From positions 1-42,231 of the forward strand of contig MFPR01000035.1 in the NCBI GenBank assembly GCA_001784175.1: a stretch of 42,231 nucleotides of DNA, given 5' to 3'. Positions within the stretch are counted from its first letter, which is position 1. Every line of letters starts with the position of its first letter. The notes under the pieces are model-generated. The model was not told the origin of the DNA and did no database searches. It saw only the letters and a list, made by a program, of their open reading frames with translations. Made by a program: the position numbers and the translations under genes. Positions 1-42,231 of the stretch are shown here, piece by piece. This DNA is from Candidatus Lindowbacteria bacterium RIFCSPLOWO2_12_FULL_62_27. Its GTDB lineage: Bacteria > Lindowbacteria > 2-12-FULL-62-27.

Positions 1-96
1 AATATGCTCAATCCTTTTATCTGATTGTAAATTTCGATGCCCCACGTGACGAATCCGCGTGAAGCATCCGAATTTTCTCGACCAAACGTCAGACTC

Positions 97-167
97 GGGA
101 AATATAGAATTTTATCTGCCCTGTCTGAAAAAAAATTTCTTTTTTGTAAAAACCTTTCCGGGCGCGC
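97..167. repeat. AT-rich direct repeat A, copy 1 (copy 2 at 541-608)
   Basis: gggaaatatagaattttatctgccctgtctgaaaaaaaatttcttttttgtaaaaacctttccgggcgcgc aligns with gggtaaatatgaattttatctcctatgtcagaaaaaaatttctttttgtaaaaatcttcgggccgcgc. Confidence 0.85.
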
Positions 168-290
168 TTCAGAATCGGCAAACACGGGTGGCGGCCCGTC
201 CGAGATTTCAGAATCGGGAATAATGGTTTTATATCGGGGTATCCTCAGGTTTTTAATCATATCTTTCTATCGAACCTCCGGTCATGTCAG

Positions 291-365
291 CTAACGACCA
301 TGGGTTCCCGCACCCGCGACCCCCGATGACAAGTCGCGGGTGAGGGCGGCGAATGCCGCCCGCCG
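291..365. repeat. GC-rich structured direct repeat B, copy 1 (copy 2 at 764-838)
   Basis: Gapless 75-bp alignment with 67 identities. Internal hairpins cacccgcgac/gtcgcgggtg and gggcggc-gaat-gccgccc, closed by tgggttcccg/cgggaaccca. Confidence 0.9.
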
Positions 366-540
366 GGAACCCAAAGTTAGACGACGTCCGATCCCCCCGC
401 TCCATTTCTGATTTTATCTGAAGTTTAATAGCCATGTTTTTACCTGCCAGTCCTATGATTTTAAATATATGTTTCTCTCAATCCTATAGACTCCAGATCA
501 ACCGCTCACGTTTCATCGAAACGGCAGGAGATGACGATCA

Positions 541-608
541 GGGTAAATATGAATTTTATCTCCTATGTCAGAAAAAAATTTCTTTTTGTAAAAATCTTCG
601 GGCCGCGC
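541..608. repeat. AT-rich direct repeat A, copy 2
   Basis: Diverged copy of 97-167. Confidence 0.85.
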
Positions 609-708
609 GTCGAAAGCTCCTGTGAACTCGGCAGCCGCTCCGAAACCATCATCTCGCCACCCCCTGGTCGGAAAATCTGAATTTTACTCAAAAAATCTAT
701 TTTTATTT

Positions 709-2406
709 TCATAAACTCAAAAACTCAAAATCTCCAGGGGGGTGCGGGGGGATCGGATGTCGTCTAACGACCAGCCGTTCCCGCACCCGCGCCCCCAGAT
801 GATCAGGCGCGGGTGAGGGCGGCGAATGCCGCCCGCCGTTTAGACACACCTTGCGCTTGCCTACATCGTCGCGTGTGATCCACGTGCTCAAATCCATGAG
901 TGATTGATATTTGCTGTTGACTATGACGGGCTGCGTCCCACCCTCGTTTGGAGGAGCATCTTTTGCTCCTATAACTAGAAAATCAATGAGACGTTGAAAC
1001 AATTCAGATAACGCTTTGGCATCGCTCGGGTCGGCGTTTTGTACGAGCTCAGCAAGACGCGCCGCGACCACCGATGCATCGATCTCATTTTGCTGATGAT
1101 TTTCCAGTAACTTGATATCGCGTTCAATACCTTTCAACCGCTCTTCGATATTCTTTATCCTCTGTCTAATCTCCTCCCGGGAGAGATCCGAGAGTGGTGT
1201 CAAAGGCAGTTTATCCGTCGTCACGGGTACGAGTTCATCGTGTGCAGCCTTAAGAAGCTTCTTAACGCCATCTCGCTCCGCTTTCGCACCTTCCAGTCTC
1301 TCCGCATTGATGCTTGCGGCTAGGTTGCGACGGACTTCGGCAAGCAGTGATAGGAAACGCTCTGGTACTGAAAAGACTCTCAAGAACCCCAGCAACAATT
1401 CGAGAATGGGTCGCGCAGGGAGGGTATTGTTGCATTCCCTCCGCCGATCTGGATCACGGTGTCTAAATGTCCCGTGCTTGCTTTTGTTTCTATGCAGTTG
1501 CAGTGCATTACCACACTCGCCGCACCGAACCTTGATCCCCCTCAGAGGAGATGGCGGGCGAGTGCGTGGCTGGCGCGCGCCAGAGCGGTCTGCGCCACGC
1601 TGGCGGCGCACACGACATGCTTCTGCGGTTTCTTCATCGATAAGGGCAGTGTGGGCATTACGGCAGATAATCATTATCTCCTTCTTGCGGTATCCAGTGG
1701 CGATGTGGCCGCAGGAGGTTGCGAGCGCTGTCTCAGTCGTCCAGTCCTTCATGCGATGCTGCTTAATATGAATCCCACGATCATGGAAGTTTCCCGCAAT
1801 GCTACTGATCAACTCGCTGTGGGCGTATCTATAATAGAACTCTGCTTTTATCGGCGCTGTGACTGGGTTTGGCTCAAGGTGTTTCGTTTCCTTGCTCTTG
1901 TTGAAACCGTAAGGTGCAGCGCCGTTCGTCCACTTCCCCATGTCCCTTTCGCTACGCTTACCCCGTTGAATGTCTTCACCCCGTTCGTCGTTCTCTATTT
2001 CCGCCTCTGAGAATTTCTCCTTCAGCAGTTTTCGGTCATCAATTGTGTTAAGAAATATCTTGCGTGGTGTGGCGATAAATGCAATTTTTTCTTTCTTGAG
2101 AAGGTAAACGATTGTTTCGCCTTCCAGCCCATTGCGCGCCAATCGATTTGGTTTCCACGTCCACAGCCCGACGGGGCTTTTGCTGAGTTTTATTTCCTCG
2201 ACCATCGCATTGAATTCGTCCCGCTCATAGGGCTCTTTCGCGCGTTTTTCGTCCCTGAAAAACTTGTCGATTTTTTTGCTGTGCCGCTCCGACAAATCAC
2301 ACAACTCTTTTTCCTGCGCTGGAATACTGCTGACTTGTCTGTCTTCTTGCGTTTTCGATTTTCGGAGGTATCCGAGGTTTAGTTCCACATAGGGCAAATC
2401 TTGCAT
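709..2406 (-). CDS. Large serine recombinase (resolvase catalytic domain, recombinase domain, Zn ribbon, coiled coil)
   Basis: GYLRKS..RQVSSIPAQ catalytic Ser motif, WKPNRLARN, GAAPYGF, AHTALIDEE, CGECG Zn ribbon, coiled coil. The ATG at 2406 overlaps the upstream stop (TGATG); the ORF track extends to 2511. Confidence 0.9.
   Translation of the reverse strand: MQDLPYVELNLGYLRKSKTQEDRQVSSIPAQEKELCDLSERHSKKIDKFFRDEKRAKEPYERDEFNAMVEEIKLSKSPVGLWTWKPNRLARNGLEGETIVYLLKKEKIAFIATPRKIFLNTIDDRKLLKEKFSEAEIENDERGEDIQRGKRSERDMGKWTNGAAPYGFNKSKETKHLEPNPVTAPIKAEFYYRYAHSELISSIAGNFHDRGIHIKQHRMKDWTTETALATSCGHIATGYRKKEIMIICRNAHTALIDEETAEACRVRRQRGADRSGARQPRTRPPSPLRGIKVRCGECGNALQLHRNKSKHGTFRHRDPDRRRECNNTLPARPILELLLGFLRVFSVPERFLSLLAEVRRNLAASINAERLEGAKAERDGVKKLLKAAHDELVPVTTDKLPLTPLSDLSREEIRQRIKNIEERLKGIERDIKLLENHQQNEIDASVVAARLAELVQNADPSDAKALSELFQRLIDFLVIGAKDAPPNEGGTQPVIVNSKYQSLMDLSTWITRDDVGKRKVCLNGGRHSPPSPAPDHLGARVRERLVVRRHPIPPHPPGDFEFLSL
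764..838. repeat. GC-rich structured direct repeat B, copy 2, inside the 3' end of the recombinase ORF
   Basis: 67/75 identical to 291-365. The flank at 744-768 is the reverse complement (24/25) of 376-400. Confidence 0.9.
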
Positions 2407-2657
2407 CAGCGCCGCCCCCGTTCCGAAGGAAATAGCACGTCGGCAATCAGCGCCGCCGGAACTTCCGGCGACGACGGTGCCGCCGGCTTCGCATTTTTGA
2501 ATGCGGGGCACGAGCGGAGCAGATGGTAGTGGTCAGCTACGCTAATTTCGCGCCGCAGCTCGGCGCGCTCCGCTGGCGTCAGGTAGTCCATGAATCGTTG
2601 TGCGCTCACTTGGGACTCGTGATATTTCTTATCCCATTTCTCCCAATTAATGACCAC
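2406..2657 (-). CDS. Small hypothetical protein translationally coupled to the recombinase
   Basis: GGGAGGA RBS before the GTG start; stop overlaps the recombinase ATG. Confidence 0.55.
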   Translation of the reverse strand: MVINWEKWDKKYHESQVSAQRFMDYLTPAERAELRREISVADHYHLLRSCPAFKNAKPAAPSSPEVPAALIADVLFPSERGRR

Positions 2658-3339
2658 TGCATCCTCCCTCGCCCAACGGCGTTTGAATTCTTCCGCCGAG
2701 CCTCATCACAATATTGCGGATCGAAATGCGCGTGCGCAAGTTTTGCAGCGAATTGATGCGTAATATATACGACCATATCCGGTAACATAATGAGCAGAAA
2801 AAACAGAATGCAATACTCTGCAATACTCTGCAACAAGAGGCATATTTTGCCACATCGGACCCCCAAAAATTCATGCCAATATTCTAACAATGTAGGGATT
2901 ACGCGAGTATCAGGGCTCTTTCATCATCTCGAACTGGCATGGTAGCCCAACATTACACTACAAGATAGATGGTCCATGAATGCCAATCCTAACCAGACAC
3001 CATATAACCTCCGCATTTTAGATGCCGGTAGCCTCCGACGGGAACGCCCAAATAGGATTGCCATGGAGGACCCGACCTATGCCGCCAGTTTGGAAGAAAC
3101 GGGATACGCCCTCCAAGTGAACATTCTCGCTGAACCGGCCCGTCTATTCTATAGGAGAGAGGCACGGATTTTACCAATAACCGCAAAGCCGCCCGGTCCC
3201 GACATCGGCTGGCCGTCTGCGGCGTCTTGTTTTGCCCATATGTCTCTGTTTTTTTCCTCTCTTTGCGCACAGCTTGCCCCTTTGGTTATGTTGCCGGGAG
3301 TGTCATTCGACCTCAAATTCTAGATTTTATGTTGGCAAA

Positions 3340-5493
3340 TCAGCATAATACGCGTCCCGGTAGCCGATCCTGCTCGTAGTGCCTGACCAACTCCATTTTC
3401 AGCGGCCCCACGACATTGGAGCCGTCGCTACCTTTGCAGATCGCGCTGAATGCCGCGAGACTCATGAAGTCCGACGGTTTGAAGCTGGAATCCTCTGACA
3501 ACTTGCATGTCCTGGATGCTTCGGCCGCCGAATACGGGCACTCCAATCTGGTCCAGATTTTGTTCTGAAGGCACGACAAAATGTTGAAGACGACGTCGGG
3601 CCGAAGTTTCTGCAATAAAGAAGTGTAGTCCTGAAACGCCACGATATTGATGCACTTCGACTCCCGGGCTCTGTCATAAAACGTGTTATCCGATTTCATG
3701 CTACCCATCCCTCCGCCCGACACAAAACTTTGATACTCATCACAGACGAAGAACGTCGGCCGGCGGCGATTGAGAACGCCTTGAACGCCGGCACAGGCAT
3801 TCTGGCGCTTGAGCCACTCCTCACAGGTGGCTTGGATACGATTCCAACACTCATCCCGCTCCTGATACCCAGCACCTGAGAGAATGCCATTCGCGTCTTG
3901 CTCAGACAATTTTGTGAAGCGCTCCAGAACTACGAGTTTTGCATCGTTTACAATTATTTCCAGCACGGCCTTCCGCCGAACACTTTTTTGGCTCTCGAAC
4001 GATTTTCGTATCTTCATGGCATTGTCGATCAGCGCCATCTTTTCAGTGATTTCATTTTGGCTCAGGCGCGGCGCCCCCGCCCGTGTGGCATTCAACGCCC
4101 TATACTGGCCTTCGAGATTCTTTGTATCCGTCTGTGCCAGCGTCAGCTCTTGATAGAGTCGAAGGATTCGGCCTTCGTTTTCTGTGGATACCCGGCGCAA
4201 CACTGTGTCAAAATACGCCAGCTTCAGGAGGGTCGCAACCGAAGCGGATGGATTCCCGAATTCGGATGGAGGCATCATCAGATATACAATTTGCCCCTTG
4301 TTGATGGCGTCCTCAAAGCCGGCGAACGAAACATCCTTCTGCGCAGGGCAGAAAGTTTTTCGAAACTCTTTCATAGACACGAAGAGGTTGGCGAATTGTG
4401 TCATCTCCCCAACAATGTTCCCTTTCATTTTTTGCTCCATCCCGACCCACTGGGTGTACCAGAGATCCACGCCCTCCGCGTCCTCGTCGGAAACCGTTCC
4501 GGCCTCCAACTTTTTATCCAGATCCGTCATCTCCGCCGCCAAGGCTTCAGCATCCGTTGCGAATTTGAAAATATCTACCATCGTGAAATAACCCCTCGTC
4601 AGCCGACATAGTTCAACCATCCCGCGGACGGCATCCTCCGCGCTCTTGATCCAGAAAGCATCCCTGGGATCCATCCCACCGGAAAGACTGACCGTTGCCT
4701 CTGTAATGCGGGAGGCAATAAAGTCCGCTTTTCCGTTCTCGTAGAGAGGATTGTAGGTGTACTGACCGCCGGGCCGTAGAATGACCAAATCATTCTCCCG
4801 TCCGTATCGCTTACAGTAAATCTGAACCTGTTTGATGAAGTTTCCCTTGACCTCCAGAATCAGCCCACCGGGACGACTCGGATGACCGATGAGCTGATGC
4901 ATGAGCGGGAACATCACCCCCGCAGTCTTTCCGGTCCCGGGACTCCCAATTGTACAGAACCCTTGATAGCACCCGGGTTCAGGGATGGACACCCAGTCGC
5001 CGTTTTTATCGAGTCCGACCTCCAATCGCAACGGCGCCGAATAGTCTTCTGCCGGCGGATCCTCCTCGTCGTCGGGATCGTCGTCCACCTTCTGCGGCTC
5101 AACCGGCTCCGCCTCAACTGCCAAAATGTCGGTGGTGTCTTGTCCCGCTGATTTTGCCCCGCTCTGGAGTTTCATGTCTGTTCCTGAACCCGCCACGGCG
5201 TTGGTGGCCTGTACCCTGTCCGAACTATTTGAACCTGGAGACTCGGTACGCTTATTGTTCTTCATGAGCCCTGTTTCGGTTCGAGGACGACCGCCCGCGC
5301 TCTCGAAAAAATAATCGCCGATGGATTTGCACTTCTTGACGTCCTCCGGTTCGGGTGGTTCCACCTCGCGTGGCCGCACGATCATGATCTCGCGCCTGAA
5401 CTCAACGTCATACCCCGGGCCGCAAATTTCAGACAGGATCTTCTGAATCACGTCGTAGTCGATTTCTTTTTTCTTGGAGCGCAACCGTTCCAT
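3340..5493 (-). CDS. VirD4/TraD/TraG-like type IV coupling-protein ATPase, apparently soluble
   Basis: Walker A GSPGTGKT, GGLILEVKG, YNPL, DAFW, Walker B FFVCDEYQSF, ARESKCINIVAFQ. Start chosen at MERLRS with GGGAGG RBS; the ORF track extends to 5613. Confidence 0.85.
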   Translation of the reverse strand: MERLRSKKKEIDYDVIQKILSEICGPGYDVEFRREIMIVRPREVEPPEPEDVKKCKSIGDYFFESAGGRPRTETGLMKNNKRTESPGSNSSDRVQATNAVAGSGTDMKLQSGAKSAGQDTTDILAVEAEPVEPQKVDDDPDDEEDPPAEDYSAPLRLEVGLDKNGDWVSIPEPGCYQGFCTIGSPGTGKTAGVMFPLMHQLIGHPSRPGGLILEVKGNFIKQVQIYCKRYGRENDLVILRPGGQYTYNPLYENGKADFIASRITEATVSLSGGMDPRDAFWIKSAEDAVRGMVELCRLTRGYFTMVDIFKFATDAEALAAEMTDLDKKLEAGTVSDEDAEGVDLWYTQWVGMEQKMKGNIVGEMTQFANLFVSMKEFRKTFCPAQKDVSFAGFEDAINKGQIVYLMMPPSEFGNPSASVATLLKLAYFDTVLRRVSTENEGRILRLYQELTLAQTDTKNLEGQYRALNATRAGAPRLSQNEITEKMALIDNAMKIRKSFESQKSVRRKAVLEIIVNDAKLVVLERFTKLSEQDANGILSGAGYQERDECWNRIQATCEEWLKRQNACAGVQGVLNRRRPTFFVCDEYQSFVSGGGMGSMKSDNTFYDRARESKCINIVAFQDYTSLLQKLRPDVVFNILSCLQNKIWTRLECPYSAAEASRTCKLSEDSSFKPSDFMSLAAFSAICKGSDGSNVVGPLKMELVRHYEQDRLPGRVLC

Positions 5494-5639
5494 GGGTTTC
5501 CTCCCGCCGCGTATTCGATTTCTAATGGGAATACGATCACGGAAGGAGTGGACGTGACGGAATTCGAAATTTAACCGGAACATGGGCAAACCATTTCTAT
5601 ACCGCATTCCCATGGACCCGTGGATACCCCGGAACGATA

Positions 5640-6884
5640 TTACGGCGCTGCTTGGGAAACCTCCTCGGCCACAAGCTCTCTGAATACTCGGACGCGCTCG
5701 CTGTAATGGCGCCGCCGTGCGAACGACTCAGCAGGGCTGTAATGACCATTCAGGTAGTCCTGATAGAGTCGCAGCAGTGCTGGATCGTCGGGACTCTCGT
5801 TGGCCATCCGCGGCGTCGCGAATGAAAACGGCCGCTGTGTCATCGAATAGAATCCAGGCATCCGGTTGAGGACTTCGCTCCTTGTGCGATCGGATAACAC
5901 CTGTTCCAGCGTTTGCCGGAGTACTCGCGGGGCCGCATGCGCCTCCACGGTCTCCTGCACAACGGCCAGACGAGTTTCCATGCTCAGAAGCTGATCTTTC
6001 GCCAGGGAGATGAATTCGTCGATCTTCTCCGTCGGCAAATAACCGATGCTTCCGATCTCTTCCTCGGCGAGGAAATTGTTGACGGCCTCCCTGAAATCCG
6101 GGTTATTCTGAAATTGGGCTGCTGTGGACTTTGTGAATCGTTCCATTCTCTTCCGCAGATTCTCCGCAGAATAGAACAGTCGCATACGGTCAAGGCCGTT
6201 ATCCGTAGCCCCTTCAAAGATCGTGTTCAACCGCCTTGCGATATCCTCGTAGGTCATCCGTCCAAAAAATCTCAAAATCCACAGAAAGGTCACGTCAGCC
6301 GGGGACAAATCAAAAAGCGCGTTCATAGCCGTGCGCAGCGCATCCGATGCGTTGATTTTTCTATTCAGGATGTCGTCAGACCTATCAGACGACAGCGGAA
6401 ATACGATCCGGGCACGTCCGACGTCCTGAGAATCAGACTTGGGGGGCAGACCCGTCGCTGGCTTCTTTGAACTGGACTTGCGTCCGCTCTTGCACCGGAG
6501 CCCGAGTTGCTGGCGGAACGCATCGTGGACGGAGTTCCGCAACACTTTACGAAGGTATGGCACGAAGGGCCGGCGCCGGTCCCATTTCCTCAATGCGTTC
6601 AAAAAGGCGCGGTTGATATCCGAACCGCTGTCATGAAGTTCGAGAACTAGTTTCCCACCGACGGCACCAGGAGACATGCTTCCATCGACATAACGAAACA
6701 GGCTCATTTCATACAGCACTTTGAGAGCAGAATCATACTCCGATCGAAGCGATTCCGGGTCCGTTCCATTTGATGACGGTGACTGTAGCTTGTCATGGAG
6801 CCGTGAAACCTGAAGCGCCGCTTCGTCGATGTGGCTTCGCGTGACCGACTTGACGTTTCTAATCAACAGGGCATTATTGGACAT
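5640..6884 (-). CDS. Divergent sigma-70/ECF-like sigma factor with long C-terminal extension
   Basis: Region-2-like AFLNALRKWDRRRPFVPYLRKVLRNSVHDAFR; region-4-like LSPADVTFLWILRFFGRMTYEDIARRL; GGAGGAG RBS. Confidence 0.65.
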   Translation of the reverse strand: MSNNALLIRNVKSVTRSHIDEAALQVSRLHDKLQSPSSNGTDPESLRSEYDSALKVLYEMSLFRYVDGSMSPGAVGGKLVLELHDSGSDINRAFLNALRKWDRRRPFVPYLRKVLRNSVHDAFRQQLGLRCKSGRKSSSKKPATGLPPKSDSQDVGRARIVFPLSSDRSDDILNRKINASDALRTAMNALFDLSPADVTFLWILRFFGRMTYEDIARRLNTIFEGATDNGLDRMRLFYSAENLRKRMERFTKSTAAQFQNNPDFREAVNNFLAEEEIGSIGYLPTEKIDEFISLAKDQLLSMETRLAVVQETVEAHAAPRVLRQTLEQVLSDRTRSEVLNRMPGFYSMTQRPFSFATPRMANESPDDPALLRLYQDYLNGHYSPAESFARRRHYSERVRVFRELVAEEVSQAAP

Positions 6885-6903
6885 GATCCAGTCTCCTCCT
6901 CAA

Positions 6904-7701
6904 CTATTTTGAGCCATGGTTTTTGGACAAGTCGGGAGGCTTGTCCATGACACGCCGAAACGATTCCTCGGACATATCGAGAAGAAAACCCCACTTCCTG
7001 ATCAGCGATGGCGTATTCTTCTCGGCCATTACCTTTTCAGCACGATTTTCGGTTGGAAGATAATGCTTTGGTTGAGTCCGACGTCGATCCCGGAACTCCT
7101 TGGCCCTCGCCCTGAGATTCGGTTGGCCGAAGAGTTTTCCGGCCACATCCAGCAACATTCCCAAACTGTGCCGAACGTCGTGGCGGTTTGCTTCAGAGCG
7201 CAGAAGAGTCCAGTCCAATCTGGCCGATACCTGCGCAAGGAAGCACGGCAGGACACGCAGTACCGTGGCTTCTCTGTGGGACAAGATGACGGCACTTGCA
7301 ATAGTGGCCTCCAGAGGCATCAGCTTGCCTGCCGTCATATTTCCGGCTCGGCGGATAGGGGCGCCATATTCAGCCAATGCAGCCACAACGGCATCCCTGT
7401 CTTTCACCTGCATTCGGGACTCGCGCCGGAATGAACATTTTCTCAGGAGATCGGCCAAGCATCGCATGACAGGCTGATCCCAGGCTGCTTCGTGATGTCC
7501 CGCGGCCGCATGACGGCGGCGATGGACAAACCCCATTCTGACCAGCCGCTCCAACTCACGCGCCACCGGGAAATAGGCCAACCCAACGCGCTTGGCCAGT
7601 GCCCTGGCGCTGCCTGAAAACTTGTGAAGGAGCAATTCGTTGAGGACGACCGCTCTGACCCGACTGCCCAACAGTTCCGCCGCGACGCTCATATTATCCA
7701 T
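6904..7701 (-). CDS. Winged-HTH DNA-binding protein with antitoxin-like C-terminal domain
   Basis: N-terminal LLGSRVRAVVL..SARALAKRVGLAYFPVARELERLVRMGFV wHTH; helical C-terminus (VLRVLP..LDW..LGMLLD..NTPSLIRKWGF). Confidence 0.65.
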   Translation of the reverse strand: MDNMSVAAELLGSRVRAVVLNELLLHKFSGSARALAKRVGLAYFPVARELERLVRMGFVHRRRHAAAGHHEAAWDQPVMRCLADLLRKCSFRRESRMQVKDRDAVVAALAEYGAPIRRAGNMTAGKLMPLEATIASAVILSHREATVLRVLPCFLAQVSARLDWTLLRSEANRHDVRHSLGMLLDVAGKLFGQPNLRARAKEFRDRRRTQPKHYLPTENRAEKVMAEKNTPSLIRKWGFLLDMSEESFRRVMDKPPDLSKNHGSK

Positions 7702-7769
7702 ATTTTAGATAATACTATTTTATGCCGAATTTGTCAACAAGAATAATACATTTCCCTGCCCACCCCTAT

Positions 7770-8318
7770 TTAATGGCCGGCGCCCCTCCAACCGCGTTTG
7801 TCGATTTTGCGGACATCGGGGACGTCCTTGATCGACATCAGATACTTGCAGAGTCGGCGCAGTTCGTCGTCCACCTCCGACCCATCGAACGGCTTCACGT
7901 ATATCGCGTTGCCATAATTCCTCGATACGTTGGCCATCGTGTCCTCAACGATCAGGATCTTCTCCAACGGGTGTCCCGGTTGTTTGACTTTCCTCAAATT
8001 CTTGACGGCGACTTCCTCCATGGTCTCCGGATCCATCTGCATCCTGCAACGGCTCCGGCTCCAGACGAATTTCAGATTCTCCAGCGCCGGAAAAATCCTG
8101 GCCACAATGACATTCACATAATCCTCACTGCCGGCCGACCAGACCGCCATGTCGAAGTGCTCCCCGAGCACCCGGATCATTTCTTCGGCGAACGGCCGCT
8201 GATAGACATGATACGTCTCGAACATAAAATCGGCGGGGCGGTCGAGCTGCGACAGCGATGTATGGATCAACGTCTCGTCGAGGTCGAATATCAGGAGTTT
8301 GTCACACGGCATCGTCAT
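7770..8318 (-). CDS. HAD-superfamily NIF/FCP1-like phosphatase
   Basis: LLIFDLDETLIH (DxDxT), RPF, VWSAGSEDY, KNLRKV, LIVEDT..N.GNAI. Confidence 0.9.
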   Translation of the reverse strand: MTMPCDKLLIFDLDETLIHTSLSQLDRPADFMFETYHVYQRPFAEEMIRVLGEHFDMAVWSAGSEDYVNVIVARIFPALENLKFVWSRSRCRMQMDPETMEEVAVKNLRKVKQPGHPLEKILIVEDTMANVSRNYGNAIYVKPFDGSEVDDELRRLCKYLMSIKDVPDVRKIDKRGWRGAGH

Positions 8319-8428
8319 GGCCTTTTTTGAGAATCCTTCGAATCGATACTCGGCCGCTCATCGTCGAGGAATATTTCTATGGTCTGAATTATCGAGTCCC
8401 TTTCCTGAGCACCTGTTTGGTCACGCAT
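8315..8428 (-). pseudogene. 37-aa ORF, possible remnant of an internally deleted gene (IFLDDER motif)
   Basis: Reads MRDQTGAQERDSIIQTIEIFLDDERPSIDSKDSQKRP*; its TGA overlaps the NIF phosphatase ATG (ATGA). Confidence 0.3.
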
Positions 8429-8444
8429 GGCATTTGCGGCGCTT

Positions 8445-9077
8445 TCAAAGATCCAAGACGATCGGACTGTTGGCGAGATCGTACTCCACGCTCAGAACCG
8501 ATGCGTTCACGAAGATCGTCGACATGCCATCGCGTCTGTGAACTCCGTAGCCCTCATGTATGTGGCCAAACACATGCAACCGCGGTTTGACGCGACGCAC
8601 GGCTTCCAGGAGATCCGCACACCCCGTATTCTCTCCCCGATCAGTCAGATCGCCGATCCCGCGCGGGGGGCCGTGGGTAATGAGTATATCCGTGTCCGCA
8701 GAAATCAAGTTCCACTTTTTCCGGAGTGGCTCTCCCCTGTTTAAGTTGAAGGCCCAGTCATTGAACCACGGTGACCACGGAGTCCCGTAGATCTTCAGCC
8801 CGCCGATGACGGCCGCTTCGTCCTGCAGGTACACGATTCCCCGCACCATCTGCCGGGCCTGATCGTTGTTCAGCTCAAAGAGCCAGTCATGGTTGCCGGC
8901 CACGAGAATCTTGTGCCGATGGGGAAGCTTACGGAACCAAGCCAGAAAATCCTCGACCTGCGATGTCGTTCCGGAACCGGACATGTCTCCGGCATGGATA
9001 ATCATGTCGCCGTCCGGAATTTTGACGTTCCAGTGTTGGTTGTGGGTGTCTGCGATCAGAACTATTTTCATGCTCAT
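8445..9077 (-). CDS. Calcineurin-like metallophosphoesterase (MPPED/239FB-like)
   Basis: ADTH, HAGD, AGNHD, ITHGPP, GHIHEGYG, NAS motifs. Confidence 0.92.
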   Translation of the reverse strand: MSMKIVLIADTHNQHWNVKIPDGDMIIHAGDMSGSGTTSQVEDFLAWFRKLPHRHKILVAGNHDWLFELNNDQARQMVRGIVYLQDEAAVIGGLKIYGTPWSPWFNDWAFNLNRGEPLRKKWNLISADTDILITHGPPRGIGDLTDRGENTGCADLLEAVRRVKPRLHVFGHIHEGYGVHRRDGMSTIFVNASVLSVEYDLANSPIVLDL

Positions 9078-9132
9078 GATATTCCAATACGTGGAGGCGG
9101 CGTGGAGTGTGACAGGTTCCGGCTATTTTGGA

Positions 9133-10143
9133 TCAAAAAAACCTAGTCTGCCGCTTCCGCGGATTCCACGGGTCGAATTCCAGCGGCGCCGTCGAGATGG
9201 GGTTCAGGCCCATGTCCAAAAAAGTCTGGTCGGTGATCTCCTCACCGGCCCGGAACTTCCGCATGATCTTCGCCATTTTCTCGTTGTAATCATGCGGGAA
9301 CTTGTGGCGGATAGTTGCGAGGGGGCTGCAGACGCCGGGATCCGGCTCGTATTTCTGCGGAACGTCAATGATACAGCACGCGTCGGCACCGGATGAGATT
9401 ATCCCGAGGCAGACGATTCTCGTCCGTCCGATCCGCCCCTCAAATCGCCGATGATTGTGCCCGCAAAAATGGTAGGTAGGCCGGACGGCATCCACTATCT
9501 CGCGAATGGGATCCTTGCCGTACGAAAGTATCTGCGGGGCACCTACCCGCCACAGGGATGCCAGGCGCTTGGCTTCTTCCTCGGAGACCAGTCCTGCTGG
9601 CCATTCATGGCTAAGAAAAATATCAACCTGTCGGTTCCGGCACGCCTTGATCAGGCTCTGCACTTCATCGCGCCGAAAATGAGAATTCTCCCTTGATGCC
9701 CGCCAGCCAGTCGCGTCTCCGCGCCGCCGGCGGCGAGCGCTCGGCTCATCATAATCAGCTTCGGAAAAATTTCCCGAGAGACCGGCCACCGTAATGCCGT
9801 TATAAAGGGTGATGACACCCCACCGGCCGAGAAACTGTAAATTCGGGATGAGATACGGATACAATTTTCTCCCTGGATCATGATCCTCGAGTTGTCCGAA
9901 CACATCATGATTGCCTCCGACGAAAATCGTTGGCGTGGGAATTTCCTTCTCTCCGCTCCAGTAAGCCGGAAAACTTTTCACGCGGCGATATTTCGCCGGC
10001 GCCTGGAGTTGCAGCAAATCCTCCTCATCACGGACGGGTTCCAGATCGCCAACCTGCAGACAAAGGTCGGGCTGGTGGGCTTCCATCAGCTGAACCATCG
10101 CGTCGAAATCTCCGTGCACGTCGCCGATCGCCAGGATTTTCAT
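9133..10143 (-). CDS. Metallophosphoesterase resembling RNA lariat debranching enzyme Dbr1
   Basis: GDVHG, VGDLEPVRDEEDL..APAKYR..F..YWSGEKEIPTPTIFVGGNHD, PNLQFLG, AGLSGNF, VDIFLSHEWP, RPTYHFCGHNH. The ATG at 10143 overlaps the upstream stop (ATGA). Confidence 0.85.
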   Translation of the reverse strand: MKILAIGDVHGDFDAMVQLMEAHQPDLCLQVGDLEPVRDEEDLLQLQAPAKYRRVKSFPAYWSGEKEIPTPTIFVGGNHDVFGQLEDHDPGRKLYPYLIPNLQFLGRWGVITLYNGITVAGLSGNFSEADYDEPSARRRRRGDATGWRASRENSHFRRDEVQSLIKACRNRQVDIFLSHEWPAGLVSEEEAKRLASLWRVGAPQILSYGKDPIREIVDAVRPTYHFCGHNHRRFEGRIGRTRIVCLGIISSGADACCIIDVPQKYEPDPGVCSPLATIRHKFPHDYNEKMAKIMRKFRAGEEITDQTFLDMGLNPISTAPLEFDPWNPRKRQTRFF

Positions 10144-10604
10144 TGTCCTGCCTTCCCTCCACCAGCTGCTGTCCCCAAGCCATCCACGATCATTTTCGCG
10201 ATCAATCTCGACGTCCGGCGGCACTCTTGCGCAGCGGGATCGATGTCGCAGATGTCAACCGGTGTAACCGAGGAGCCGAGTAAGAGTCGATGCAGGACGT
10301 CGTTGCAAACGCGGCACTGATCTGCCAGCTTCTCCATCGACTTGGACAAGCCCTGCTCCGCCGTCAGGGCATCGATTTTTTTCAGGATTGAGCCCAGCGC
10401 GCTCACGTTGGCATGCTTGTAGAGTGCAGTCCGGCCGTCATGAAGAGCAAAATGAATATTCCGGTAGGCATCCGCGTAGTAGGAATGGTCGGAGAGGTAC
10501 AGAGACTGGGCAGCGTGGTCGGCCAGTTCTTTTGCGTCAATCAACTCTTTCAGTATCCGAGCGATAATTCCGGCGTCGTCGTTGGACATGGGAGCCACCT
10601 CCAA
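10140..10604 (-). CDS. Hypothetical helical protein
   Basis: Protein-like composition; GGAGG before MSNDD; stop coupled to the Dbr1-like gene. Confidence 0.7.
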   Translation of the reverse strand: MEVAPMSNDDAGIIARILKELIDAKELADHAAQSLYLSDHSYYADAYRNIHFALHDGRTALYKHANVSALGSILKKIDALTAEQGLSKSMEKLADQCRVCNDVLHRLLLGSSVTPVDICDIDPAAQECRRTSRLIAKMIVDGLGTAAGGGKAGQ

Positions 10605-10701
10605 AATGATTACGGAAGTAGCATGGCCGTACGTGACCGGTGTTTGAAGATGTCACGGGTCTCACCCCTCTGCACGTATACGGTTGCAGGAGGTGGCACC
10701 G

Positions 10702-10938
10702 ATGAAACTTTTTCTCAGCGATATCGTACGTGCGCGTTCCTACGCACGACGGCGCTTGGCGGGCTCACGCAAGCGCCTCGGCTCCGACCATGAGAAATTT
10801 ATATGGGTACTTGCTTGGGCGGACCTGGCGCCGCGCGCGACGGGGGAGAGCCGGCGAATCGTGATCGAACAGATGAGAGCCGTGCTGCGGAGCGTCGTCG
10901 CCGCGGAGACCCGACAAGTCGACGGGAAAACCAAGTGA
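10702..10938 (+). CDS. Small hypothetical protein
   Basis: AGGAGGT RBS before ATG 10702; GTGA overlap with the next ORF. Confidence 0.6.
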   Translation: MKLFLSDIVRARSYARRRLAGSRKRLGSDHEKFIWVLAWADLAPRATGESRRIVIEQMRAVLRSVVAAETRQVDGKTK

Positions 10939-11099
10939 CGATTCTGGACAAGGCGTTCGCGGTTGTGAAGGTCACGGAAAACGACGTGACGGTGGAGAGC
11001 GACAAGCTCATTTCAAAACAGTGGGACCGGTCGTACATCACGCTGAACGTGGATTTTGCGATTCTGTATAAGGATGCGCGGGTGGTGGTGCAGATTTAG
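10935..11099 (+). CDS. Small hypothetical beta-rich protein
   Basis: GTG start overlapping the previous stop; MTILDKAFAVVKVTENDVTVESDKL... Confidence 0.5.
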   Translation: MTILDKAFAVVKVTENDVTVESDKLISKQWDRSYITLNVDFAILYKDARVVVQI

Positions 11100-11175
11100 G
11101 TCACCTCGTCTACTTCGCCCCTCGTCATATACACGATTGCGCCGCGCGCGGCGCCCAGCGCGGCAAGATAATCCT

Positions 11176-11445
11176 TCATCTTCGGACGTGGACGGTTTCG
11201 TCCTTTCGATCGAAGATGATGCCGGCGCCATTGTGCGACTCCGACATCGCGTTGATAGGGATGACGACCGGCCATTCGAGGCCCTTGGCGCTGTGAAAGG
11301 TGATGATCTGCACCGCGTCGGTTTCGGAGTCGATCCGGCCTTCCTCCTGCCTTTCCCCCTCTGCCCAGCGCTCCATCATGGCGCGCGCGAACGCCCGCAT
11401 CCCGCGGACGGCGTAAGGACGCGCCATCTCGAGGAAGATGTCCAC
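11176..11445 (-). pseudogene. Fragment of a UvrD/AddA-family helicase (motif V region)
   Basis: DAVQIITFHSAKGLEWPVVIP is SF1 helicase motif V; the rest of the helicase is absent. Confidence 0.8.
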
Positions 11446-11449
11446 ATTG

Positions 11450-11745
11450 ACATCCTGATGGACAAGTCCATTCCTTCGGGCGCCGGCGGTTCGATTAAAA
11501 TACCTCAGACATCCAAACGGATCGATTTTATCATCATCAGAAAGGACAGGAGCAGGAACGACACGGCGGTGATTGTCGAACTGAAACAGTGGACGGATGT
11601 TGAAGCGACGGATTGCCGGGGTGACAACGTTTATCGGAGGCGGACGGCGGGAGTGTGAGCATCCGTCCTATCAGACATGGACGTACGCCGCGCTTCCTCA
11701 GGACTACAACGAGACGGTTCAGCTCGAACAGATCGATATCGGCCA
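11450..11745 (+). pseudogene. Frameshifted fragment of the N-terminal nuclease of a DUF2075-like nuclease/helicase
   Basis: KIPQTSKRIDFII..VIVELKQW in one frame continues as TFIGGGRRECEHPSYQTWTYAAL..DYNETV in another frame. Confidence 0.7.
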
Positions 11746-11759
11746 GCACAACCGAAAAA

Positions 11760-11805
11760 CGCAGGCGATGTGTGTCTGTTCTGGAACAGACACGCATCGC
11801 CTACG
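11760..11805. terminator. Long palindrome; candidate intrinsic terminator (minus strand) or operator
   Basis: aggcgatgtgtgtctgttc-tg-gaacagacacgcatcgcct, 19-bp arms with one G-U-type mismatch; followed by a T-run on the minus strand. Confidence 0.55.
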
Positions 11806-11854
11806 AGAAACATTGCTTATCGCTCGATTTCGGTCTATATTCACGTCAAGGAAT

Positions 11855-11873
11855 GGCCAAGCTCGAAAAGCAA
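11855..11873. repeat. 19-bp inverted repeat, left of the GmrSD gene
   Basis: ggccaagctcgaaaagcaa versus the reverse complement of 14967-14985 (ggccaagctggaaaagcaa), 18/19. Confidence 0.75.
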
Positions 11874-12001
11874 TTTTGGGAAAGTATTTCATGCTTCCTT
11901 CGGCAGCGAAATATCACTCCACGACGCGGAGACATACTCGATTTGTATTCTGCGGCCTGTCCACCTGTAGAGGACAATAGAGGATGTAAGGGGGAGTTTC
12001 T

Positions 12002-14884
12002 ATGACATGGAACGGTGGGCGCGAAATCTCCGTGGCGGAAGTGCAGGAGCTGGCCTCGCAGTTGGGCATTCCGCACTTCCAGCGAGGGCTGGTCTGGGGA
12101 CCTGACTCCATCTCCGCACTTCTTGAGTCCCTGTTCTACCAAACCCCATGCGGGAGCTTTGTGTTCTGGAAGACCGCGGAGAAGACCGCAAACGGGACAC
12201 ATCTCCTCGGCAACGAGACGAAGGACATCTCTTACTTCGTCGTGGATGGGCAACAGAGAATTCGCAGCCTCTACAGCGTGGAACAGAACGAGGCGGTTTG
12301 GGAATCAGAAAGCGCCGATGATGCCAGCGAACCCGAGCAGTCCGACAGCCCAAAAGCGGCAAAGGTGTGGTGCATTAACCTGACCCGCGTCAAAGGATTC
12401 AGAGATATTCTGCGACCTCACGGCAAGGAGTACTCTATGTTCCTCTTTGCCGTGGACCCTACCAAGGCGGACAAACGATCACCAATTCGTACGAACATCC
12501 TACCACTCCATCAGATCGAGCACCACTCGAGCTGGGATGACCTCAAGTACTACCACGCGTGTATGTCGTGGAAGACCGATCGCTCGGTGGCCGATGCCGA
12601 ATTGGCCAAGCAATACCTAGCCTTGCGGGAGCGCGTCCTCGGCATGAAGCAGGAGAGTTTCTTCGTCTCGACCATCGAGACGAATCACGTCGCCGACGTG
12701 GTCGCTCTCTACAACCGCATCAACTCGGGTGGTAAGCGCGTTGAGACGGAAGAGCGGGCATTCGCTAAGCTTGTCGCGCTCCAGCCATCCACTTGGCCGA
12801 GTCTGGCGGAGACGTTCGCCGCTGTTCATCAACCGGACGAGTCGTCGAAGGCTGTCAGGACAGTCCACAGGGACGACGTCCTTAAACGGGGGCGGGAACG
12901 CAGCTTCGGTTTCAAATTGTTCATCCGCGTCTTCCTGCAAGTGTGCCATCACCACTTCGGGTACTCGCTCGGCAAGAGCACATTCTCCTTCGACATTGCC
13001 AAGAAGGAGAGCTTTCTCCATCGGCTTCGAGACCTGACTGATGCGCAAGCGAAGTCGCTCTGGGACGAGACGCAGGAGGTGCTGACACTTGTGAGCAACC
13101 TGCTCCGGTCCCCGCTTTGCTGCGACGACTTCCGGTTCCTACCCGACACCCAAAATCTGATGCTGGTCTTCCAGCTACTCATTTCTTACCCCAGGCTGCG
13201 CGAGACGAAGTTTCACCCGATCATGGCCACGTTGATCCTGAGGCTCTTTCTCGCACAGATCAACGGGAAGACACTCGCCCATGCCGTGGCAGACGCGGCC
13301 GACCCGGACAAGAACGCGTTCGATGTCATCCCTCCGCTCATTGAGGTTGCAGACAGGCAAATCGGCAAGGAACTAGCGCGTGGACTCGAAGGCGCTTCTT
13401 CGATTCAGGATCGCTACGTTCTGCTGCTCTACTGGCTGGTGCGTCGCAACGGCGCCCGCGACTTCTCGTACCTCAACGTCCCTGAGTCACGGTGCCCGAC
13501 ACACTCGGAAGTCCCCATTGACGCCAAGGCCAAACCCGAGAAGCAGCACATGGTACCCTTCTCTCGATTGGTCAAGGCGTTGAACGACAAGGACGCTCAG
13601 CGAGGCGGTACCCACCCATTCAACAATATTGGAAACTTGACCTACATTTCCAGGGAGATGAACAGCTTCGAGACGGGCCTTGGCGACATCATGGCACCGC
13701 TCTTGAAAGAGCCGATCGCGAATCGAAGGGCCCACCTGCTCTGGGAAGACGGCGCAGACTCGGTCAGCGCTGCGGCGTACCGGGAGTTGTTGTCCACGCT
13801 GGCCGACTCAGACACGCCGGCTAACGAGGGCAAGGTCTACCGAGCCTTCAACCGATTCTGTGAAGACCGCAGAGCACGGATTGGCGAAGCGTTCCGCAAC
13901 TGGCTGGACGACATGGACCGCTCTGCTTGTGAGACCTTGGGACTCAAGTCGCTCGCACAGTTGTCGGGATTGGCGAAGGCGAAAGACCGCGTCGAGCCTC
14001 AGCGACCCAAGTTCGTGGATACGATGAGGCTTCCGACGAGTCACATCATCCGCGGCCTTGATTTGGACAACGACGTGGAATCTGTCCTGATTCGATTGGG
14101 GAGCCGGGGCCGGAAGGGATTTCAGTTCAAATCGGGCGTACTCAGGATTCTACTCACCAAAGGAAGCGCGGTTTGCCTTCATGCTTCTACTGACCGCCTC
14201 GTGCTGACTATGGACAACCGCATGGCCCCGGAGCATCGCGCTTTCATCTCAAACTTTCTCGGGTGCGTCTCGCCGGATTCGCCTCTGGTTGGCGAAGGAC
14301 GCGTGCAGCTGGAAGCGATCGAAAAACTGCCCGCCCTGGCCGATGTGTTGGTGGAGATGGAGGAGAAGATCTGCGCCGGCATCGACGCCAGGAAGGGCGG
14401 AAAAATAAAGCGGTCGAGAGAATCGGGGAGCCAGAATCGGAAGTGGACTGAGGACGAGTTCCTTGCGTCGGTCGATGCAAAGGATGGCACGGGAAAGTCC
14501 ACCCGGAAGCTCGTGGAGGACCTATTGAAGTTCGGTCGCTCCTTTGAGACCGGATCGGACCCGTTCCGTTCGAGATCAAAAGAGGGAAGTGCCATCTTCG
14601 GGATTGGCGAGATCGGCCTGTTTACGCTCTACCCCGAGGATCTGTACATTCGAGTCCTCAGAAATATCAAAAAGCCCGGGGCTCCTTCCTCGGAGGCGGA
14701 ATGGGATGTGGTGATTCAGAACCTCAACTCCTGCGGACTCGGTACTTTCGGAAGACGCGATCTGGGCCACGCGCGCATCGTCGAAAAGAGATTAAAGGGA
14801 ATAACCGAAGATGACGTGGTCCGGTTCAAGTCGTTTGTCTCGTGGTTTGCAGATTCAGTGAAGAGCCGTACCGCCGGGTTGTAA
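12002..14884 (+). CDS. GmrSD-family (DUF262 plus DUF1524/HNH-like) modification-dependent restriction endonuclease with C-terminal extension
   Basis: IPHFQRGLVW, VVDGQQR, YNRINSGG (DUF262); EKQHMVPFS..NNIGNLTYISREMN (HNH-like); AGGGGGAG RBS. Confidence 0.88.
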   Translation: MTWNGGREISVAEVQELASQLGIPHFQRGLVWGPDSISALLESLFYQTPCGSFVFWKTAEKTANGTHLLGNETKDISYFVVDGQQRIRSLYSVEQNEAVWESESADDASEPEQSDSPKAAKVWCINLTRVKGFRDILRPHGKEYSMFLFAVDPTKADKRSPIRTNILPLHQIEHHSSWDDLKYYHACMSWKTDRSVADAELAKQYLALRERVLGMKQESFFVSTIETNHVADVVALYNRINSGGKRVETEERAFAKLVALQPSTWPSLAETFAAVHQPDESSKAVRTVHRDDVLKRGRERSFGFKLFIRVFLQVCHHHFGYSLGKSTFSFDIAKKESFLHRLRDLTDAQAKSLWDETQEVLTLVSNLLRSPLCCDDFRFLPDTQNLMLVFQLLISYPRLRETKFHPIMATLILRLFLAQINGKTLAHAVADAADPDKNAFDVIPPLIEVADRQIGKELARGLEGASSIQDRYVLLLYWLVRRNGARDFSYLNVPESRCPTHSEVPIDAKAKPEKQHMVPFSRLVKALNDKDAQRGGTHPFNNIGNLTYISREMNSFETGLGDIMAPLLKEPIANRRAHLLWEDGADSVSAAAYRELLSTLADSDTPANEGKVYRAFNRFCEDRRARIGEAFRNWLDDMDRSACETLGLKSLAQLSGLAKAKDRVEPQRPKFVDTMRLPTSHIIRGLDLDNDVESVLIRLGSRGRKGFQFKSGVLRILLTKGSAVCLHASTDRLVLTMDNRMAPEHRAFISNFLGCVSPDSPLVGEGRVQLEAIEKLPALADVLVEMEEKICAGIDARKGGKIKRSRESGSQNRKWTEDEFLASVDAKDGTGKSTRKLVEDLLKFGRSFETGSDPFRSRSKEGSAIFGIGEIGLFTLYPEDLYIRVLRNIKKPGAPSSEAEWDVVIQNLNSCGLGTFGRRDLGHARIVEKRLKGITEDDVVRFKSFVSWFADSVKSRTAGL

Positions 14885-14966
14885 ACGGAGGCGATAACTC
14901 AGTCCAGCTACGCGACAAGTAGCATACGACGTTGGGGAAGGCGATCTTGAAGCCAATGGTATGGAT

Positions 14967-14985
14967 TTGCTTTTCCAGCTTGGCC
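14967..14985. repeat. 19-bp inverted repeat, right of the GmrSD gene
   Basis: ttgcttttccagcttggcc, reverse complement of 11855-11873 with one mismatch. Confidence 0.75.
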
Positions 14986-15033
14986 GCTCCATAAAGGCCG
15001 AGAAAGTCAGTAGTCGGGCTCGCCACATCCGGA

Positions 15034-18000
15034 TTACATGCTGACGATCTCGCCGGTGGCCGTGTACAGCAAACCCGCGCGAATGGATCGGGGTGTGAAA
15101 ATCCTGGAGTCGTTCAGGATGCCGACGTATGCGCGGAGTTGTTCGACGTACATGGGCGAAGGCTTGGCTGATTTGCCCTGGGGAGGCGTATCTGTTTTGA
15201 AGTCGAGAACCCAGATTTCAGAAGGGCCGATGCACAACAAGTCGATGTAGCCGATGTCCAGATGGCCCGCGGCGCTTGGGGCGGATACCGGGAATTCCGC
15301 TATTTTGTCGCCGGGTATTTTTGAGAGCTCTGACCATGTGCGTTCGACATCGGCTACAGCCTCGGGGAGATGTTCGGTGAGACCGCATTCCTGAGCGCAT
15401 TGAAACACGATTTCCTGAACTGGACGGGAAGCACCCGACACCAGCATCTGGAGGGCGCGGTGGACGGCTATGCCGAACGTCGCCCCGTAACGCCCCGCGG
15501 ATTTGGCTTTCCGCAACTCTTCCGCCAAATCCATGTCGGTTTCGACCCTGCGGCGTGCGAGAGATGTGATAGCACGTGGAGCAGCCTCCGGCCTGAGCGC
15601 TGTCGCCAGACCGGCCGCCCACTTCTTTTCGCACATTTCGGTTGAAACCTCAGGCGACGGACGAAACTTCGGTTGCTCCTTCGCGGATTTTGCCCACTTT
15701 GGCAAGCGGCCGATGATGAATGGTTCGATGGTCTGAACAGTCTTGGCGTCTCCGGTCATGAGTGGTTGAGAGAGATACGATTTGCTTCCGCCGTACGAAG
15801 GTTGGAACAGGATGAACAGGTCCCGGGCGCGGGTGACGGCGACGTAGGCCAGGCGCGTCATCTCGGCATCTCCGAACGCCTTCTCGCGGTCACGCAGACC
15901 GGCATCTCTTGGCACCTCGCCCTTCACTTCGGCCAGCCGGATGACACCCTCGGCCCGGCCGCCCTCATTGCTCACCAACCACGATTTCGAATTCTGGCGA
16001 GCGCTGGATTGGAACGCATTGGCCAAAACGACGACTGGGTATTCAAGGCCTTTTGCCTGATAGACCGTCGTGAACCGCACGACATCGCCGGTGACCGGTT
16101 CCGGGGCGTCCTGTTGAGGCGGGTGATCGATCCACGCGCGTAATTTCAGCGTGACGGCATCGAAGTCCAGTCCACTCCGTGAATCCGCGTCCAGAATATT
16201 CAACAACTCCTGAATCTTCGACAATGTCTGCGAGCCGTTGGGACTGCCCCGCACGGCCGAAACGCAGCGTGTGAGTTCCAGAAGATCGCGGGCGGTGTCG
16301 ACTGCGGGCCGCGAAAGTCTGCGCATACGCAGGTCGGCAAGCAATTTTTCCGCCTGCTGAAAAGGCACAGTTTTGCCGAGGATGTCGTCCATAGAAAGAA
16401 TCCAGAACGGCGGACGGTAATATTGGGCGATGGCCGGGCCGTCATCGGGATCGGCAATCGATCGGAGGGCCAGAATAAATGCGCGGATGGCGGGGTCACT
16501 CCCGAACACCGAGCCTCCGCGGGCGGCATAGGGGATTCCGAAACGGTCGAACTCGGCGAATATCCCTCTCCAACACGGCGTTGTCAGACTCAGCACCGCG
16601 ATATCCCGCCAGCGCATGGGTCTTTCGGTTTCGGTCTCCGCATCGCGTATCATGAAATTCGAGGACTTGAGATGCAACAGATAGCGCGCAATCGCCTCAG
16701 CTTCGATCCCCCGACCAATCTCTGCCTTCAGTTTGACGTCGTCCCCGGCTGAAATGGGAATCAGATGAACGGCGGCTTTCTTGCCCGGAACAAATTCGGC
16801 CAGAGGCTCGTAAAAGACCGCGCCGTTTTCCGAATCGAAGATTCTCCCGTCTTTGACCAGTCCCATCATTTCTTGAAACCGCGCATTGGCATACTGGACC
16901 AGCGGCGCGGCGCTTCGGAAGTTTGTCGTGAGCGAACGGGTCAGCGCGCCATGCTTTTCAAGCCAGCCGCGAAATTTCTCATACGCCGAAATGTCCGCGC
17001 GGCGGAAACGGTAGATGGACTGTTTGGCGTCGCCGACGATGGTGATGGAGCCGTGGCGCGGCTTGCCGCCGGCTTTTTCGCTGACCAGGAGCCGGATGAT
17101 ATCGGCCTGAACCGGATCCGTGTCCTGGAACTCATCGACAAAGATGTGGCGGAACAATCCGGCGTAGAACGTCCGATGCGCCTCCTTACCCAGAACATCT
17201 CGAAGTTTGAGAAGCAGATCCAACTGGTCAACGACTTCATGCTCGCGTTTGATCTTCTCGTAAATGCCGCATATCGCCGGAACCAGCCGGACGAGTCTGC
17301 CGCACATCCACCGCGATACGGGATCGGCAATCGCGGGGGTGGTGGTATCGCGCAGACTCTTCGTCAGCTCCCAGCCTTCCTTTTCATCCGCAAAATCCCG
17401 TTTCTTCTGCAAGTCGGCGAAATTGAATCTCTGCAACTGTCGGACAGCTTTTAATACCGCCTGTTCACCCTTGGCGGTCGCGACACGATCCAAGTCCAAC
17501 GCCAGTCGCTTGAGTTTCCCAGTCCCCGAACTTTCTGATTTGAGAGCGCGGATTGACTGGGCGGCCTTCAGCGCCATCCGGGACACCTCGGTGAAATCCG
17601 GCCGGGCCGGCGGCCTGAAATTGGGCCTGACATCGCGGCTGCCGATCATTGCGGCGACGAGCGAATCAAGCCCGAGAGTCTGCGCGAATGTCCCTCCGGT
17701 CGTTTCAATCGCGTATCCGGCACCGACGTAATCATTGACGGTCTCTTCGAGTTCTCTGGCCAGCCCGGCATTGATGCCGGCTTCCGCGGCCAGGTTGTGT
17801 TCCTCGGCCGCCCGGCGAAGCCTGTCGAAAGTAATGGATACCAACTCGTCAGTATTTTCTTCGATGCCATACGCGGGACTCAATTCAGCCTCCGTCGGGC
17901 GCAGTTTCAACAGCCGGTCGGCGAAACTATGGATGGTCCCGATGAACGCATTGTCGAGTCCGGTCAACGCGGCCTGGAGCAAATCGCGCCGGACATTTTT

Positions 18001-18255
18001 CAGGCCACCGCTTTCCAGTGTGACCAGGATTTTCTCACGGATGCGATATCGAAGCTCGCCCGCCGCGCGGCGCGTGAACGTGATGGCCGCCAGTTGGCCG
18101 ATAGGCGCGGCGTCACGGCCGTCCGGCGGAGCCAGCAGATTCAGAAACCGGTCTACGACGATGGTGGTTTTGCCGGTACCCGCGCCCGCATCGATGACGA
18201 CGTTTTTACGCCGCTCAACGCGGATCTCCTCGCGCGCCCTGTCGTCAGCCAGCAC
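15034..18255 (-). CDS. addA: AddA-like UvrD/SF1 helicase with C-terminal RecB-type nuclease
   Basis: DAGAGTGKT, TFTRRAA, TIHSFA, VDEFQD, VGDAKQSIYRFRRAD, TNFRS, QAKGLEY, YVAVTRAR; nuclease GYIDLL..DFKT..QLRAY. Confidence 0.92.
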   Translation of the reverse strand: MLADDRAREEIRVERRKNVVIDAGAGTGKTTIVVDRFLNLLAPPDGRDAAPIGQLAAITFTRRAAGELRYRIREKILVTLESGGLKNVRRDLLQAALTGLDNAFIGTIHSFADRLLKLRPTEAELSPAYGIEENTDELVSITFDRLRRAAEEHNLAAEAGINAGLARELEETVNDYVGAGYAIETTGGTFAQTLGLDSLVAAMIGSRDVRPNFRPPARPDFTEVSRMALKAAQSIRALKSESSGTGKLKRLALDLDRVATAKGEQAVLKAVRQLQRFNFADLQKKRDFADEKEGWELTKSLRDTTTPAIADPVSRWMCGRLVRLVPAICGIYEKIKREHEVVDQLDLLLKLRDVLGKEAHRTFYAGLFRHIFVDEFQDTDPVQADIIRLLVSEKAGGKPRHGSITIVGDAKQSIYRFRRADISAYEKFRGWLEKHGALTRSLTTNFRSAAPLVQYANARFQEMMGLVKDGRIFDSENGAVFYEPLAEFVPGKKAAVHLIPISAGDDVKLKAEIGRGIEAEAIARYLLHLKSSNFMIRDAETETERPMRWRDIAVLSLTTPCWRGIFAEFDRFGIPYAARGGSVFGSDPAIRAFILALRSIADPDDGPAIAQYYRPPFWILSMDDILGKTVPFQQAEKLLADLRMRRLSRPAVDTARDLLELTRCVSAVRGSPNGSQTLSKIQELLNILDADSRSGLDFDAVTLKLRAWIDHPPQQDAPEPVTGDVVRFTTVYQAKGLEYPVVVLANAFQSSARQNSKSWLVSNEGGRAEGVIRLAEVKGEVPRDAGLRDREKAFGDAEMTRLAYVAVTRARDLFILFQPSYGGSKSYLSQPLMTGDAKTVQTIEPFIIGRLPKWAKSAKEQPKFRPSPEVSTEMCEKKWAAGLATALRPEAAPRAITSLARRRVETDMDLAEELRKAKSAGRYGATFGIAVHRALQMLVSGASRPVQEIVFQCAQECGLTEHLPEAVADVERTWSELSKIPGDKIAEFPVSAPSAAGHLDIGYIDLLCIGPSEIWVLDFKTDTPPQGKSAKPSPMYVEQLRAYVGILNDSRIFTPRSIRAGLLYTATGEIVSM

Positions 18256-21200
18256 GCCGGGTCACCCGCTTTTTGGATTTGGGGGTGGACGCATTCCGAG
18301 CGGGCATCGCCTCTGACTCCTCGTCGAGGACATCGGCTTCTGGCGGTCTTTTCAAAGAAAGGAATTTCGCAGCCGACCCGCCAGCCGCTTCCAGCTTCTT
18401 TTCATTTAGGGAGAAGAAATTCTCTCCACAGACCGGCCTGAAAGCACAATACTGGCAATCATCTTTATCGGGAGTCCGGGGGAATGAATTCTCATCCAAC
18501 AGGCCTGCGGCCAGGGAGAGCCATTCCCGTCCATGTTTCAACAGCGCGGCGAAGTCTTCCCGCAAAAAAGCGCGTGAAGCGGCCCCGCGCGGGTAGAAGT
18601 ATTCGGCGCCCGCCGGCGACGGGATGCCTTTCTCCTTCGCCAGTTTAGTCAGCGCCAGAGAATACACGGCCAATTGCACGTCCCTGACCGGATCGGGCGG
18701 CTCATTCTCCTTGCGGACATGCGCCCGGCCCGTCTTGAAGTCGCGTACAAAAGATTTTCCATCGACGATGTCGACGCGGTCGATGTAGCCCTTGAACGGA
18801 AGGCCCGCCAAATCCAGTGCGTGGTCGGCACCGAATGGTTCTTCGATGCAAGCGATACGGACTTGCGGCTCACGCTCCCATTCGTAGCGAATGATAGAGT
18901 CGATATCGGCGTCGAGCCTCTCGCGCTGGGCCATCCTGAAATCTTTGCCGACGAGGGGGTAAAACCGGATGAGTTCCTCAAACTGTCGATGGCCCTCTTG
19001 CTGGGCGGTGGTGATCCACATCTTCAGCGTCTGACGATGCGCATAAAAATCCTCGCCGTTCTTCGTGAAAAACGATTCCATGACGGAGTGAAAGAGTTTG
19101 CCGAAGGTAAGCGCGTCCAGCGCATTCGTTTCGGGCAGGGTTGGCGGTTCCTCCCATCCAAGCAACTTTTCATAAAGGAACTTGTGCGGACAGGTCAGCA
19201 GAGTTCCCAGAGACGAAGCGGACATTTTTTTGGGTCTGGGGCATTTTTCGCGCAGTAATCCATCGAGCGGGCCGGGGCGGGTTGATGCATCCGCATCCAG
19301 AAATTCTCCAATATCTTTGGACGATGGCCTTGCGACCAGCATTTTGAAACCTTCTGCGCGCTCCAACATGCCGGGGCCGAAATAATCCCGCCGCACGGAC
19401 GATGCGCGCAGGTATTTGGGATCAAATTTGCCGGTCTCGACATTCGGCCGGCGCAGTGCCGCAGCGATATCCAGGAACAGACTGGACGGCTCATGGACAG
19501 TCCCATCCAGCGTCTGCCGGGGGGCGCTGAACGACACGTGCACTCCAGCGTGATTGACGTTGCGATGGATGTTCTGAATGGAAATGCGCGGGAGATGGGC
19601 AGACAGGCGTATCGGGCGGTCGAGGAGTTCTCGATCTGTGTCCGGCAGAAGCGGATCGTCCGAGGCCGCACCTCCGACCGCGCCTTCCGCCAAACCCATG
19701 ATACGGACAGCGTCAAAGGGAATCCCGGCGGCTCGGTCCGGCGTTCCGATAAAAATATTCGCCTCGCCAAATCGCCCGACCGCCCGCCTGAGCGATTCAA
19801 GCCTACGCCGGATGACTTTGAGCGCGTCATATCCCTGCCGGTCAAGCGAAAGAAAAGGGCGGAGCGATTCATCGAGGTCACCCAGCGCGTCCGAATCGTC
19901 ATAGACAATGACGTGTTGTTCCCAGAATGTTTTCATGGCCGTCCAGATGAGACCCAGCGGTTCTTCGCGGGAGACTTGTATCGCAAGGCCAGTCAGCGCG
20001 CGGACAGCAGGGAGAACCGCCTTCATCGAGTCGCAGTAACGCTCGGCCTCCCGCGCTTCATGCTGTTGTCGATCCGGCACATCCTTGAGACCGACATATT
20101 TCTCCAAATGCGCGATGCGGCGTTCGAATCCTGGTGCCCATTCGGCGGCGCTTTCGGGGCGGACAGGCGAACCGCCAAGCGTTCCACAGACCCAGACAAT
20201 ATCCCGGGATTCAGCGTGGGACAGATGGCGGCGTTCGAACTTGCCGACTGGCCTGTCGAATTTGAGGAACGGCAGGACGTGAAAGAATTCATCAACGCGC
20301 AAACCAGTGGTGAGAGCATCGATCAATGTCTTCATCCGGCGGCCAAACGGCATGTCGATAACGGGTAAACCTCCTGCGACATGAACGGGAATTTCAGAAC
20401 CGGGCCATGGCAGACGGGCAAGACGACCGTGGAGCATGGCGGCCAGCGGGTCGGATTCGGGCACAATGATGGCGATCCGTTCTAGAGGAACACCGGCAAC
20501 GATCCGGTCGCTCACCCAATCGACCGCCGCCTCGATCTCCTCCGCGACGCCCGAGTGCAATTCCGTCTGGACCGTGCCGTCAGATCCTCTGGAAACGGGC
20601 CGGCCGGAACGCGCAAGTTCCCTGGGATCGGCGAAAAGATAACGTTTGAGAATTGATATCTCATCCCGCTTGGAATCCTCTTTTTGCAGGTCCCCGGCCG
20701 GGAGACCGCCGAGGCGCCGGGCCAATTGCTCTATGCGCGCCTCATCCTCCGGGTATCGCGGGTTGGCGGTAAGGAACGCCGCATTTATATTCGGAAGGGA
20801 AGACAAGAACTCCAGCTCCGATTCCTCCGGCTCGCGAAGGAGACACGCGAATACGCTTCCGGCTGACGAGGCTGCGACTTTCCCCGCTTTGCGGAGAATC
20901 TTGTGGCGGTCGGCATATGGATGTTTGAGGGCGTCGAGAACGGTTGCGAGGTCGAGAAATCTGCCGCGGGATATCTGATCCGGTGCGGACTTGGCCGCGG
21001 CCCGGAGGGCGGAGCTGTCTATTCCCGCGGAACGTAGATCGTCAAACGTCCTCGCGAACGCATCCGCGAATCCCGCACCGGTGCGAAGTTGTTCGATATC
21101 GAAATATTTCAATTTGCCTTCAAGGGTGGAACCGTCGAAAAGTTCCTCCAGCATGACAGGCTCGACGTCCTCGGCGCCCGGTCGAGCCGGATTTCCAGCG

Positions 21201-21415
21201 AGAAGCAGCATATCCGCCGCGAGGCCAACAGGGCACACGAATCGCGTGCCGATGAGGAGATTGCGCCAATCTGGGTTGGCCGCGATCTCGCGCCGAAACG
21301 CCTGGGTGATGCGTTCAGCCGGCACAAGGACAGTTCTAACCGGCGAGGCCGATTTCAGCGCGATGCCGGCCCAGGTTCGAACCATTTCATGGAAACGGGT
21401 TACGAGATACAGCAT
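18245..21415 (-). CDS. addB: AddB-like inactive helicase scaffold with PD-(D/E)XK nuclease and Fe-S cluster cysteines
   Basis: SASSL..LLTCPHKF, KGYIDRVD, RDFKTG, QLAVY, CQYCAFRPVC; overlaps the addA-like start. Confidence 0.88.
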   Translation of the reverse strand: MLYLVTRFHEMVRTWAGIALKSASPVRTVLVPAERITQAFRREIAANPDWRNLLIGTRFVCPVGLAADMLLLAGNPARPGAEDVEPVMLEELFDGSTLEGKLKYFDIEQLRTGAGFADAFARTFDDLRSAGIDSSALRAAAKSAPDQISRGRFLDLATVLDALKHPYADRHKILRKAGKVAASSAGSVFACLLREPEESELEFLSSLPNINAAFLTANPRYPEDEARIEQLARRLGGLPAGDLQKEDSKRDEISILKRYLFADPRELARSGRPVSRGSDGTVQTELHSGVAEEIEAAVDWVSDRIVAGVPLERIAIIVPESDPLAAMLHGRLARLPWPGSEIPVHVAGGLPVIDMPFGRRMKTLIDALTTGLRVDEFFHVLPFLKFDRPVGKFERRHLSHAESRDIVWVCGTLGGSPVRPESAAEWAPGFERRIAHLEKYVGLKDVPDRQQHEAREAERYCDSMKAVLPAVRALTGLAIQVSREEPLGLIWTAMKTFWEQHVIVYDDSDALGDLDESLRPFLSLDRQGYDALKVIRRRLESLRRAVGRFGEANIFIGTPDRAAGIPFDAVRIMGLAEGAVGGAASDDPLLPDTDRELLDRPIRLSAHLPRISIQNIHRNVNHAGVHVSFSAPRQTLDGTVHEPSSLFLDIAAALRRPNVETGKFDPKYLRASSVRRDYFGPGMLERAEGFKMLVARPSSKDIGEFLDADASTRPGPLDGLLREKCPRPKKMSASSLGTLLTCPHKFLYEKLLGWEEPPTLPETNALDALTFGKLFHSVMESFFTKNGEDFYAHRQTLKMWITTAQQEGHRQFEELIRFYPLVGKDFRMAQRERLDADIDSIIRYEWEREPQVRIACIEEPFGADHALDLAGLPFKGYIDRVDIVDGKSFVRDFKTGRAHVRKENEPPDPVRDVQLAVYSLALTKLAKEKGIPSPAGAEYFYPRGAASRAFLREDFAALLKHGREWLSLAAGLLDENSFPRTPDKDDCQYCAFRPVCGENFFSLNEKKLEAAGGSAAKFLSLKRPPEADVLDEESEAMPARNASTPKSKKRVTRRAG

Positions 21416-21496
21416 ATCGGCATCACCTCAACACTCCTTCCCGGATGGCTTCCACCAGTGCATGGATATATATCATTGCCGACTCGTAGGGCACCT

Positions 21497-21730
21497 TTAT
21501 TCATCGTCTGCTTCGGCGTCTTCGCTGTCTGCCTTCTTCCACGCGTCCGGGTATTCCATAATCCGGGTCTTAGATTCCTTGGAAAGAAAATCCATATATG
21601 CCTTCTCTGACTGTGCACGGTCCTTCTTCGTCTCAATGTGCGCTTTGATCTCCTTTTGATTGCTCTTCAGGCGCGCATTCCCGGATTTGATGTTGGTTGT
21701 GTTCCTTTTCCGTTGTGGTTGACGCGCCAT
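21497..21730 (-). CDS. Small charged hypothetical protein
   Basis: GGGGGAG RBS, 77 aa, collinear with neighbours. Confidence 0.6.
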   Translation of the reverse strand: MARQPQRKRNTTNIKSGNARLKSNQKEIKAHIETKKDRAQSEKAYMDFLSKESKTRIMEYPDAWKKADSEDAEADDE

Positions 21731-21744
21731 CCTTGCTCCCCCCT

Positions 21745-22032
21745 TTATGCGTTCGGTTGTGCCCGGAACCGGCGGGAAAGATCATGGAATATCTCCCCTT
21801 TTTTGATCTTTGCATCGACAAGCCGTCGAACGGTTTTCAAATCGCCGGCGGTTGTGACATCGTCGGGGTGGATGCGATAAACGGTCACGCGGGGCATATT
21901 ATTCTTCGTCCATTCCAATTCATGAACGAACGCTATCAAGCTGTTCCCCATCGCCCGCTTCAGGTCGTGAATCTCAATACCATGACCCAATCCCTGAGGA
22001 ACGGCTTCCCACTCAACCCATTCGATTTTCAA
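21745..22032 (-). CDS. Hypothetical protein
   Basis: AGGGGTG RBS before TTG, 95 aa, protein-like sequence. Confidence 0.6.
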   Translation of the reverse strand: MKIEWVEWEAVPQGLGHGIEIHDLKRAMGNSLIAFVHELEWTKNNMPRVTVYRIHPDDVTTAGDLKTVRRLVDAKIKKGEIFHDLSRRFRAQPNA

Positions 22033-22084
22033 GATTCAGTCACCCCTTTGAATTCATGAAGCATAATCATCGTTGATAACTCGC

Positions 22085-22345
22085 TTAGTCGTATATCGTG
22101 GCCAGATCATCAACCAGTCCCTTCGTCATCCTTAGAATCCCCCGCTTTTCATTTTTCGGGGTACTTACCTTAATCGCCTTGAGCACATCGATGACATCCA
22201 TGCGATCCTTGGTCTCCAATCGGTCTATTCTGAGATTATCCCACTCCGACACGGTTATCTTTCCTTTGAGTACGTCGGGTAGATTCATCTCGGAATTCTT
22301 TGTGACCATTTTATAGGATGCCAGCCAGGCGATTCTCGCGGGCAT
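22085..22345 (-). CDS. Hypothetical protein or C-terminal gene fragment
   Basis: Protein-like 86 aa with no clear RBS; the frame is open back to the upstream gene end. Confidence 0.4.
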   Translation of the reverse strand: MPARIAWLASYKMVTKNSEMNLPDVLKGKITVSEWDNLRIDRLETKDRMDVIDVLKAIKVSTPKNEKRGILRMTKGLVDDLATIYD

Positions 22346-22387
22346 GGCGTGAACGTTTGGCGAGAATACGTTGATACGTAAATGTCA

Positions 22388-24109
22388 TCACGTTGCCCGT
22401 TCACCTCTTTTTTTCCTCACCGTTTCGTTCAAATCGTGTAGGCGCTTCCCACTCTTCGTTTGCCAGTAGAGCGGCCCCGCCACCCCATGCTCGTCTGTCT
22501 TAAGCCCATGTTTCATTAAAAGCCTTTTCGCAAGCTCGGAAATTGAATAATCCTTCCCCTCGTATCTGAGGCGATTGGACTTGGAAACGATATTTGCCTG
22601 CTCTTGTTCGAATTTCTTCTTGTGGAAGAAATATAGTGGCTCGCCGTCGAAAATAAGCCCCAGTTCCACGAGTTCGCTTAACGTGACTACTCTGCCGCGC
22701 CCAGAGATTAATGGTATCGCGAAGTCTTCAATATGCTCGGCTTGAATGACCTCCTCAATAACCTTGAAAGTTTCTCTGTGAGCTTTTAAAACCGCCTTGG
22801 CAAGAGCAATAAATTTTCCGTCAGGTGCGGTGGAGGGATTTGCGAGGGCTGAGTCTGCAGTCGTCGAACGAAATTTCTCTCTCAACTCAAGAAGCGTTCT
22901 ATTGTAACTATCGGAATCGGGAGTATTTACTTTGAACCTGTCCCATCCACGACATACCCGCCCCCCCAATATCTCCTTCGCCGCGGATGAAGGAGCCTCA
23001 AAAACATGTTCATTGACTTTTATCCCACCGTCCACAACTTCGACCTCCTTTTCGACATCTCCTCTCTTGTAGATAAGGCGGTCGCCCACACGAAGCAATT
23101 TGGCGTCAATTAAATCAATGATGGAAACCAGAGATGTACCATGGGCTTCAACACTACTTTTCGGTGCGTCCTCACCGTCTACTCTGATTTGAGTAAGCAG
23201 GTTCAGAGGCGATATTTTATATTGCTTCTTATAATGCTCCTCCTTGCGCATAATTTCCTCCACCCATTTGCTTTCAGCGGGAGATATAGCAATCCTCCCG
23301 AATCCGGCATCACTTGGCGACGAAGCGAGATTACGAAGAAACTCTTGGATGATTTCACTTCCTTGGGACGAGAGAGACGGGTGCATGGCACAGGGCTTAA
23401 GCAGCTCATCTACGAGTTGTTGATAACTGAACGTTATGAAATCAGGCGACATGGCCCGGCGCCCTTGGGATTCTTTTCCTTCGGCATCGGGGCTCAAAAA
23501 TAGGAGCGCCCGGTACAATTTGTCTGCCCGACTACATTCGGGTTCGTCGAACAGACGTCCATCTCGGGAATCTTTGTGCTTATCCTCCAAGACATATTCT
23601 GCGTACTTGATTGTCTGATCTTTGGACTCTTTAGCTTTCACCTTGTTTTCACAAATGAAAAGTAGCCTTGAATGCTCGTTGTTCATTTCCATTTCTGCGG
23701 CGATGCAAACGTCGAAGCTCAGTTTGTTATTTCGCGTGTTTGAGAGATGCACAGTCAATTCACTCTGTTGTTCGGTACTTTGAGAGTCTGGCCACACCCG
23801 GCATCGGATAAGTTTCGCCTCGACGATGTATTCCAAGGGGGGAAGATGGATCCGCGCGCGCTTCTGTATGTCATCTCCATCATCCAATGACATGGCAATA
23901 AGCAACTGCCGAAAAGGGAAATCGCCAAGTTTGTGGCTGCCTTGGGGATTTAACAACCATGCGAGAAATGCAGAATGCCAGCGTTCCAAGTGTGTTGTGC
24001 CGAGGATCGAAAGAAATCCCGTAGACTTTAGATTATTCTCGATTGAGAGAAATGCCGGGTCGACCAAGAGGTCGCAGAGCTGTTTGATGTTTCTGATTTC
24101 TTCGTCCAT
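22388..24109 (-). CDS. PD-(D/E)XK nuclease with two C-terminal RAMA (DUF4357)-like domains
   Basis: ERWHSAFLAWLLNPQGSHKLGD, FDV, ICENKVKAKESKDQ..Y; repeats IIDLIDAKLLRVGDRL..F.APSSAA..GWDRF and LSELVELGLIFDGEPL..YSISELA..GPLYW. Confidence 0.8.
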   Translation of the reverse strand: MDEEIRNIKQLCDLLVDPAFLSIENNLKSTGFLSILGTTHLERWHSAFLAWLLNPQGSHKLGDFPFRQLLIAMSLDDGDDIQKRARIHLPPLEYIVEAKLIRCRVWPDSQSTEQQSELTVHLSNTRNNKLSFDVCIAAEMEMNNEHSRLLFICENKVKAKESKDQTIKYAEYVLEDKHKDSRDGRLFDEPECSRADKLYRALLFLSPDAEGKESQGRRAMSPDFITFSYQQLVDELLKPCAMHPSLSSQGSEIIQEFLRNLASSPSDAGFGRIAISPAESKWVEEIMRKEEHYKKQYKISPLNLLTQIRVDGEDAPKSSVEAHGTSLVSIIDLIDAKLLRVGDRLIYKRGDVEKEVEVVDGGIKVNEHVFEAPSSAAKEILGGRVCRGWDRFKVNTPDSDSYNRTLLELREKFRSTTADSALANPSTAPDGKFIALAKAVLKAHRETFKVIEEVIQAEHIEDFAIPLISGRGRVVTLSELVELGLIFDGEPLYFFHKKKFEQEQANIVSKSNRLRYEGKDYSISELAKRLLMKHGLKTDEHGVAGPLYWQTKSGKRLHDLNETVRKKRGERAT

Positions 24110-24184
24110 GGTTTATATCACCTCAATGTGTATTCGACTTCGAACTACCAATGCAATTTACCTGATACCATCCGGCGATGGCGC

Positions 24185-24694
24185 TTATAAGGGGGATGAT
24201 ATCCGTTCCCGCAGTATAGCCATCGCCCGGAGAAGATCGTCGGGTCGTTCTCTCGTGTTCACCTCAATCCATCTGTCCAGGAGTCCGTGTTCTGTCAGCC
24301 ATGCCTTCTCGGCTGCAATGGGCGCATCGTCCAGCCAGAAGAAATCTCCAAACAACGCCTCCGTCTTGAGGGTCACAAACCTCGTCGGGCGTATTTTCGA
24401 AAGCATCCCGAGTACGTCATCGGCGCCGTACGGACGGATAAGATCCACAACCGCTGAGGCAATCCCTTGGCAATGCGTGGTCAGCCAGTAGCATTCAAAG
24501 TTGGTGAGCGCAAACTCGAGAAACTCCCGAACGTGTTTCGCCCGAACGACCTCCGCCGAATGGGTGTCGCATTTGCCCAACAAAACGCCGTCCACGTCCA
24601 GAAACAGGTTCCATCGCCGAGGCTCCGGTTTCACGCCGGATAATATGTTTTGACAGTCAGAGTCGCTATCCGTCATTGGTTTCCTCTCCATCAC
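24185..24694 (-). CDS. HAD-superfamily hydrolase
   Basis: LFLDVDGVL, YWLTTH, KT, FFWLDD. Confidence 0.8.
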   Translation of the reverse strand: MMERKPMTDSDSDCQNILSGVKPEPRRWNLFLDVDGVLLGKCDTHSAEVVRAKHVREFLEFALTNFECYWLTTHCQGIASAVVDLIRPYGADDVLGMLSKIRPTRFVTLKTEALFGDFFWLDDAPIAAEKAWLTEHGLLDRWIEVNTRERPDDLLRAMAILRERISSPL

Positions 24695-24732
24695 CCGACT
24701 CCAACCGAGGTTATGATTTCACTTGCTTGCTG

Positions 24733-25614
24733 TCAGTATGTATCGTCCCCAGTCACCCATATGTAAGATTGTATATCGATCATATCGCGTGGGTTCAGTC
24801 CGGCTGAGACGAGTTCATCTTTGACGATTCGCGCGAATTTTAGAAGACAACTGTACGTCAGCCAGTTCGGCTCAGACTTATAATTCAGCTGATAGCCGCG
24901 CCGTTCTGCCGCTTGGTTTGTCACCTCCGGTTTCAAAAATAGATGGTTGCCGGGCATGGCGATGAAAGGGAAAAATGTTTGGATGGGCCATTTGACGGTG
25001 GAGGATTTGGGCTGCGGAAGTGCCTCCAGAGTGCCGGTGAAACGGTCGAATCTATTCTCAAATCCATCATCTCCATAGATCAAATCATACAGTCCTCGAC
25101 AGAACGTCTTGGCGGCCGCAGACGTCTTCAGGGCATCCCGCAACGGCATCTTTTCGTACGGGGAAAGAAGATTGGTTTTTGCCTCAACGGCAAGGGCGCG
25201 GACGACTATTTCTTCCCACTCCTCATTAGAAAGCAACCGGGTGTACTCCTCACGATTGAGAGAATCATTCCATAGACAATGTGCAGTCCATTTATAATCT
25301 CTTTCCTTTGAGGTGTATGAGGGAGCGTCAAACCCGTCCTTAAAAATATTCCGAAATTTTTGCATGGCGGCCGGTGCGGTCAGGTGGTCTTTCCTCCGCG
25401 CCAACTCCAAGTCCAGATTCACAAGCCACGCAGGTGCCTCGGATTCGTGAATCAACTCCATATGTACCTTGTCCGTTGATATTTTTTTCCTGGGTCGATC
25501 CACATCATCGGAGAAGAAGACTTCCACAATGTTGTGATGCGGAACACTCAATATCTTGCCAACTCCCAGCTTGGAATGCCGCACGAAGTGACCCGGTTGA
25601 TACCTGACAGGCAT
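24733..25614 (-). CDS. DUF3553-like SH3/Tudor N-terminus plus helical domain, possibly restriction-associated
   Basis: YQPGHFVRHSKLGVGKI..VEVFF; ERDYKW..KTNLLS..KWPIQT..HLFLKP..PRDMIDIQSYIW; GGAG/GAGGTG upstream of ATG 25614. Confidence 0.7.
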   Translation of the reverse strand: MPVRYQPGHFVRHSKLGVGKILSVPHHNIVEVFFSDDVDRPRKKISTDKVHMELIHESEAPAWLVNLDLELARRKDHLTAPAAMQKFRNIFKDGFDAPSYTSKERDYKWTAHCLWNDSLNREEYTRLLSNEEWEEIVVRALAVEAKTNLLSPYEKMPLRDALKTSAAAKTFCRGLYDLIYGDDGFENRFDRFTGTLEALPQPKSSTVKWPIQTFFPFIAMPGNHLFLKPEVTNQAAERRGYQLNYKSEPNWLTYSCLLKFARIVKDELVSAGLNPRDMIDIQSYIWVTGDDTY

Positions 25615-26170
25615 CACCTCAGCACTCCTTGCCGCTATTGGCTGTCGCACCGGTCTCTACAATTTCACCCATCAATGTTGATAAAAAAGAAAACAGACGA
25701 TGTTTTTTTTCTTTGTCTCCGAATAATGTTAGGTTCGTAGATGGGTATTGATCTTTCTTCGATGTCAGCTTTAGCCCGAGAATATGTTCCAGCCTACTGC
25801 GTACTTCTGTAATCCGTCTTTCGTCCCAGCCTAATTTTTTCAACGCAATTAGGTAGAACCAGGCCCGGTCAGTAACATGGAGTATGGATTCTTCCGACCC
25901 CTTGAGATCAATCATCATTGTCTTCGAGCCAAACCTAATCTTGCACAGTCCCTTCCCCTCAATTTCCTGTGCCCAATTCAGAAATGATTGCCGAATTGAT
26001 TTCAATGGTTCGTCGTCTACTAAATTAATCCATTCGTCCGCGTTGATACTTGCCCGTTGACTTTCTGAAAGGGTTTGCATGAGGCAAGCAGCTTTGACAT
26101 TACCACATGCGTAAATATCTCTTCCGAAGTCATATCGCCGCACTTCGACACAGGCCATTGGGAATTTATT

Positions 26171-27557
26171 GAGAAATTGTCAAATGTTGTGGATCGCATG
26201 ATCAAGCGGCGATCCTTTCTTGCTCCTGAAATTGAACTCCATCTATGAAACGAATACCGTCCCGAACGAGTGCAACGAGTTCGGGTGCGTGAACTTTGGA
26301 CCAGCGTTTCTGCGCCGACTCCAACAACTTGAAGGCCATCATCAGCCCGGCGGTCCGGGATCCGGCGCCTTTCGTCACGCGCGTGCGGAGTTTGACGGTG
26401 GCGAAGGCCGACTCGATGGGATTGGTCGTCCGCAGATGTTTCCAGTGCGCGGCCGGGAAATCGAAATGCACGGCCAGGGCCTTACGATCCTTGAGCAGAC
26501 ACTCGGTGGCCTTGGGATATTTCGCCTGATACTCGGCCTCGAAGCGATTTGTTTCCTTGCTGAAAGTTTCCCGATCCGGCGCGTTCATAATTTCATGCAA
26601 CAAACGCTTGGCTTGGGGCTGGAGACGTTTTGGAAGTTTGTCCAGGACGTTGGCGATTTTATGTACCCAGCAGCGGCTTTCTTTGGTCTGCGGCCAAACA
26701 TTGCGGACCGCGGCCCAGAAGCCGAGCGCGCCGTCGCCGACGGCCAAGACCGGTGCTTTCATGCGGCGGCGTTTCAAATCCCGCAACACGCTTGCCCAAG
26801 ACTCCGTTGATTCGCGATAGCCGTCTTCGATTGCGACCACTTCCTTGTCTCCTTCCCTCGTCACACCGACAATCACCAGAAGACAGAGATTTTCTTCTTC
26901 GAGGCGGATCGACAGATGAACGCCGTCAGCCCAGAGATAGACATAATCTTTCTGCGACAAATCGCGCCGGCGGAATGCTTCATATTCCGCCTCCCAGACT
27001 TTTTTCAGCCGCGTGATCGTGGTCGCCGACAGTCCTTTCGCCTCATCGCCGAACAGGGCGCTCAGCGCCTCTCCGAAAGCTCCGGTTGACAGACCTTTCA
27101 AATACAACAGCGGCAAGACCTCCGTGACGTTTGCCGATTTCCGCAGATACGGCGGTAACACCACGCTTCGGAATCGTTTTCCTTCTCGCCCGTCGACGAC
27201 ACGCGGCGCCTCAATCACCACTTCACCCGACCCCACCAGCACTTTCCGCGGGCGGCCATATCCGTTGCGGGTCACCAGCGCGCGGTCTTTTGCGTCGCGA
27301 TATTCCTTCAGTCGCTGGACGTATTCATCCGTCTCGGCCTCCAACGCCTCGACGATCATCCGGCGAGCACCGCACCGGGCCAGATCATCCAAACTGACTT
27401 GCACCTCTGGCGTTTCTTTCTTCCACGTTGTAACTTTGAACATCGGCGTTCCTCCTTCGCCCGGTTCGAGCCGGGTTTTTGATTTGACACTCCGGTCAAA
27501 TCGGAAGGATACGCCGCTTTTTTGTATCACTCAATCCACAACTTTCGGTTATATCTC
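26171..27557 (-). mobile_element. IS256-family insertion sequence, 1387 bp
   Basis: Imperfect TIRs gagaaattgtcaaatgttgtggat and gagatataaccgaaagttgtggat; 9-bp TSD gaatttatt at 26162-26170 and 27558-27566. Confidence 0.95.
26202..27443 (-). CDS. IS256-family DDE transposase
   Basis: RNGY, LYLKGLST, YLWADGV, GYRESTESW, VGDGALGFW, RCWVHK, RTTNPIES; AAGGAGG RBS before MFKVT. Confidence 0.96.
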   Translation of the reverse strand: MFKVTTWKKETPEVQVSLDDLARCGARRMIVEALEAETDEYVQRLKEYRDAKDRALVTRNGYGRPRKVLVGSGEVVIEAPRVVDGREGKRFRSVVLPPYLRKSANVTEVLPLLYLKGLSTGAFGEALSALFGDEAKGLSATTITRLKKVWEAEYEAFRRRDLSQKDYVYLWADGVHLSIRLEEENLCLLVIVGVTREGDKEVVAIEDGYRESTESWASVLRDLKRRRMKAPVLAVGDGALGFWAAVRNVWPQTKESRCWVHKIANVLDKLPKRLQPQAKRLLHEIMNAPDRETFSKETNRFEAEYQAKYPKATECLLKDRKALAVHFDFPAAHWKHLRTTNPIESAFATVKLRTRVTKGAGSRTAGLMMAFKLLESAQKRWSKVHAPELVALVRDGIRFIDGVQFQEQERIAA

Positions 27558-28086
27558 GAATTTATTCCGTCTAAGATAATCAACAAGAACAAGTGCACGT
27601 TCCTCGAAACGATTGGCCGCAACAATCAATATCGGTCCTCTTAAGTGGTTTCTTTCGATTCTACGTTTTATGGTTTTTTCCTCTATCTGTGCGTCTTGGG
27701 AAATTTTCGCCATTTTATAGGCATTTTTGAAAAGGTGGAACCAGCTTATCAACCCCGTTTGCTTGGCATGCTCATCTGCAATTTCAAGTATTCTCGAAGC
27801 GTTCCAACGACTTGTTATAAACGAGGCATATTCCTGTAACTGTGCAACGACCTCTCTCCTCTGCTCTGGATTCTGAACCAATTTACATTCTACGATCAAC
27901 AGGGTACCTGTATCGTCAAGAAAGAGAAGATCAAGCGATCCAATCCCCGCCAAGGGTACTTGCCTGCCGATGGGTACCGCGATCTGCGCCTTGGGGTTTA
28001 TGTCAGCTATGGGAATGACCGTGGGAGTTGATTCGATTAATTGTTCAAACTGCTCTTCTTCCCCACTCGTAAAAGGTTTTTCCTTT

Positions 28087-28497
28087 TCATGGAGTGTTGT
28101 CATATCCGCCTCCTGTCGATAACCCCTCGATTTTCACAGCCCAATCCACTGATCCCACCGTTCCGGACATTCCCCGGATGGCTTCCACCAGTGCATGGAT
28201 GTATATCATGGACGGTTCGTCAGGCTCTACACCGAAATGCTGCCAGCGCCGCTGTTCGAAAAACAGCGCGGTGCGAAGGTCGGTCAGAGAGTCGGGCAGG
28301 CTACCGTCATCCAGATATGCCCCCAGAATCCGGTTCGCGATTTCTCCGCACTTTTCGCACGATTCCCAATGGTGGAAACCTCGAAAGGAGTACGCGAATG
28401 GCTCTATCTCCTCCCAGTGCGCCGTCGGGCCGGGGACGTCAGCCGACGTAAGTTCTGCATCGAAGATGTGCTCCCACCTTTTTTTATCCCAGTCCAT
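28087..28497 (-). CDS. Hypothetical protein; its 3' end is the target of the 6.7-kb insertion
   Basis: AAGGAG RBS; FAYSFRGF..LTDLRTALFFEQRRWQHFG; the C-terminus is duplicated at 21440-21476. Confidence 0.75.
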   Translation of the reverse strand: MDWDKKRWEHIFDAELTSADVPGPTAHWEEIEPFAYSFRGFHHWESCEKCGEIANRILGAYLDDGSLPDSLTDLRTALFFEQRRWQHFGVEPDEPSMIYIHALVEAIRGMSGTVGSVDWAVKIEGLSTGGGYDNTP

Positions 28498-28511
28498 TCG
28501 CCTCTCCTTTC

Positions 28512-29135
28512 TCAATGCTTTTCTTTTCGCTCGTAGTTCGCAATTCCCCTCTTCGCTATTCGAATCGACAATTCAACAAACGTGCATTTGTCCGCTCTGA
28601 AGATTGCGTTCAGGCCGATTTCGGACTCGCGCGTTTTGGCGGCGGCGAAATACTGTTCATCTTCGAATGCGTACAGCAGGGTGGACAGTGCCTCCTGATT
28701 GCGTTTGTGGATATCGATCATGACGCTATATTCGCCACGGATGCAGAATACCGCGCCTGCGTATTCGCTCATGTCGACCACGATGCGGATCAGTTCCGAT
28801 ACGCTGTCCGGCTGGATGGCCTTCTGGGCGCATGTCCTTTTCACGCCAGCGGCTGATGCTGAGATCAACTCGAACAGGCGGTACCAGTACATGCCGTCGT
28901 CATAGAGGTGGTGGGTCAGAAAATACTCGCGGTTTTTTTGTACAAGTTTGAGACCATCCCGGGACAATGACAACAGCTCGTCGAAAAGTCTCCCGTCAGG
29001 CCGTTCGACGGTACTCCATGGCGAATCCTCCTTCCGCGAAAGGTACGCCTTTTCAAGAGCCTGCAATCTGGCCCGGACATCGGCGAAATCCTTTTCCGCG
29101 GGGATCGGGATCAGAGGCATGAGGGAGTCATCCAT
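28512..29135 (-). CDS. Hypothetical helical protein
   Basis: 207 aa, overlaps the upstream gene, operonic. Confidence 0.7.
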   Translation of the reverse strand: MDDSLMPLIPIPAEKDFADVRARLQALEKAYLSRKEDSPWSTVERPDGRLFDELLSLSRDGLKLVQKNREYFLTHHLYDDGMYWYRLFELISASAAGVKRTCAQKAIQPDSVSELIRIVVDMSEYAGAVFCIRGEYSVMIDIHKRNQEALSTLLYAFEDEQYFAAAKTRESEIGLNAIFRADKCTFVELSIRIAKRGIANYERKEKH

Positions 29136-30075
29136 TCATCGTCGCCAGCCCGATGATCTCGTCGGCGGTGCGGAGGCGGGCGTCGGGGGAGTCGATGTCC
29201 CTGTCGAGGAGCGGGTCGATGTCGGGGATTTCAGCTTCGTCGTCAAAATCGAGAATGGCTTGTTCCAAGCCACCGAGATTCGTGGGGTCGGAGGGATCCG
29301 GTTTCTCACCCTGCCGCGCGTAACCCAGCCGCACGAACGCCTTCAAGTGCTCGATCAGCCGCAGGCGGGCCGGTCGATCCATGCCGATGGGCGGCAAGGG
29401 CTCGACTTTGATGCGTCCATCGTGCCAGACCGTCATGAAAACGCCGGATGCGGCGGCGACGTTAACCGCGTCGGGAATGGCGATTTGGACATCCAATCCG
29501 GCCGCTTTCAAGTTGCGATACAGTTGTTTGAGCCATTCGTGATCCAGATCCTCCTCGCGACTGACCAGAGCGTCGAAGTCAGGCTGATCGAACAGGGAGC
29601 GATTGAAGCGAGCGACACGGCCGTCCTTCAGCACGGCTTCGTACCACGCTCGCTCCGGCGTTTCGACAGCCACAATCCGCGTTGCCCGATTCTTGATCCA
29701 CGGCTCGTAGATGACAAACGCGATCATGAACTCGCGGATCCGCAGCGATTCGGCCACTGGATCCCTTGACGGAAGCCCTCCGTAGGGGAAGCGAAAAAAT
29801 AGATGGCCCCAGTCGTCGGCGCGGATGTAATAAAAGGTCCCCGCCCCGTCGCCGCTCCGCCCAAATCCAGTCAGGAGATACCCGTTCGGCGCCCTGCGCA
29901 GAAACTCCTCCGGATCGCCTGCTCGAAAGCGCGGATTCTCGCGCGCGGCGGCAGTTCCATAGATCGCCGTTCCGGGCGCAAGACGCACAAGGTCGAAGTC
30001 GTCGACCAACTGCCACGGGAATGCCCACGCCAGCTCATCGGCGAAGAGACGCTCAAGCTCGGAGGTGTCAGCCAT
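29128..30075 (-). CDS. Hypothetical protein
   Basis: 315 aa, GAGG RBS, acidic C-terminus, operonic. Confidence 0.7.
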   Translation of the reverse strand: MADTSELERLFADELAWAFPWQLVDDFDLVRLAPGTAIYGTAAARENPRFRAGDPEEFLRRAPNGYLLTGFGRSGDGAGTFYYIRADDWGHLFFRFPYGGLPSRDPVAESLRIREFMIAFVIYEPWIKNRATRIVAVETPERAWYEAVLKDGRVARFNRSLFDQPDFDALVSREEDLDHEWLKQLYRNLKAAGLDVQIAIPDAVNVAAASGVFMTVWHDGRIKVEPLPPIGMDRPARLRLIEHLKAFVRLGYARQGEKPDPSDPTNLGGLEQAILDFDDEAEIPDIDPLLDRDIDSPDARLRTADEIIGLATMNG

Positions 30076-30098
30076 CCGTCAGGTCCTCGCGGCAACTT

Positions 30099-30764
30099 TC
30101 ATCGTGCCGTGGTTCTCGCAACCCGGCGGCGGCCATGATTGGACTCGACACCGGCGGCTCCATTGTTTCTCTGCGTGTTTGAACGGCCGGCATTCGATAT
30201 TTCACGTGAGACATGACGAAGTTCCATTTTTCCGCCGCAACTACGGTGGAAAAAGCAAACGGTGTTGAATGTCTGTCTCAAAATCTCGGATGCCTTCTCC
30301 AGGCGCGGATATAAAGAGTGAATGGCACCCAAGGCGATTTCATTACCGCTTCCGATGGCCGCAAAATTATCAAAAACGCAAATATCCCGGCTTGCCGCGA
30401 CTTCAAACATTCGCCGCGATGTCGCGACCATGAACGACGCGTCGCTGAGTTTCGAAATTTCATTCTCCTTTGCCGAACCGAGCGAATACCGCTCTTTGAC
30501 AAAGGCATAGACGTGCTGAAAAAAATCGGTCACATCGTGTTCGTTATCGAAAGCGCTCTCATACATATCCCTTTTCCTATCCGCGAAGTAACGCAGGACA
30601 TTTTGAAACAGGACGTTGCCTGAGCAACCTATTAACGCGTTTTTGAAACGCGTGATTTTTGTTACATCTGACCTGTCCGTACGGACAATCCACCCCCAAG
30701 CGGTCAGGCTGTCCGCCATCATCCACATCTCGCCGTTCTTTTTTACTGCCGCAATGACTGTCAT
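30099..30764 (-). CDS. Ntn-hydrolase proteasome-like threonine protease (HslV/BPH-like)
   Basis: Starts M-T-VIAAVKKNGEMWMMADS (Thr1 nucleophile, ADS), KI, IGCSG, AAIGSGNEIALGA. Confidence 0.85.
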   Translation of the reverse strand: MTVIAAVKKNGEMWMMADSLTAWGWIVRTDRSDVTKITRFKNALIGCSGNVLFQNVLRYFADRKRDMYESAFDNEHDVTDFFQHVYAFVKERYSLGSAKENEISKLSDASFMVATSRRMFEVAASRDICVFDNFAAIGSGNEIALGAIHSLYPRLEKASEILRQTFNTVCFFHRSCGGKMELRHVSREISNAGRSNTQRNNGAAGVESNHGRRRVARTTAR

Positions 30765-30789
30765 ACGAACCGCCCTGTGTTGGTCACTC

Positions 30790-31098
30790 TCAATCCTCCA
30801 CCCGCTTGATCTCGCCGGGTGTGTACTCCCGCTGGCGGCGGATGCGGTAGATGCCGGGTGTGATCGTGATGGCCGCATGCTCTTCGTGGACTAGCGACGT
30901 GTCGCCGGTGACTTCGGCGTAGATATCGCCGTCGGGCGCGTCGAAGAGGGCGACCGCCGATTCGTCGCTGAAGCGATGCCGGTGTCCGGTCGCCTCGCCG
31001 TAGGCTACTGTCAGGTCGGTTCGCGCTTTGAGTTTGTCCGGCATCGGGGATCCGGTTTTTATGATTAAAACGTCGCCCTGTCGGTACTGCTCGCTCAT
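30790..31098 (-). CDS. Small His-rich 'RQGDV' protein, habitual partner of DUF6745-like proteins
   Basis: YRQGDVLI, AYGEATGHRH, HEEH, PGIYRIRRQREY; GGAGG RBS. Confidence 0.85.
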   Translation of the reverse strand: MSEQYRQGDVLIIKTGSPMPDKLKARTDLTVAYGEATGHRHRFSDESAVALFDAPDGDIYAEVTGDTSLVHEEHAAITITPGIYRIRRQREYTPGEIKRVED

Positions 31099-31143
31099 CG
31101 TTTTCCTCCGTACAAATCGGATGTGAGGCCGCGATGCGGCCGG

Positions 31144-33942
31144 TCAAGTCTCCAATACCGGGACGTACTCTTCAGGTTTGAATCCAAATGTCCATGCGGC
31201 GGCGTGGGTGCAGGTTTTCATCTCACCTCCCGCATCCTCCCAGAGTGATTCCTCGCGATCATCCCATTTTCCGCCCGCCGCGCGTCTCGCATCGCCCCGC
31301 CCGGGCGGGACGCGAAGGAACACATCGGCCGCAAGACCCAGACGCACTTTCGCCGGATCGATCACATGCAAAATCACCATGGGCTCGTCGTCCTGCAAAT
31401 AGATACGATAGAGTTTTCGCGGATTGCCCGCCGTATCCCGGTCTTCGTCCAGAACCGCCGGGGACGCCTCGCGAATGAACGAAGCCAGACCCTTGCGCGC
31501 GATCATCAGCCGCCGTACTTCAGCGTTCTTCTCGTTCAGGATTGTCTCGGCCGAGAGAGATTGCGGATCGTTGATCACGACGGGAGGCACAACCACCCCC
31601 CGGTATCGATAAATCTCAAGTCCGTCGCTCAATACCGCGGCCGGTCCGCTTTCTGAATGCAGACGATTCCCGGTCTGATCCACATCAATCTGTTTTGGGC
31701 GCGTCACGATGAAAACGGTCTTCTCCAATGCAAGAAATGTCCATCCTCCGCTTGCGTAGAACTGCTTCATAAAAGCCGCCTCTTTGCTGATTCGCTCAAG
31801 CTCGGCCTGCAAGGCGGCATCGCAGGGATCGGTTGATTGAAAATGCCGGGCGGCCAGGACCGAAAATATGATGTGATTGGACATCACGCGTTTGAGATCC
31901 CAGTAGCAGAAGAATTTTTGGGCGGATGTCAAATTCGGCGTGTCAGCGGTGGTAACCGGAACGTTGCTGTTAAAATGCATTGTGTTCATAATTTTGCCGA
32001 GCGCTTCGTTAACGGATTTCAGAAAAAGATCGCTGTCGTGAACCTGGCTGCAGATTCGTCTCAACCCGCCGGCCAGCATCGGATCAATGAAGATCGCGTC
32101 GTTTAATGCGTGGAGGGATTGCACGCAGGGATGCCTGCTCAACGCGTCCGTGACATGCCGGCCCAACGCCGTGAGGTACATTTGGGACGATTCTCTGCCA
32201 AATGTCGAATAGAGCGCCCGGGCCGGCGCTCCCGAGAATCCGATTTGGGCAAGAAGGTTGTAATTCTCCATTTTCACTTGATCGGACGACGGATGATCTC
32301 GTCCGCAAGCGCCCTCGCGCGTGTGCGACTGCTGGAAGTCCCGGGCGACTTCTGCGGCGATGAGGGGCGCGGCCGGGTGCGAGCAATAGACGATGTCGGC
32401 AGGCAGGCGTTTGCCGTGGATTTCGTAAAAATCGGAGATGGCGTCGAACAGCGCCACTTCATCCACGGCGGCTTGGGAGAGCAGGTCCGTCCAGTCCGAC
32501 ACAACGGAATTGACCATCCCGGTGTCCTCTTCAAACCACAATCGTGCCGGAGATGCGGCGGCACGCGGTTCGGATTGAACGGGACGACGAATCGTTCCAT
32601 CGTGCGATTGAACGGGCACGTTATTCGGGATTTCGTGCCGGCATAGGACGAAACATTTCCGGAAATATTCGGGGACATAAGCGTTGACCAGATTAAAAAA
32701 CGGGCGACGCAGTTCGAGCGAACGAACTTCGAAGATGATTTCAGAATAATATTTCTCCCCGAGCCTTGCCAATTCTTCTTCAAATGCGATTTTTTCCGGC
32801 GCGGATGAAAACTCGATGATGCCCGCGCCATTTACTGTCTGAATATTGCGGAGCAGGGCATTCTCCTGTTTGTCCGACAACGAAACAACCTGCAATATGC
32901 CGTTCTTGCCCTGAAGGCCGGAACAAATGGACGGTGCAAGCGCCCGGCGAACAGCCCCGAGGGAATCAGTCCCATCGGACCGCACAAAGGCGTCCAGAAT
33001 GGTCAGGGTGTCAACAATGGGAATGCGTTCCGACAACAGATCTTGAAACAGCGCGTGTATCTGGTCGAGCCCGAACTTATTGACCGCCATACCTACCATC
33101 AGCTCGTCATCTGCTTTTGCCTTGTCCAAGAGCAACTGTGTCTGGTCCATTGAGAAAAGGGACGCTGCGTGTCGAGCCGCGAATTCAAACAAATGGGAGG
33201 ACATTACCACCGCCGGCTCCGACAGATAATAACCGGATTTCTCGGCGAGTTCCCGCTGGTCGGGCTTGATCCAAATGGCCGGAGCATGAAACAGCCGCTC
33301 GACATACGGAATCCCCTCGATCTCATGCCCTCCCCCGTCGGTTTTCACGGCCAGTACTCTCTCCGGTTCAACGGTGCCGGATTCGATCTGCCTGCCCTTC
33401 AGGAGAAGGGTATATTCCTTTGGCCGAAGTTTCAGGTCATCCCGGATACGGACGGACGGCAGGGTCACACCGAATTCATTGGCGAACCGGGTTCGGACGT
33501 TGCTCACTGCATCAAGGAATCCGTCGGGCCCCGATTGTTCACGATCTACAAGGGGAATCAGATGGTAGGCGATATTGACTTCGAGCTGTTCGACGGATTT
33601 GGGGGTGATCTCATTATAGAAATAGGTCCGCGCCGGCCGATCGATTCGATAGATGAACGCCAGCACCTCGGCCACTGGCTGATAATATTCGGATGGTATC
33701 TCCTCATCAACTTTGACCTTTCTGCATAGAAGGTGCGCGAGGCCCGCATATTCATAATTCGGCAGACCGATTCGCTCTGCGAGCCGAATGACATGCTTGG
33801 CGGTCCTGCCTGACCACTTCCCAATGACACGCGGAGTTTTATCCTGTTCGGGTCGATATGAAATCGCGACCGCCGGACCAGTCCCGCCAAAAATGAGAAC
33901 GTCGGAATCGTTCTTTGGTTGAATTCGAACGTCCATCGTCAC
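31144..33942 (-). CDS. Fusion protein: FlhB C-terminal domain, FlhA (FHIPEP) cytoplasmic domain and DUF6745-like domain
   Basis: AVAISY..PRVIGK..LAHLL..DEEIPSEYYQPVAEVLAFIY (FlhB-C); LEVNIAYHLIPLVD..FGVTLPSVRIRDDLKL..LLSERIPIVDTLTILD (FlhA-C); RLHSESGPA..DG..Y.GVVVP..NAEVRR..FLRVPP..AAAWTFG (DUF6745-like). Confidence 0.85.
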   Translation of the reverse strand: MTMDVRIQPKNDSDVLIFGGTGPAVAISYRPEQDKTPRVIGKWSGRTAKHVIRLAERIGLPNYEYAGLAHLLCRKVKVDEEIPSEYYQPVAEVLAFIYRIDRPARTYFYNEITPKSVEQLEVNIAYHLIPLVDREQSGPDGFLDAVSNVRTRFANEFGVTLPSVRIRDDLKLRPKEYTLLLKGRQIESGTVEPERVLAVKTDGGGHEIEGIPYVERLFHAPAIWIKPDQRELAEKSGYYLSEPAVVMSSHLFEFAARHAASLFSMDQTQLLLDKAKADDELMVGMAVNKFGLDQIHALFQDLLSERIPIVDTLTILDAFVRSDGTDSLGAVRRALAPSICSGLQGKNGILQVVSLSDKQENALLRNIQTVNGAGIIEFSSAPEKIAFEEELARLGEKYYSEIIFEVRSLELRRPFFNLVNAYVPEYFRKCFVLCRHEIPNNVPVQSHDGTIRRPVQSEPRAAASPARLWFEEDTGMVNSVVSDWTDLLSQAAVDEVALFDAISDFYEIHGKRLPADIVYCSHPAAPLIAAEVARDFQQSHTREGACGRDHPSSDQVKMENYNLLAQIGFSGAPARALYSTFGRESSQMYLTALGRHVTDALSRHPCVQSLHALNDAIFIDPMLAGGLRRICSQVHDSDLFLKSVNEALGKIMNTMHFNSNVPVTTADTPNLTSAQKFFCYWDLKRVMSNHIIFSVLAARHFQSTDPCDAALQAELERISKEAAFMKQFYASGGWTFLALEKTVFIVTRPKQIDVDQTGNRLHSESGPAAVLSDGLEIYRYRGVVVPPVVINDPQSLSAETILNEKNAEVRRLMIARKGLASFIREASPAVLDEDRDTAGNPRKLYRIYLQDDEPMVILHVIDPAKVRLGLAADVFLRVPPGRGDARRAAGGKWDDREESLWEDAGGEMKTCTHAAAWTFGFKPEEYVPVLET

Positions 33943-34060
33943 ACCAGTTCCCCTTTCCGCTGGGGATCAGATCGATCAGTGCTGGAAACCCATCCCCAGG
34001 ACGTTAGGCCGGCCGCCATCATCCACATCTGATTGTTCTTATTCAGAGCGGCTATAACGG

Positions 34061-36625
34061 TCACTTCGAACCCCCATCAAAATCTTTTCGATACATCTTT
34101 TCGGTCACGATTCGGTGCCCTGCCGACAACGAAAGCCACACATCGACTTCAGATTCCGACAGGACCGCGATGCCGTCATTCTCCGGCGATAGAATCTCAT
34201 AAATGGCCCGGCGGGTTGTTGGTGGAGCGATTATAACCGGCCGCCGGCCGACAGATTTTGTGGCGGCGATGCTCTCGGCGAAAAACGACTTTGCTTGCTC
34301 CGCAGCCTCCGGCGAACTCATCTCCGCCTGCGTTGCGACACCGGCTTCAATTGCATGGAGAACTCCATCTGTGCCGGCCAGGCGGTCGCAGATGATGGGC
34401 GCCAACACGTGCCGCACCCGCTCGACCATCTCCGAGAGGGGCGCGTTTGAATCGAGCGATAGGAGTGTGTCCAATATAAGTGTGATGTCCTTGATGGGCA
34501 CATGTTCACGCACCAATTCCCGCAAAACGGATGTGACTTTCCTGGCTCCGATGCCTTTTTCGACCTCCTCCGCGAGCCTGGCGCACTTGTCTTTGACGAT
34601 ATCAAGAAGGCTTTCGGTGTGCTCTCGCGAAACGAGCAACCAGGCATTTTGGCGCAACGCGTGCTCCAAGTGTTTTGCGATGACTGTAGGAGGGTCGTAG
34701 ACGGTACAACCGGCTTGGAACGCCCTGACAGCATCATCTGGATCGATCCAAATCCCAGACTGCCCGCTGACCGGCTCCCGCACCACGTCACCTCGAAACT
34801 GCGTTGTCGCGGGGCCGATCGCCATCAGCCGATCTGGCCGTAACTCACCCCGGCCTCGCCGCATGCCTCTGATCAGAATCTCGTAATAACGGGGCGGTAG
34901 GGAGTGAGATACTCTTGTTTCAACTTGCGGAAGGATCAGGCCAAACTCGTTCGCTAAACGAAATCGAATTTGGGCGGACACATCGGCGAAGAACATAGGC
35001 TCAAGTTCATATTCGGTCAGAATATGGACATCTGTCTGAGCAACACTTTCCTCAATTTCCGTCCCTCTCTCACGCCAAATCTTGGGATCAGGCCGCCCGT
35101 GAGCCCTGTCGAAGGCGAGCGCATCCCGATAAACGTCATTTAAGGGCCCACGAAGTGCCGGTTGAACCATCTGGTCTTCGATACAATTATTCCACAACGC
35201 TGTCATCAGGATTTCGTCCGATTTGACGATTTTACGATATTTTCGGGCCCGTTCGATGAGTTTGTCCGCTTTGGCACCGGTCCATTTGGCCTTGCAGACA
35301 GGTTGGACGACACGCAGAGGCTCCATTCGTTCGAGTATGCTGCCGGCTTCGGATGCCTGAGGACACAACTCATAATCGACAGCGACGACTCGCCGGTTCG
35401 AAGTAATCAAGAACTTGAAAGATAATTTCCTGACCTCAGCGGCACTGTCCTCATCAAGCGAATCCGCCTCCAGTTCGGTTTCCTGGGCGCCTGACCCGGC
35501 CGACTCGGGAACACATCTAACGCGACCCTCCTCGAGTTTGACGTTGACAACTGTCGAAGACTTTACAGGCAGAAGGTCGTACATCACAGGTTCGAGTTCT
35601 TTGGCGAGGAGTTGCTGGAGCCCACGCGCGCCTATTTGTGTCTTCACAGCAGTGTGGACGAAGTGGCTGAATACCGCCGGCTCGATGTTCAGCTGCAAGC
35701 CATCTTTTGCAAACTCCGCCGCCGCATGTTTCGATGCCTCCGACTGGACGATGGCAAGCAACGTCTGTTCATCGAGCGGGTCAAACGTGACGACGCGCCG
35801 GAACCGTGCGATCAATTCCGGCATAAACCCGAATTTCTTAAAATGCTCGATGTTATCGATCTCCTCTTCGGTAAAAGCTGCGGCAATCTGTTCGGAGTCG
35901 GATTTGTCCGCAGCACCTAAAAATCCGATGTTCGGCCCGCCATGAATGGAGCGTACGGCAGTCTTGAATCCAGAGAACGCCCCACATGCGATAAATGAAA
36001 TGTGGGATGTCGACATTTGAAAGGACGGATCGTCGTGCCCTTCAGGTACATCGACGCGAGCGCCGTCGAGCATCTTTAGAAGCTCCCGCTGGACACCGTA
36101 TCCGCTGACATCCTGATATTCGCTGCGTTTCCCGGCAGTCTTGTCGAACTCATCCAAGCAGACGACACCACACTCGGCCTTGAAGCGGTTCCCATCAGCC
36201 ACGGTTATCAGGCTCTTCAGAATCTTGATTACATCCATACCGTGATAGCCTGTCTGTGAATAATTGGTCATATCAGCGATGAACACCGGGACTTTGAGAA
36301 TTTTAACAAACAGCAGATCCACCAGATGGGTCTTCCCGCTGCCCGTGGGTCCCATCATGAGGTAATTGAGTTTCGGCGGGCCGACGACCGCATGTCCAGC
36401 ATCTTGATTGGCGGCCGCATATTGCTTGATGCGCTTGATATGCCGGTGCGCCATGAGACACAAAGCCCGGCGGGCCCGCACCTGCCCTCGATACCCCAGT
36501 GACTCCAGTTTATCGAACAATTCTTTCGGTGAAGGCACGACCAACTTCCTCGCCCATTCCCTGAAGGTTTCCCTGTCCTCGTCTTCGTCAGCCACGAAAG
36601 ATTTCACCCCTTTCCGAATAACCAA
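34061..36625 (-). CDS. Fusion protein: ClpX-type AAA+ ATPase (no Zn-binding domain) and FlhA (FHIPEP) cytoplasmic domain
   Basis: GQ..A, GPTGSGKT, TGYHG, LDEFDK, DVSGYGVQRELLKMLDG, FIACGAFSG, IGF, GFMPELIARF, GARGL; C-terminus LANEFGLILPQV..REPVSG..IWI..GCTVYDPPTVIAKHL..VLRELVREHVPIKDITLILDTL. Exact start uncertain. Confidence 0.88.
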   Translation of the reverse strand: MVIRKGVKSFVADEDEDRETFREWARKLVVPSPKELFDKLESLGYRGQVRARRALCLMAHRHIKRIKQYAAANQDAGHAVVGPPKLNYLMMGPTGSGKTHLVDLLFVKILKVPVFIADMTNYSQTGYHGMDVIKILKSLITVADGNRFKAECGVVCLDEFDKTAGKRSEYQDVSGYGVQRELLKMLDGARVDVPEGHDDPSFQMSTSHISFIACGAFSGFKTAVRSIHGGPNIGFLGAADKSDSEQIAAAFTEEEIDNIEHFKKFGFMPELIARFRRVVTFDPLDEQTLLAIVQSEASKHAAAEFAKDGLQLNIEPAVFSHFVHTAVKTQIGARGLQQLLAKELEPVMYDLLPVKSSTVVNVKLEEGRVRCVPESAGSGAQETELEADSLDEDSAAEVRKLSFKFLITSNRRVVAVDYELCPQASEAGSILERMEPLRVVQPVCKAKWTGAKADKLIERARKYRKIVKSDEILMTALWNNCIEDQMVQPALRGPLNDVYRDALAFDRAHGRPDPKIWRERGTEIEESVAQTDVHILTEYELEPMFFADVSAQIRFRLANEFGLILPQVETRVSHSLPPRYYEILIRGMRRGRGELRPDRLMAIGPATTQFRGDVVREPVSGQSGIWIDPDDAVRAFQAGCTVYDPPTVIAKHLEHALRQNAWLLVSREHTESLLDIVKDKCARLAEEVEKGIGARKVTSVLRELVREHVPIKDITLILDTLLSLDSNAPLSEMVERVRHVLAPIICDRLAGTDGVLHAIEAGVATQAEMSSPEAAEQAKSFFAESIAATKSVGRRPVIIAPPTTRRAIYEILSPENDGIAVLSESEVDVWLSLSAGHRIVTEKMYRKDFDGGSK

Positions 36626-36743
36626 TGTGCATCGCGCAGGCCCATCGGTTCCACCACACCTGATACAAATGCGGTTTTTTTTCGGATTTCTGTTTTTTGA
36701 AGAAAATTTATTGATATGGCTGGGGACGGTATGGAGCGGCGGG

Positions 36744-39230
36744 TTACCCCTGGTTGAACACGGCTTCTCTCACTGGCTCGTCTATGCTCTCGAACCGGGA
36801 TGAACTCAATATTTCGGCGACTGCGCTCCTCGGTTTCGGATATCGCGGCGATGCGCCGAACGGCGATATTCGAATCACGTCCTTTGGTGGCGGCTCAAGC
36901 CATACAACCCAGTCATCAGCGAGTTTCCTTTGCGACATCAATCCGGCAGCCTCATCGAACAAGGCACGGTAAATCCTGGCGCGCCGGGCATCTTTCATCG
37001 CTTCGTATGCCAGCGACAGGCCACGGTGGGGATGAGCGTTGGAAGGATCGTCGGCGAGCGCGCGGTGGAAGCATTTAGCGGCATCGTGGTTCTCTCCCGC
37101 GCGAAGGTGGACTCCGCCGAGCAACATCCAGACATAGCTTGCGAATGATGAGCGAATTCCACCTCTCTTGCCCCGGCTCTTTTCAACATCCGATCGTGTC
37201 AGAAGCGGCCAGCGCTCGAAGACCGGCCGCATGGGCCGGGGTGACCTGGCGATTTCGGCGAGAACCTGATCAAGGCGGATTCTGGCATCGGCATCCCGTC
37301 CACGGAAAATCGCGATCTCCGCCAAGTACAGCCACGTGCGGACTTCATCGACCTTGACGTCCAGTGCACGTTGCGCGGCGCGCTCGGCCTGATCATACCT
37401 GCCCAGCAAGATGCAGAGCCGGACGATCCGGCGGATGTTGTGGACATCCGACGGATTGACCTTGCATCCGATATCCGCCCATTTAACAGCCTGTTCGTAC
37501 AGCCCCCGGTTGCGGAACGAATCCGATACCCATCCAATGGTAAATGAATTGCTCGGGTCGATCCGATAGGCCTTCATGAGGACCTTGTCGGCGCGACCGT
37601 TGTCGCCGACGTCACGCAAGACACGCGCAAGACGTTGAAGGGTGCGGACATTGCGGGGGTCGAGCCGGTGCGCCTTTTCCATCCATTCAAGTGCTTTGGT
37701 GTATTTTTTCATGCCTCGATAAACATAGGCGATCTGCCTGACCGCCCACTGATTTTTTGGGATAATCTGATGGCACTTCATGAACCACTGGATCGATTCA
37801 TCCCAGGCGCGCATATCGCGGCAAATATATCCCATCTGCGCTATTGTGCTCGCGTTGTCGGGGTCGATTTCGAGTGCGCGCTTAAGCCACTCCTTGGCCC
37901 GGGTGAAATCGTTTCTTTCACGCTCAAGGAACGACATTTCATTGAGATTGCCGACGTCACGGGGGTCAAGCAGATACGCCCTTTGGAGCCAACGAACGGC
38001 TTCGTCGAACCGGCCGAGTTTGCGGTTGACCTCGCCAACCTTTGCGTAACCGACAGGATCGGCCGGCTGGAGGGCGATGGATTTTTCCAGGAAGCGGAGG
38101 GCGAGTTTTTCGTCCACTCGCCACATTTCGATCGCGGCGATACGGTAGACATACGGATCCTTGGACCTGAGATTGCCGAGCAACCGCGCTTCGCGCCGCG
38201 CCTCATCCAGCCGCCCGCTTCGCCGGAGGATTTTGACAAGAAGCAGTCTGGCGAACACGGCTGTCAGCCTGTCCTCGATACATTCGCGGACCATTTCCTC
38301 CATCTTGCGGTCGGGGTTCAAAGTACCTTGCAGAGTCGCCATGCCCCAAGCGACCTTCCATATTTTTTGTCTCGGAAATTTCTCCGCGAATAATTTGTAC
38401 TGACCGATGACCGACGGCATTCCGAGTTCCTGGCGACATCGAATGTCCATCCATATCGCCGGAAGATAGGTGGGATGCGATTTGAGAACCCGGTCCAGTA
38501 AGAAAAGCGCGTAATCACTGTCGTATGCGTCAAATTTCCTGGCGGCCAGCCGGAAATAATAATCGTCTTTCGCTTCTTTTGCACGAGGAGCCGACGGGTC
38601 CAGAGAAAGATACTGGCCGACGATCGCTGTCCGCGCCTTGCGCTCGCCAATTCCTGAAATCCGCGCCACGGCCGGCGCCGCCAATGACGAAAACCTTAGA
38701 AACTCGTCCAACCTGCGCTGATGAATTTCCGGATCGATCAGTGCGATGGGGGGGCCCATTCTGGTCGAATCGACATTCCCGGCGTCTATGGCAGATCCCC
38801 CGCGGTCCAGGTAAGCCGTAACCTGACGCATGGCTGATGCGTGAACCGTCCCGTGGAATCTGTGTTCCAAGGAGAGAAGCGTTTCCGTCAGCATCGGGAG
38901 TTCAGCCCAGCATTCGACAGCCATCGGGATGTCAAGATCATTCTCTGCCGGGGGGATGCGAATATCACCGGGCGCAAGTTTATCCAGCCGGATTGTCACT
39001 GGGACGAGCCGGAAGGCGGGACCATCCGCCGAGCCATCTGCGCACACGGCGTGCGTCACGACAAAACTCAAGAGGTCCCGGCCGGACTTGACCGACCAAA
39101 ACTGTCCGGGCCGTATTGCGTCCGGTTCTGTTTCGGTCTTGGCCATCCGCCTCAACGTGTTTTTCGTGGTCATGGTGTTATCACTTCCATTGAGCGCGGC
39201 GCCGTTCAGACGGTACCGGCTGTTCTCCAT
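36744..39230 (-). CDS. Multi-TPR protein with an uncharacterised N-terminal domain
   Basis: Many 34-aa repeats (e.g. AKVGEVNRKLGRFDEAVRWLQRAYLLDP, AKEWLKRALEIDPDN); N-terminal IRPGQFWSV..VECWAELP domain. Confidence 0.88.
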   Translation of the reverse strand: MENSRYRLNGAALNGSDNTMTTKNTLRRMAKTETEPDAIRPGQFWSVKSGRDLLSFVVTHAVCADGSADGPAFRLVPVTIRLDKLAPGDIRIPPAENDLDIPMAVECWAELPMLTETLLSLEHRFHGTVHASAMRQVTAYLDRGGSAIDAGNVDSTRMGPPIALIDPEIHQRRLDEFLRFSSLAAPAVARISGIGERKARTAIVGQYLSLDPSAPRAKEAKDDYYFRLAARKFDAYDSDYALFLLDRVLKSHPTYLPAIWMDIRCRQELGMPSVIGQYKLFAEKFPRQKIWKVAWGMATLQGTLNPDRKMEEMVRECIEDRLTAVFARLLLVKILRRSGRLDEARREARLLGNLRSKDPYVYRIAAIEMWRVDEKLALRFLEKSIALQPADPVGYAKVGEVNRKLGRFDEAVRWLQRAYLLDPRDVGNLNEMSFLERERNDFTRAKEWLKRALEIDPDNASTIAQMGYICRDMRAWDESIQWFMKCHQIIPKNQWAVRQIAYVYRGMKKYTKALEWMEKAHRLDPRNVRTLQRLARVLRDVGDNGRADKVLMKAYRIDPSNSFTIGWVSDSFRNRGLYEQAVKWADIGCKVNPSDVHNIRRIVRLCILLGRYDQAERAAQRALDVKVDEVRTWLYLAEIAIFRGRDADARIRLDQVLAEIARSPRPMRPVFERWPLLTRSDVEKSRGKRGGIRSSFASYVWMLLGGVHLRAGENHDAAKCFHRALADDPSNAHPHRGLSLAYEAMKDARRARIYRALFDEAAGLMSQRKLADDWVVWLEPPPKDVIRISPFGASPRYPKPRSAVAEILSSSRFESIDEPVREAVFNQG

Positions 39231-39236
39231 CCATCA

Positions 39237-40412
39237 TTATGAATGTCCTTTTCCCGTAATATTCTGATACTCGTAGCAAATCCTGCAAAAATCACCGACC
39301 AGCAATTCCCGATACCTGTCATAGTATTGAGCGCCTCCACGCTCAATGCCGAGAACATTTCGAAGTTGTTCCATCGCGTTCCGGCGTTCCACGGTGGCTT
39401 GGGCATTCTGCAGACCCACGGTGATACCCAGACGCCGGGCAGACACCTTTTTCACACGCCCCGTCTTGGGATCGTGGTGCAAAGCCATAATCTCGATTTG
39501 TCGGGGCGTCAGGAAATTACCCGAGTGGACCAATCGTTCCAAGTATTCGACATGCCGCTTGTAGTCGACTGCGTCCTGAAGATCAAACGGATCCGCTTCA
39601 AGATCGAGCAAATTCACTTTTTTGGCCGGGTCGTCCGGATCCGGCCGTTCGGCCGGTACGAACGCCGGGTGGCGTTCGTCGAACAGACCCTTGATGATAT
39701 TGCAAAGTGTAGATGTACCAAGGCCGACATTCTTCCGCTCGTAGATATTGCCCGCAACGTCAAACGCTGCCTTGACGATTTCGGCGGCGTATCTCGGACG
39801 AAATTCCCGTATCCGGCTTGCTTGAAACCACGCATCCAGCCCCCGGACGAGGCAGGCACGCGCATTGGAATCCATGGGGACGAGCGGCATTCGGACTCTG
39901 GAGGCCAGAACATACATGCGGTCGGACGCTCCATGCAGGTCCACCGACCCGCTGACGGGGATCAGTTCCCCCTTGGAGGCGGCCATCTTGAAGGCTGTGG
40001 CAATCGGTTTATAGACCCTTTGATTCTTTCGATGAGAACCTTTCATGCAGCGCTCGGCCACCGTCTCCAGCGTCATCACGAACCGGCCCGCTCGGGTCTG
40101 CCCCCGACGCCGGTATTCAGGCGCGATTTTTCTGTTGCGGCCCTTGTAGCCCCTGTAAAGAACCTCCTGTGCGGCGTCAAGGACGTCCTCGTCGGTCGGA
40201 CCGTATACCTGAACATCATCTCTTTGAAACCGCCGCCAGATGCGTCTGACGGTCTCACGGTGCAATTGAACAAACCACGGAGTCGAAAAATCGGCGGCAT
40301 CCGCACTCTTAAAATACTCCTCCACCAATTCCTCGAACTGAGTGTTCGGTATCCGAGACCATCGATGTAGTCGTTGTGCTATTCGTTGGCCGCCTCCTGC
40401 CATCGTCTGCAT
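39237..40412 (-). CDS. Hypothetical protein, possibly a highly divergent sigma-like regulator
   Basis: DEDVLDAAQEV (region-2-like) and LTPRQIEIMAL..SARRLGIT..RRNAMEQLR (region-4-like); ends 6 nt before the TPR gene. Confidence 0.55.
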   Translation of the reverse strand: MQTMAGGGQRIAQRLHRWSRIPNTQFEELVEEYFKSADAADFSTPWFVQLHRETVRRIWRRFQRDDVQVYGPTDEDVLDAAQEVLYRGYKGRNRKIAPEYRRRGQTRAGRFVMTLETVAERCMKGSHRKNQRVYKPIATAFKMAASKGELIPVSGSVDLHGASDRMYVLASRVRMPLVPMDSNARACLVRGLDAWFQASRIREFRPRYAAEIVKAAFDVAGNIYERKNVGLGTSTLCNIIKGLFDERHPAFVPAERPDPDDPAKKVNLLDLEADPFDLQDAVDYKRHVEYLERLVHSGNFLTPRQIEIMALHHDPKTGRVKKVSARRLGITVGLQNAQATVERRNAMEQLRNVLGIERGGAQYYDRYRELLVGDFCRICYEYQNITGKGHS

Positions 40413-40491
40413 AGAACAGGGACATTATTACGGAAACACTCAACTATCAAACCCGTGCAACTCTCTCATTCCGTTTTACCCGTGCGGCGTT

Positions 40492-40865
40492 CTACCTCTT
40501 TCCTCCGCCACCGTCCCGCGAAGCATTCCTCATGGCAGAGATGTCTTCCGCCATCAAATCCAAATAAACTCCAGGGGCGTATTTATCCGGCATTTTCAAT
40601 AACAGCCAATCGAACAGCCGCTCGGCTTTCAAATATTTGCCCAGTTCACAATAGCTGGCGAGGATTCCTCTCAATGTGGCGTGGGCTTCAAAGTCTGAAC
40701 AATCAGCCTTTGATGGTGGGCGATGTGTCTCCCACAACTCAAGCGCGCGTTTGAGTGTCACCTCGGCCAGAGCGAGCTTGCGCTGCTTAAAATAGATGAA
40801 TCCGAGGTCCGTCAGTTCATGGCGGTGTTCCTCGCCAGACCCAACAGTCTGGCTATTTTTTGATC
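40492..40865 (-). pseudogene. 5'-truncated TPR protein fragment
   Basis: The frame reads ..GEEHRHELTDLGFIYFKQRKLALAEVTLKRALELWE..YCELGKYLKAERLF with an in-frame stop upstream and no proper start. Confidence 0.5.
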
Positions 40866-41032
40866 TTCAGCGGGCGCGCACTCATCACCAAAATCAAATT
40901 GGCTTGACCCGGTTGAACCATCTCCGTCGTTTCCCCTTCCCGAGGCTCCTTCAATGGCACCACTTTGGAAAACGATGTACCTCCTGCCTGCTGGATATCC
41001 ACGATCGTCTCTCCCCTTTCGGAAGACAGTGG

Positions 41033-41248
41033 GAGGGGGTCAGTTTCAAATTGCCACAACACCCACTTTTCGGGAGCGTTCCAGGAAAATCTCGAATTGT
41101 CCACGTTTTCCACACTTTCCACTCCCCCCTCCTGCACCTCCCCCCTTCGAATGCTGCTGGTTCGCGCAGCTCTCAAACCCTTAAAACCAGCCACAGAGGG
41201 GGTCAGATTCGATTGACGAAAGGGGTCAGTTTCACATGGACGATGACA
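41033..41248. mobile_element. IS21-family-like terminal repeats without a transposase (remnant)
   Basis: gagggggtcagtttcaaattgccacaaca (41033-41061) and gagggggtcagattcgattgacgaaaggggtcagtttcacatggacgatgaca (41196-41248): tandem ggggtcag boxes ending in ACA. Confidence 0.6.
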
Positions 41249-41559
41249 CCTGGTTGCTCCGCCTCTACGAGGGTACCGGCGATTCGGCCAAAGTCGCCGA
41301 GCTGTACAAACACAAAAACCTCAGCGCCACTCCGCCGACCGACACCTCCGCCCAGCCGTACCGCGAGGCCTTGCTGGCCGGCCCAGAATCGCCGGCGCCG
41401 ACCGGGCAGGCGGTGCAGGGACGGCTGATGCCATGATCAATTCATCGGCGAAACCCCGAATATCCGAATTTCATGTTCGGTTCCGGCCCGGCTCTCCGTT
41501 TACATCAATGGAAGGCAATCCGGTCTTCCCGGACAACAGGGTCCTCAAGGAGCCCCGCG

Positions 41560-41697
41560 ATGTGGAAGGTACTTGGATTTCTCGTGATGCTGTGCGCTTA
41601 CGTCGTCGCCGGACTGTTATGGTTCGGGCTGTATGTGTACGTCTTTCCATTGATCGGGTTTGTGTGGGCCTGTCTCACGGTGCGTCTGCCCCGCTGA
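41560..41697 (+). CDS. Small membrane protein
   Basis: AAGGAG RBS; hydrophobic MWKVLGFLVMLCAYVVAGLLWFGLYVYVFPLIGFVWAC. Confidence 0.5.
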   Translation: MWKVLGFLVMLCAYVVAGLLWFGLYVYVFPLIGFVWACLTVRLPR

Positions 41698-41725
41698 GCC
41701 GGAAAAAACGAGGAGGTGAACGACC

Positions 41726-41944
41726 ATGGGCTTTTTCAGCAGTCTGTTCGGTCTGTTGGCCGGCGGCAATCCGCCCGACGACGAGGACATCCCGAAGGGC
41801 CAACTCTACGACGGCGACATCAAGCAGGCTTTCTGGAAACTGAGCAAGGAAGAATACGGCGGCAAGAGCGCCTATTTTCAGCACATGAAGCAGGACATGG
41901 ACCACTACGACGAGGACTCAAGGGAGGAGGACGAGGAGCCGTAA
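41726..41944 (+). CDS. Small acidic hypothetical protein
   Basis: AGGAGGT RBS; MGFFSSLFG amphipathic start. Confidence 0.7.
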   Translation: MGFFSSLFGLLAGGNPPDDEDIPKGQLYDGDIKQAFWKLSKEEYGGKSAYFQHMKQDMDHYDEDSREEDEEP

Positions 41945-42036
41945 TTTTTACGGCCGGCATGTTCGGTTTTTCGCTTCCCGTTCGTTTTCCTTAATAAGAA
42001 GGGCAACAGAGCCCAAAACGAAAGGGAGGTGGCGAC

Positions 42037-42231
42037 ATGCTGTTTTTCAAACCCAAAAATCAGAAGGCGATCGGGATCGATCTTGGCACATCACGGTCCG
42101 GAATTGCGGCGGCGACGGTGGACAAGGAAAAGGGGTTGGACGTTCAAGCGCTTGCCGTCGGCGAGGGCAGTTCAGGCGGGGAGTCGTATCGGATCCCTTC
42201 CGTCGTCGTGTGCAGTAAAACCACGGGGAAA
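42037..42231 (+). CDS. Hsp70/DnaK-family protein, N-terminus only (runs off the window)
   Basis: GGGAGGT RBS; MLFFKPKNQKAIGIDLGTSRSGIA..YRIPSVV. Confidence 0.8.
   Translation, partial: MLFFKPKNQKAIGIDLGTSRSGIAAATVDKEKGLDVQALAVGEGSSGGESYRIPSVVVCSKTTGK

Follow-up and report, generated by a model that had tools for sequence, protein, structure and literature searches.

Cytoplasmic domains of the flagellar export gate fused to a ClpX-like ATPase and a DUF6745 protein in a genomic island of Candidatus Lindowbacteria

The window analysed here, a stretch of 42,231 nucleotides (contig MFPR01000035.1) from the uncultured groundwater bacterium Candidatus Lindowbacteria RIFCSPLOWO2_12_FULL_62_27, carries a tightly packed series of genes in which the cytoplasmic domains of FlhA and FlhB (FlhA_C and FlhB_C) occur away from other flagellar genes. 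The genes, denoted g1 to g10 in their reading direction, and the associated features are:

39237 to 40412, minus strand: g1, 391 aa, possible HTH/sigma-like regulator, weakly indicated
36744 to 39230, minus strand: g2, 828 aa, TPR array preceded by an N-terminal domain (about 320 aa) that matches no family
34061 to 36625, minus strand: g3, 854 aa, ClpX-like AAA+ domain, weak FlhB_C-like remnant, FlhA_C
33960 to 34064, minus strand: protease-gene relic, the first 33-35 codons of g6
31144 to 33942, minus strand: g4, 932 aa, FlhB_C, FlhA_C (116-446), helical region (about 470-730), DUF6745 (709-889) and a C-terminal tail
30790 to 31098, minus strand: g5, 102 aa, all-beta 'RQGDV' partner of DUF6745
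30099 to 30764, minus strand: g6, 221 aa, N-terminal-Thr peptidase of the BPH/HslV type, ending in a basic tail of about 40 aa
29128 to 30075, minus strand: g7, 315 aa, no family, C-terminal half kept in the sister-genus cluster
28512 to 29135, minus strand: g8, 207 aa, helical, no family, kept in the sister-genus cluster
28087 to 28515, minus strand: g9, 142 aa, no family
27549 to 28103, minus strand: g10, 184 aa, PD-(D/E)XK-like (..D..ECK..), probably shortened
26202 to 27530, minus strand: Mutator-family transposase (Transposase_mut, E 1.7e-61)
24185 to 24694, minus strand: 169-aa gene, possible further member, kept in the sister-genus cluster

A preliminary description treated g1 to g6 as a unit. 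These genes are indeed co-oriented and closely spaced, with gaps of −17 to 118 bases in the cluster, but the unit is not indivisible: g1 and g2 have paralogs elsewhere, g4 and g5 were inserted later, and the cluster continues downstream with the equally co-oriented and tightly packed g7 to g10 (27549-30075). The transposase separates g10 from further genes common to the cluster of the sister genus, among which the 169-aa gene possibly belongs to the cluster as well. The GC content of the island is 0.554 compared to 0.613 for the genome, its neighbours in the window include GmrSD, a PDDEXK_4+RAMA nuclease, a transposase and a serine integrase, and the cluster lies far from the flagellar genes of the genome. 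As described initially, there is no other flagellar or type III secretion gene nearby, that is, none among the 20 other large open reading frames of the window scanned with Pfam. The window contains no Rfam family and no tRNA, and promoter-like and terminator-like sites occur at chance level. No family of PADLOC-DB 2.0.0 matches g1 to g9; g10 alone matches a candidate family there (PDC-S11, E 3.4e-13, profile positions 23-136 of 358), along with a weak match to Cas4. Searches of g7 against Pfam, PHROG and PADLOC and of g9 against every library used returned no match, and the Atlas look-up of g8 gave nothing usable.

That the fusions are artefacts, whether of chimeric assembly, a frameshifted gene call or pseudogene decay, is hardly credible. 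A second, independent assembly shows 100% identity across 10,736 bases; contigs of four runs cover the region without joints and with a single differing base, in one run. At the ClpX/FlhA_C and g3/g4 junctions, bridging contigs from two runs that carry no flag as possible sources show no difference; pieces from such runs span positions 34896-35673 and 33442-34817. The long reading frames are open, the catalytic motifs are intact, and the architecture of g4 recurs in an ortholog (P0002) with 59% identity and the same three Pfam families. The artefact explanation can draw on the g3 architecture, which is without a second example, and on one short contig (L044) that is itself chimeric, turning beyond window position 32298 (g4 residue 548) into another organism's glyA/purH-like sequence; the 559-aa protein P0003 is thus no evidence for a short form of g4. 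The matches in a metagenome search were this organism's own contigs only.

With the exception of the sigma-like label of g1, the initial domain assignments are borne out by Pfam and NCBIfam profiles, which match FHIPEP, Bac_export_2, AAA_2, ClpB_D2-small and DUF6745. In g3, AAA_2 (residues 84-276, E 1.4e-16) and ClpB_D2-small (284-352) are followed by a FHIPEP match at residues 550-828 (profile positions 357-653 of 657, E 1.7e-48). Judged by its sequence, g3 is a member of a ClpX-like clade and not a ClpX orthologue: it scores 211.5 bits against the NCBIfam ClpX model, under the equivalog cut-off of 359, and the real clpP-clpX pair of the genome is on contig C20. Walker A (GPTGSGKT), Walker B (LDEFDK), the pore loop (GYHG) and sensor-2 (GARGL) all align with the genome's own ClpX. 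The C4 zinc-binding domain, present in that ClpX, is absent from g3 as from the whole ClpX-like clade, and the RKH loop is absent too. The IGF-type loop is retained, with NIGF of g3 aligned to MGF of the genome's own ClpX and residues G234 and F235 invariant in 9 members of the clade. By homology, g3 is a ClpX-family ATPase whose ATPase and pore motifs are intact and which carries a protease-docking-type loop, fused to a complete FlhA_C free of transmembrane segments. At about residues 441-489, a custom FlhB_C profile detects a weak FlhB_C-like remnant (13.2 bits, E 2.8e-6 for g3 as the one sequence searched); BLASTP of residues 401-547 against residues 1-116 of g4 alone was not significant (E 1.3). 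The start of g3 is uncertain by 10 codons, the database copy (P0152) being 844 aa long. Free-standing members of the clade were found in 9 of 400 other genomes, and none of the 9 loci has a conserved neighbour, an adjacent protease or a g6-like or FlhA_C reading frame. ClpX-like matches in phages turned out to be ordinary ClpX, with about 35% identity.

In g4, the Bac_export_2 (PF01312) match at residues 11-97 (E 1.1e-17) begins at profile position 249 of 335, so that the membrane part of FlhB is absent; FHIPEP (PF00771) follows at 116-442 (E 2.5e-52) and DUF6745 (PF20530) at 709-889 (E 3.6e-28, 98.7 bits against a Pfam cut-off of 27). The FHIPEP matches start at profile position 357 in g3 and 329 in g4, both reaching the profile end, and the N-terminal polytopic membrane domain of FlhA (profile positions of about 1-320) is missing from both proteins. 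Over 19 residues, hydropathy peaks at 1.78 in g3, within the AAA core, and at 1.21 in g4, compared to 3.05 in the genome's own FlhA; the earlier report of two FlhA_C proteins without a transmembrane region thus stands, neither having a hydrophobic segment comparable to that of FlhA. Domains D1-D4 of the FlhA cytoplasmic part are present in the cluster (PDB FlhA_C match, E 3.6e-34), and homology extends over all four subdomains of Salmonella FlhA_C (PDB 3A5I/6AI0) and over FlhB_C (3B0Z). Both copies are of the flagellar type, with 187 and 159 bits against the FlhA model as opposed to 66 and 77 against the SctV model, and of the 50 columns conserved at 80% or more in 55 full-length FlhAs, g4 keeps 35 and g3 keeps 33. 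Unlike the flagellar export gate, g3 and g4 have neither a transmembrane domain nor a flagellar gene context, and are fused to an unfoldase or to DUF6745; g4 further differs from flagellar FlhA and FlhB in that FlhB_C precedes FlhA_C in one polypeptide. Substrate switching by FlhB requires autocleavage at NPTH, and this motif is lost in g4, where residues 19-22 read GGTG at the position of NPTH in the genome's own FlhB.

The chaperone-binding dimple of FlhA, as defined in PMC8166844, consists of D456/F459/T490 (Salmonella numbering). Relative to that definition, g4 shows conservative substitutions (E215/F218/S249) and g3 has lost two of the three residues (E617/S620/K651), a loss that counts against the machine proposed below. 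In a quick tree of FlhA_C, g3 and g4 form long branches and are not recent copies of the host FlhA; the very long branch of g3 likewise counts against such a machine. The grouping of g3 with P0165 in this tree joins long branches and is not trusted. The model of g4 residues 470-932 (pLDDT 82.2, pTM 0.78) has no Foldseek match in the PDB at E <= 0.001, and its best VIA match has Z 5.0 and rmsd 3.9 over 91 aligned residues. For g5 (model pLDDT 81), Foldseek gave no match and the best VIA match has Z 4.5 and rmsd 2.8 over 54 aligned residues. Because these values are within the range of chance arrangements, we name no fold for either.

The RQGDV partner reported initially is present as g5 (30790-31098), but the overlapping 128-aa reading frame at 30761-31147 is in a different frame. 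The alignment of g5 shows the invariant motifs RQGD, GE.TGH.H, HEEH and Q.EY, and the protein matches phrog_27831 (E 2.8e-17). The complex of g5 with g4 residues 470-932 is predicted with an ipSAE of 0.65, the best control reaching 0.00; this value is attained by 58 of 80 solved complexes and by 2 of 110 mismatched pairs, a calibration that is approximate here because we used our own alignments. The runs share at least 83% of contacts, the partner pLDDT is at least 80, and the interface maps onto invariant residues of both proteins. Accordingly, g5 is predicted to clamp onto a conserved face of DUF6745. Gene order points the same way, with a g5 homolog adjoining the DUF6745 gene on 5 of 6 contigs of the genomes G001 (the sister genus) and G002, and in both of the two phage records examined. 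DUF6745 and the g5-type partner are largely phage genes. In Microcystis phage Ma-LMM01, gp174/gp175 (DUF6745 and its QGDV partner) are adjacent in the same manner as g4 and g5, and the phage DUF6745 protein is a structural match to g4 (E 6e-12) that differs in having no FlhB_C-FlhA_C module fused in front. The pair occurs in phages of non-flagellated cyanobacteria, and we know of no tie between it and flagella. A search of genome contigs with one narrow pattern from the DUF6745 alignment returned contigs of G001 and G002 only, and a literature search found no paper on DUF6745.

The N-terminal-Thr protease of the preliminary description is confirmed as a BPH/HslV-type peptidase, but its start is most likely at 30764, where the translation reads MTVIAAV with Thr directly after Met, and not at 30878. 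The best solved relative of g6 is BPH (PDB 5OVS/5OVU), aligned from Thr1 (5ovs, E 1.4e-12) with ADxLT (ADsLT), the Lys of TK, and GSG in register; g6 also matches phrog_1040, 'peptidase HslV family' (E 9.5e-15). These matches outweigh a Pfam Proteasome score of 21.2 bits, just below the cut-off of 22.4. PMC8665760 names AAH, CPH, PPH and RPC as groups related to BPH, and g6 is placed at the level of the HslV/BPH group, not within a named subgroup. The relic between g3 and g4 has 63% amino-acid identity to g6 residues 1-35 (translation VTVIAALNKNNQMWMMAAGL..., with the Asp of MMADSL lost), its GTG overlaps the stop codon of g3 (GTGA), and its DNA alignment with g6 also spans about 15 bases upstream of the g6 start codon. 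The position of the relic shows that g3 and the protease gene formerly stood side by side and were translationally coupled, and that g4 and g5 were inserted later. In this respect g6 is unlike BPH genes, whose operons are reported to contain no AAA gene, BPH itself having no unfoldase partner that is known (PMC5777263, PMC8665760). The combination of a ClpX-family module bearing an IGF-type loop with an HslV-related N-terminal-Thr peptidase is akin to ClpXP and HslUV; it departs from the former in the missing zinc-binding domain and RKH loop of g3, and from the latter in that g6 resembles BPH more closely than HslV. Neither textbook pairing joins a ClpX-type ATPase to a proteasome-like peptidase.

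The description of g1 as sigma-like was not upheld: the protein has no Pfam, NCBIfam or PADLOC family, and Atlas offered weak sigma-70 leads only (TM 0.19-0.34). It is collinear with a 438-aa paralog adjoining a TPR paralog on contig C28 (BLASTP E 4e-5). TPR_2 matches g2 with E 1.9e-32, 19 other TPR-type Pfam families match as well, and the full-length g2 paralog (C28:146869-149310) has 28.5% identity over 740 aa. Since this paralogous pair occurs without the rest of the cluster, g1 (HTH-like) and g2 would represent a separable regulatory pair.

The expectation that these genes co-occur in other genomes is borne out for g4 and g5 with an FlhB_C-FlhA_C neighbour, but the g3 fusion is known from a single population and has no second example, which counts against the machine. 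In G001, a g4 ortholog (58% identity) is preceded by an FlhB_C-FlhA_C protein with a different N-terminus, and the cluster also holds TPR proteins and homologs of g5, g7 (33% identity to residues 258-391 of L023:3-1175), g8 (48% identity to L025:3439-4137), g10 (35% identity to residues 48-191 of a 425-aa protein) and the 169-aa gene (41% identity, E 1.5e-37, to L023:1195-1725, between the g10-like and g7-like genes). It adjoins an SNF2-type helicase and a PLD nuclease, and a third FlhA_C-FlhB_C gene of this genome has an AAA gene directly after it. Neither the ClpX-like ATPase nor the BPH-like protease was found in the sister genomes, and G001 keeps g4-g5; together with the late arrival of g4-g5 in the present cluster, this pattern implies that either pair, ATPase-protease or DUF6745, can occur without the other.

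In other lineages, FlhA_C is fused to AAA domains in three of the 120 matches listed (P0014, P0166 and P0167) and to TPR or HEAT repeats in P0053, P0117, P0165 and P0008. The joining of FlhA_C without a membrane domain to AAA+ (P0014/P0166/P0167) or TPR (P0053/P0117/P0165) parallels the cluster. However, the AAA family in these fusions is PF00004 (SpoVK/Vps4-type), unlike that of g3, and the fusions differ in domain order, in lineage and in their places in the quick tree. A FHIPEP match is present in at least 190 of 401 genomes, with two candidates scored per genome. A literature search found no description of an FlhA_C fusion without a transmembrane region, although supplementary files may list such architectures; the text of PMC7159879 (eLife 2020) contains no occurrence of FlhA, flagell- or ClpX.

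We propose, tentatively and as a possibility just short of an even chance, that a soluble AAA+/protease conflict system uses FlhB_C-FlhA_C as a portable module for docking and assembly. Under this model, the locus is a horizontally acquired island encoding an AAA+/protease-centred machine; the cassette later inserted between g3 and g6 comprises g4 (non-cleavable FlhB_C, FlhA_C, helical domain and DUF6745) and g5. The products of g3 and g4 would co-assemble through FlhA_C, bringing DUF6745-g5, the putative sensing or effector end, to the unfoldase. The FlhA_C ring may dock clients as the flagellar gate docks chaperone-substrate complexes, the unfoldase may pass them to g6 or to the housekeeping ClpP, and the complex would act in conflict with phages or other mobile elements. 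The proposed role of FlhA_C as the shared co-assembly module fits with FlhB_C-FlhA_C being the sole module common to g3 and g4, with the adjacency seen in G001 and with the links of FlhA_C to AAA+ and TPR elsewhere. A conflict role is in keeping with the low GC and the neighbours of the island, the helicase and nuclease beside the G001 cluster, the PDC-S11 match of g10 and the mainly phage distribution of DUF6745 and its partner. A single homo-oligomer would combine mismatched symmetries, six-fold for the ATPase and nine-fold for the FlhA_C ring, which counts against the machine, as do the free-standing ClpX-like loci with no protease alongside, the lack of a PADLOC match for g1 to g9 and the separate occurrence of the ATPase-protease and DUF6745 pairs.

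Two other explanations have to be weighed against this model. The genes could be independent modules that merely share an island, namely g1-g2, g3 with g6, g4 with g5, and g7-g10, the FlhA_C domains of g3 and g4 serving unrelated purposes. The duplication of g1-g2 without the rest, the relic that marks insertion of g4-g5 into an older operon, the solitary DUF6745-g5 pairs of relatives and phages, and the failure to find the ATPase and protease in G001 are all compatible with such modularity. We nevertheless consider it somewhat unlikely, given that the rare soluble FlhB_C-FlhA_C appears in a pair of neighbouring genes both here and in G001, that the genes are co-oriented and closely spaced, and that FlhA_C is found with AAA+ in three separate settings. 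Alternatively, the cluster could regulate or sabotage the flagellar gate of its own host, the soluble FlhA_C and FlhB_C titrating the gate or its chaperone-substrate complexes or delivering them to degradation, so as to halt flagellar assembly, clear unexported subunits or block a flagellum-dependent phage. The genome does encode full-length FlhA and FlhB (contig C1), all four genomes of the phylum have FlhA, and in the quick tree a soluble FlhA_C of G001 groups with the FlhA of its own lineage (SH-aLRT 93); the soluble copies are of flagellar and not injectisome type, and the dimple residues of g4 are conservative. However, two of the three dimple residues are lost in g3, NPTH is lost in g4, and the long branches of both proteins are not those of recent host FlhA copies. 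Moreover, DUF6745-g5 resides in phages of non-flagellated hosts, and the low-GC island lies among defence and mobility genes at a distance from the flagellar genes. We regard flagellar regulation as unlikely, and the genomic setting favours a conflict role over it. The initial suggestions of a TPR-triggered system and of a decoy against flagellotropic phage are guesses.

A more specific version of the conflict machine can be envisaged, although we consider it improbable: a gate platform rewired from secretion to degradation, with an FlhA_C hetero-ring on a ClpX-like hexamer, a BPH-type chamber and DUF6745-g5 as a phage-sensing or effector arm. Six FlhA_C domains from the g3 hexamer and three from g4 would complete the nine-fold ring, and this hetero-oligomer would feed docked clients into the chamber. 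If correct, this would constitute a new type of conflict machine and supply BPH-type proteases with their first unfoldase partner; taken with the FlhA_C-AAA and TPR-FlhA_C fusions of other phyla, it would cast FlhA_C as a portable ring-adaptor of general use.

In textbook accounts, FlhA_C and FlhB_C belong to a single machine, the type III export gate, and we know of no case in which they function away from the membrane. We found no description of an arrangement in which they are fused to a ClpX-like motor and a phage-type protein beside a proteasome-like protease. Their fusion to an unfoldase and a phage-type protein without a transmembrane region, with parallels in other phyla, suggests that the docking ring is reusable. 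The soluble natural variants offer material for studies of ring assembly and client docking, and the widespread phage pair DUF6745/QGDV is now tied to a defined, testable set of partners. The relic-marked coupling of ClpX-like and BPH-like genes, in turn, bears on a gap in the papers cited above, the lack of a known unfoldase for BPH-type proteases.

Ten co-oriented genes, separated by intergenic gaps of −17 to 118 bases, run along the minus strand from 40412 to 27549 of the window, an entire contig (C35, 42 kb) from a genome of 4.39 Mb with 94% completeness; the phylum is represented in the collection used by four genomes, all of one family. The preliminary description had assigned to three of these genes a TPR protein (g2), a ClpX-like ATPase joined to the cytoplasmic domain of the flagellar export-gate protein FlhA (FlhA_C; g3) and an FlhB_C-FlhA_C-DUF6745 fusion (g4), and Pfam and NCBIfam bear out all three assignments. 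Its models of g5 and g6 both required correction. The term 'sigma-like' for g1 was not confirmed: searches of Pfam, NCBIfam and further family collections found no family, and the Atlas leads towards it are weak.

39237-40412, minus strand, g1
36744-39230, minus strand, g2, TPR protein (Pfam)
34061-36625, minus strand, g3, 854 aa, with AAA_2 at residues 84-276, D2-small at 284-352 and FHIPEP at 550-828 (Pfam)
33960-34064, minus strand, relic of a g6-like start
31144-33942, minus strand, g4, 932 aa, with FlhB_C at residues 11-97 (E 1.1e-17), FHIPEP at 116-442 (E 2.5e-52) and DUF6745 at 709-889 (E 3.6e-28) (Pfam)
30790-31098, minus strand, g5, 102 aa, 'RQGDV' protein, corrected model
30099-30764, minus strand, g6, protease, corrected model, most likely start at 30764 (MTVIAAV), with Thr1 exposed after removal of Met
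27549-30075, minus strand, g7-g10, downstream genes

A collinear paralogous pair of g1 and g2 lies on another contig of the same genome (C28:146869-150651, locus L036; g1-like protein of 438 aa, E 4e-5; g2-like protein of 814 aa, matching end to end at 28.5% identity). No FlhA_C, ATPase or protease gene accompanies this pair, so g1 and g2 look like a two-gene unit that can exist on its own. At the opposite end, g10 (27549-28103, minus strand) is PD-(D/E)XK-like and matches the PADLOC candidate family PDC-S11. Given that it covers just the first third of the PDC-S11 profile and residues 48-191 of the 425-aa homolog in G001, a genome of the sister genus, g10 may be a shortened gene; a Mutator-family transposase (26202-27530, minus strand) is inserted directly after it.

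That the fusions are artefacts is very improbable. Another assembly (L043) shows no difference along 10,736 bases that span g1-g3 and 815 residues of g4, and the stretch is present in seven public runs from four studies. Comparison of four public runs with the region revealed no joints; a single base differed, in one of them. Two runs that carry no flag as possible sources supply contig pieces spanning 34896-35673 (ClpX D2 domain to FlhA_C) and 33442-34817 (end of g3 to g4). The g4 architecture recurs in the database protein P0002 (930 aa, 59% identity, the same three Pfam families), whose first 110 residues are identical to the G001 copy, a gene split across two contig ends; this architecture is therefore documented in two genera. 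A search with the whole g3 protein found its architecture in none of 40 other genomes, a search for the ATPase part within a fusion in none of 400, and no further protein listed by the word-indexed search has it. A short metagenome contig (L044:2048-2989), from which the 559-aa database protein P0003 derives, follows the window without a difference until 32298 and then carries another organism's glyA/purH-like genes, which makes it a probable assembly chimera.

The FHIPEP match of g3 extends over profile positions 357-653 (E 1.7e-48), and in both g3 and g4 the flagellar FlhA model scores far above the injectisome SctV model. Neither protein contains a membrane-like segment, in agreement with the initial claim of two FlhA_C proteins without a transmembrane region. 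The ATPase part of g3 retains Walker A, Walker B, a pore-1 loop with an aromatic residue (GYHG) and sensor-2, and at the IGF-loop position its NIGF lines up with the MGF found in the organism's own ClpX; in the same comparison, g3 has neither a zinc-binding domain nor an RKH loop. Against the NCBIfam ClpX model, g3 scores 211 bits, below the 359-bit cut-off. The protein is a member of a distinct ClpX-like clade (40-47% identity), likewise without the zinc-binding domain, that is present in 9 of 400 other genomes (G004, G027, G079, G120, G134, G174, G209, G289 and G327; loci L052-L060). At all nine loci the gene, whose product is 42-47% identical to the ATPase part of g3, is free-standing and has no conserved neighbour. 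Between the ATPase and FlhA_C, residues 441-489 of g3 give a weak match of 13.2 bits to an FlhB_C profile built from 11 sequences (E 2.8e-6, computed for one sequence), at the position expected for FlhB_C in an FlhB_C-FlhA_C unit.

In g4, FlhB_C begins just upstream of the NPTH autocleavage position, which reads GGTG. The published chaperone-binding dimple of Salmonella FlhA is formed by D456, F459 and T490 (PMC8166844); the corresponding residues are E215, F218 and S249 in g4 and E617, S620 and K651 in g3. Of 50 columns at least 80% conserved among 55 full-length FlhAs, g4 keeps 35, g3 33 and the organism's own FlhA 45. The confident model of g4 residues 470-932 (pLDDT 82.2, pTM 0.78) consists of one helical domain and the beta-rich DUF6745 domain; searches found no solved structural relative, and the sole clear structural match is a DUF6745 protein of Microcystis phage Ma-LMM01.

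Gate domains without transmembrane segments are found in further proteins, both of this genome and of other lineages. A third such gene of this genome (C30:169136-172102; L035:9137-12103) encodes a twin-arginine-like N-terminus (MDTSRRGFFQ), FlhA_C at residues 100-324 and then FlhB_C at 342-414, and is directly followed by an AAA (PF00004) gene. Among the best 150 representatives in an exhaustive search, we observed fusions of FlhA_C with AAA (P0014), two tandem FlhA_C copies with HEAT (P0008), TPR with FlhA_C (P0053, P0117) and FlhB_C with FlhA_C (P0018, P0040, P0067). A word-indexed search adds P0165 to the TPR-FlhA_C fusions, which occur with or without HEAT repeats. Three of the 120 proteins among the matches listed combine FlhA_C with AAA (P0014, P0166 and P0167, the last with ankyrin repeats); in the P0014 group, the AAA part is close to SpoVK/Vps4-type ATPases bearing other N-terminal domains, and FlhA_C is 50-62% identical to FlhAs from sources naming Planctomycetes-type bacteria. 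In a quick tree, soluble FlhA_C copies are scattered over at least five separate positions, with g3, g4 and the C30 copy on long branches of unsure placement.

The g5 protein is modelled as small and all-beta (pLDDT 81), carries the invariant motifs RQGD, GE.TGH.H, HEEH and Q.EY in the alignment, and yielded no structural relative in the fold search. A g5 homolog adjoins the DUF6745 gene on five of the six DUF6745 contigs of G001 and a second relative, G002; the sixth (L028) has none. Homologs of g5 also appear in eleven phage records, and in both records inspected, Ma-LMM01 (gp175/gp174) and one siphovirus, the DUF6745 gene is adjacent. Complex prediction suggests that g5 binds DUF6745, with an ipSAE of 0.65 versus 0.00 for the best control. 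Solved complexes attained this mark in 58 of 80 cases and mismatched pairs in 2 of 110 (approximate counts, as custom alignments were used). Contact agreement between runs was at least 83%, partner pLDDT was at least 80, and the predicted contacts coincide with invariant residues of g5 and DUF6745.

The closest solved relative of g6 is BPH, the bacterial proteasome homologue (5ovs, E 1.4e-12), with an alignment that starts from Thr1 and includes the Asp, Lys and GSG motifs; g6 also matches the phage family 'peptidase HslV'. The relic between g3 and g4 consists of 33-35 decayed codons, 63% identical to the start of g6, and overlaps the g3 stop as GTGA, from which it follows that a BPH-like gene once lay directly after the ClpX-like-FlhA_C gene, an order resembling clpP-clpX or hslVU. 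DNA likeness between the relic and g6 continues for about 15 bases upstream of both starts. The g4-g5 cassette entered later, splitting the g3-g6 junction and duplicating it. ClpP rings, the docking sites of IGF loops, are heptameric. BPH forms heptameric rings, and two papers report that it has no known partner unfoldase and that none of its operons contains an AAA gene (PMC5777263, PMC8665760). The organism additionally encodes a conventional clpP-clpX pair and a further proteasome-like gene. Given the heptameric rings and the presence of both peptidase types, g3 could dock on g6, ClpP or both.

The cluster lies in an island with a GC content of 0.554 versus 0.613 for the genome; the 22-26 kb stretch of the window falls to 0.48 versus 0.61. 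An AddAB-like pair is also included, and no phage structural gene was seen in the island, which further contains:

709-2511, minus strand, large serine integrase
7770-10224, minus strand, three phosphatases, one NIF and two calcineurin-like
12002-14884, plus strand, GmrSD-type enzyme
22388-24109, minus strand, PDDEXK_4+RAMA nuclease, matching PADLOC PDC-S26 and PDC-S14

Ahead of the G001 ortholog of g4 lies the gene of a 585-aa protein with an N-terminus without assignment, FlhB_C and a partial FlhA_C; behind the ortholog come genes for a calcineurin-like phosphoesterase, a second protein with DUF6745, a g5 ortholog (66% identity) and TPR proteins. The cluster also holds homologs of g7, g8, g10 and the 169-aa gene of the window (24185-24694), with an SNF2-type helicase and a PLD nuclease upstream. 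In this cluster (contigs C245 and C148; L025, L023) the phosphoesterase stands between the g4 ortholog and the second DUF6745 gene; the window's own calcineurin-like phosphoesterases lie at 8445-10224, far from g4. Additional FlhA_C genes without transmembrane segments are present in G001 (L026, L027). The pairing of two FlhB_C-FlhA_C genes is conserved across two genera.

Our best-supported but tentative reading, to which we give somewhat less than an even chance, is that FlhB_C-FlhA_C serves as a portable docking and assembly module for a conflict system that is soluble and centred on an AAA+ ATPase and a protease. The analysis establishes the domains and motifs, the earlier coupling of ATPase and protease, the subsequent insertion of g4-g5, the paired FlhB_C-FlhA_C genes of two genera and the genomic setting; binding of g5 to DUF6745 is a prediction. 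Under this reading g3 and g4 would further co-assemble, clients would be handed over to g6 or ClpP, and the cluster would have a role in conflict. Against this reading, the g3 fusion is a singleton with an FlhA_C in which two of the three dimple residues are gone, no counterpart of the ATPase or of the protease was found in G001, and g1-g9 match no catalogued defence family in PADLOC. That the genes are unrelated neighbouring modules is unlikely, and a role in regulating or sabotaging the native flagellar gate of the cell is slightly more doubtful still.

In the main texts covered by our literature search, neither FlhA_C fusions without transmembrane segments nor DUF6745 were found described. 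We file the locus as an AAA+ unfoldase with a compartmental peptidase, of the same kind as the known systems of this type and differing from them by an unprecedented adaptor, FlhB_C-FlhA_C.

What the first reader, a model, noticed from the sequence alone, without database searches (positions are those of the whole stretch)
31144..33942. FlhB_C-FlhA_C-DUF6745-like triple fusion that has lost the NPTH autocleavage site
Seen: where FlhB has DVVITNPTHxAVALxY this protein has DVLIFGGTGPAVAISY, so the autocleavage motif is absent. FlhB_C precedes FlhA_C as in flhB-flhA gene order, but both membrane domains are missing. The C-terminal DUF6745-like domain keeps its usual small partner gene immediately downstream (30790-31098). 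Inference: a non-cleavable soluble export-gate mimic carrying an effector or scaffold of unknown function.
Basis: partly seen in the sequence, partly recalled or inferred. Interest (0 to 1): 0.8.

Follow-up and report, generated by a model that had tools for sequence, protein, structure and literature searches.

The report
Soluble FlhB-FlhA-DUF6745 fusion protein
An uncultured bacterium encodes a membrane-free protein that joins copies of two flagellar export-gate domains to a phage-type domain of unknown function, next to protein-degradation genes in a mobile island, so flagellar parts seem to have been reused for a non-flagellar job.

Summary
ORF 31144-33942 (-) encodes a 932-aa protein with no membrane segment. 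It has an FlhB_C-like domain in which NPTH is replaced by GGTG, a full FlhA_C-like domain, and a helical region followed by DUF6745.

The architecture is very rare. One other full-length example (59% identical, NPTH replaced by SETD) turned up among 1.84 billion representative proteins. It comes from a related Candidatus Lindowbacteria genome.

The small gene downstream is a real partner of DUF6745:
- It is adjacent in 6 of 7 related loci and in 2 of 2 phage records.
- The Atlas structure search points to viral DUF6745 proteins that contain the partner's fold.
- A complex model supports binding (0.75 against 0.00).

The "export-gate mimic" reading is only partly supported:
- The gene lies in a mobile or defence-like island, far from the genome's own flhB-flhA.
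- The gene upstream is a ClpX-like unfoldase fused to another FlhA_C. In the relative that position holds a protein with an HExxH motif (sub-threshold peptidase match) fused to FlhB_C and FlhA_C.
- The chaperone-binding dimple of FlhA is not conserved in these proteins.

My best reading, about 40% likely, is that the gate domains now serve as docking modules. They would tie a phage-type DUF6745-partner complex to ATP-dependent proteolysis in a conflict-type cassette. The function itself is untested.

The parts
31144..33942 (-). Whole gene: 932-aa soluble FlhB_C::FlhA_C::helical::DUF6745 fusion (probable ATG start at 33936)
   Evidence: ORF. Three Pfam domains. No transmembrane segment. A collinear orthologue, P0002, is 59% identical with 6 gap positions over 932 residues.
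33637..33912 (-). FlhB_C-like domain (residues about 11-102)
   Evidence: Pfam Bac_export_2, E 1.1e-17. Aquifex FlhB_C chain 3b1s_B, E 5.5e-12. Below the cut-offs of all FlhB/SctU NCBIfam models.
33877..33888 (-). GGTG (residues 19-22) at the position of the NPTH autocleavage motif
   Evidence: Residue-by-residue alignment to full-length FlhB chains. The orthologue has SETD here. The genome's own FlhB has NPTH.
32605..33597 (-). FlhA_C-like domain (residues about 116-446, subdomains D1-D4)
   Evidence: Pfam FHIPEP profile 329-656, E 2.5e-52. Bacillus FlhA_C chain 3mix_A aligns over query 13-342. Dimple positions read E/F/S.
31819..32517 (-). Helical region (residues about 476-708) shared with free-standing DUF6745 proteins such as P0013
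   Evidence: P0013 (464 aa) matches query residues 476-932 at 48% identity. The model is helical with moderate confidence. No fold match.
31147..31818 (-). DUF6745 domain plus conserved C-terminal tail (residues 709-932)
   Evidence: Pfam PF20530, E 3.6e-28. Domain model has pLDDT 83.8. The conserved LRVPP and AWTFG motifs lie at the predicted partner interface.
30790..31098 (-). 102-aa partner gene (RQGDV / GExTGHxH / HEEH motifs)
   Evidence: phrog_27831, E 2.8e-17. The Atlas names its fold PF31129 and finds that fold inside a viral DUF6745 cluster. Adjacent to DUF6745 in 6 of 7 related loci and 2 of 2 phage records. The complex model supports binding.
34061..36625 (-). Upstream gene: ClpX-like AAA+ unfoldase without the zinc-binding domain, fused to a second FlhA_C-like domain
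   Evidence: NCBIfam ClpX E 1.9e-62, below cut-off; FHIPEP on residues 550-828, E 1.7e-48. Aligned to the genome's own ClpX, it lacks the N-terminal Cys-rich domain and keeps GPTGSGKT, GYHG, LDEFDK and IGF. No second example found.
30099..30764 (-). BPH-like (HslV-derived) Ntn peptidase with Thr directly after the initiator Met
   Evidence: PDB BPH chain 5ovs_A, E 1.4e-12, with query Thr aligned to BPH Thr1. phrog_1040, HslV family, E 1.9e-15.
36744..39230 (-). 828-aa TPR-repeat protein, same strand, 118 nt upstream of the ClpX-like gene
   Evidence: Pfam TPR families. TPR proteins also flank the related cassette in G003.
27549..30075 (-). Four tightly packed downstream genes (315, 207, 142 and 184 aa), the last a PD-(D/E)XK/Cas4-like nuclease
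   Evidence: Overlapping or near-touching ORFs. PADLOC PDC-S11, E 3.4e-13, for the 184-aa protein. The 315-aa and 184-aa proteins have relatives on the G003 contig.

Best explanation
The gene encodes an intact cytoplasmic protein. An uncleavable FlhB_C-like domain and a complete FlhA_C-like domain have been detached from the flagellar export gate. They are fused to a phage-type module, a helical region plus DUF6745, that binds the small protein encoded next to it.

It is one half of an adjacent pair of membrane-less FlhA_C proteins. The other half carries protein-degradation machinery: a ClpX-like unfoldase here, and a region with an HExxH motif in the related genome.

I infer that the gate-derived domains no longer select flagellar cargo. 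Instead they act as docking or oligomerisation modules, since FlhA_C is a ring-former and FlhB_C binds FlhA_C in the flagellum. On this reading they hold the DUF6745-partner complex next to an ATP-dependent protease, either the ClpX-like unfoldase with the BPH-like peptidase of the operon or with host ClpP. The whole would be an accessory, horizontally mobile conflict-type cassette, either defence or addiction-like, in which proteolysis controls the DUF6745-partner complex.

Shown: the architecture, loss of NPTH, rarity, the partner linkage, the island context and the divergence of the dimple.

Inferred: docking between the two FlhA_C proteins, the protease link, and any role in conflict.
For: Architecture and integrity:
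- Three domains above Pfam cut-offs and no transmembrane segment.
- All parts are about equally conserved with the only orthologue: 59, 60, 54 and 67% for FlhB_C, FlhA_C, the helical region and DUF6745. There are 6 gap positions in 932.

Paired FlhA_C genes:
- The upstream gene is ClpX-like::FlhA_C.
- In G003 the gene upstream of the orthologue is a 497-aa protein with HELAH, an FlhB_C-like domain and a partial FlhA_C domain.
- So the pairing is kept in two genera while the fused N-terminal part differs.

Proteolysis genes in the same-strand, tightly spaced array:
- The ClpX-like part keeps its Walker motifs, a pore-loop Tyr and an IGF tripeptide.
- A BPH-like peptidase has Thr after Met.
- The genome has clpP-clpX elsewhere, and no canonical HslV was found in a 94%-complete genome.

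Not a flagellar locus:
- The authentic flhB-flhA are on contig C1.
- The window carries a serine recombinase, GmrSD, a UvrD-type helicase with a PD-(D/E)XK nuclease, PD-(D/E)XK+RAMA, a Mutator-family transposase and a PDC-S11/Cas4-like nuclease.
- The FlhA_C pair was found in 2 of the 4 genomes of the order. G001 and G002 show only their FlhA.

Dimple loss: [DE]/[FY]/T at D456/F459/T490 is kept in 21 of 21 true FlhA. These positions read E/F/S, D/R/G, E/S/K, E/S/H and E/T/S in the five island-type Lindowbacteria proteins (residue roles from passages of PMC5916509).

Partner:
- Adjacent in 6 of 7 loci and in 2 of 2 phage records with a DUF6745 match.
- The partner's fold lies inside a viral DUF6745 cluster by predicted structure.
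- Complex prediction scored 0.75 against a best of three controls of 0.00. That mark was reached by 58 of 80 solved complexes and 2 of 110 mismatched pairs. The runs agree in at least 95% of contacts and the partner's pLDDT is at least 81. My own alignments were used, so the calibration holds only roughly.

Other soluble FlhB_C/FlhA_C fusions also sit outside flagellar operons. Those in Spirochaetia lie beside AAA+, vWA, LRR and DUF4116 genes. The one on G000 contig C30 lies beside an AAA protein and a SLOG protein.
Against: - No test of contact between the two FlhA_C proteins, or between either of them and a protease, was possible. The single complex job went to the partner question.
- PADLOC found no defence family for the triple fusion, the ClpX fusion, the partner or the peptidase.
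- Only two genomes carry the architecture, and the G003 copy lies on short, broken contigs.
- No BPH-like gene is on the G003 contig.
- The peptidase assignment of the G003 upstream gene is sub-threshold: Peptidase_MA_2 E 0.03, 14.5 bits against a cut-off of 32.4, and no PDB match.
- This copy keeps conservative E/F/S at the dimple, so chaperone binding by this particular protein is not excluded.
- Most other membrane-less FlhA_C proteins examined keep the dimple, so loss is not general.
- DUF6745 and its partner have no known activity and no recognisable fold, so calling the complex an 'effector' is a guess.
Confidence: 0.4

Rival explanations
1. Flagellar decoy or regulator. The soluble FlhB_C-FlhA_C unit still binds flagellar export substrates, their chaperones or the FliH/I/J ATPase complex. 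With the ClpX-like::FlhA_C protein it titrates or degrades them, so the island can shut down or tune flagellar assembly, for example to block flagellum-dependent phages.
For: - The genome has a complete flhB-flhA and so probably makes flagella.
- The FlhA_C domain spans D1-D4, and this copy keeps E/F/S at D456/F459/T490.
- Non-cleavable FlhB(N269A) stays in early-substrate mode in Salmonella (passage of PMC7911332), so an uncleavable FlhB_C could be a fixed-state binder.
- 18 of 22 other membrane-less FlhA_C proteins examined keep F or Y at the dimple.
- A ClpX without its zinc-binding adaptor domain but with FlhA_C attached could use FlhA_C as a substrate receptor (inference).
Against: - The only orthologue has R and G at F459 and T490. 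The ClpX fusion has S and K.
- No flagellar gene is in the window.
- The cassette is present in only 2 of 4 genomes of the order, while all 4 have FlhA and FlhB.
- The FlhA_C of the triple fusion sits on a long stem (1.71 changes per site) apart from the lineage's own FlhA in the quick tree.
- This reading gives no role to DUF6745 and its partner.
Confidence: 0.2
2. A phage-type DUF6745-partner module with a borrowed oligomerisation handle. The functional unit is only DUF6745 plus its partner, with the same unknown job it does in phages and prophages. FlhB_C-FlhA_C merely multimerises or localises it. The neighbouring protease genes are unrelated island cargo.
For: - DUF6745 with its partner is a self-standing pair in related genomes and in phages.
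- The nearest Atlas clusters of short DUF6745 forms are 56-73% viral or bacterial-with-viral members.
- G003 carries a free-standing copy, P0013, with the partner right next to the fusion.
- G001 has 3 DUF6745 matches but only one FlhA_C match.
- The BPH-like gene is missing from the G003 contig.
Against: - The gene upstream of the fusion carries FlhA_C in both genera. That is hard to explain if the neighbours are unrelated.
- Gaps between genes of the array are 4-nt overlaps to 118 nt.
- All three parts of the fusion are equally conserved.
Confidence: 0.2
3. An evolutionary accident without selected function: a lineage-specific fusion created by rearrangement in a fast-changing island, drifting towards loss.
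For: - Extreme rarity: one other full-length example.
- Loss of NPTH and of dimple residues.
- A transposase sits in the array.
Against: - The frame is open over 932 codons.
- The orthologue from another genus is 59% identical with only 6 gap positions, and every domain is conserved.
- The DUF6745 motifs are kept and lie at the predicted partner interface.
Confidence: 0.05

Closest known systems
FlhB / SctU cytoplasmic domain (FlhB_C; solved chains 3b1s, 3b0z)
   Same: Residues 11-102 align over the whole FlhB_C, including the strand before the cleavage loop. In this genome flhB precedes flhA, matching the domain order.
   Different: No four-helix membrane domain. NPTH is replaced by GGTG, so the Asn-Pro autocleavage that switches export specificity (PMC7911332 passage) cannot occur that way. 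The score is below every NCBIfam FlhB/SctU cut-off. It is fused rather than free.
FlhA / SctV cytoplasmic domain (FlhA_C; solved chains 3mix, 3myd, 3a5i, 6ai0)
   Same: Residues 116-446 match profile positions 329-656 and align to Bacillus FlhA_C over D1-D4.
   Different: No membrane domain. About 32% identity to the genome's own FlhA_C. The dimple triad is not conserved in the orthologue pair. The setting is not flagellar.
Small free-standing FlhB-like proteins (NCBIfam TIGR00789, flhB_rel)
   Same: A membrane-less FlhB_C-type domain. The model aligns to residues 24-101.
   Different: 59.3 bits against a cut-off of 117.35, so it is not a member. Here the domain heads a 932-aa multidomain protein.
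Membrane-less FlhB_C::FlhA_C fusions of about 470-620 aa (P0027, P0034, P0049, P0076; Spirochaetia loci L041, L042)
   Same: The same two domains in the same order, with no membrane part. NPTH is lost in 3 of these 4. They lie outside flagellar operons where context is known.
   Different: No DUF6745 module. P0049 and P0076 keep the FlhA dimple. In the quick tree their FlhA_C domains do not group with that of this protein.
Phage and prophage DUF6745 proteins with their small partner (Mycobacterium prophage prophiGD102-1 genes 38 and 37; Caudoviricetes record MW202476)
   Same: A DUF6745 domain with the partner gene adjacent. The Atlas structure search points to viral DUF6745 proteins that contain the partner's fold.
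   Different: Those proteins carry no FlhB_C or FlhA_C and sit among early or replication genes of phages. The function is unknown in both settings.
ClpX and BPH (for the neighbouring genes)
   Same: The upstream gene has the ClpX AAA+ module with an IGF tripeptide. The downstream peptidase is closest to BPH.
   Different: The ClpX-like protein lacks the zinc-binding domain and ends in FlhA_C. BPH is reported to lack a partner unfoldase (abstract of PMC5777263).

Membership tests
FlhB/SctU (Pfam PF01312; NCBIfam TIGR00328) | N-terminal domain of four membrane helices | tested here: not met
   The profile match starts at position 249 of 335. No hydrophobic segment reaches the threshold I used.
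FlhB/SctU (Pfam PF01312; NCBIfam TIGR00328) | C-terminal cytoplasmic domain | tested here: met
   E 1.1e-17, above the Pfam cut-off. 24 solved FlhB/SctU-type sequences match at E up to 0.01.
FlhB/SctU (Pfam PF01312; NCBIfam TIGR00328) | NPTH autocleavage motif | tested here: not met
   GGTG aligns to NPTH. SETD in the orthologue.
FlhB/SctU (Pfam PF01312; NCBIfam TIGR00328) | Whole-protein score above the curated equivalog cut-off | tested here: not met
   TIGR00328 scores 61.9 bits against 349.25.
FlhA/SctV (Pfam PF00771 FHIPEP; NCBIfam TIGR01398) | N-terminal multi-helix membrane domain | tested here: not met
   The profile match covers positions 329-656 only. No transmembrane segment. TIGR01398 scores 187.1 bits against 772.1.
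FlhA/SctV (Pfam PF00771 FHIPEP; NCBIfam TIGR01398) | Cytoplasmic domain D1-D4 | tested here: met
   E 2.5e-52. Alignment to 3mix_A over query residues 13-342 of 347.
FlhA/SctV (Pfam PF00771 FHIPEP; NCBIfam TIGR01398) | Conserved chaperone-binding dimple (Asp456, Phe459, Thr490 of Salmonella FlhA) | tested here: inconclusive
   E/F/S here and D/R/G in the orthologue. 21 of 21 true FlhA have [DE]/[FY]/T.
FlhA/SctV (Pfam PF00771 FHIPEP; NCBIfam TIGR01398) | Nonameric ring formation | not testable with these tools
   No oligomer prediction was run.
DUF6745 (Pfam PF20530) | Domain score above the gathering cut-off | tested here: met
   98.7 bits against 27. The family-wide invariant H, N, E, RR and W positions are kept.
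DUF6745 (Pfam PF20530) | Adjacent small partner of the RQGDV/HEEH family | tested here: met
   Partner 45 nt downstream. Adjacent in 6 of 7 related loci and 2 of 2 phage records. The complex model supports binding.
Small FlhB-like proteins (NCBIfam TIGR00789) | Score above the curated cut-off | tested here: not met
   59.3 bits against 117.35.
Known anti-phage defence systems (PADLOC-DB 2.0) | Match of the fusion or its direct neighbours to a defence-system model | tested here: not met
   0 families for the fusion, the ClpX fusion, the partner and the peptidase. Only the 184-aa nuclease matches PDC-S11.
Gate-less FlhA_C pairs next to proteases or death-type effectors (earlier notes of this scan, not in print) | Two adjacent membrane-less FlhA_C genes with a protease or effector in the operon | tested here: met
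   Two adjacent FlhA_C genes here and in G003, with ClpX-like and BPH-like genes in the array.
Gate-less FlhA_C pairs next to proteases or death-type effectors (earlier notes of this scan, not in print) | Sequence kinship to those earlier pairs | tested here: inconclusive
   A look-up by sequence found no look-alike stretch. That method only sees close relatives.

The most novel reading that the evidence does not exclude
The cytoplasmic docking domains of the type III export gate have been turned into the substrate-selecting or assembly platform of an ATP-dependent protease. A ClpX-like motor fused to FlhA_C would work with a BPH-type peptidase, giving BPH the partner unfoldase it is reported to lack. 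It would be recruited by FlhA_C/FlhB_C contacts to a DUF6745-partner complex. Protease action on that complex would switch on a new kind of mobile immunity or addiction system.
Probability: 0.15. Interest if true: 0.85.

Novelty: new variant of a known kind. Interest (0 to 1): 0.6.

Why it matters
FlhA_C and FlhB_C are textbook parts of one machine, the type III export gate. This protein, its ClpX-fused neighbour and the other membrane-less forms seen here show these domains working as free modules outside secretion.

- About 40 of the 148 best hits beyond the two fusion entries (the window's own fragment and the orthologue) in the full scan are membrane-less FlhA_C proteins, though some may be gene fragments.
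- The quick tree forces at least 6 changes between membrane-less and full-length FlhA forms.

If the domains act as docking rings for proteolysis or conflict systems, that would give a new example of machine parts recruited into mobile systems. It would also open an experimental route to DUF6745, a common phage family with no known function, and to the missing unfoldase of BPH. If they are flagellar decoys instead, they would be a new way for mobile elements to control motility.

Tried and rejected
**Searches that found nothing useful**
- PADLOC gave nothing for the fusion and its direct neighbours.
- PHROGs gave no family for the DUF6745 part at E up to 0.01.
- The fold of the C-terminal half had no match: Foldseek PDB best E 0.048; VIA-align wide best Z 4.5, rmsd 4.2, 74 aligned residues.
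- The fold of DUF6745 alone had no match: VIA-align wide best Z 5.0, covering only the leading helix, 43 aligned residues; Foldseek best E 0.44. This does not show a new fold.
- The search for related loci with the single C-half found no relative. Alignment A2 had no stretch conserved enough (an error). The smaller alignment A1 gave 4 loci.
- The word-index search for a second ClpX::FlhA_C found only the protein itself among 8000 scored candidates. This is limited in sensitivity and is not proof of uniqueness.
- The N-terminal HExxH region of the G003 protein had no PDB sequence match and only sub-threshold Pfam peptidase hits.
- There are no tRNA genes in the window.
- Promoter-like and terminator-like sites are at chance level: 8 against 7.4 and 19 against 16.3.
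- No 12-nt-period repeat arrays of the kind earlier notes link to DUF6745.
- Look-ups of earlier findings by place and by sequence returned nothing.

**Literature**
- 'DUF6745' is in 0 papers.
- 'FHIPEP' is in 25 papers. I read only the 23 listed titles and abstract starts, and none concerns membrane-less forms.
- Searches on FlhA/FlhB/soluble/paralog/fusion, FHIPEP/ClpX/HslV/'conflict systems' and YlqH/FlhB-like/COG2257 found no description of these fusions. These too were read as listings only.
- Supplementary files were not consulted.

**Limits of the tree**
The careful tree search did not finish, so only the quick tree is reported. Its long branches (ClpX fusion, C30, HExxH) are not placed reliably.

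**Rejected ideas**
- Recent duplication of the genome's own FlhA_C is rejected. Identity is 28-39% among all four copies.
- A gene-call artefact joining flhB and flhA is rejected, because the roughly 330-aa membrane domain of FlhA is absent and the authentic genes lie on another contig.


Full report
**1. What is in the sequence**

The minus-strand ORF 31144-33942 is open for 932 codons. Pfam places three domains on it, each above its gathering score:
- The C-terminal part of the FlhB family, residues 11-97, profile positions 249-335 of 335, E 1.1e-17.
- The C-terminal part of the FlhA family, residues 116-442, profile positions 329-656 of 657, E 2.5e-52.
- DUF6745, residues 709-889, E 3.6e-28.

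NCBIfam gives the same picture, but every FlhA, FlhB and SctU/V equivalog is far below its whole-protein cut-off. No stretch is hydrophobic enough for a membrane helix.

Aligned residue by residue to full-length FlhB chains, G19-G20-T21-G22 occupies the place of N-P-T-H. The genome's own FlhB, on contig C1 directly upstream of a full-length flhA, keeps NPTH.

**2. How rare it is**

A word-index search of 5.8 billion protein clusters returned 12 proteins at E up to 1e-5. Two carry FlhB_C plus FlhA_C:
- a 559-aa fragment identical to this protein;
- P0002, 930 aa, 59% identical, with all three domains.

The other 10 are ordinary FlhA of 663-723 aa.

A full HMMER scan of 1.84 billion representatives gave 9032 hits at E up to 0.001. 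Among the 150 best, P0002 is again the only other full-length example. P0002 has SETD at the NPTH position.

The two proteins are collinear, with 6 gap positions in 932. Their parts are about equally conserved: FlhB_C 59%, FlhA_C 60%, helical region 54%, DUF6745 67%. This speaks for a functional gene.

Record titles of the related genomes name Candidatus Lindowbacteria. The order holds 4 genomes in the collection.

**3. The C-terminal half and its partner**

Residues 476-932 correspond to free-standing proteins of 400-480 aa, such as P0013 at 48% identity. DUF6745 is widespread (220 hits), and the nearest Atlas clusters of short forms hold many viral members.

The 102-aa gene 45 nt downstream belongs to phrog_27831. 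Relatives of it lie next to the DUF6745 gene in several settings:
- In 6 of 7 distinct DUF6745 loci of the related genomes, upstream in some and downstream in others. The exception is the G001 contig 13 locus.
- In both phage records that have a DUF6745 match: Mycobacterium prophage prophiGD102-1 genes 37 and 38, and an environmental Caudoviricetes genome.

The Atlas structure search matches the partner's fold (labelled PF31129) to part of a 366-aa viral DUF6745 cluster. That suggests some viral DUF6745 proteins contain the partner domain.

A complex prediction of the DUF6745 domain with the partner scored 0.75, 0.74 and 0.75 against a best control of 0.00.
- That mark was reached by 58 of 80 solved complexes and 2 of 110 mismatched pairs.
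- The runs agree in at least 95% of contacts, and the partner's pLDDT is at least 81.
- My own alignments were used, so these counts hold only roughly.
- The interface uses the family's most conserved motifs (motifs).

So the model supports binding but does not show it.

Neither the C-terminal half (pLDDT 77.6) nor DUF6745 alone (pLDDT 83.8) matched a solved fold. In G003 the partner follows the free-standing copy P0013, which lies two genes after the fusion.

**4. The surroundings**

The fusion is the fourth gene of a same-strand array running from 40412 down to 27549, with gene spacing from 4-nt overlaps to 118-nt gaps. In order the array holds:
- a 391-aa protein of unknown family;
- an 828-aa TPR protein;
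- a ClpX-like protein fused to a second FlhA_C domain;
- the triple fusion;
- the partner;
- a peptidase;
- three proteins of unknown family;
- a PD-(D/E)XK/Cas4-like nuclease that matches PADLOC candidate PDC-S11.

The ClpX-like protein lacks the zinc-binding N-domain of the genome's own ClpX. It keeps Walker A and B, a pore-loop GYHG and an IGF tripeptide. From established knowledge of ClpX (recalled, not from a call), the zinc-binding domain binds adaptors and substrates, and the IGF loop docks on heptameric ClpP.

The peptidase is closest to BPH (5ovs, E 1.4e-12), with Thr directly after the initiator Met. By its describers' abstract, BPH is a tetradecamer with no known partner unfoldase.

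The genome has clpP-clpX elsewhere. No canonical HslV was found, in a genome that is 94% complete.

The rest of the window carries a serine recombinase, GmrSD, a UvrD-type helicase with a PD-(D/E)XK nuclease, a PD-(D/E)XK+RAMA protein and a Mutator-family transposase. GC content dips to 0.48-0.49 at 22-26 kb. No flagellar gene is present.

**5. The relative's cassette**

In G003 the orthologue is split over two short contigs. The gene upstream of it is a 497-aa protein with three parts:
- an N-terminal region carrying HELAH;
- an FlhB_C-like domain with DSKK where NPTH would be;
- a partial FlhA_C domain.

Its peptidase nature is only hinted at. Peptidase_MA_2 scores E 0.03, below cut-off, and there is no PDB match. 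A second copy lies on another contig, before a gene whose product carries an HPFxxGNGR motif, which I recall as the Fic signature.

Downstream of the G003 orthologue come a metallophosphatase, P0013, the partner, a TPR protein, a nuclease related to the window's 184-aa protein, a HAD-like protein, and a protein sharing the C-terminus of the window's 315-aa protein.

So a pair of adjacent membrane-less FlhA_C genes is kept across two genera, while the N-terminal part fused to the first one differs. G001 and G002 show only their ordinary FlhA and FlhB. The cassette is therefore accessory.

**6. Are the gate domains still flagellar?**

The chaperone-substrate complexes of late flagellar cargo bind a dimple of FlhA_C in which Asp456, Phe459 and Thr490 contact the chaperone (passages of PMC5916509). 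I aligned 53 sequences and read those three positions:

| Sequence | D456 / F459 / T490 |
|---|---|
| 21 of 21 true FlhA | [DE] / [FY] / T |
| Triple fusion (window) | E / F / S |
| Its orthologue P0002 | D / R / G |
| ClpX fusion | E / S / K |
| Contig C30 protein | E / S / H |
| G003 HExxH protein | E / T / S |

By contrast, 18 of 22 other membrane-less FlhA_C proteins keep F or Y at the 459 position.

The four FlhA_C copies of this genome are 28-39% identical to one another. In a quick tree the fusion and its orthologue pair with full support on a stem of 1.71 changes per site, with no supported tie to the lineage's own FlhA. The careful tree search did not finish.

Taken together, the cargo-selecting surface seems to have been released from constraint in this group while the fold is kept. 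That fits a structural or docking role better than a decoy role. The decoy role is not excluded for this copy, which keeps E/F/S.

**7. The wider family**

Of the 148 best hits other than the two fusion entries (P0001, the window's own fragment, and the orthologue P0002):
- 137 align to FlhA;
- 54 have five or more hydrophobic segments, so are full-length FlhA;
- 40 have none and align only to the cytoplasmic domain;
- 18 of those 40 start with Met and have an unrelated N-terminal extension of more than 40 aa.

These counts rest on a crude hydropathy scan, and some entries will be gene fragments.

Four hits are FlhB_C::FlhA_C fusions. P0027 keeps NPTH. P0034, P0049 and P0076 have lost it. Others carry TPR or HEAT repeats.

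Where context is available, these genes are not in flagellar operons:
- The Spirochaetia FlhB_C::FlhA_C genes lie beside AAA+, vWA-like, LRR and DUF4116 genes.
- This genome's contig C30 has the reverse order, FlhA_C::FlhB_C, followed by an AAA protein and facing a SLOG-domain protein.

The quick tree forces at least 6 changes between membrane-less and full-length forms.

**8. Earlier notes of this scan**

These are AI notes and serve as leads only. They describe:
- DUF6745 with a 'QGDV partner' in many phages;
- pairs of gate-less FlhA_C genes next to caspase-like proteases, TIR or STAND proteins in other genomes, one of them marked as checked later;
- an FlhB_C-FlhA_C fusion in another phylum, and a zinc-finger-less ClpX heading flagellar export genes.

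I had established the partner linkage and the adjacent FlhA_C pair from my own calls before reading them. They raised my weight on a conflict-type reading, but they are not independent evidence. The repeat arrays those notes link to DUF6745 are absent here.

**9. Verdict**

The object is real, intact and very rare. About 40% likely is the reading that FlhB_C and FlhA_C serve here as docking or oligomerisation modules. They would tie a phage-type DUF6745-partner complex to an ATP-dependent protease in an accessory, mobile, conflict-type cassette.

The alternatives are:
- a flagellar decoy or regulator (about 20%);
- a DUF6745-partner module that merely borrowed an oligomerisation handle (about 20%);
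- a functionless accident (about 5%).

The remainder is open. None of the physical contacts between the gate-derived domains, and none of the activities, has been tested.

I found no paper on DUF6745. Listings of four further searches showed no paper on membrane-less FlhA_C or FlhB_C fusions.

Noticed in passing
window 34061-36625 (-): ClpX-like AAA+ unfoldase without the zinc-binding domain, with a pore-loop Tyr and an IGF tripeptide, fused at its C-terminus to an FlhA_C-like domain. The word-index search found no second example.
   Followed up: partly
window 30099-30764 (-): The peptidase is closest to BPH (5ovs, E 1.4e-12), with Thr right after Met, two genes downstream of the fusion and in the same array as the ClpX-like protein. 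BPH is reported to lack a partner unfoldase, and this genome showed no canonical HslV.
   Followed up: partly
G000 contig C30, locus L092 6227-7441 (+) and neighbours: A fourth FlhA_C gene in this genome has the reverse order, FlhA_C then FlhB_C (404 aa), and a twin-arginine-like N-terminus (SRRGFF). It is followed by a 502-aa AAA protein and faces a SLOG (YAcAr) domain protein.
   Followed up: partly
L032 1096-2451 (+) (G003 contig 343); protein P0034: Membrane-less FlhA_C proteins with twin-arginine-like signal sequences (SRRRFLQ, MERREFLQ). The G003 one groups with the lineage's own FlhA in the quick tree. Export of an FlhA_C domain would be unexpected.
   Followed up: no
L036 1226-2719 (-) and L034 1210-3078 (-) (G003): Two near-identical genes encode an HExxH region (sub-threshold Peptidase_MA_2), an FlhB_C-like domain and a partial FlhA_C domain. 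One copy is followed by a gene whose product carries an HPFxxGNGR motif, which I recall as the Fic signature; no family search was run on it.
   Followed up: partly
L041 1559-3412 (+); L042 1635-3284 (+) (Spirochaetia): FlhB_C::FlhA_C fusions of 549-617 aa without NPTH, beside AAA+, vWA-like, LRR and DUF4116-repeat genes rather than flagellar genes.
   Followed up: partly
window 709-27530: Island cargo: serine recombinase (709-2511), two metallophosphatases (8445-10224), GmrSD (12002-14884), a UvrD-type helicase plus a PD-(D/E)XK nuclease (15034-21415), PD-(D/E)XK+RAMA (22388-24109) and a Mutator-family transposase (26202-27530) that interrupts the same-strand array. GC dips to 0.48-0.49 at 22-26 kb.
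   Followed up: no
window 39237-40412 (-), 29128-30075 (-), 28512-29135 (-), 28087-28515 (-): Four array genes (391, 315, 207 and 142 aa) match no Pfam, NCBIfam, PHROG or PADLOC family. The C-terminus of the 315-aa protein recurs fused to TPR repeats on the G003 contig.
   Followed up: partly
L018 (G003 contig 148) about 6680-6720: A short run of withheld bases (reads as X in translation) falls in the last codons of the G003 orthologue. I therefore took its C-terminus from protein P0002 instead.
   Followed up: no

What the first reader, a model, noticed from the sequence alone, without database searches (positions are those of the whole stretch)
34061..36625. ClpX-FlhA_C fusion with IGF loop and altered pore loop, next to a non-cognate protease
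Seen: intact Walker A/B and sensor motifs, no N-terminal Cys4 zinc-binding domain, pore-1 GYHG instead of GYVG, the ClpP-docking IGF loop retained (PNIGFLG), then a linker domain and FlhA_C. The only protease nearby is Ntn-type, not ClpP. Inference: FlhA_C replaces the adaptor-binding domain, and the ATPase uses either host ClpP or an unusual ClpX/BPH-like pairing. A hexameric AAA+ ring versus a nonameric FlhA ring poses a symmetry puzzle.
Basis: partly seen in the sequence, partly recalled or inferred. Interest (0 to 1): 0.8.

Follow-up and report, generated by a model that had tools for sequence, protein, structure and literature searches.

The report
ClpX-like unfoldase fused to secretion-gate domains
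One real gene joins a ClpX-type protein-unfolding motor to the two docking domains of the flagellar export gate, and it sits in a rare mobile gene cluster beside a proteasome-like protease that it may feed, a pairing not described before.

Summary
ORF 34061-36625 (-) is one uninterrupted gene. It is identical in a second JGI assembly and in Logan contigs of four public runs.

It encodes a ClpX-like AAA+ module without the zinc-binding domain. GYHG replaces GYVG, an IGF-type loop is kept, and there is no RKH loop. A complete FlhA_C follows.

The next gene, p2, carries the same FlhB_C-FlhA_C cassette fused to the phage-associated DUF6745.

The nearby Ntn protease is closest to BPH, a proteasome homologue for which two papers report no partner unfoldase. 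A 41-codon relic of a second BPH-like gene overlaps the ATPase's stop codon. In the sister system of a related genome, the ClpX head is replaced by a likely MA-clan metallopeptidase head, and no BPH-like gene was found there.

Best reading (about 0.45): the ATP-driven proteolytic arm of a rare conflict-type system built on gate-less export-gate domains. Use of host ClpP stays open.

I found the fusion in no other organism. This scan has noted gate-less FlhA_C pairs on other DNA, but not this fusion.

The parts
34061..36625 (-). p1: ClpX-like AAA+ / FlhB_C-like / FlhA_C fusion protein. 854 aa from TTG 36625, or more likely 844 aa from GTG 36595.
   Evidence: Identical over 31496-42231 in a second JGI assembly. 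Logan contigs of 4 runs show no other letters or indels.
35510..36625 (-). AAA+ module (aa 1-372). ClpX-like without the zinc-binding domain. It has Walker A and B, GYHG pore-1, no RKH, an IGF-type loop (PNIGF) and sensor-2 GARGL. It ends in a small beta hairpin shared with its clade.
35414..35509 (-). Acidic linker, about aa 373-404. Probably flexible.
   Evidence: Sequence. Model residues 1-24 (p1 395-418), which overlap the linker's last ten residues, have pLDDT below 50.
35072..35413 (-). FlhB_C/SctU_C-like domain, about aa 405-518. It has SNRR where NPTH would be and a 14-residue insertion.
   Evidence: hhalign against FlhB_C alignment A3 gives 94.5%, E 8e-8. In the VIA fold search, ranks 10-16 (7 of 7) are SctU/FlhB C-domains with Z 9.0-6.7, although this part of the model has pLDDT only 42-61. 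The G003 equivalent hits Pfam Bac_export_2 at 4.5e-9. Pfam on p1 itself found nothing.
34064..35056 (-). FlhA linker plus the complete FlhA_C (aa 524-854). There is no transmembrane gate.
   Evidence: Pfam FHIPEP 1.7e-48 and TIGR01398 1.1e-46. The AF2 model has pLDDT of mostly 90 or more in this part. VIA gives Z 29.2 to 7amy_A and 29.1 to 3a5i_A over 311-312 residues.
33939..34064 (-). 41-codon relic of a BPH-like gene's 5' end. Its GTG overlaps p1's TGA (GTGA), and its TGA lies 2 nt before p2's ATG.
   Evidence: 63% amino-acid identity to residues 1-35 of the intact BPH-like protein. Sequence and translation; roughly 70% nucleotide identity (my count on the alignment).
31144..33942 (-). p2: FlhB_C / FlhA_C / DUF6745-type module, 932 aa. 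The start is probably ATG 33936.
   Evidence: Pfam Bac_export_2 11-97, FHIPEP 116-442, DUF6745 709-889. Orthologue P0167 is 60% identical with the same architecture. The Atlas copy starts at residue 3.
30790..31098 (-). small102: 102-aa protein that follows a DUF6745 gene both here and in G003.
   Evidence: phrog_27831, 2.8e-17. 67% identical to the G003 copy.
30099..30764 (-). BPH-like Ntn (proteasome-family) peptidase, 221 aa. Thr follows the initiator Met, the Asp and Lys of the active site are aligned, and GSG is kept.
   Evidence: BPH 5ovs 1.4e-12 and 5ovu 5.7e-10. phrog_1040 9.5e-15. Pfam Proteasome scores 20.7 bits, below the 22.4 cut-off.
36744..39230 (-). TPR-array protein, 828 aa, directly upstream of p1.
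   Evidence: Many TPR families. TPR proteins also occur in the G003 system.
39237..40412 (-). First gene of the same-strand array, 391 aa, no family found.
   Evidence: It lies 6 nt from the TPR gene.
27549..30075 (-). Four tightly packed or overlapping downstream genes: g315, g207, g142 and g184. g315's C-terminal part and the nuclease-like g184 recur in the G003 system.
   Evidence: Coordinates. g184 matches PADLOC PDC-S11 at 3.4e-13. blastp to G003 gives g315 3e-17 and g184 3e-15.

Best explanation
p1 is a real three-part protein. It has a ClpX-family AAA+ unfoldase that lacks the zinc-binding domain, then a flexible acidic linker, then a soluble copy of the two cytoplasmic docking domains of the type III export gate (a non-cleaving FlhB_C followed by a full FlhA_C).

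It is one of two proteins in the operon that carry this FlhB_C-FlhA_C cassette. The other, p2, ends in a phage-associated DUF6745 module.

I read the cassette as the assembly or target-binding scaffold of a rare multi-gene system. The system also has TPR proteins, a small phage-family protein and a PD-(D/E)XK-like nuclease. It lies in a mobile, defence-rich island.

I read p1's head as the system's proteolytic arm. The AAA+ ring would unfold and thread proteins held at the cassette into a self-compartmentalising peptidase. The most likely peptidase is the co-encoded BPH-like Ntn peptidase.

Shown: the architecture, the motifs, the gene order, the relic and the sister system. Inferred: ring assembly, ATPase-peptidase docking, the substrates and the defence role.

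The confidence given (0.45) is for the functional reading. The architecture itself I hold at about 0.95.
For: Architecture:
- Pfam, NCBIfam and PDB matches for the AAA+ module and FlhA_C.
- FlhB_C by hhalign, 94.5%, E 8e-8.
- FlhB_C by fold: 7 SctU/FlhB C-domains at ranks 10-16, Z 9.0-6.7. FlhA_C at Z 29.

Single gene:
- 100% identity over 10,736 nt in a second assembly.
- 0 differences and 0 indels in contigs of 4 runs, one of which spans the whole stretch.

Link to the peptidase:
- Ten same-strand genes from 40412 to 27549 are packed with gaps of 148 nt or less, or overlap.
- A 41-codon relic of a BPH-like gene starts on p1's stop codon in a GTGA overlap. So a BPH-like gene was once translationally coupled to a p1-type gene.
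- In the sister system of G003 (same family, other genus), the p1 equivalent keeps FlhB_C (Pfam 4.5e-9) and part of FlhA_C (1.5e-23). Its head carries HExxH, and its nearest ESM-Atlas clusters are Peptidase_MA_2 (0.96).
- No BPH-like gene was found in G003, which is 88% complete. So the head is either a peptidase or an unfoldase that comes with a peptidase.
- The BPH-like protein keeps the N-terminal Thr, the aligned Asp and Lys, and GSG.
- BPH forms heptameric rings (PMC5777263 and PMC8665760, passages). ClpP, the ring that ClpX docks on, is also heptameric (abstract of PMC9035409 as listed).

Conflict context:
- The same contig holds GmrSD, UvrD plus PD-(D/E)XK, a RAMA nuclease, a Mutator transposase and a serine recombinase.
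- g184 hits the PADLOC candidate PDC-S11.
- DUF6745 clusters are about half viral.

Conserved core with G003: p2 58%, small102 67%, g315 C-terminal part 33%, g184 35%.
Against: - No direct evidence shows that p1 binds the BPH-like peptidase.
- The IGF-type motif is conserved in all 14 sequences of A1, including free-standing clade members. In 12 loci those members have no BPH-like neighbour. 10 neighbours from 6 loci include no ClpP or proteasome-type gene. This fits docking on housekeeping ClpP, and the host has one ClpP.
- The intact BPH-like gene is now two genes downstream of p1, not adjacent to it.
- The covariation argument rests on only two systems, and the G003 one is seen on two short contigs.
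- The MA-peptidase call for the G003 head rests on a motif and a feature search only. Pfam and a PDB sequence search found nothing.
- PADLOC has no model for p1, p2 or the peptidase.
- GYHG could weaken substrate grip. That is recalled knowledge about ClpX pore-1 and was not tested here.
- p1 also departs from the near-universal LPxVRIRD stretch of FlhA_C.
Confidence: 0.45

Rival explanations
1. p1 delivers substrates to the host's housekeeping ClpP through its IGF-type loop. The BPH-like peptidase acts on its own, as reported for characterised BPH.
For: - [ILMV]G[FY] is kept in 14 of 14 sequences of A1.
- Clade members stand alone in housekeeping-like contexts, next to EPSP-synthase-family, HisG and response-regulator genes, without a dedicated peptidase.
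- The host has one ClpP, next to its canonical ClpX.
- The BPH papers report no partner unfoldase (PMC5777263 and PMC8665760, passages).
Against: - The relic of a BPH-like gene overlaps p1's stop codon.
- The sister system has a peptidase head and no BPH-like gene was found there.
- The RKH loop is absent and pore-1 is altered, so p1 is not an ordinary ClpX.
Confidence: 0.25
2. A flagellar regulator or antagonist. The soluble FlhB_C-FlhA_C cassettes would mimic the export gate, capture the host's flagellar export substrates or chaperone complexes in the cytoplasm, and hand them to the unfoldase for removal. This could serve quality control, or a flagellar shutdown driven by a mobile element.
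For: - The host has a canonical flhB-flhA pair.
- FlhA_C and FlhB_C are the known docking sites for export substrates and chaperones (PMC8166844, passages).
- FlhA_C is complete, with all four subdomains aligned at Z 29.
Against: - The chaperone-binding dimple (Salmonella D456/F459/T490, PMC8166844) reads E/S/K in p1.
- Among 5 gate-less copies, the Phe is kept in 1 and the Thr in 0.
- NPTH is lost in 5 of 5 gate-less FlhB_C copies.
- The cluster lies in a mobile, defence-type island, far from the flagellar genes.
- Its partners (DUF6745, a nuclease, TPR proteins) have no flagellar link.
Confidence: 0.12
3. A non-proteolytic remodeller. The AAA+ ring would only assemble, disassemble or reset oligomers of the FlhA_C-type scaffold (p1/p2), without feeding any peptidase.
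For: - ClpX-family ATPases can act as chaperones without ClpP. The title and abstract of PMC12211083, as listed, name separate roles for the ClpX unfoldase.
- GYHG and the missing RKH loop depart from degradative ClpX.
Against: - An IGF-type docking loop is retained.
- A peptidase gene and a relic of another lie in the operon.
- The sister system has a peptidase-type head.
Confidence: 0.1
4. An assembly chimera or a decaying pseudogene with no function.
For: - The fusion was found in one organism only.
- One short third assembly (L098) leaves the locus inside p2.
Against: - The sequence is identical in a second assembly and in contigs of 4 runs, with no indel.
- The frame is open for 854 codons and every catalytic motif is intact.
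- p2 and its neighbours are conserved at 58-67% in another genus.
Confidence: 0.03

Closest known systems
ClpX (AAA+ unfoldase of the ClpXP protease)
   Same: - Best family and structure match: NF003745 1.9e-62; 9ndj_F 2.2e-45; 35% identity to the host's own ClpX.
- Shares Walker A and B, the Arg of the PEL[IL][AG]R box, sensor-2 GARGL, an aromatic pore-1 Tyr and an IGF-type loop.
   Different: - No zinc-binding domain and no RKH loop.
- GYHG in place of GYVG.
- Scores below the equivalog cut-off (211.5 against 359 bits).
- Belongs to a separate clade without the zinc-binding domain, found in Myxococcota, Acidobacteriota, WOR-3, Spirochaetales and Akkermansiaceae records.
- Carries a 480-residue C-terminal FlhB_C-FlhA_C cassette.
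HslUV (AAA+ HslU with the proteasome-like HslV)
   Same: An AAA+ ATPase of the same larger group is encoded with an Ntn, Thr-nucleophile peptidase of the HslV/BPH group.
   Different: - The ATPase is ClpX-like, not HslU: 66 bits against a cut-off of 362, matched in two short stretches.
- HslU docks by its C-terminal tail (recalled), which in p1 is buried in a fusion.
- The peptidase is closer to BPH (1.4e-12) than to HslV (0.08).
BPH (Betaproteobacteria proteasome homologue; PDB 5ovs, 5ovu)
   Same: It is the closest solved relative of the neighbouring peptidase. Thr1 is aligned and GSG is kept.
   Different: - Only distant similarity, and below Pfam's Proteasome cut-off.
- Characterised BPH genes lie in arginine-biosynthesis, pyruvate dehydrogenase or Hsp33 operons, with no companion AAA+ found (PMC5777263, passages).
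- Here the peptidase shares an operon with a ClpX-like ATPase.
FlhA/SctV and FlhB/SctU, export-gate subunits of flagellar and injectisome type III secretion
   Same: - FlhA_C fold with all four subdomains: Z 29 to 7amy_A and 3a5i_A.
- FlhB_C/SctU_C fold: Z 9.0-6.7.
- The two domains that form the substrate-docking platform are both present.
   Different: - No transmembrane domains.
- Both domains sit in one polypeptide.
- The NPTH autocleavage site is lost.
- The chaperone-binding dimple residues are changed.
- The cassette is fused to an unfoldase (p1) or to DUF6745 (p2).
Gate-less FlhA_C pairs noted earlier by this scan in other genomes (AI notes e1-4578663, e1-3883376, e1-1371550, e1-4578664)
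   Same: - Two neighbouring genes each encode a membrane-less FlhA_C.
- TPR proteins and a protease lie in the cluster.
- I saw one more adjacent pair myself, at G305:C9, of 482 and 494 aa.
   Different: - Those notes report CHAT, TIR or STAND partners.
- Here the protease arm is a ClpX-like unfoldase plus a BPH-like peptidase.
- Each FlhA_C is preceded by a FlhB_C.
- I did not compare the sequences of those loci with this one.

Membership tests
ClpX (NCBIfam equivalog NF003745 / TIGR00382) | Score at or above the curated equivalog cut-off | tested here: not met
   211.5 bits against 359, and 184 against 370.75.
ClpX | N-terminal C4 zinc-binding domain (zf-C4_ClpX) | tested here: not met
   No such Pfam hit. 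The ClpX model is matched only from position 43. There is one Cys in the first 60 residues.
ClpX | Walker A, Walker B, Arg finger box and sensor-2 | tested here: met
   GPTGSGKT, LDEFDK, PELIAR and GARGL align with solved ClpX chains and are invariant in A1.
ClpX | Pore-1 GYVG and the RKH loop | tested here: not met
   p1 has GYHG, while 13 of 13 other A1 sequences have GYVG. RKH is present in the host ClpX and in 0 of the 13 clade sequences including p1.
ClpX | IGF loop for docking on ClpP | tested here: met
   PNIGF aligns to the IGF loop of 9ndj, 8yd0 and 6sfw. The motif is present, but docking was not tested.
HslU | HslU equivalog score and full-length match | tested here: not met
   TIGR00390 gives 66 bits against 362.45, in two short stretches.
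FlhA / FHIPEP export gate | N-terminal transmembrane gate domain | tested here: not met
   Only profile positions 357-653 of 657 are matched. TIGR01398 gives 159 bits against 772.
FlhA / FHIPEP export gate | Four-subdomain FlhA_C fold | tested here: met
   Z 29.2 over 311 residues to 7amy_A and Z 29.1 over 312 residues to 3a5i_A. The model is at pLDDT of mostly 90 or more in this part.
FlhA / FHIPEP export gate | Chaperone-binding dimple (Salmonella D456, F459, T490; PMC8166844) | tested here: not met
   p1 has E, S and K at the aligned positions. The host FlhA has E, F and T.
FlhB / SctU C-terminal domain | FlhB_C fold and profile similarity | tested here: met
   hhalign 94.5%, E 8e-8. Z 9.0 (3bzr_A) down to 6.7 (3b0z_B), with 7 of 7 hits on this region being SctU/FlhB. 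Caveats: pLDDT is 42-61 here and Pfam found no hit on p1 itself.
FlhB / SctU C-terminal domain | NPTH autocleavage motif | tested here: not met
   SNRR in p1. NPTH is present in the host FlhB and absent in 5 of 5 gate-less copies.
BPH / HslV-group Ntn peptidase (the neighbour gene, not p1) | N-terminal Thr nucleophile with aligned Asp and Lys, plus the GSG motif | tested here: met
   Alignment to 5ovs_A from Thr1.
BPH / HslV-group Ntn peptidase (the neighbour gene, not p1) | Heptameric double ring | not testable with these tools
   No oligomer model was made. The ring number is known only for solved BPH (PMC5777263, passages).
Known anti-phage defence systems (PADLOC-DB 2.0) | A profile match of the core proteins | tested here: not met
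   0 families for p1, p2 and the BPH-like protein. Only g184 hits the candidate PDC-S11, and the TPR protein hits weakly.

The most novel reading that the evidence does not exclude
A ClpX-type unfoldase has been wired, through soluble copies of both docking domains of the type III export gate, to a BPH-group proteasome homologue.

This would give the first AAA+ partner known for that peptidase group. It would also be a cytoplasmic mimic of the secretion gate that selects proteins by export-gate-type recognition and destroys them.

The machine would be the protease arm of a so far undescribed class of bacterial immune or conflict systems built on gate-less FlhA_C pairs. In that class the effector head can be swapped: unfoldase plus peptidase here, a metallopeptidase in the sister genome, and caspase-like or TIR proteins in other lineages according to earlier notes of this scan.
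Probability: 0.2. Interest if true: 0.85.

Novelty: new variant of a known kind. Interest (0 to 1): 0.68.

Why it matters
Three points would interest specialists.

1. BPH-group proteasome homologues have no known unfoldase (PMC5777263 and PMC8665760, passages). This operon offers a concrete, testable candidate. It is of the one AAA+ family that natively docks on a seven-fold peptidase ring.

2. It shows parts of the type III export gate working outside a membrane. Both docking domains, FlhB_C and FlhA_C, have been lifted together and fused to an unfoldase. That makes substrate recognition by these domains testable in a soluble system.

3. The head swap between two related genomes is a natural experiment. 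An unfoldase with a peptidase stands in one genome and a metallopeptidase in the other, which points to proteolysis as the output of this system family.

The limits are that the fusion is known from one uncultured organism and that nothing about its activity has been shown.

Tried and rejected
Searches for the fusion elsewhere
- Word-indexed search of 5.8 billion protein clusters. 14 hits among 7,997 scored candidates, and only the window's own protein carries both halves.
- Exhaustive phmmer against 1.84 billion representatives. 11,375 hits, of which only the best 150 are shown. I Pfam-scanned 10 proteins: 9 from that list, including all with room for a second module, plus P0014. None joins a ClpX-like AAA+ to FHIPEP. 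A weak fusion below rank 150 is not excluded.
- The 4 genomes of the phylum.
- JGI metagenome contigs, searched with p2. The 3 loci found are all 100% identical to the window.
- 72,556 plasmids. 262 records match, and 0 cover 80% or more of p1.
- 301 genomes of a Myxococcota-type phylum, searched with p2's cassette. No listed match spans FlhB_C plus FlhA_C; 132 further matches were not listed.

Other negative or blank results
- Pfam on p1's middle region alone found nothing, and BLASTP to p2's FlhB_C gave E 1.8. Profile and fold comparison resolved this later.
- Complex prediction with the p1 AAA+ module plus two copies of the BPH-like protein returned 'no answer' (score 0.01 against a mark of 0.32). 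This is not evidence either way.
- The DUF6745 module of p2 gave an AF2 model at pLDDT 79.5 and pTM 0.76. No Foldseek PDB match reached E 1e-3 or better, and the best VIA Z was 4.9. Its fold and function stay unknown.
- No family or solved relative was found for g391, g315, g207 or g142.
- The viral-contig scan with the BPH-like protein found nothing. Viral scans with alignments A6 and A8 were not possible because no stretch was conserved enough.
- Phage-collection hits to p2's cassette look like ordinary flhB/flhA fragments.
- No RNA holder is listed among the public runs, so expression is untested.

Literature
- Searches for FlhA/FlhB with conflict systems, DUF6745, FHIPEP with caspase/TPR/immunity, soluble or standalone FlhA, and ClpX paralogues found no paper describing this architecture.
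- PMC8195603 holds none of the terms.
- The library is limited to open-access papers and preprints. Supplementary files were not seen.

A prophage origin was considered. The phage links are only at family level (phrog_1040, phrog_27831, DUF6745), and no phage structural genes were seen in the window.


Full report
**1. The observation**

The window is a whole 42,231-bp contig (C35) of a 4.39-Mb, 94%-complete genome bin. ORF 34061..36625 on the minus strand is open for 854 codons. The public protein copy starts at GTG 36595 and has 844 aa.

The family and structure matches are as follows.
- Pfam finds AAA_2 (84-276), ClpB_D2-small (284-352) and the cytoplasmic part of FHIPEP (550-828, profile 357-653 of 657, 1.7e-48).
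- NCBIfam ranks ClpX first (1.9e-62, model 43-394 of 418), but below the equivalog cut-off. HslU lies far lower.
It also shows that the RKH loop is missing.
- There is no zinc-binding domain.

The gene is not an assembly artefact.
- A second JGI assembly is identical over 10,736 nt that include it.
- Logan contigs of four public DNA runs cover it without a single difference or indel, and one contig spans the whole stretch. Several of these runs may be sources of the same assembly.

**2. What the ATPase part is**

An exhaustive search of 1.84 billion representatives gave 11,375 hits. The nearest are free-standing proteins of about 390 aa with 44-46% identity.

I aligned p1 with 12 of these relatives and the host's own ClpX (A1). 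They form a distinct clade.
- They share an LGYRGQ..ARRA N-terminal box.
- No zf-C4_ClpX hit appeared in the four I scanned.
- None has the RKH loop.
- All have an extra C-terminal hairpin.
- [ILMV]G[FY] stands at the IGF position in 14 of 14 sequences.
- GYVG is present in 13 of 13 sequences other than p1, so GYHG is peculiar to p1.

In species genomes the clade occurs in Kofleriaceae and other Myxococcota, Blastocatellales, Pyrinomonadaceae, WOR-3, Spirochaetales and Akkermansiaceae records (L016-L027). It is not otherwise present in the window's four-genome phylum, where the other hits are ordinary ClpX at 34-36% identity.

Its neighbours are not conserved.
- None of 14 other pieces of the window's cluster finds a match in these 12 loci.
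- Ten neighbour proteins from 6 loci are EPSP-synthase-family, HisG, a response regulator, an M28 peptidase and unknowns.

So the zinc-binding domain was not replaced by FlhA_C. A paralogue that already lacked it gained a C-terminal module.

**3. What the rest of p1 is**

- Pfam and BLASTP see nothing there.
- A profile of p1 405-518 with its G003 equivalent matches an alignment of FlhB_C domains at 94.5% probability, E 8e-8.
- An AF2 model of p1 395-854 is weak in this part (pLDDT 42-61). Even so, this part finds only SctU/FlhB C-domains at ranks 10-16 of a whole-PDB structural search: EscU 3bzr_A at Z 9.0 with rmsd 2.6 over 74 residues, down to Salmonella FlhB at Z 6.7.
- The NPTH autocleavage site reads SNRR.

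The FlhA_C part is modelled at pLDDT of mostly 90 or more. It aligns over 311-312 residues to the Vibrio nonameric FlhA_C and Salmonella FlhA_C at Z 29.

The three residues of the chaperone-binding dimple are D456, F459 and T490 in Salmonella (PMC8166844, passages read). In p1 they are E, S and K.
- Among five gate-less copies I aligned, the Phe survives in one (p2) and the Thr in none.
- The host's own FlhA has E, F and T.

**4. The surroundings**

Ten genes on the same strand run from 40412 to 27549, with gaps of 148 nt or less or with overlaps. In order they are:
- a 391-aa unknown;
- an 828-aa TPR protein;
- p1;
- p2 (932 aa: FlhB_C 11-97, FlhA_C 116-442 and DUF6745 709-889);
- a 102-aa protein of phrog_27831;
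- the Ntn peptidase;
- three unknowns;
- a nuclease-like protein that hits the PADLOC candidate PDC-S11.

A Mutator-family transposase follows. The rest of the contig holds GmrSD, UvrD with a PD-(D/E)XK nuclease, a RAMA nuclease, two metallophosphoesterases and a serine recombinase. This is a mobile, defence-rich island.

On the peptidase:
- It starts Met-Thr.
- It aligns from Thr1 to BPH (5ovs, 1.4e-12; 5ovu, 5.7e-10), far better than to HslV (0.08).
- The genome has one other proteasome-like gene, which looks like Anbu, and no canonical HslV was found.
- The host has one ClpP beside its ordinary ClpX.

**5. Two pieces of genomic evidence link the ATPase head to proteolysis**

*The relic.* The 118 nt between p1 and p2 are not empty.
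- A 41-codon frame there is 63% identical to the first 35 residues of the BPH-like protein.
- It is roughly 70% identical at the DNA level (my count on the alignment), so it is an old relic.
- Its GTG overlaps p1's TGA (GTGA).
- Its stop lies 2 nt before p2's ATG.

A BPH-like gene was therefore once translationally coupled to a p1-type gene.

*The sister system.* The only other organism with a p2 orthologue is G003, of the same family but another genus. P0167 has 930 aa, is 60% identical and has the same architecture.

There the gene just upstream is the p1 equivalent, with the same 2-nt spacing.
- It has FlhB_C above Pfam's cut-off (4.5e-9).
- It has the first half of FlhA_C (1.5e-23).
- Its head is not an ATPase.
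- The head carries HExxH followed by an EG box. Its nearest ESM-Atlas clusters are Peptidase_MA_2 at 0.96, and the others are M9, M61 and DUF1570, which I recall as MA-clan families.
- This is lead-level evidence only. Pfam and a PDB sequence search found nothing.

No BPH-like gene was found in G003, which is 88% complete.

The two systems share p2 (58%), the small protein (67%), the C-terminal part of g315 (33%), the nuclease-like protein (35%) and TPR proteins. G003 adds a phosphatase and a free DUF6745 paralogue.

The head is thus either a peptidase, or an unfoldase that comes with a peptidase.

**6. How it most likely works**

Shown:
- a ClpX-family motor with intact catalytic motifs;
- an acidic linker of about 30 residues;
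- a soluble FlhB_C-FlhA_C cassette, present in two proteins of the operon;
- a probably active BPH-like peptidase in the same operon.

Inferred:
- The cassettes assemble p1 and p2, perhaps through FlhA_C-type ring contacts, or they bind the target.
- The AAA+ ring threads bound protein into a peptidase chamber.

ClpX is the AAA+ family that docks on a seven-fold ring through flexible IGF loops (ClpP is heptameric and ClpX hexameric: abstract of PMC9035409 as listed). Solved BPH is seven-fold (PMC5777263 and PMC8665760, passages). A ClpX-type partner is therefore geometrically plausible for a BPH-type ring, but I could not test docking.

The conserved IGF motif of free-standing clade members argues equally for ClpP, so that rival stays at about 0.25. 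The changed dimple residues and the mobile-island context lower the flagellar-regulator reading.

The nonamer-versus-hexamer mismatch need not be resolved in a rigid complex, because the linker is probably flexible.

**7. Comparison with what is known, and novelty**

p1 is not a ClpX equivalog, an HslU, an FlhA or an FlhB by their defining features (see the membership table). It works like a ClpX-type unfoldase that carries its recognition module at the C-terminus.

Both BPH papers state that no partner unfoldase is known. They also state that BPH operon contexts show no companion AAA+ (passages read).

I found no paper describing soluble FlhB_C-FlhA_C cassettes, DUF6745, or this fusion (searches; the library is open-access only, and supplements were not seen).

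Earlier AI notes of this scan report gate-less FlhA_C pairs beside caspase-like, TIR and STAND proteins in other genomes. I treated these as leads.
- This locus fits the pattern of a pair plus TPR plus a protease.
- I saw one further adjacent pair myself in another phylum.
- I did not compare those loci with this one.

The fusion itself was found only in this organism.

**8. Verdict**

The finding is real, well-defined and unusual.
- It is a new domain architecture inside a rare, apparently undescribed system.
- It makes a specific, testable suggestion of a partner unfoldase for a BPH-group peptidase.
- Its function is inferred, not shown.
- Interest is 0.68.

Noticed in passing
window 33939-34064 (-): The 41-codon relic of a BPH-like gene is still an open frame. 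It overlaps p1's stop codon and ends 2 nt before p2's ATG, so it could still act as a translational relay between p1 and p2. About 1 in 7 random 41-codon stretches would be open by chance (my rough estimate).
   Followed up: partly
window 30690-30730 and 33990-34030; run X2: In the contig of run X2, 41 nt of the relic also fit the place of the intact BPH-like gene's 5' part without any difference. In the window the two stretches are only about 80% alike. This may be a gene-conversion variant in that sample.
   Followed up: no
L098 (third JGI assembly), equals window 32298-34344: This 2,989-nt contig leaves the locus inside p2, after residue 548, and continues into a coding sequence that looks to me like serine hydroxymethyltransferase (no search run). 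It is either a chimeric contig or a different junction. The database protein P0166 (559 aa) comes from it.
   Followed up: partly
G000:C30:169226-172105 (L004 1294..2508 and the next ORF): The same genome holds a third gate-less protein of 404 aa with the domains in the reverse order: FHIPEP 331-554, then FlhB_C (1.2e-6). Its N-terminus looks like a Tat signal (RRGFF). A 502-aa P-loop protein follows it.
   Followed up: partly
window 31144-32535 (p2 residues 470-932); L116 4283..5677 and 3929..4234: The DUF6745 module and the small phrog_27831 protein are neighbours both here and in G003. DUF6745 clusters are about half viral. The AF2 model (pLDDT 79.5) has no convincing PDB fold match. A strongly conserved Cys/His-rich stretch (HPA..IAA..ARDF..SH.REGACGRDHP) lies in its helical N-lobe.
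   Followed up: partly
L137 = G305:C9:17000-33000, ORFs 7956..9404 (-) and 6375..7859 (-): A genome of a Myxococcota-type phylum has two adjacent gate-less FlhA_C proteins of 482 and 494 aa, followed by a 687-aa coiled-coil protein. G300:C371 has a single one of 472 aa.
   Followed up: partly
window 1-27530: The rest of the contig is a defence and mobility island. It holds a serine recombinase (709-2511), two metallophosphoesterases (8445-10224), GmrSD (12002-14884), UvrD-like helicase plus PD-(D/E)XK nuclease (15034-21415), a RAMA/PDDEXK_4 nuclease (22388-24109) and a Mutator-family transposase (26202-27530).
   Followed up: partly
G000:C43:132165-132917 (L102 1495..2247): A second proteasome-like gene of 250 aa sits next to a gene that looks transglutaminase-like by eye. 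I recall that pairing from Anbu operons. No canonical HslV was found in the genome.
   Followed up: no
window 34886-34909 (p1 residues 573-580): p1 alone departs from the LPxVRIRD stretch of FlhA_C subdomain D1. That stretch is kept in the host FlhA and in the four other gate-less copies I aligned, while p1 reads LPQVETRV.
   Followed up: no
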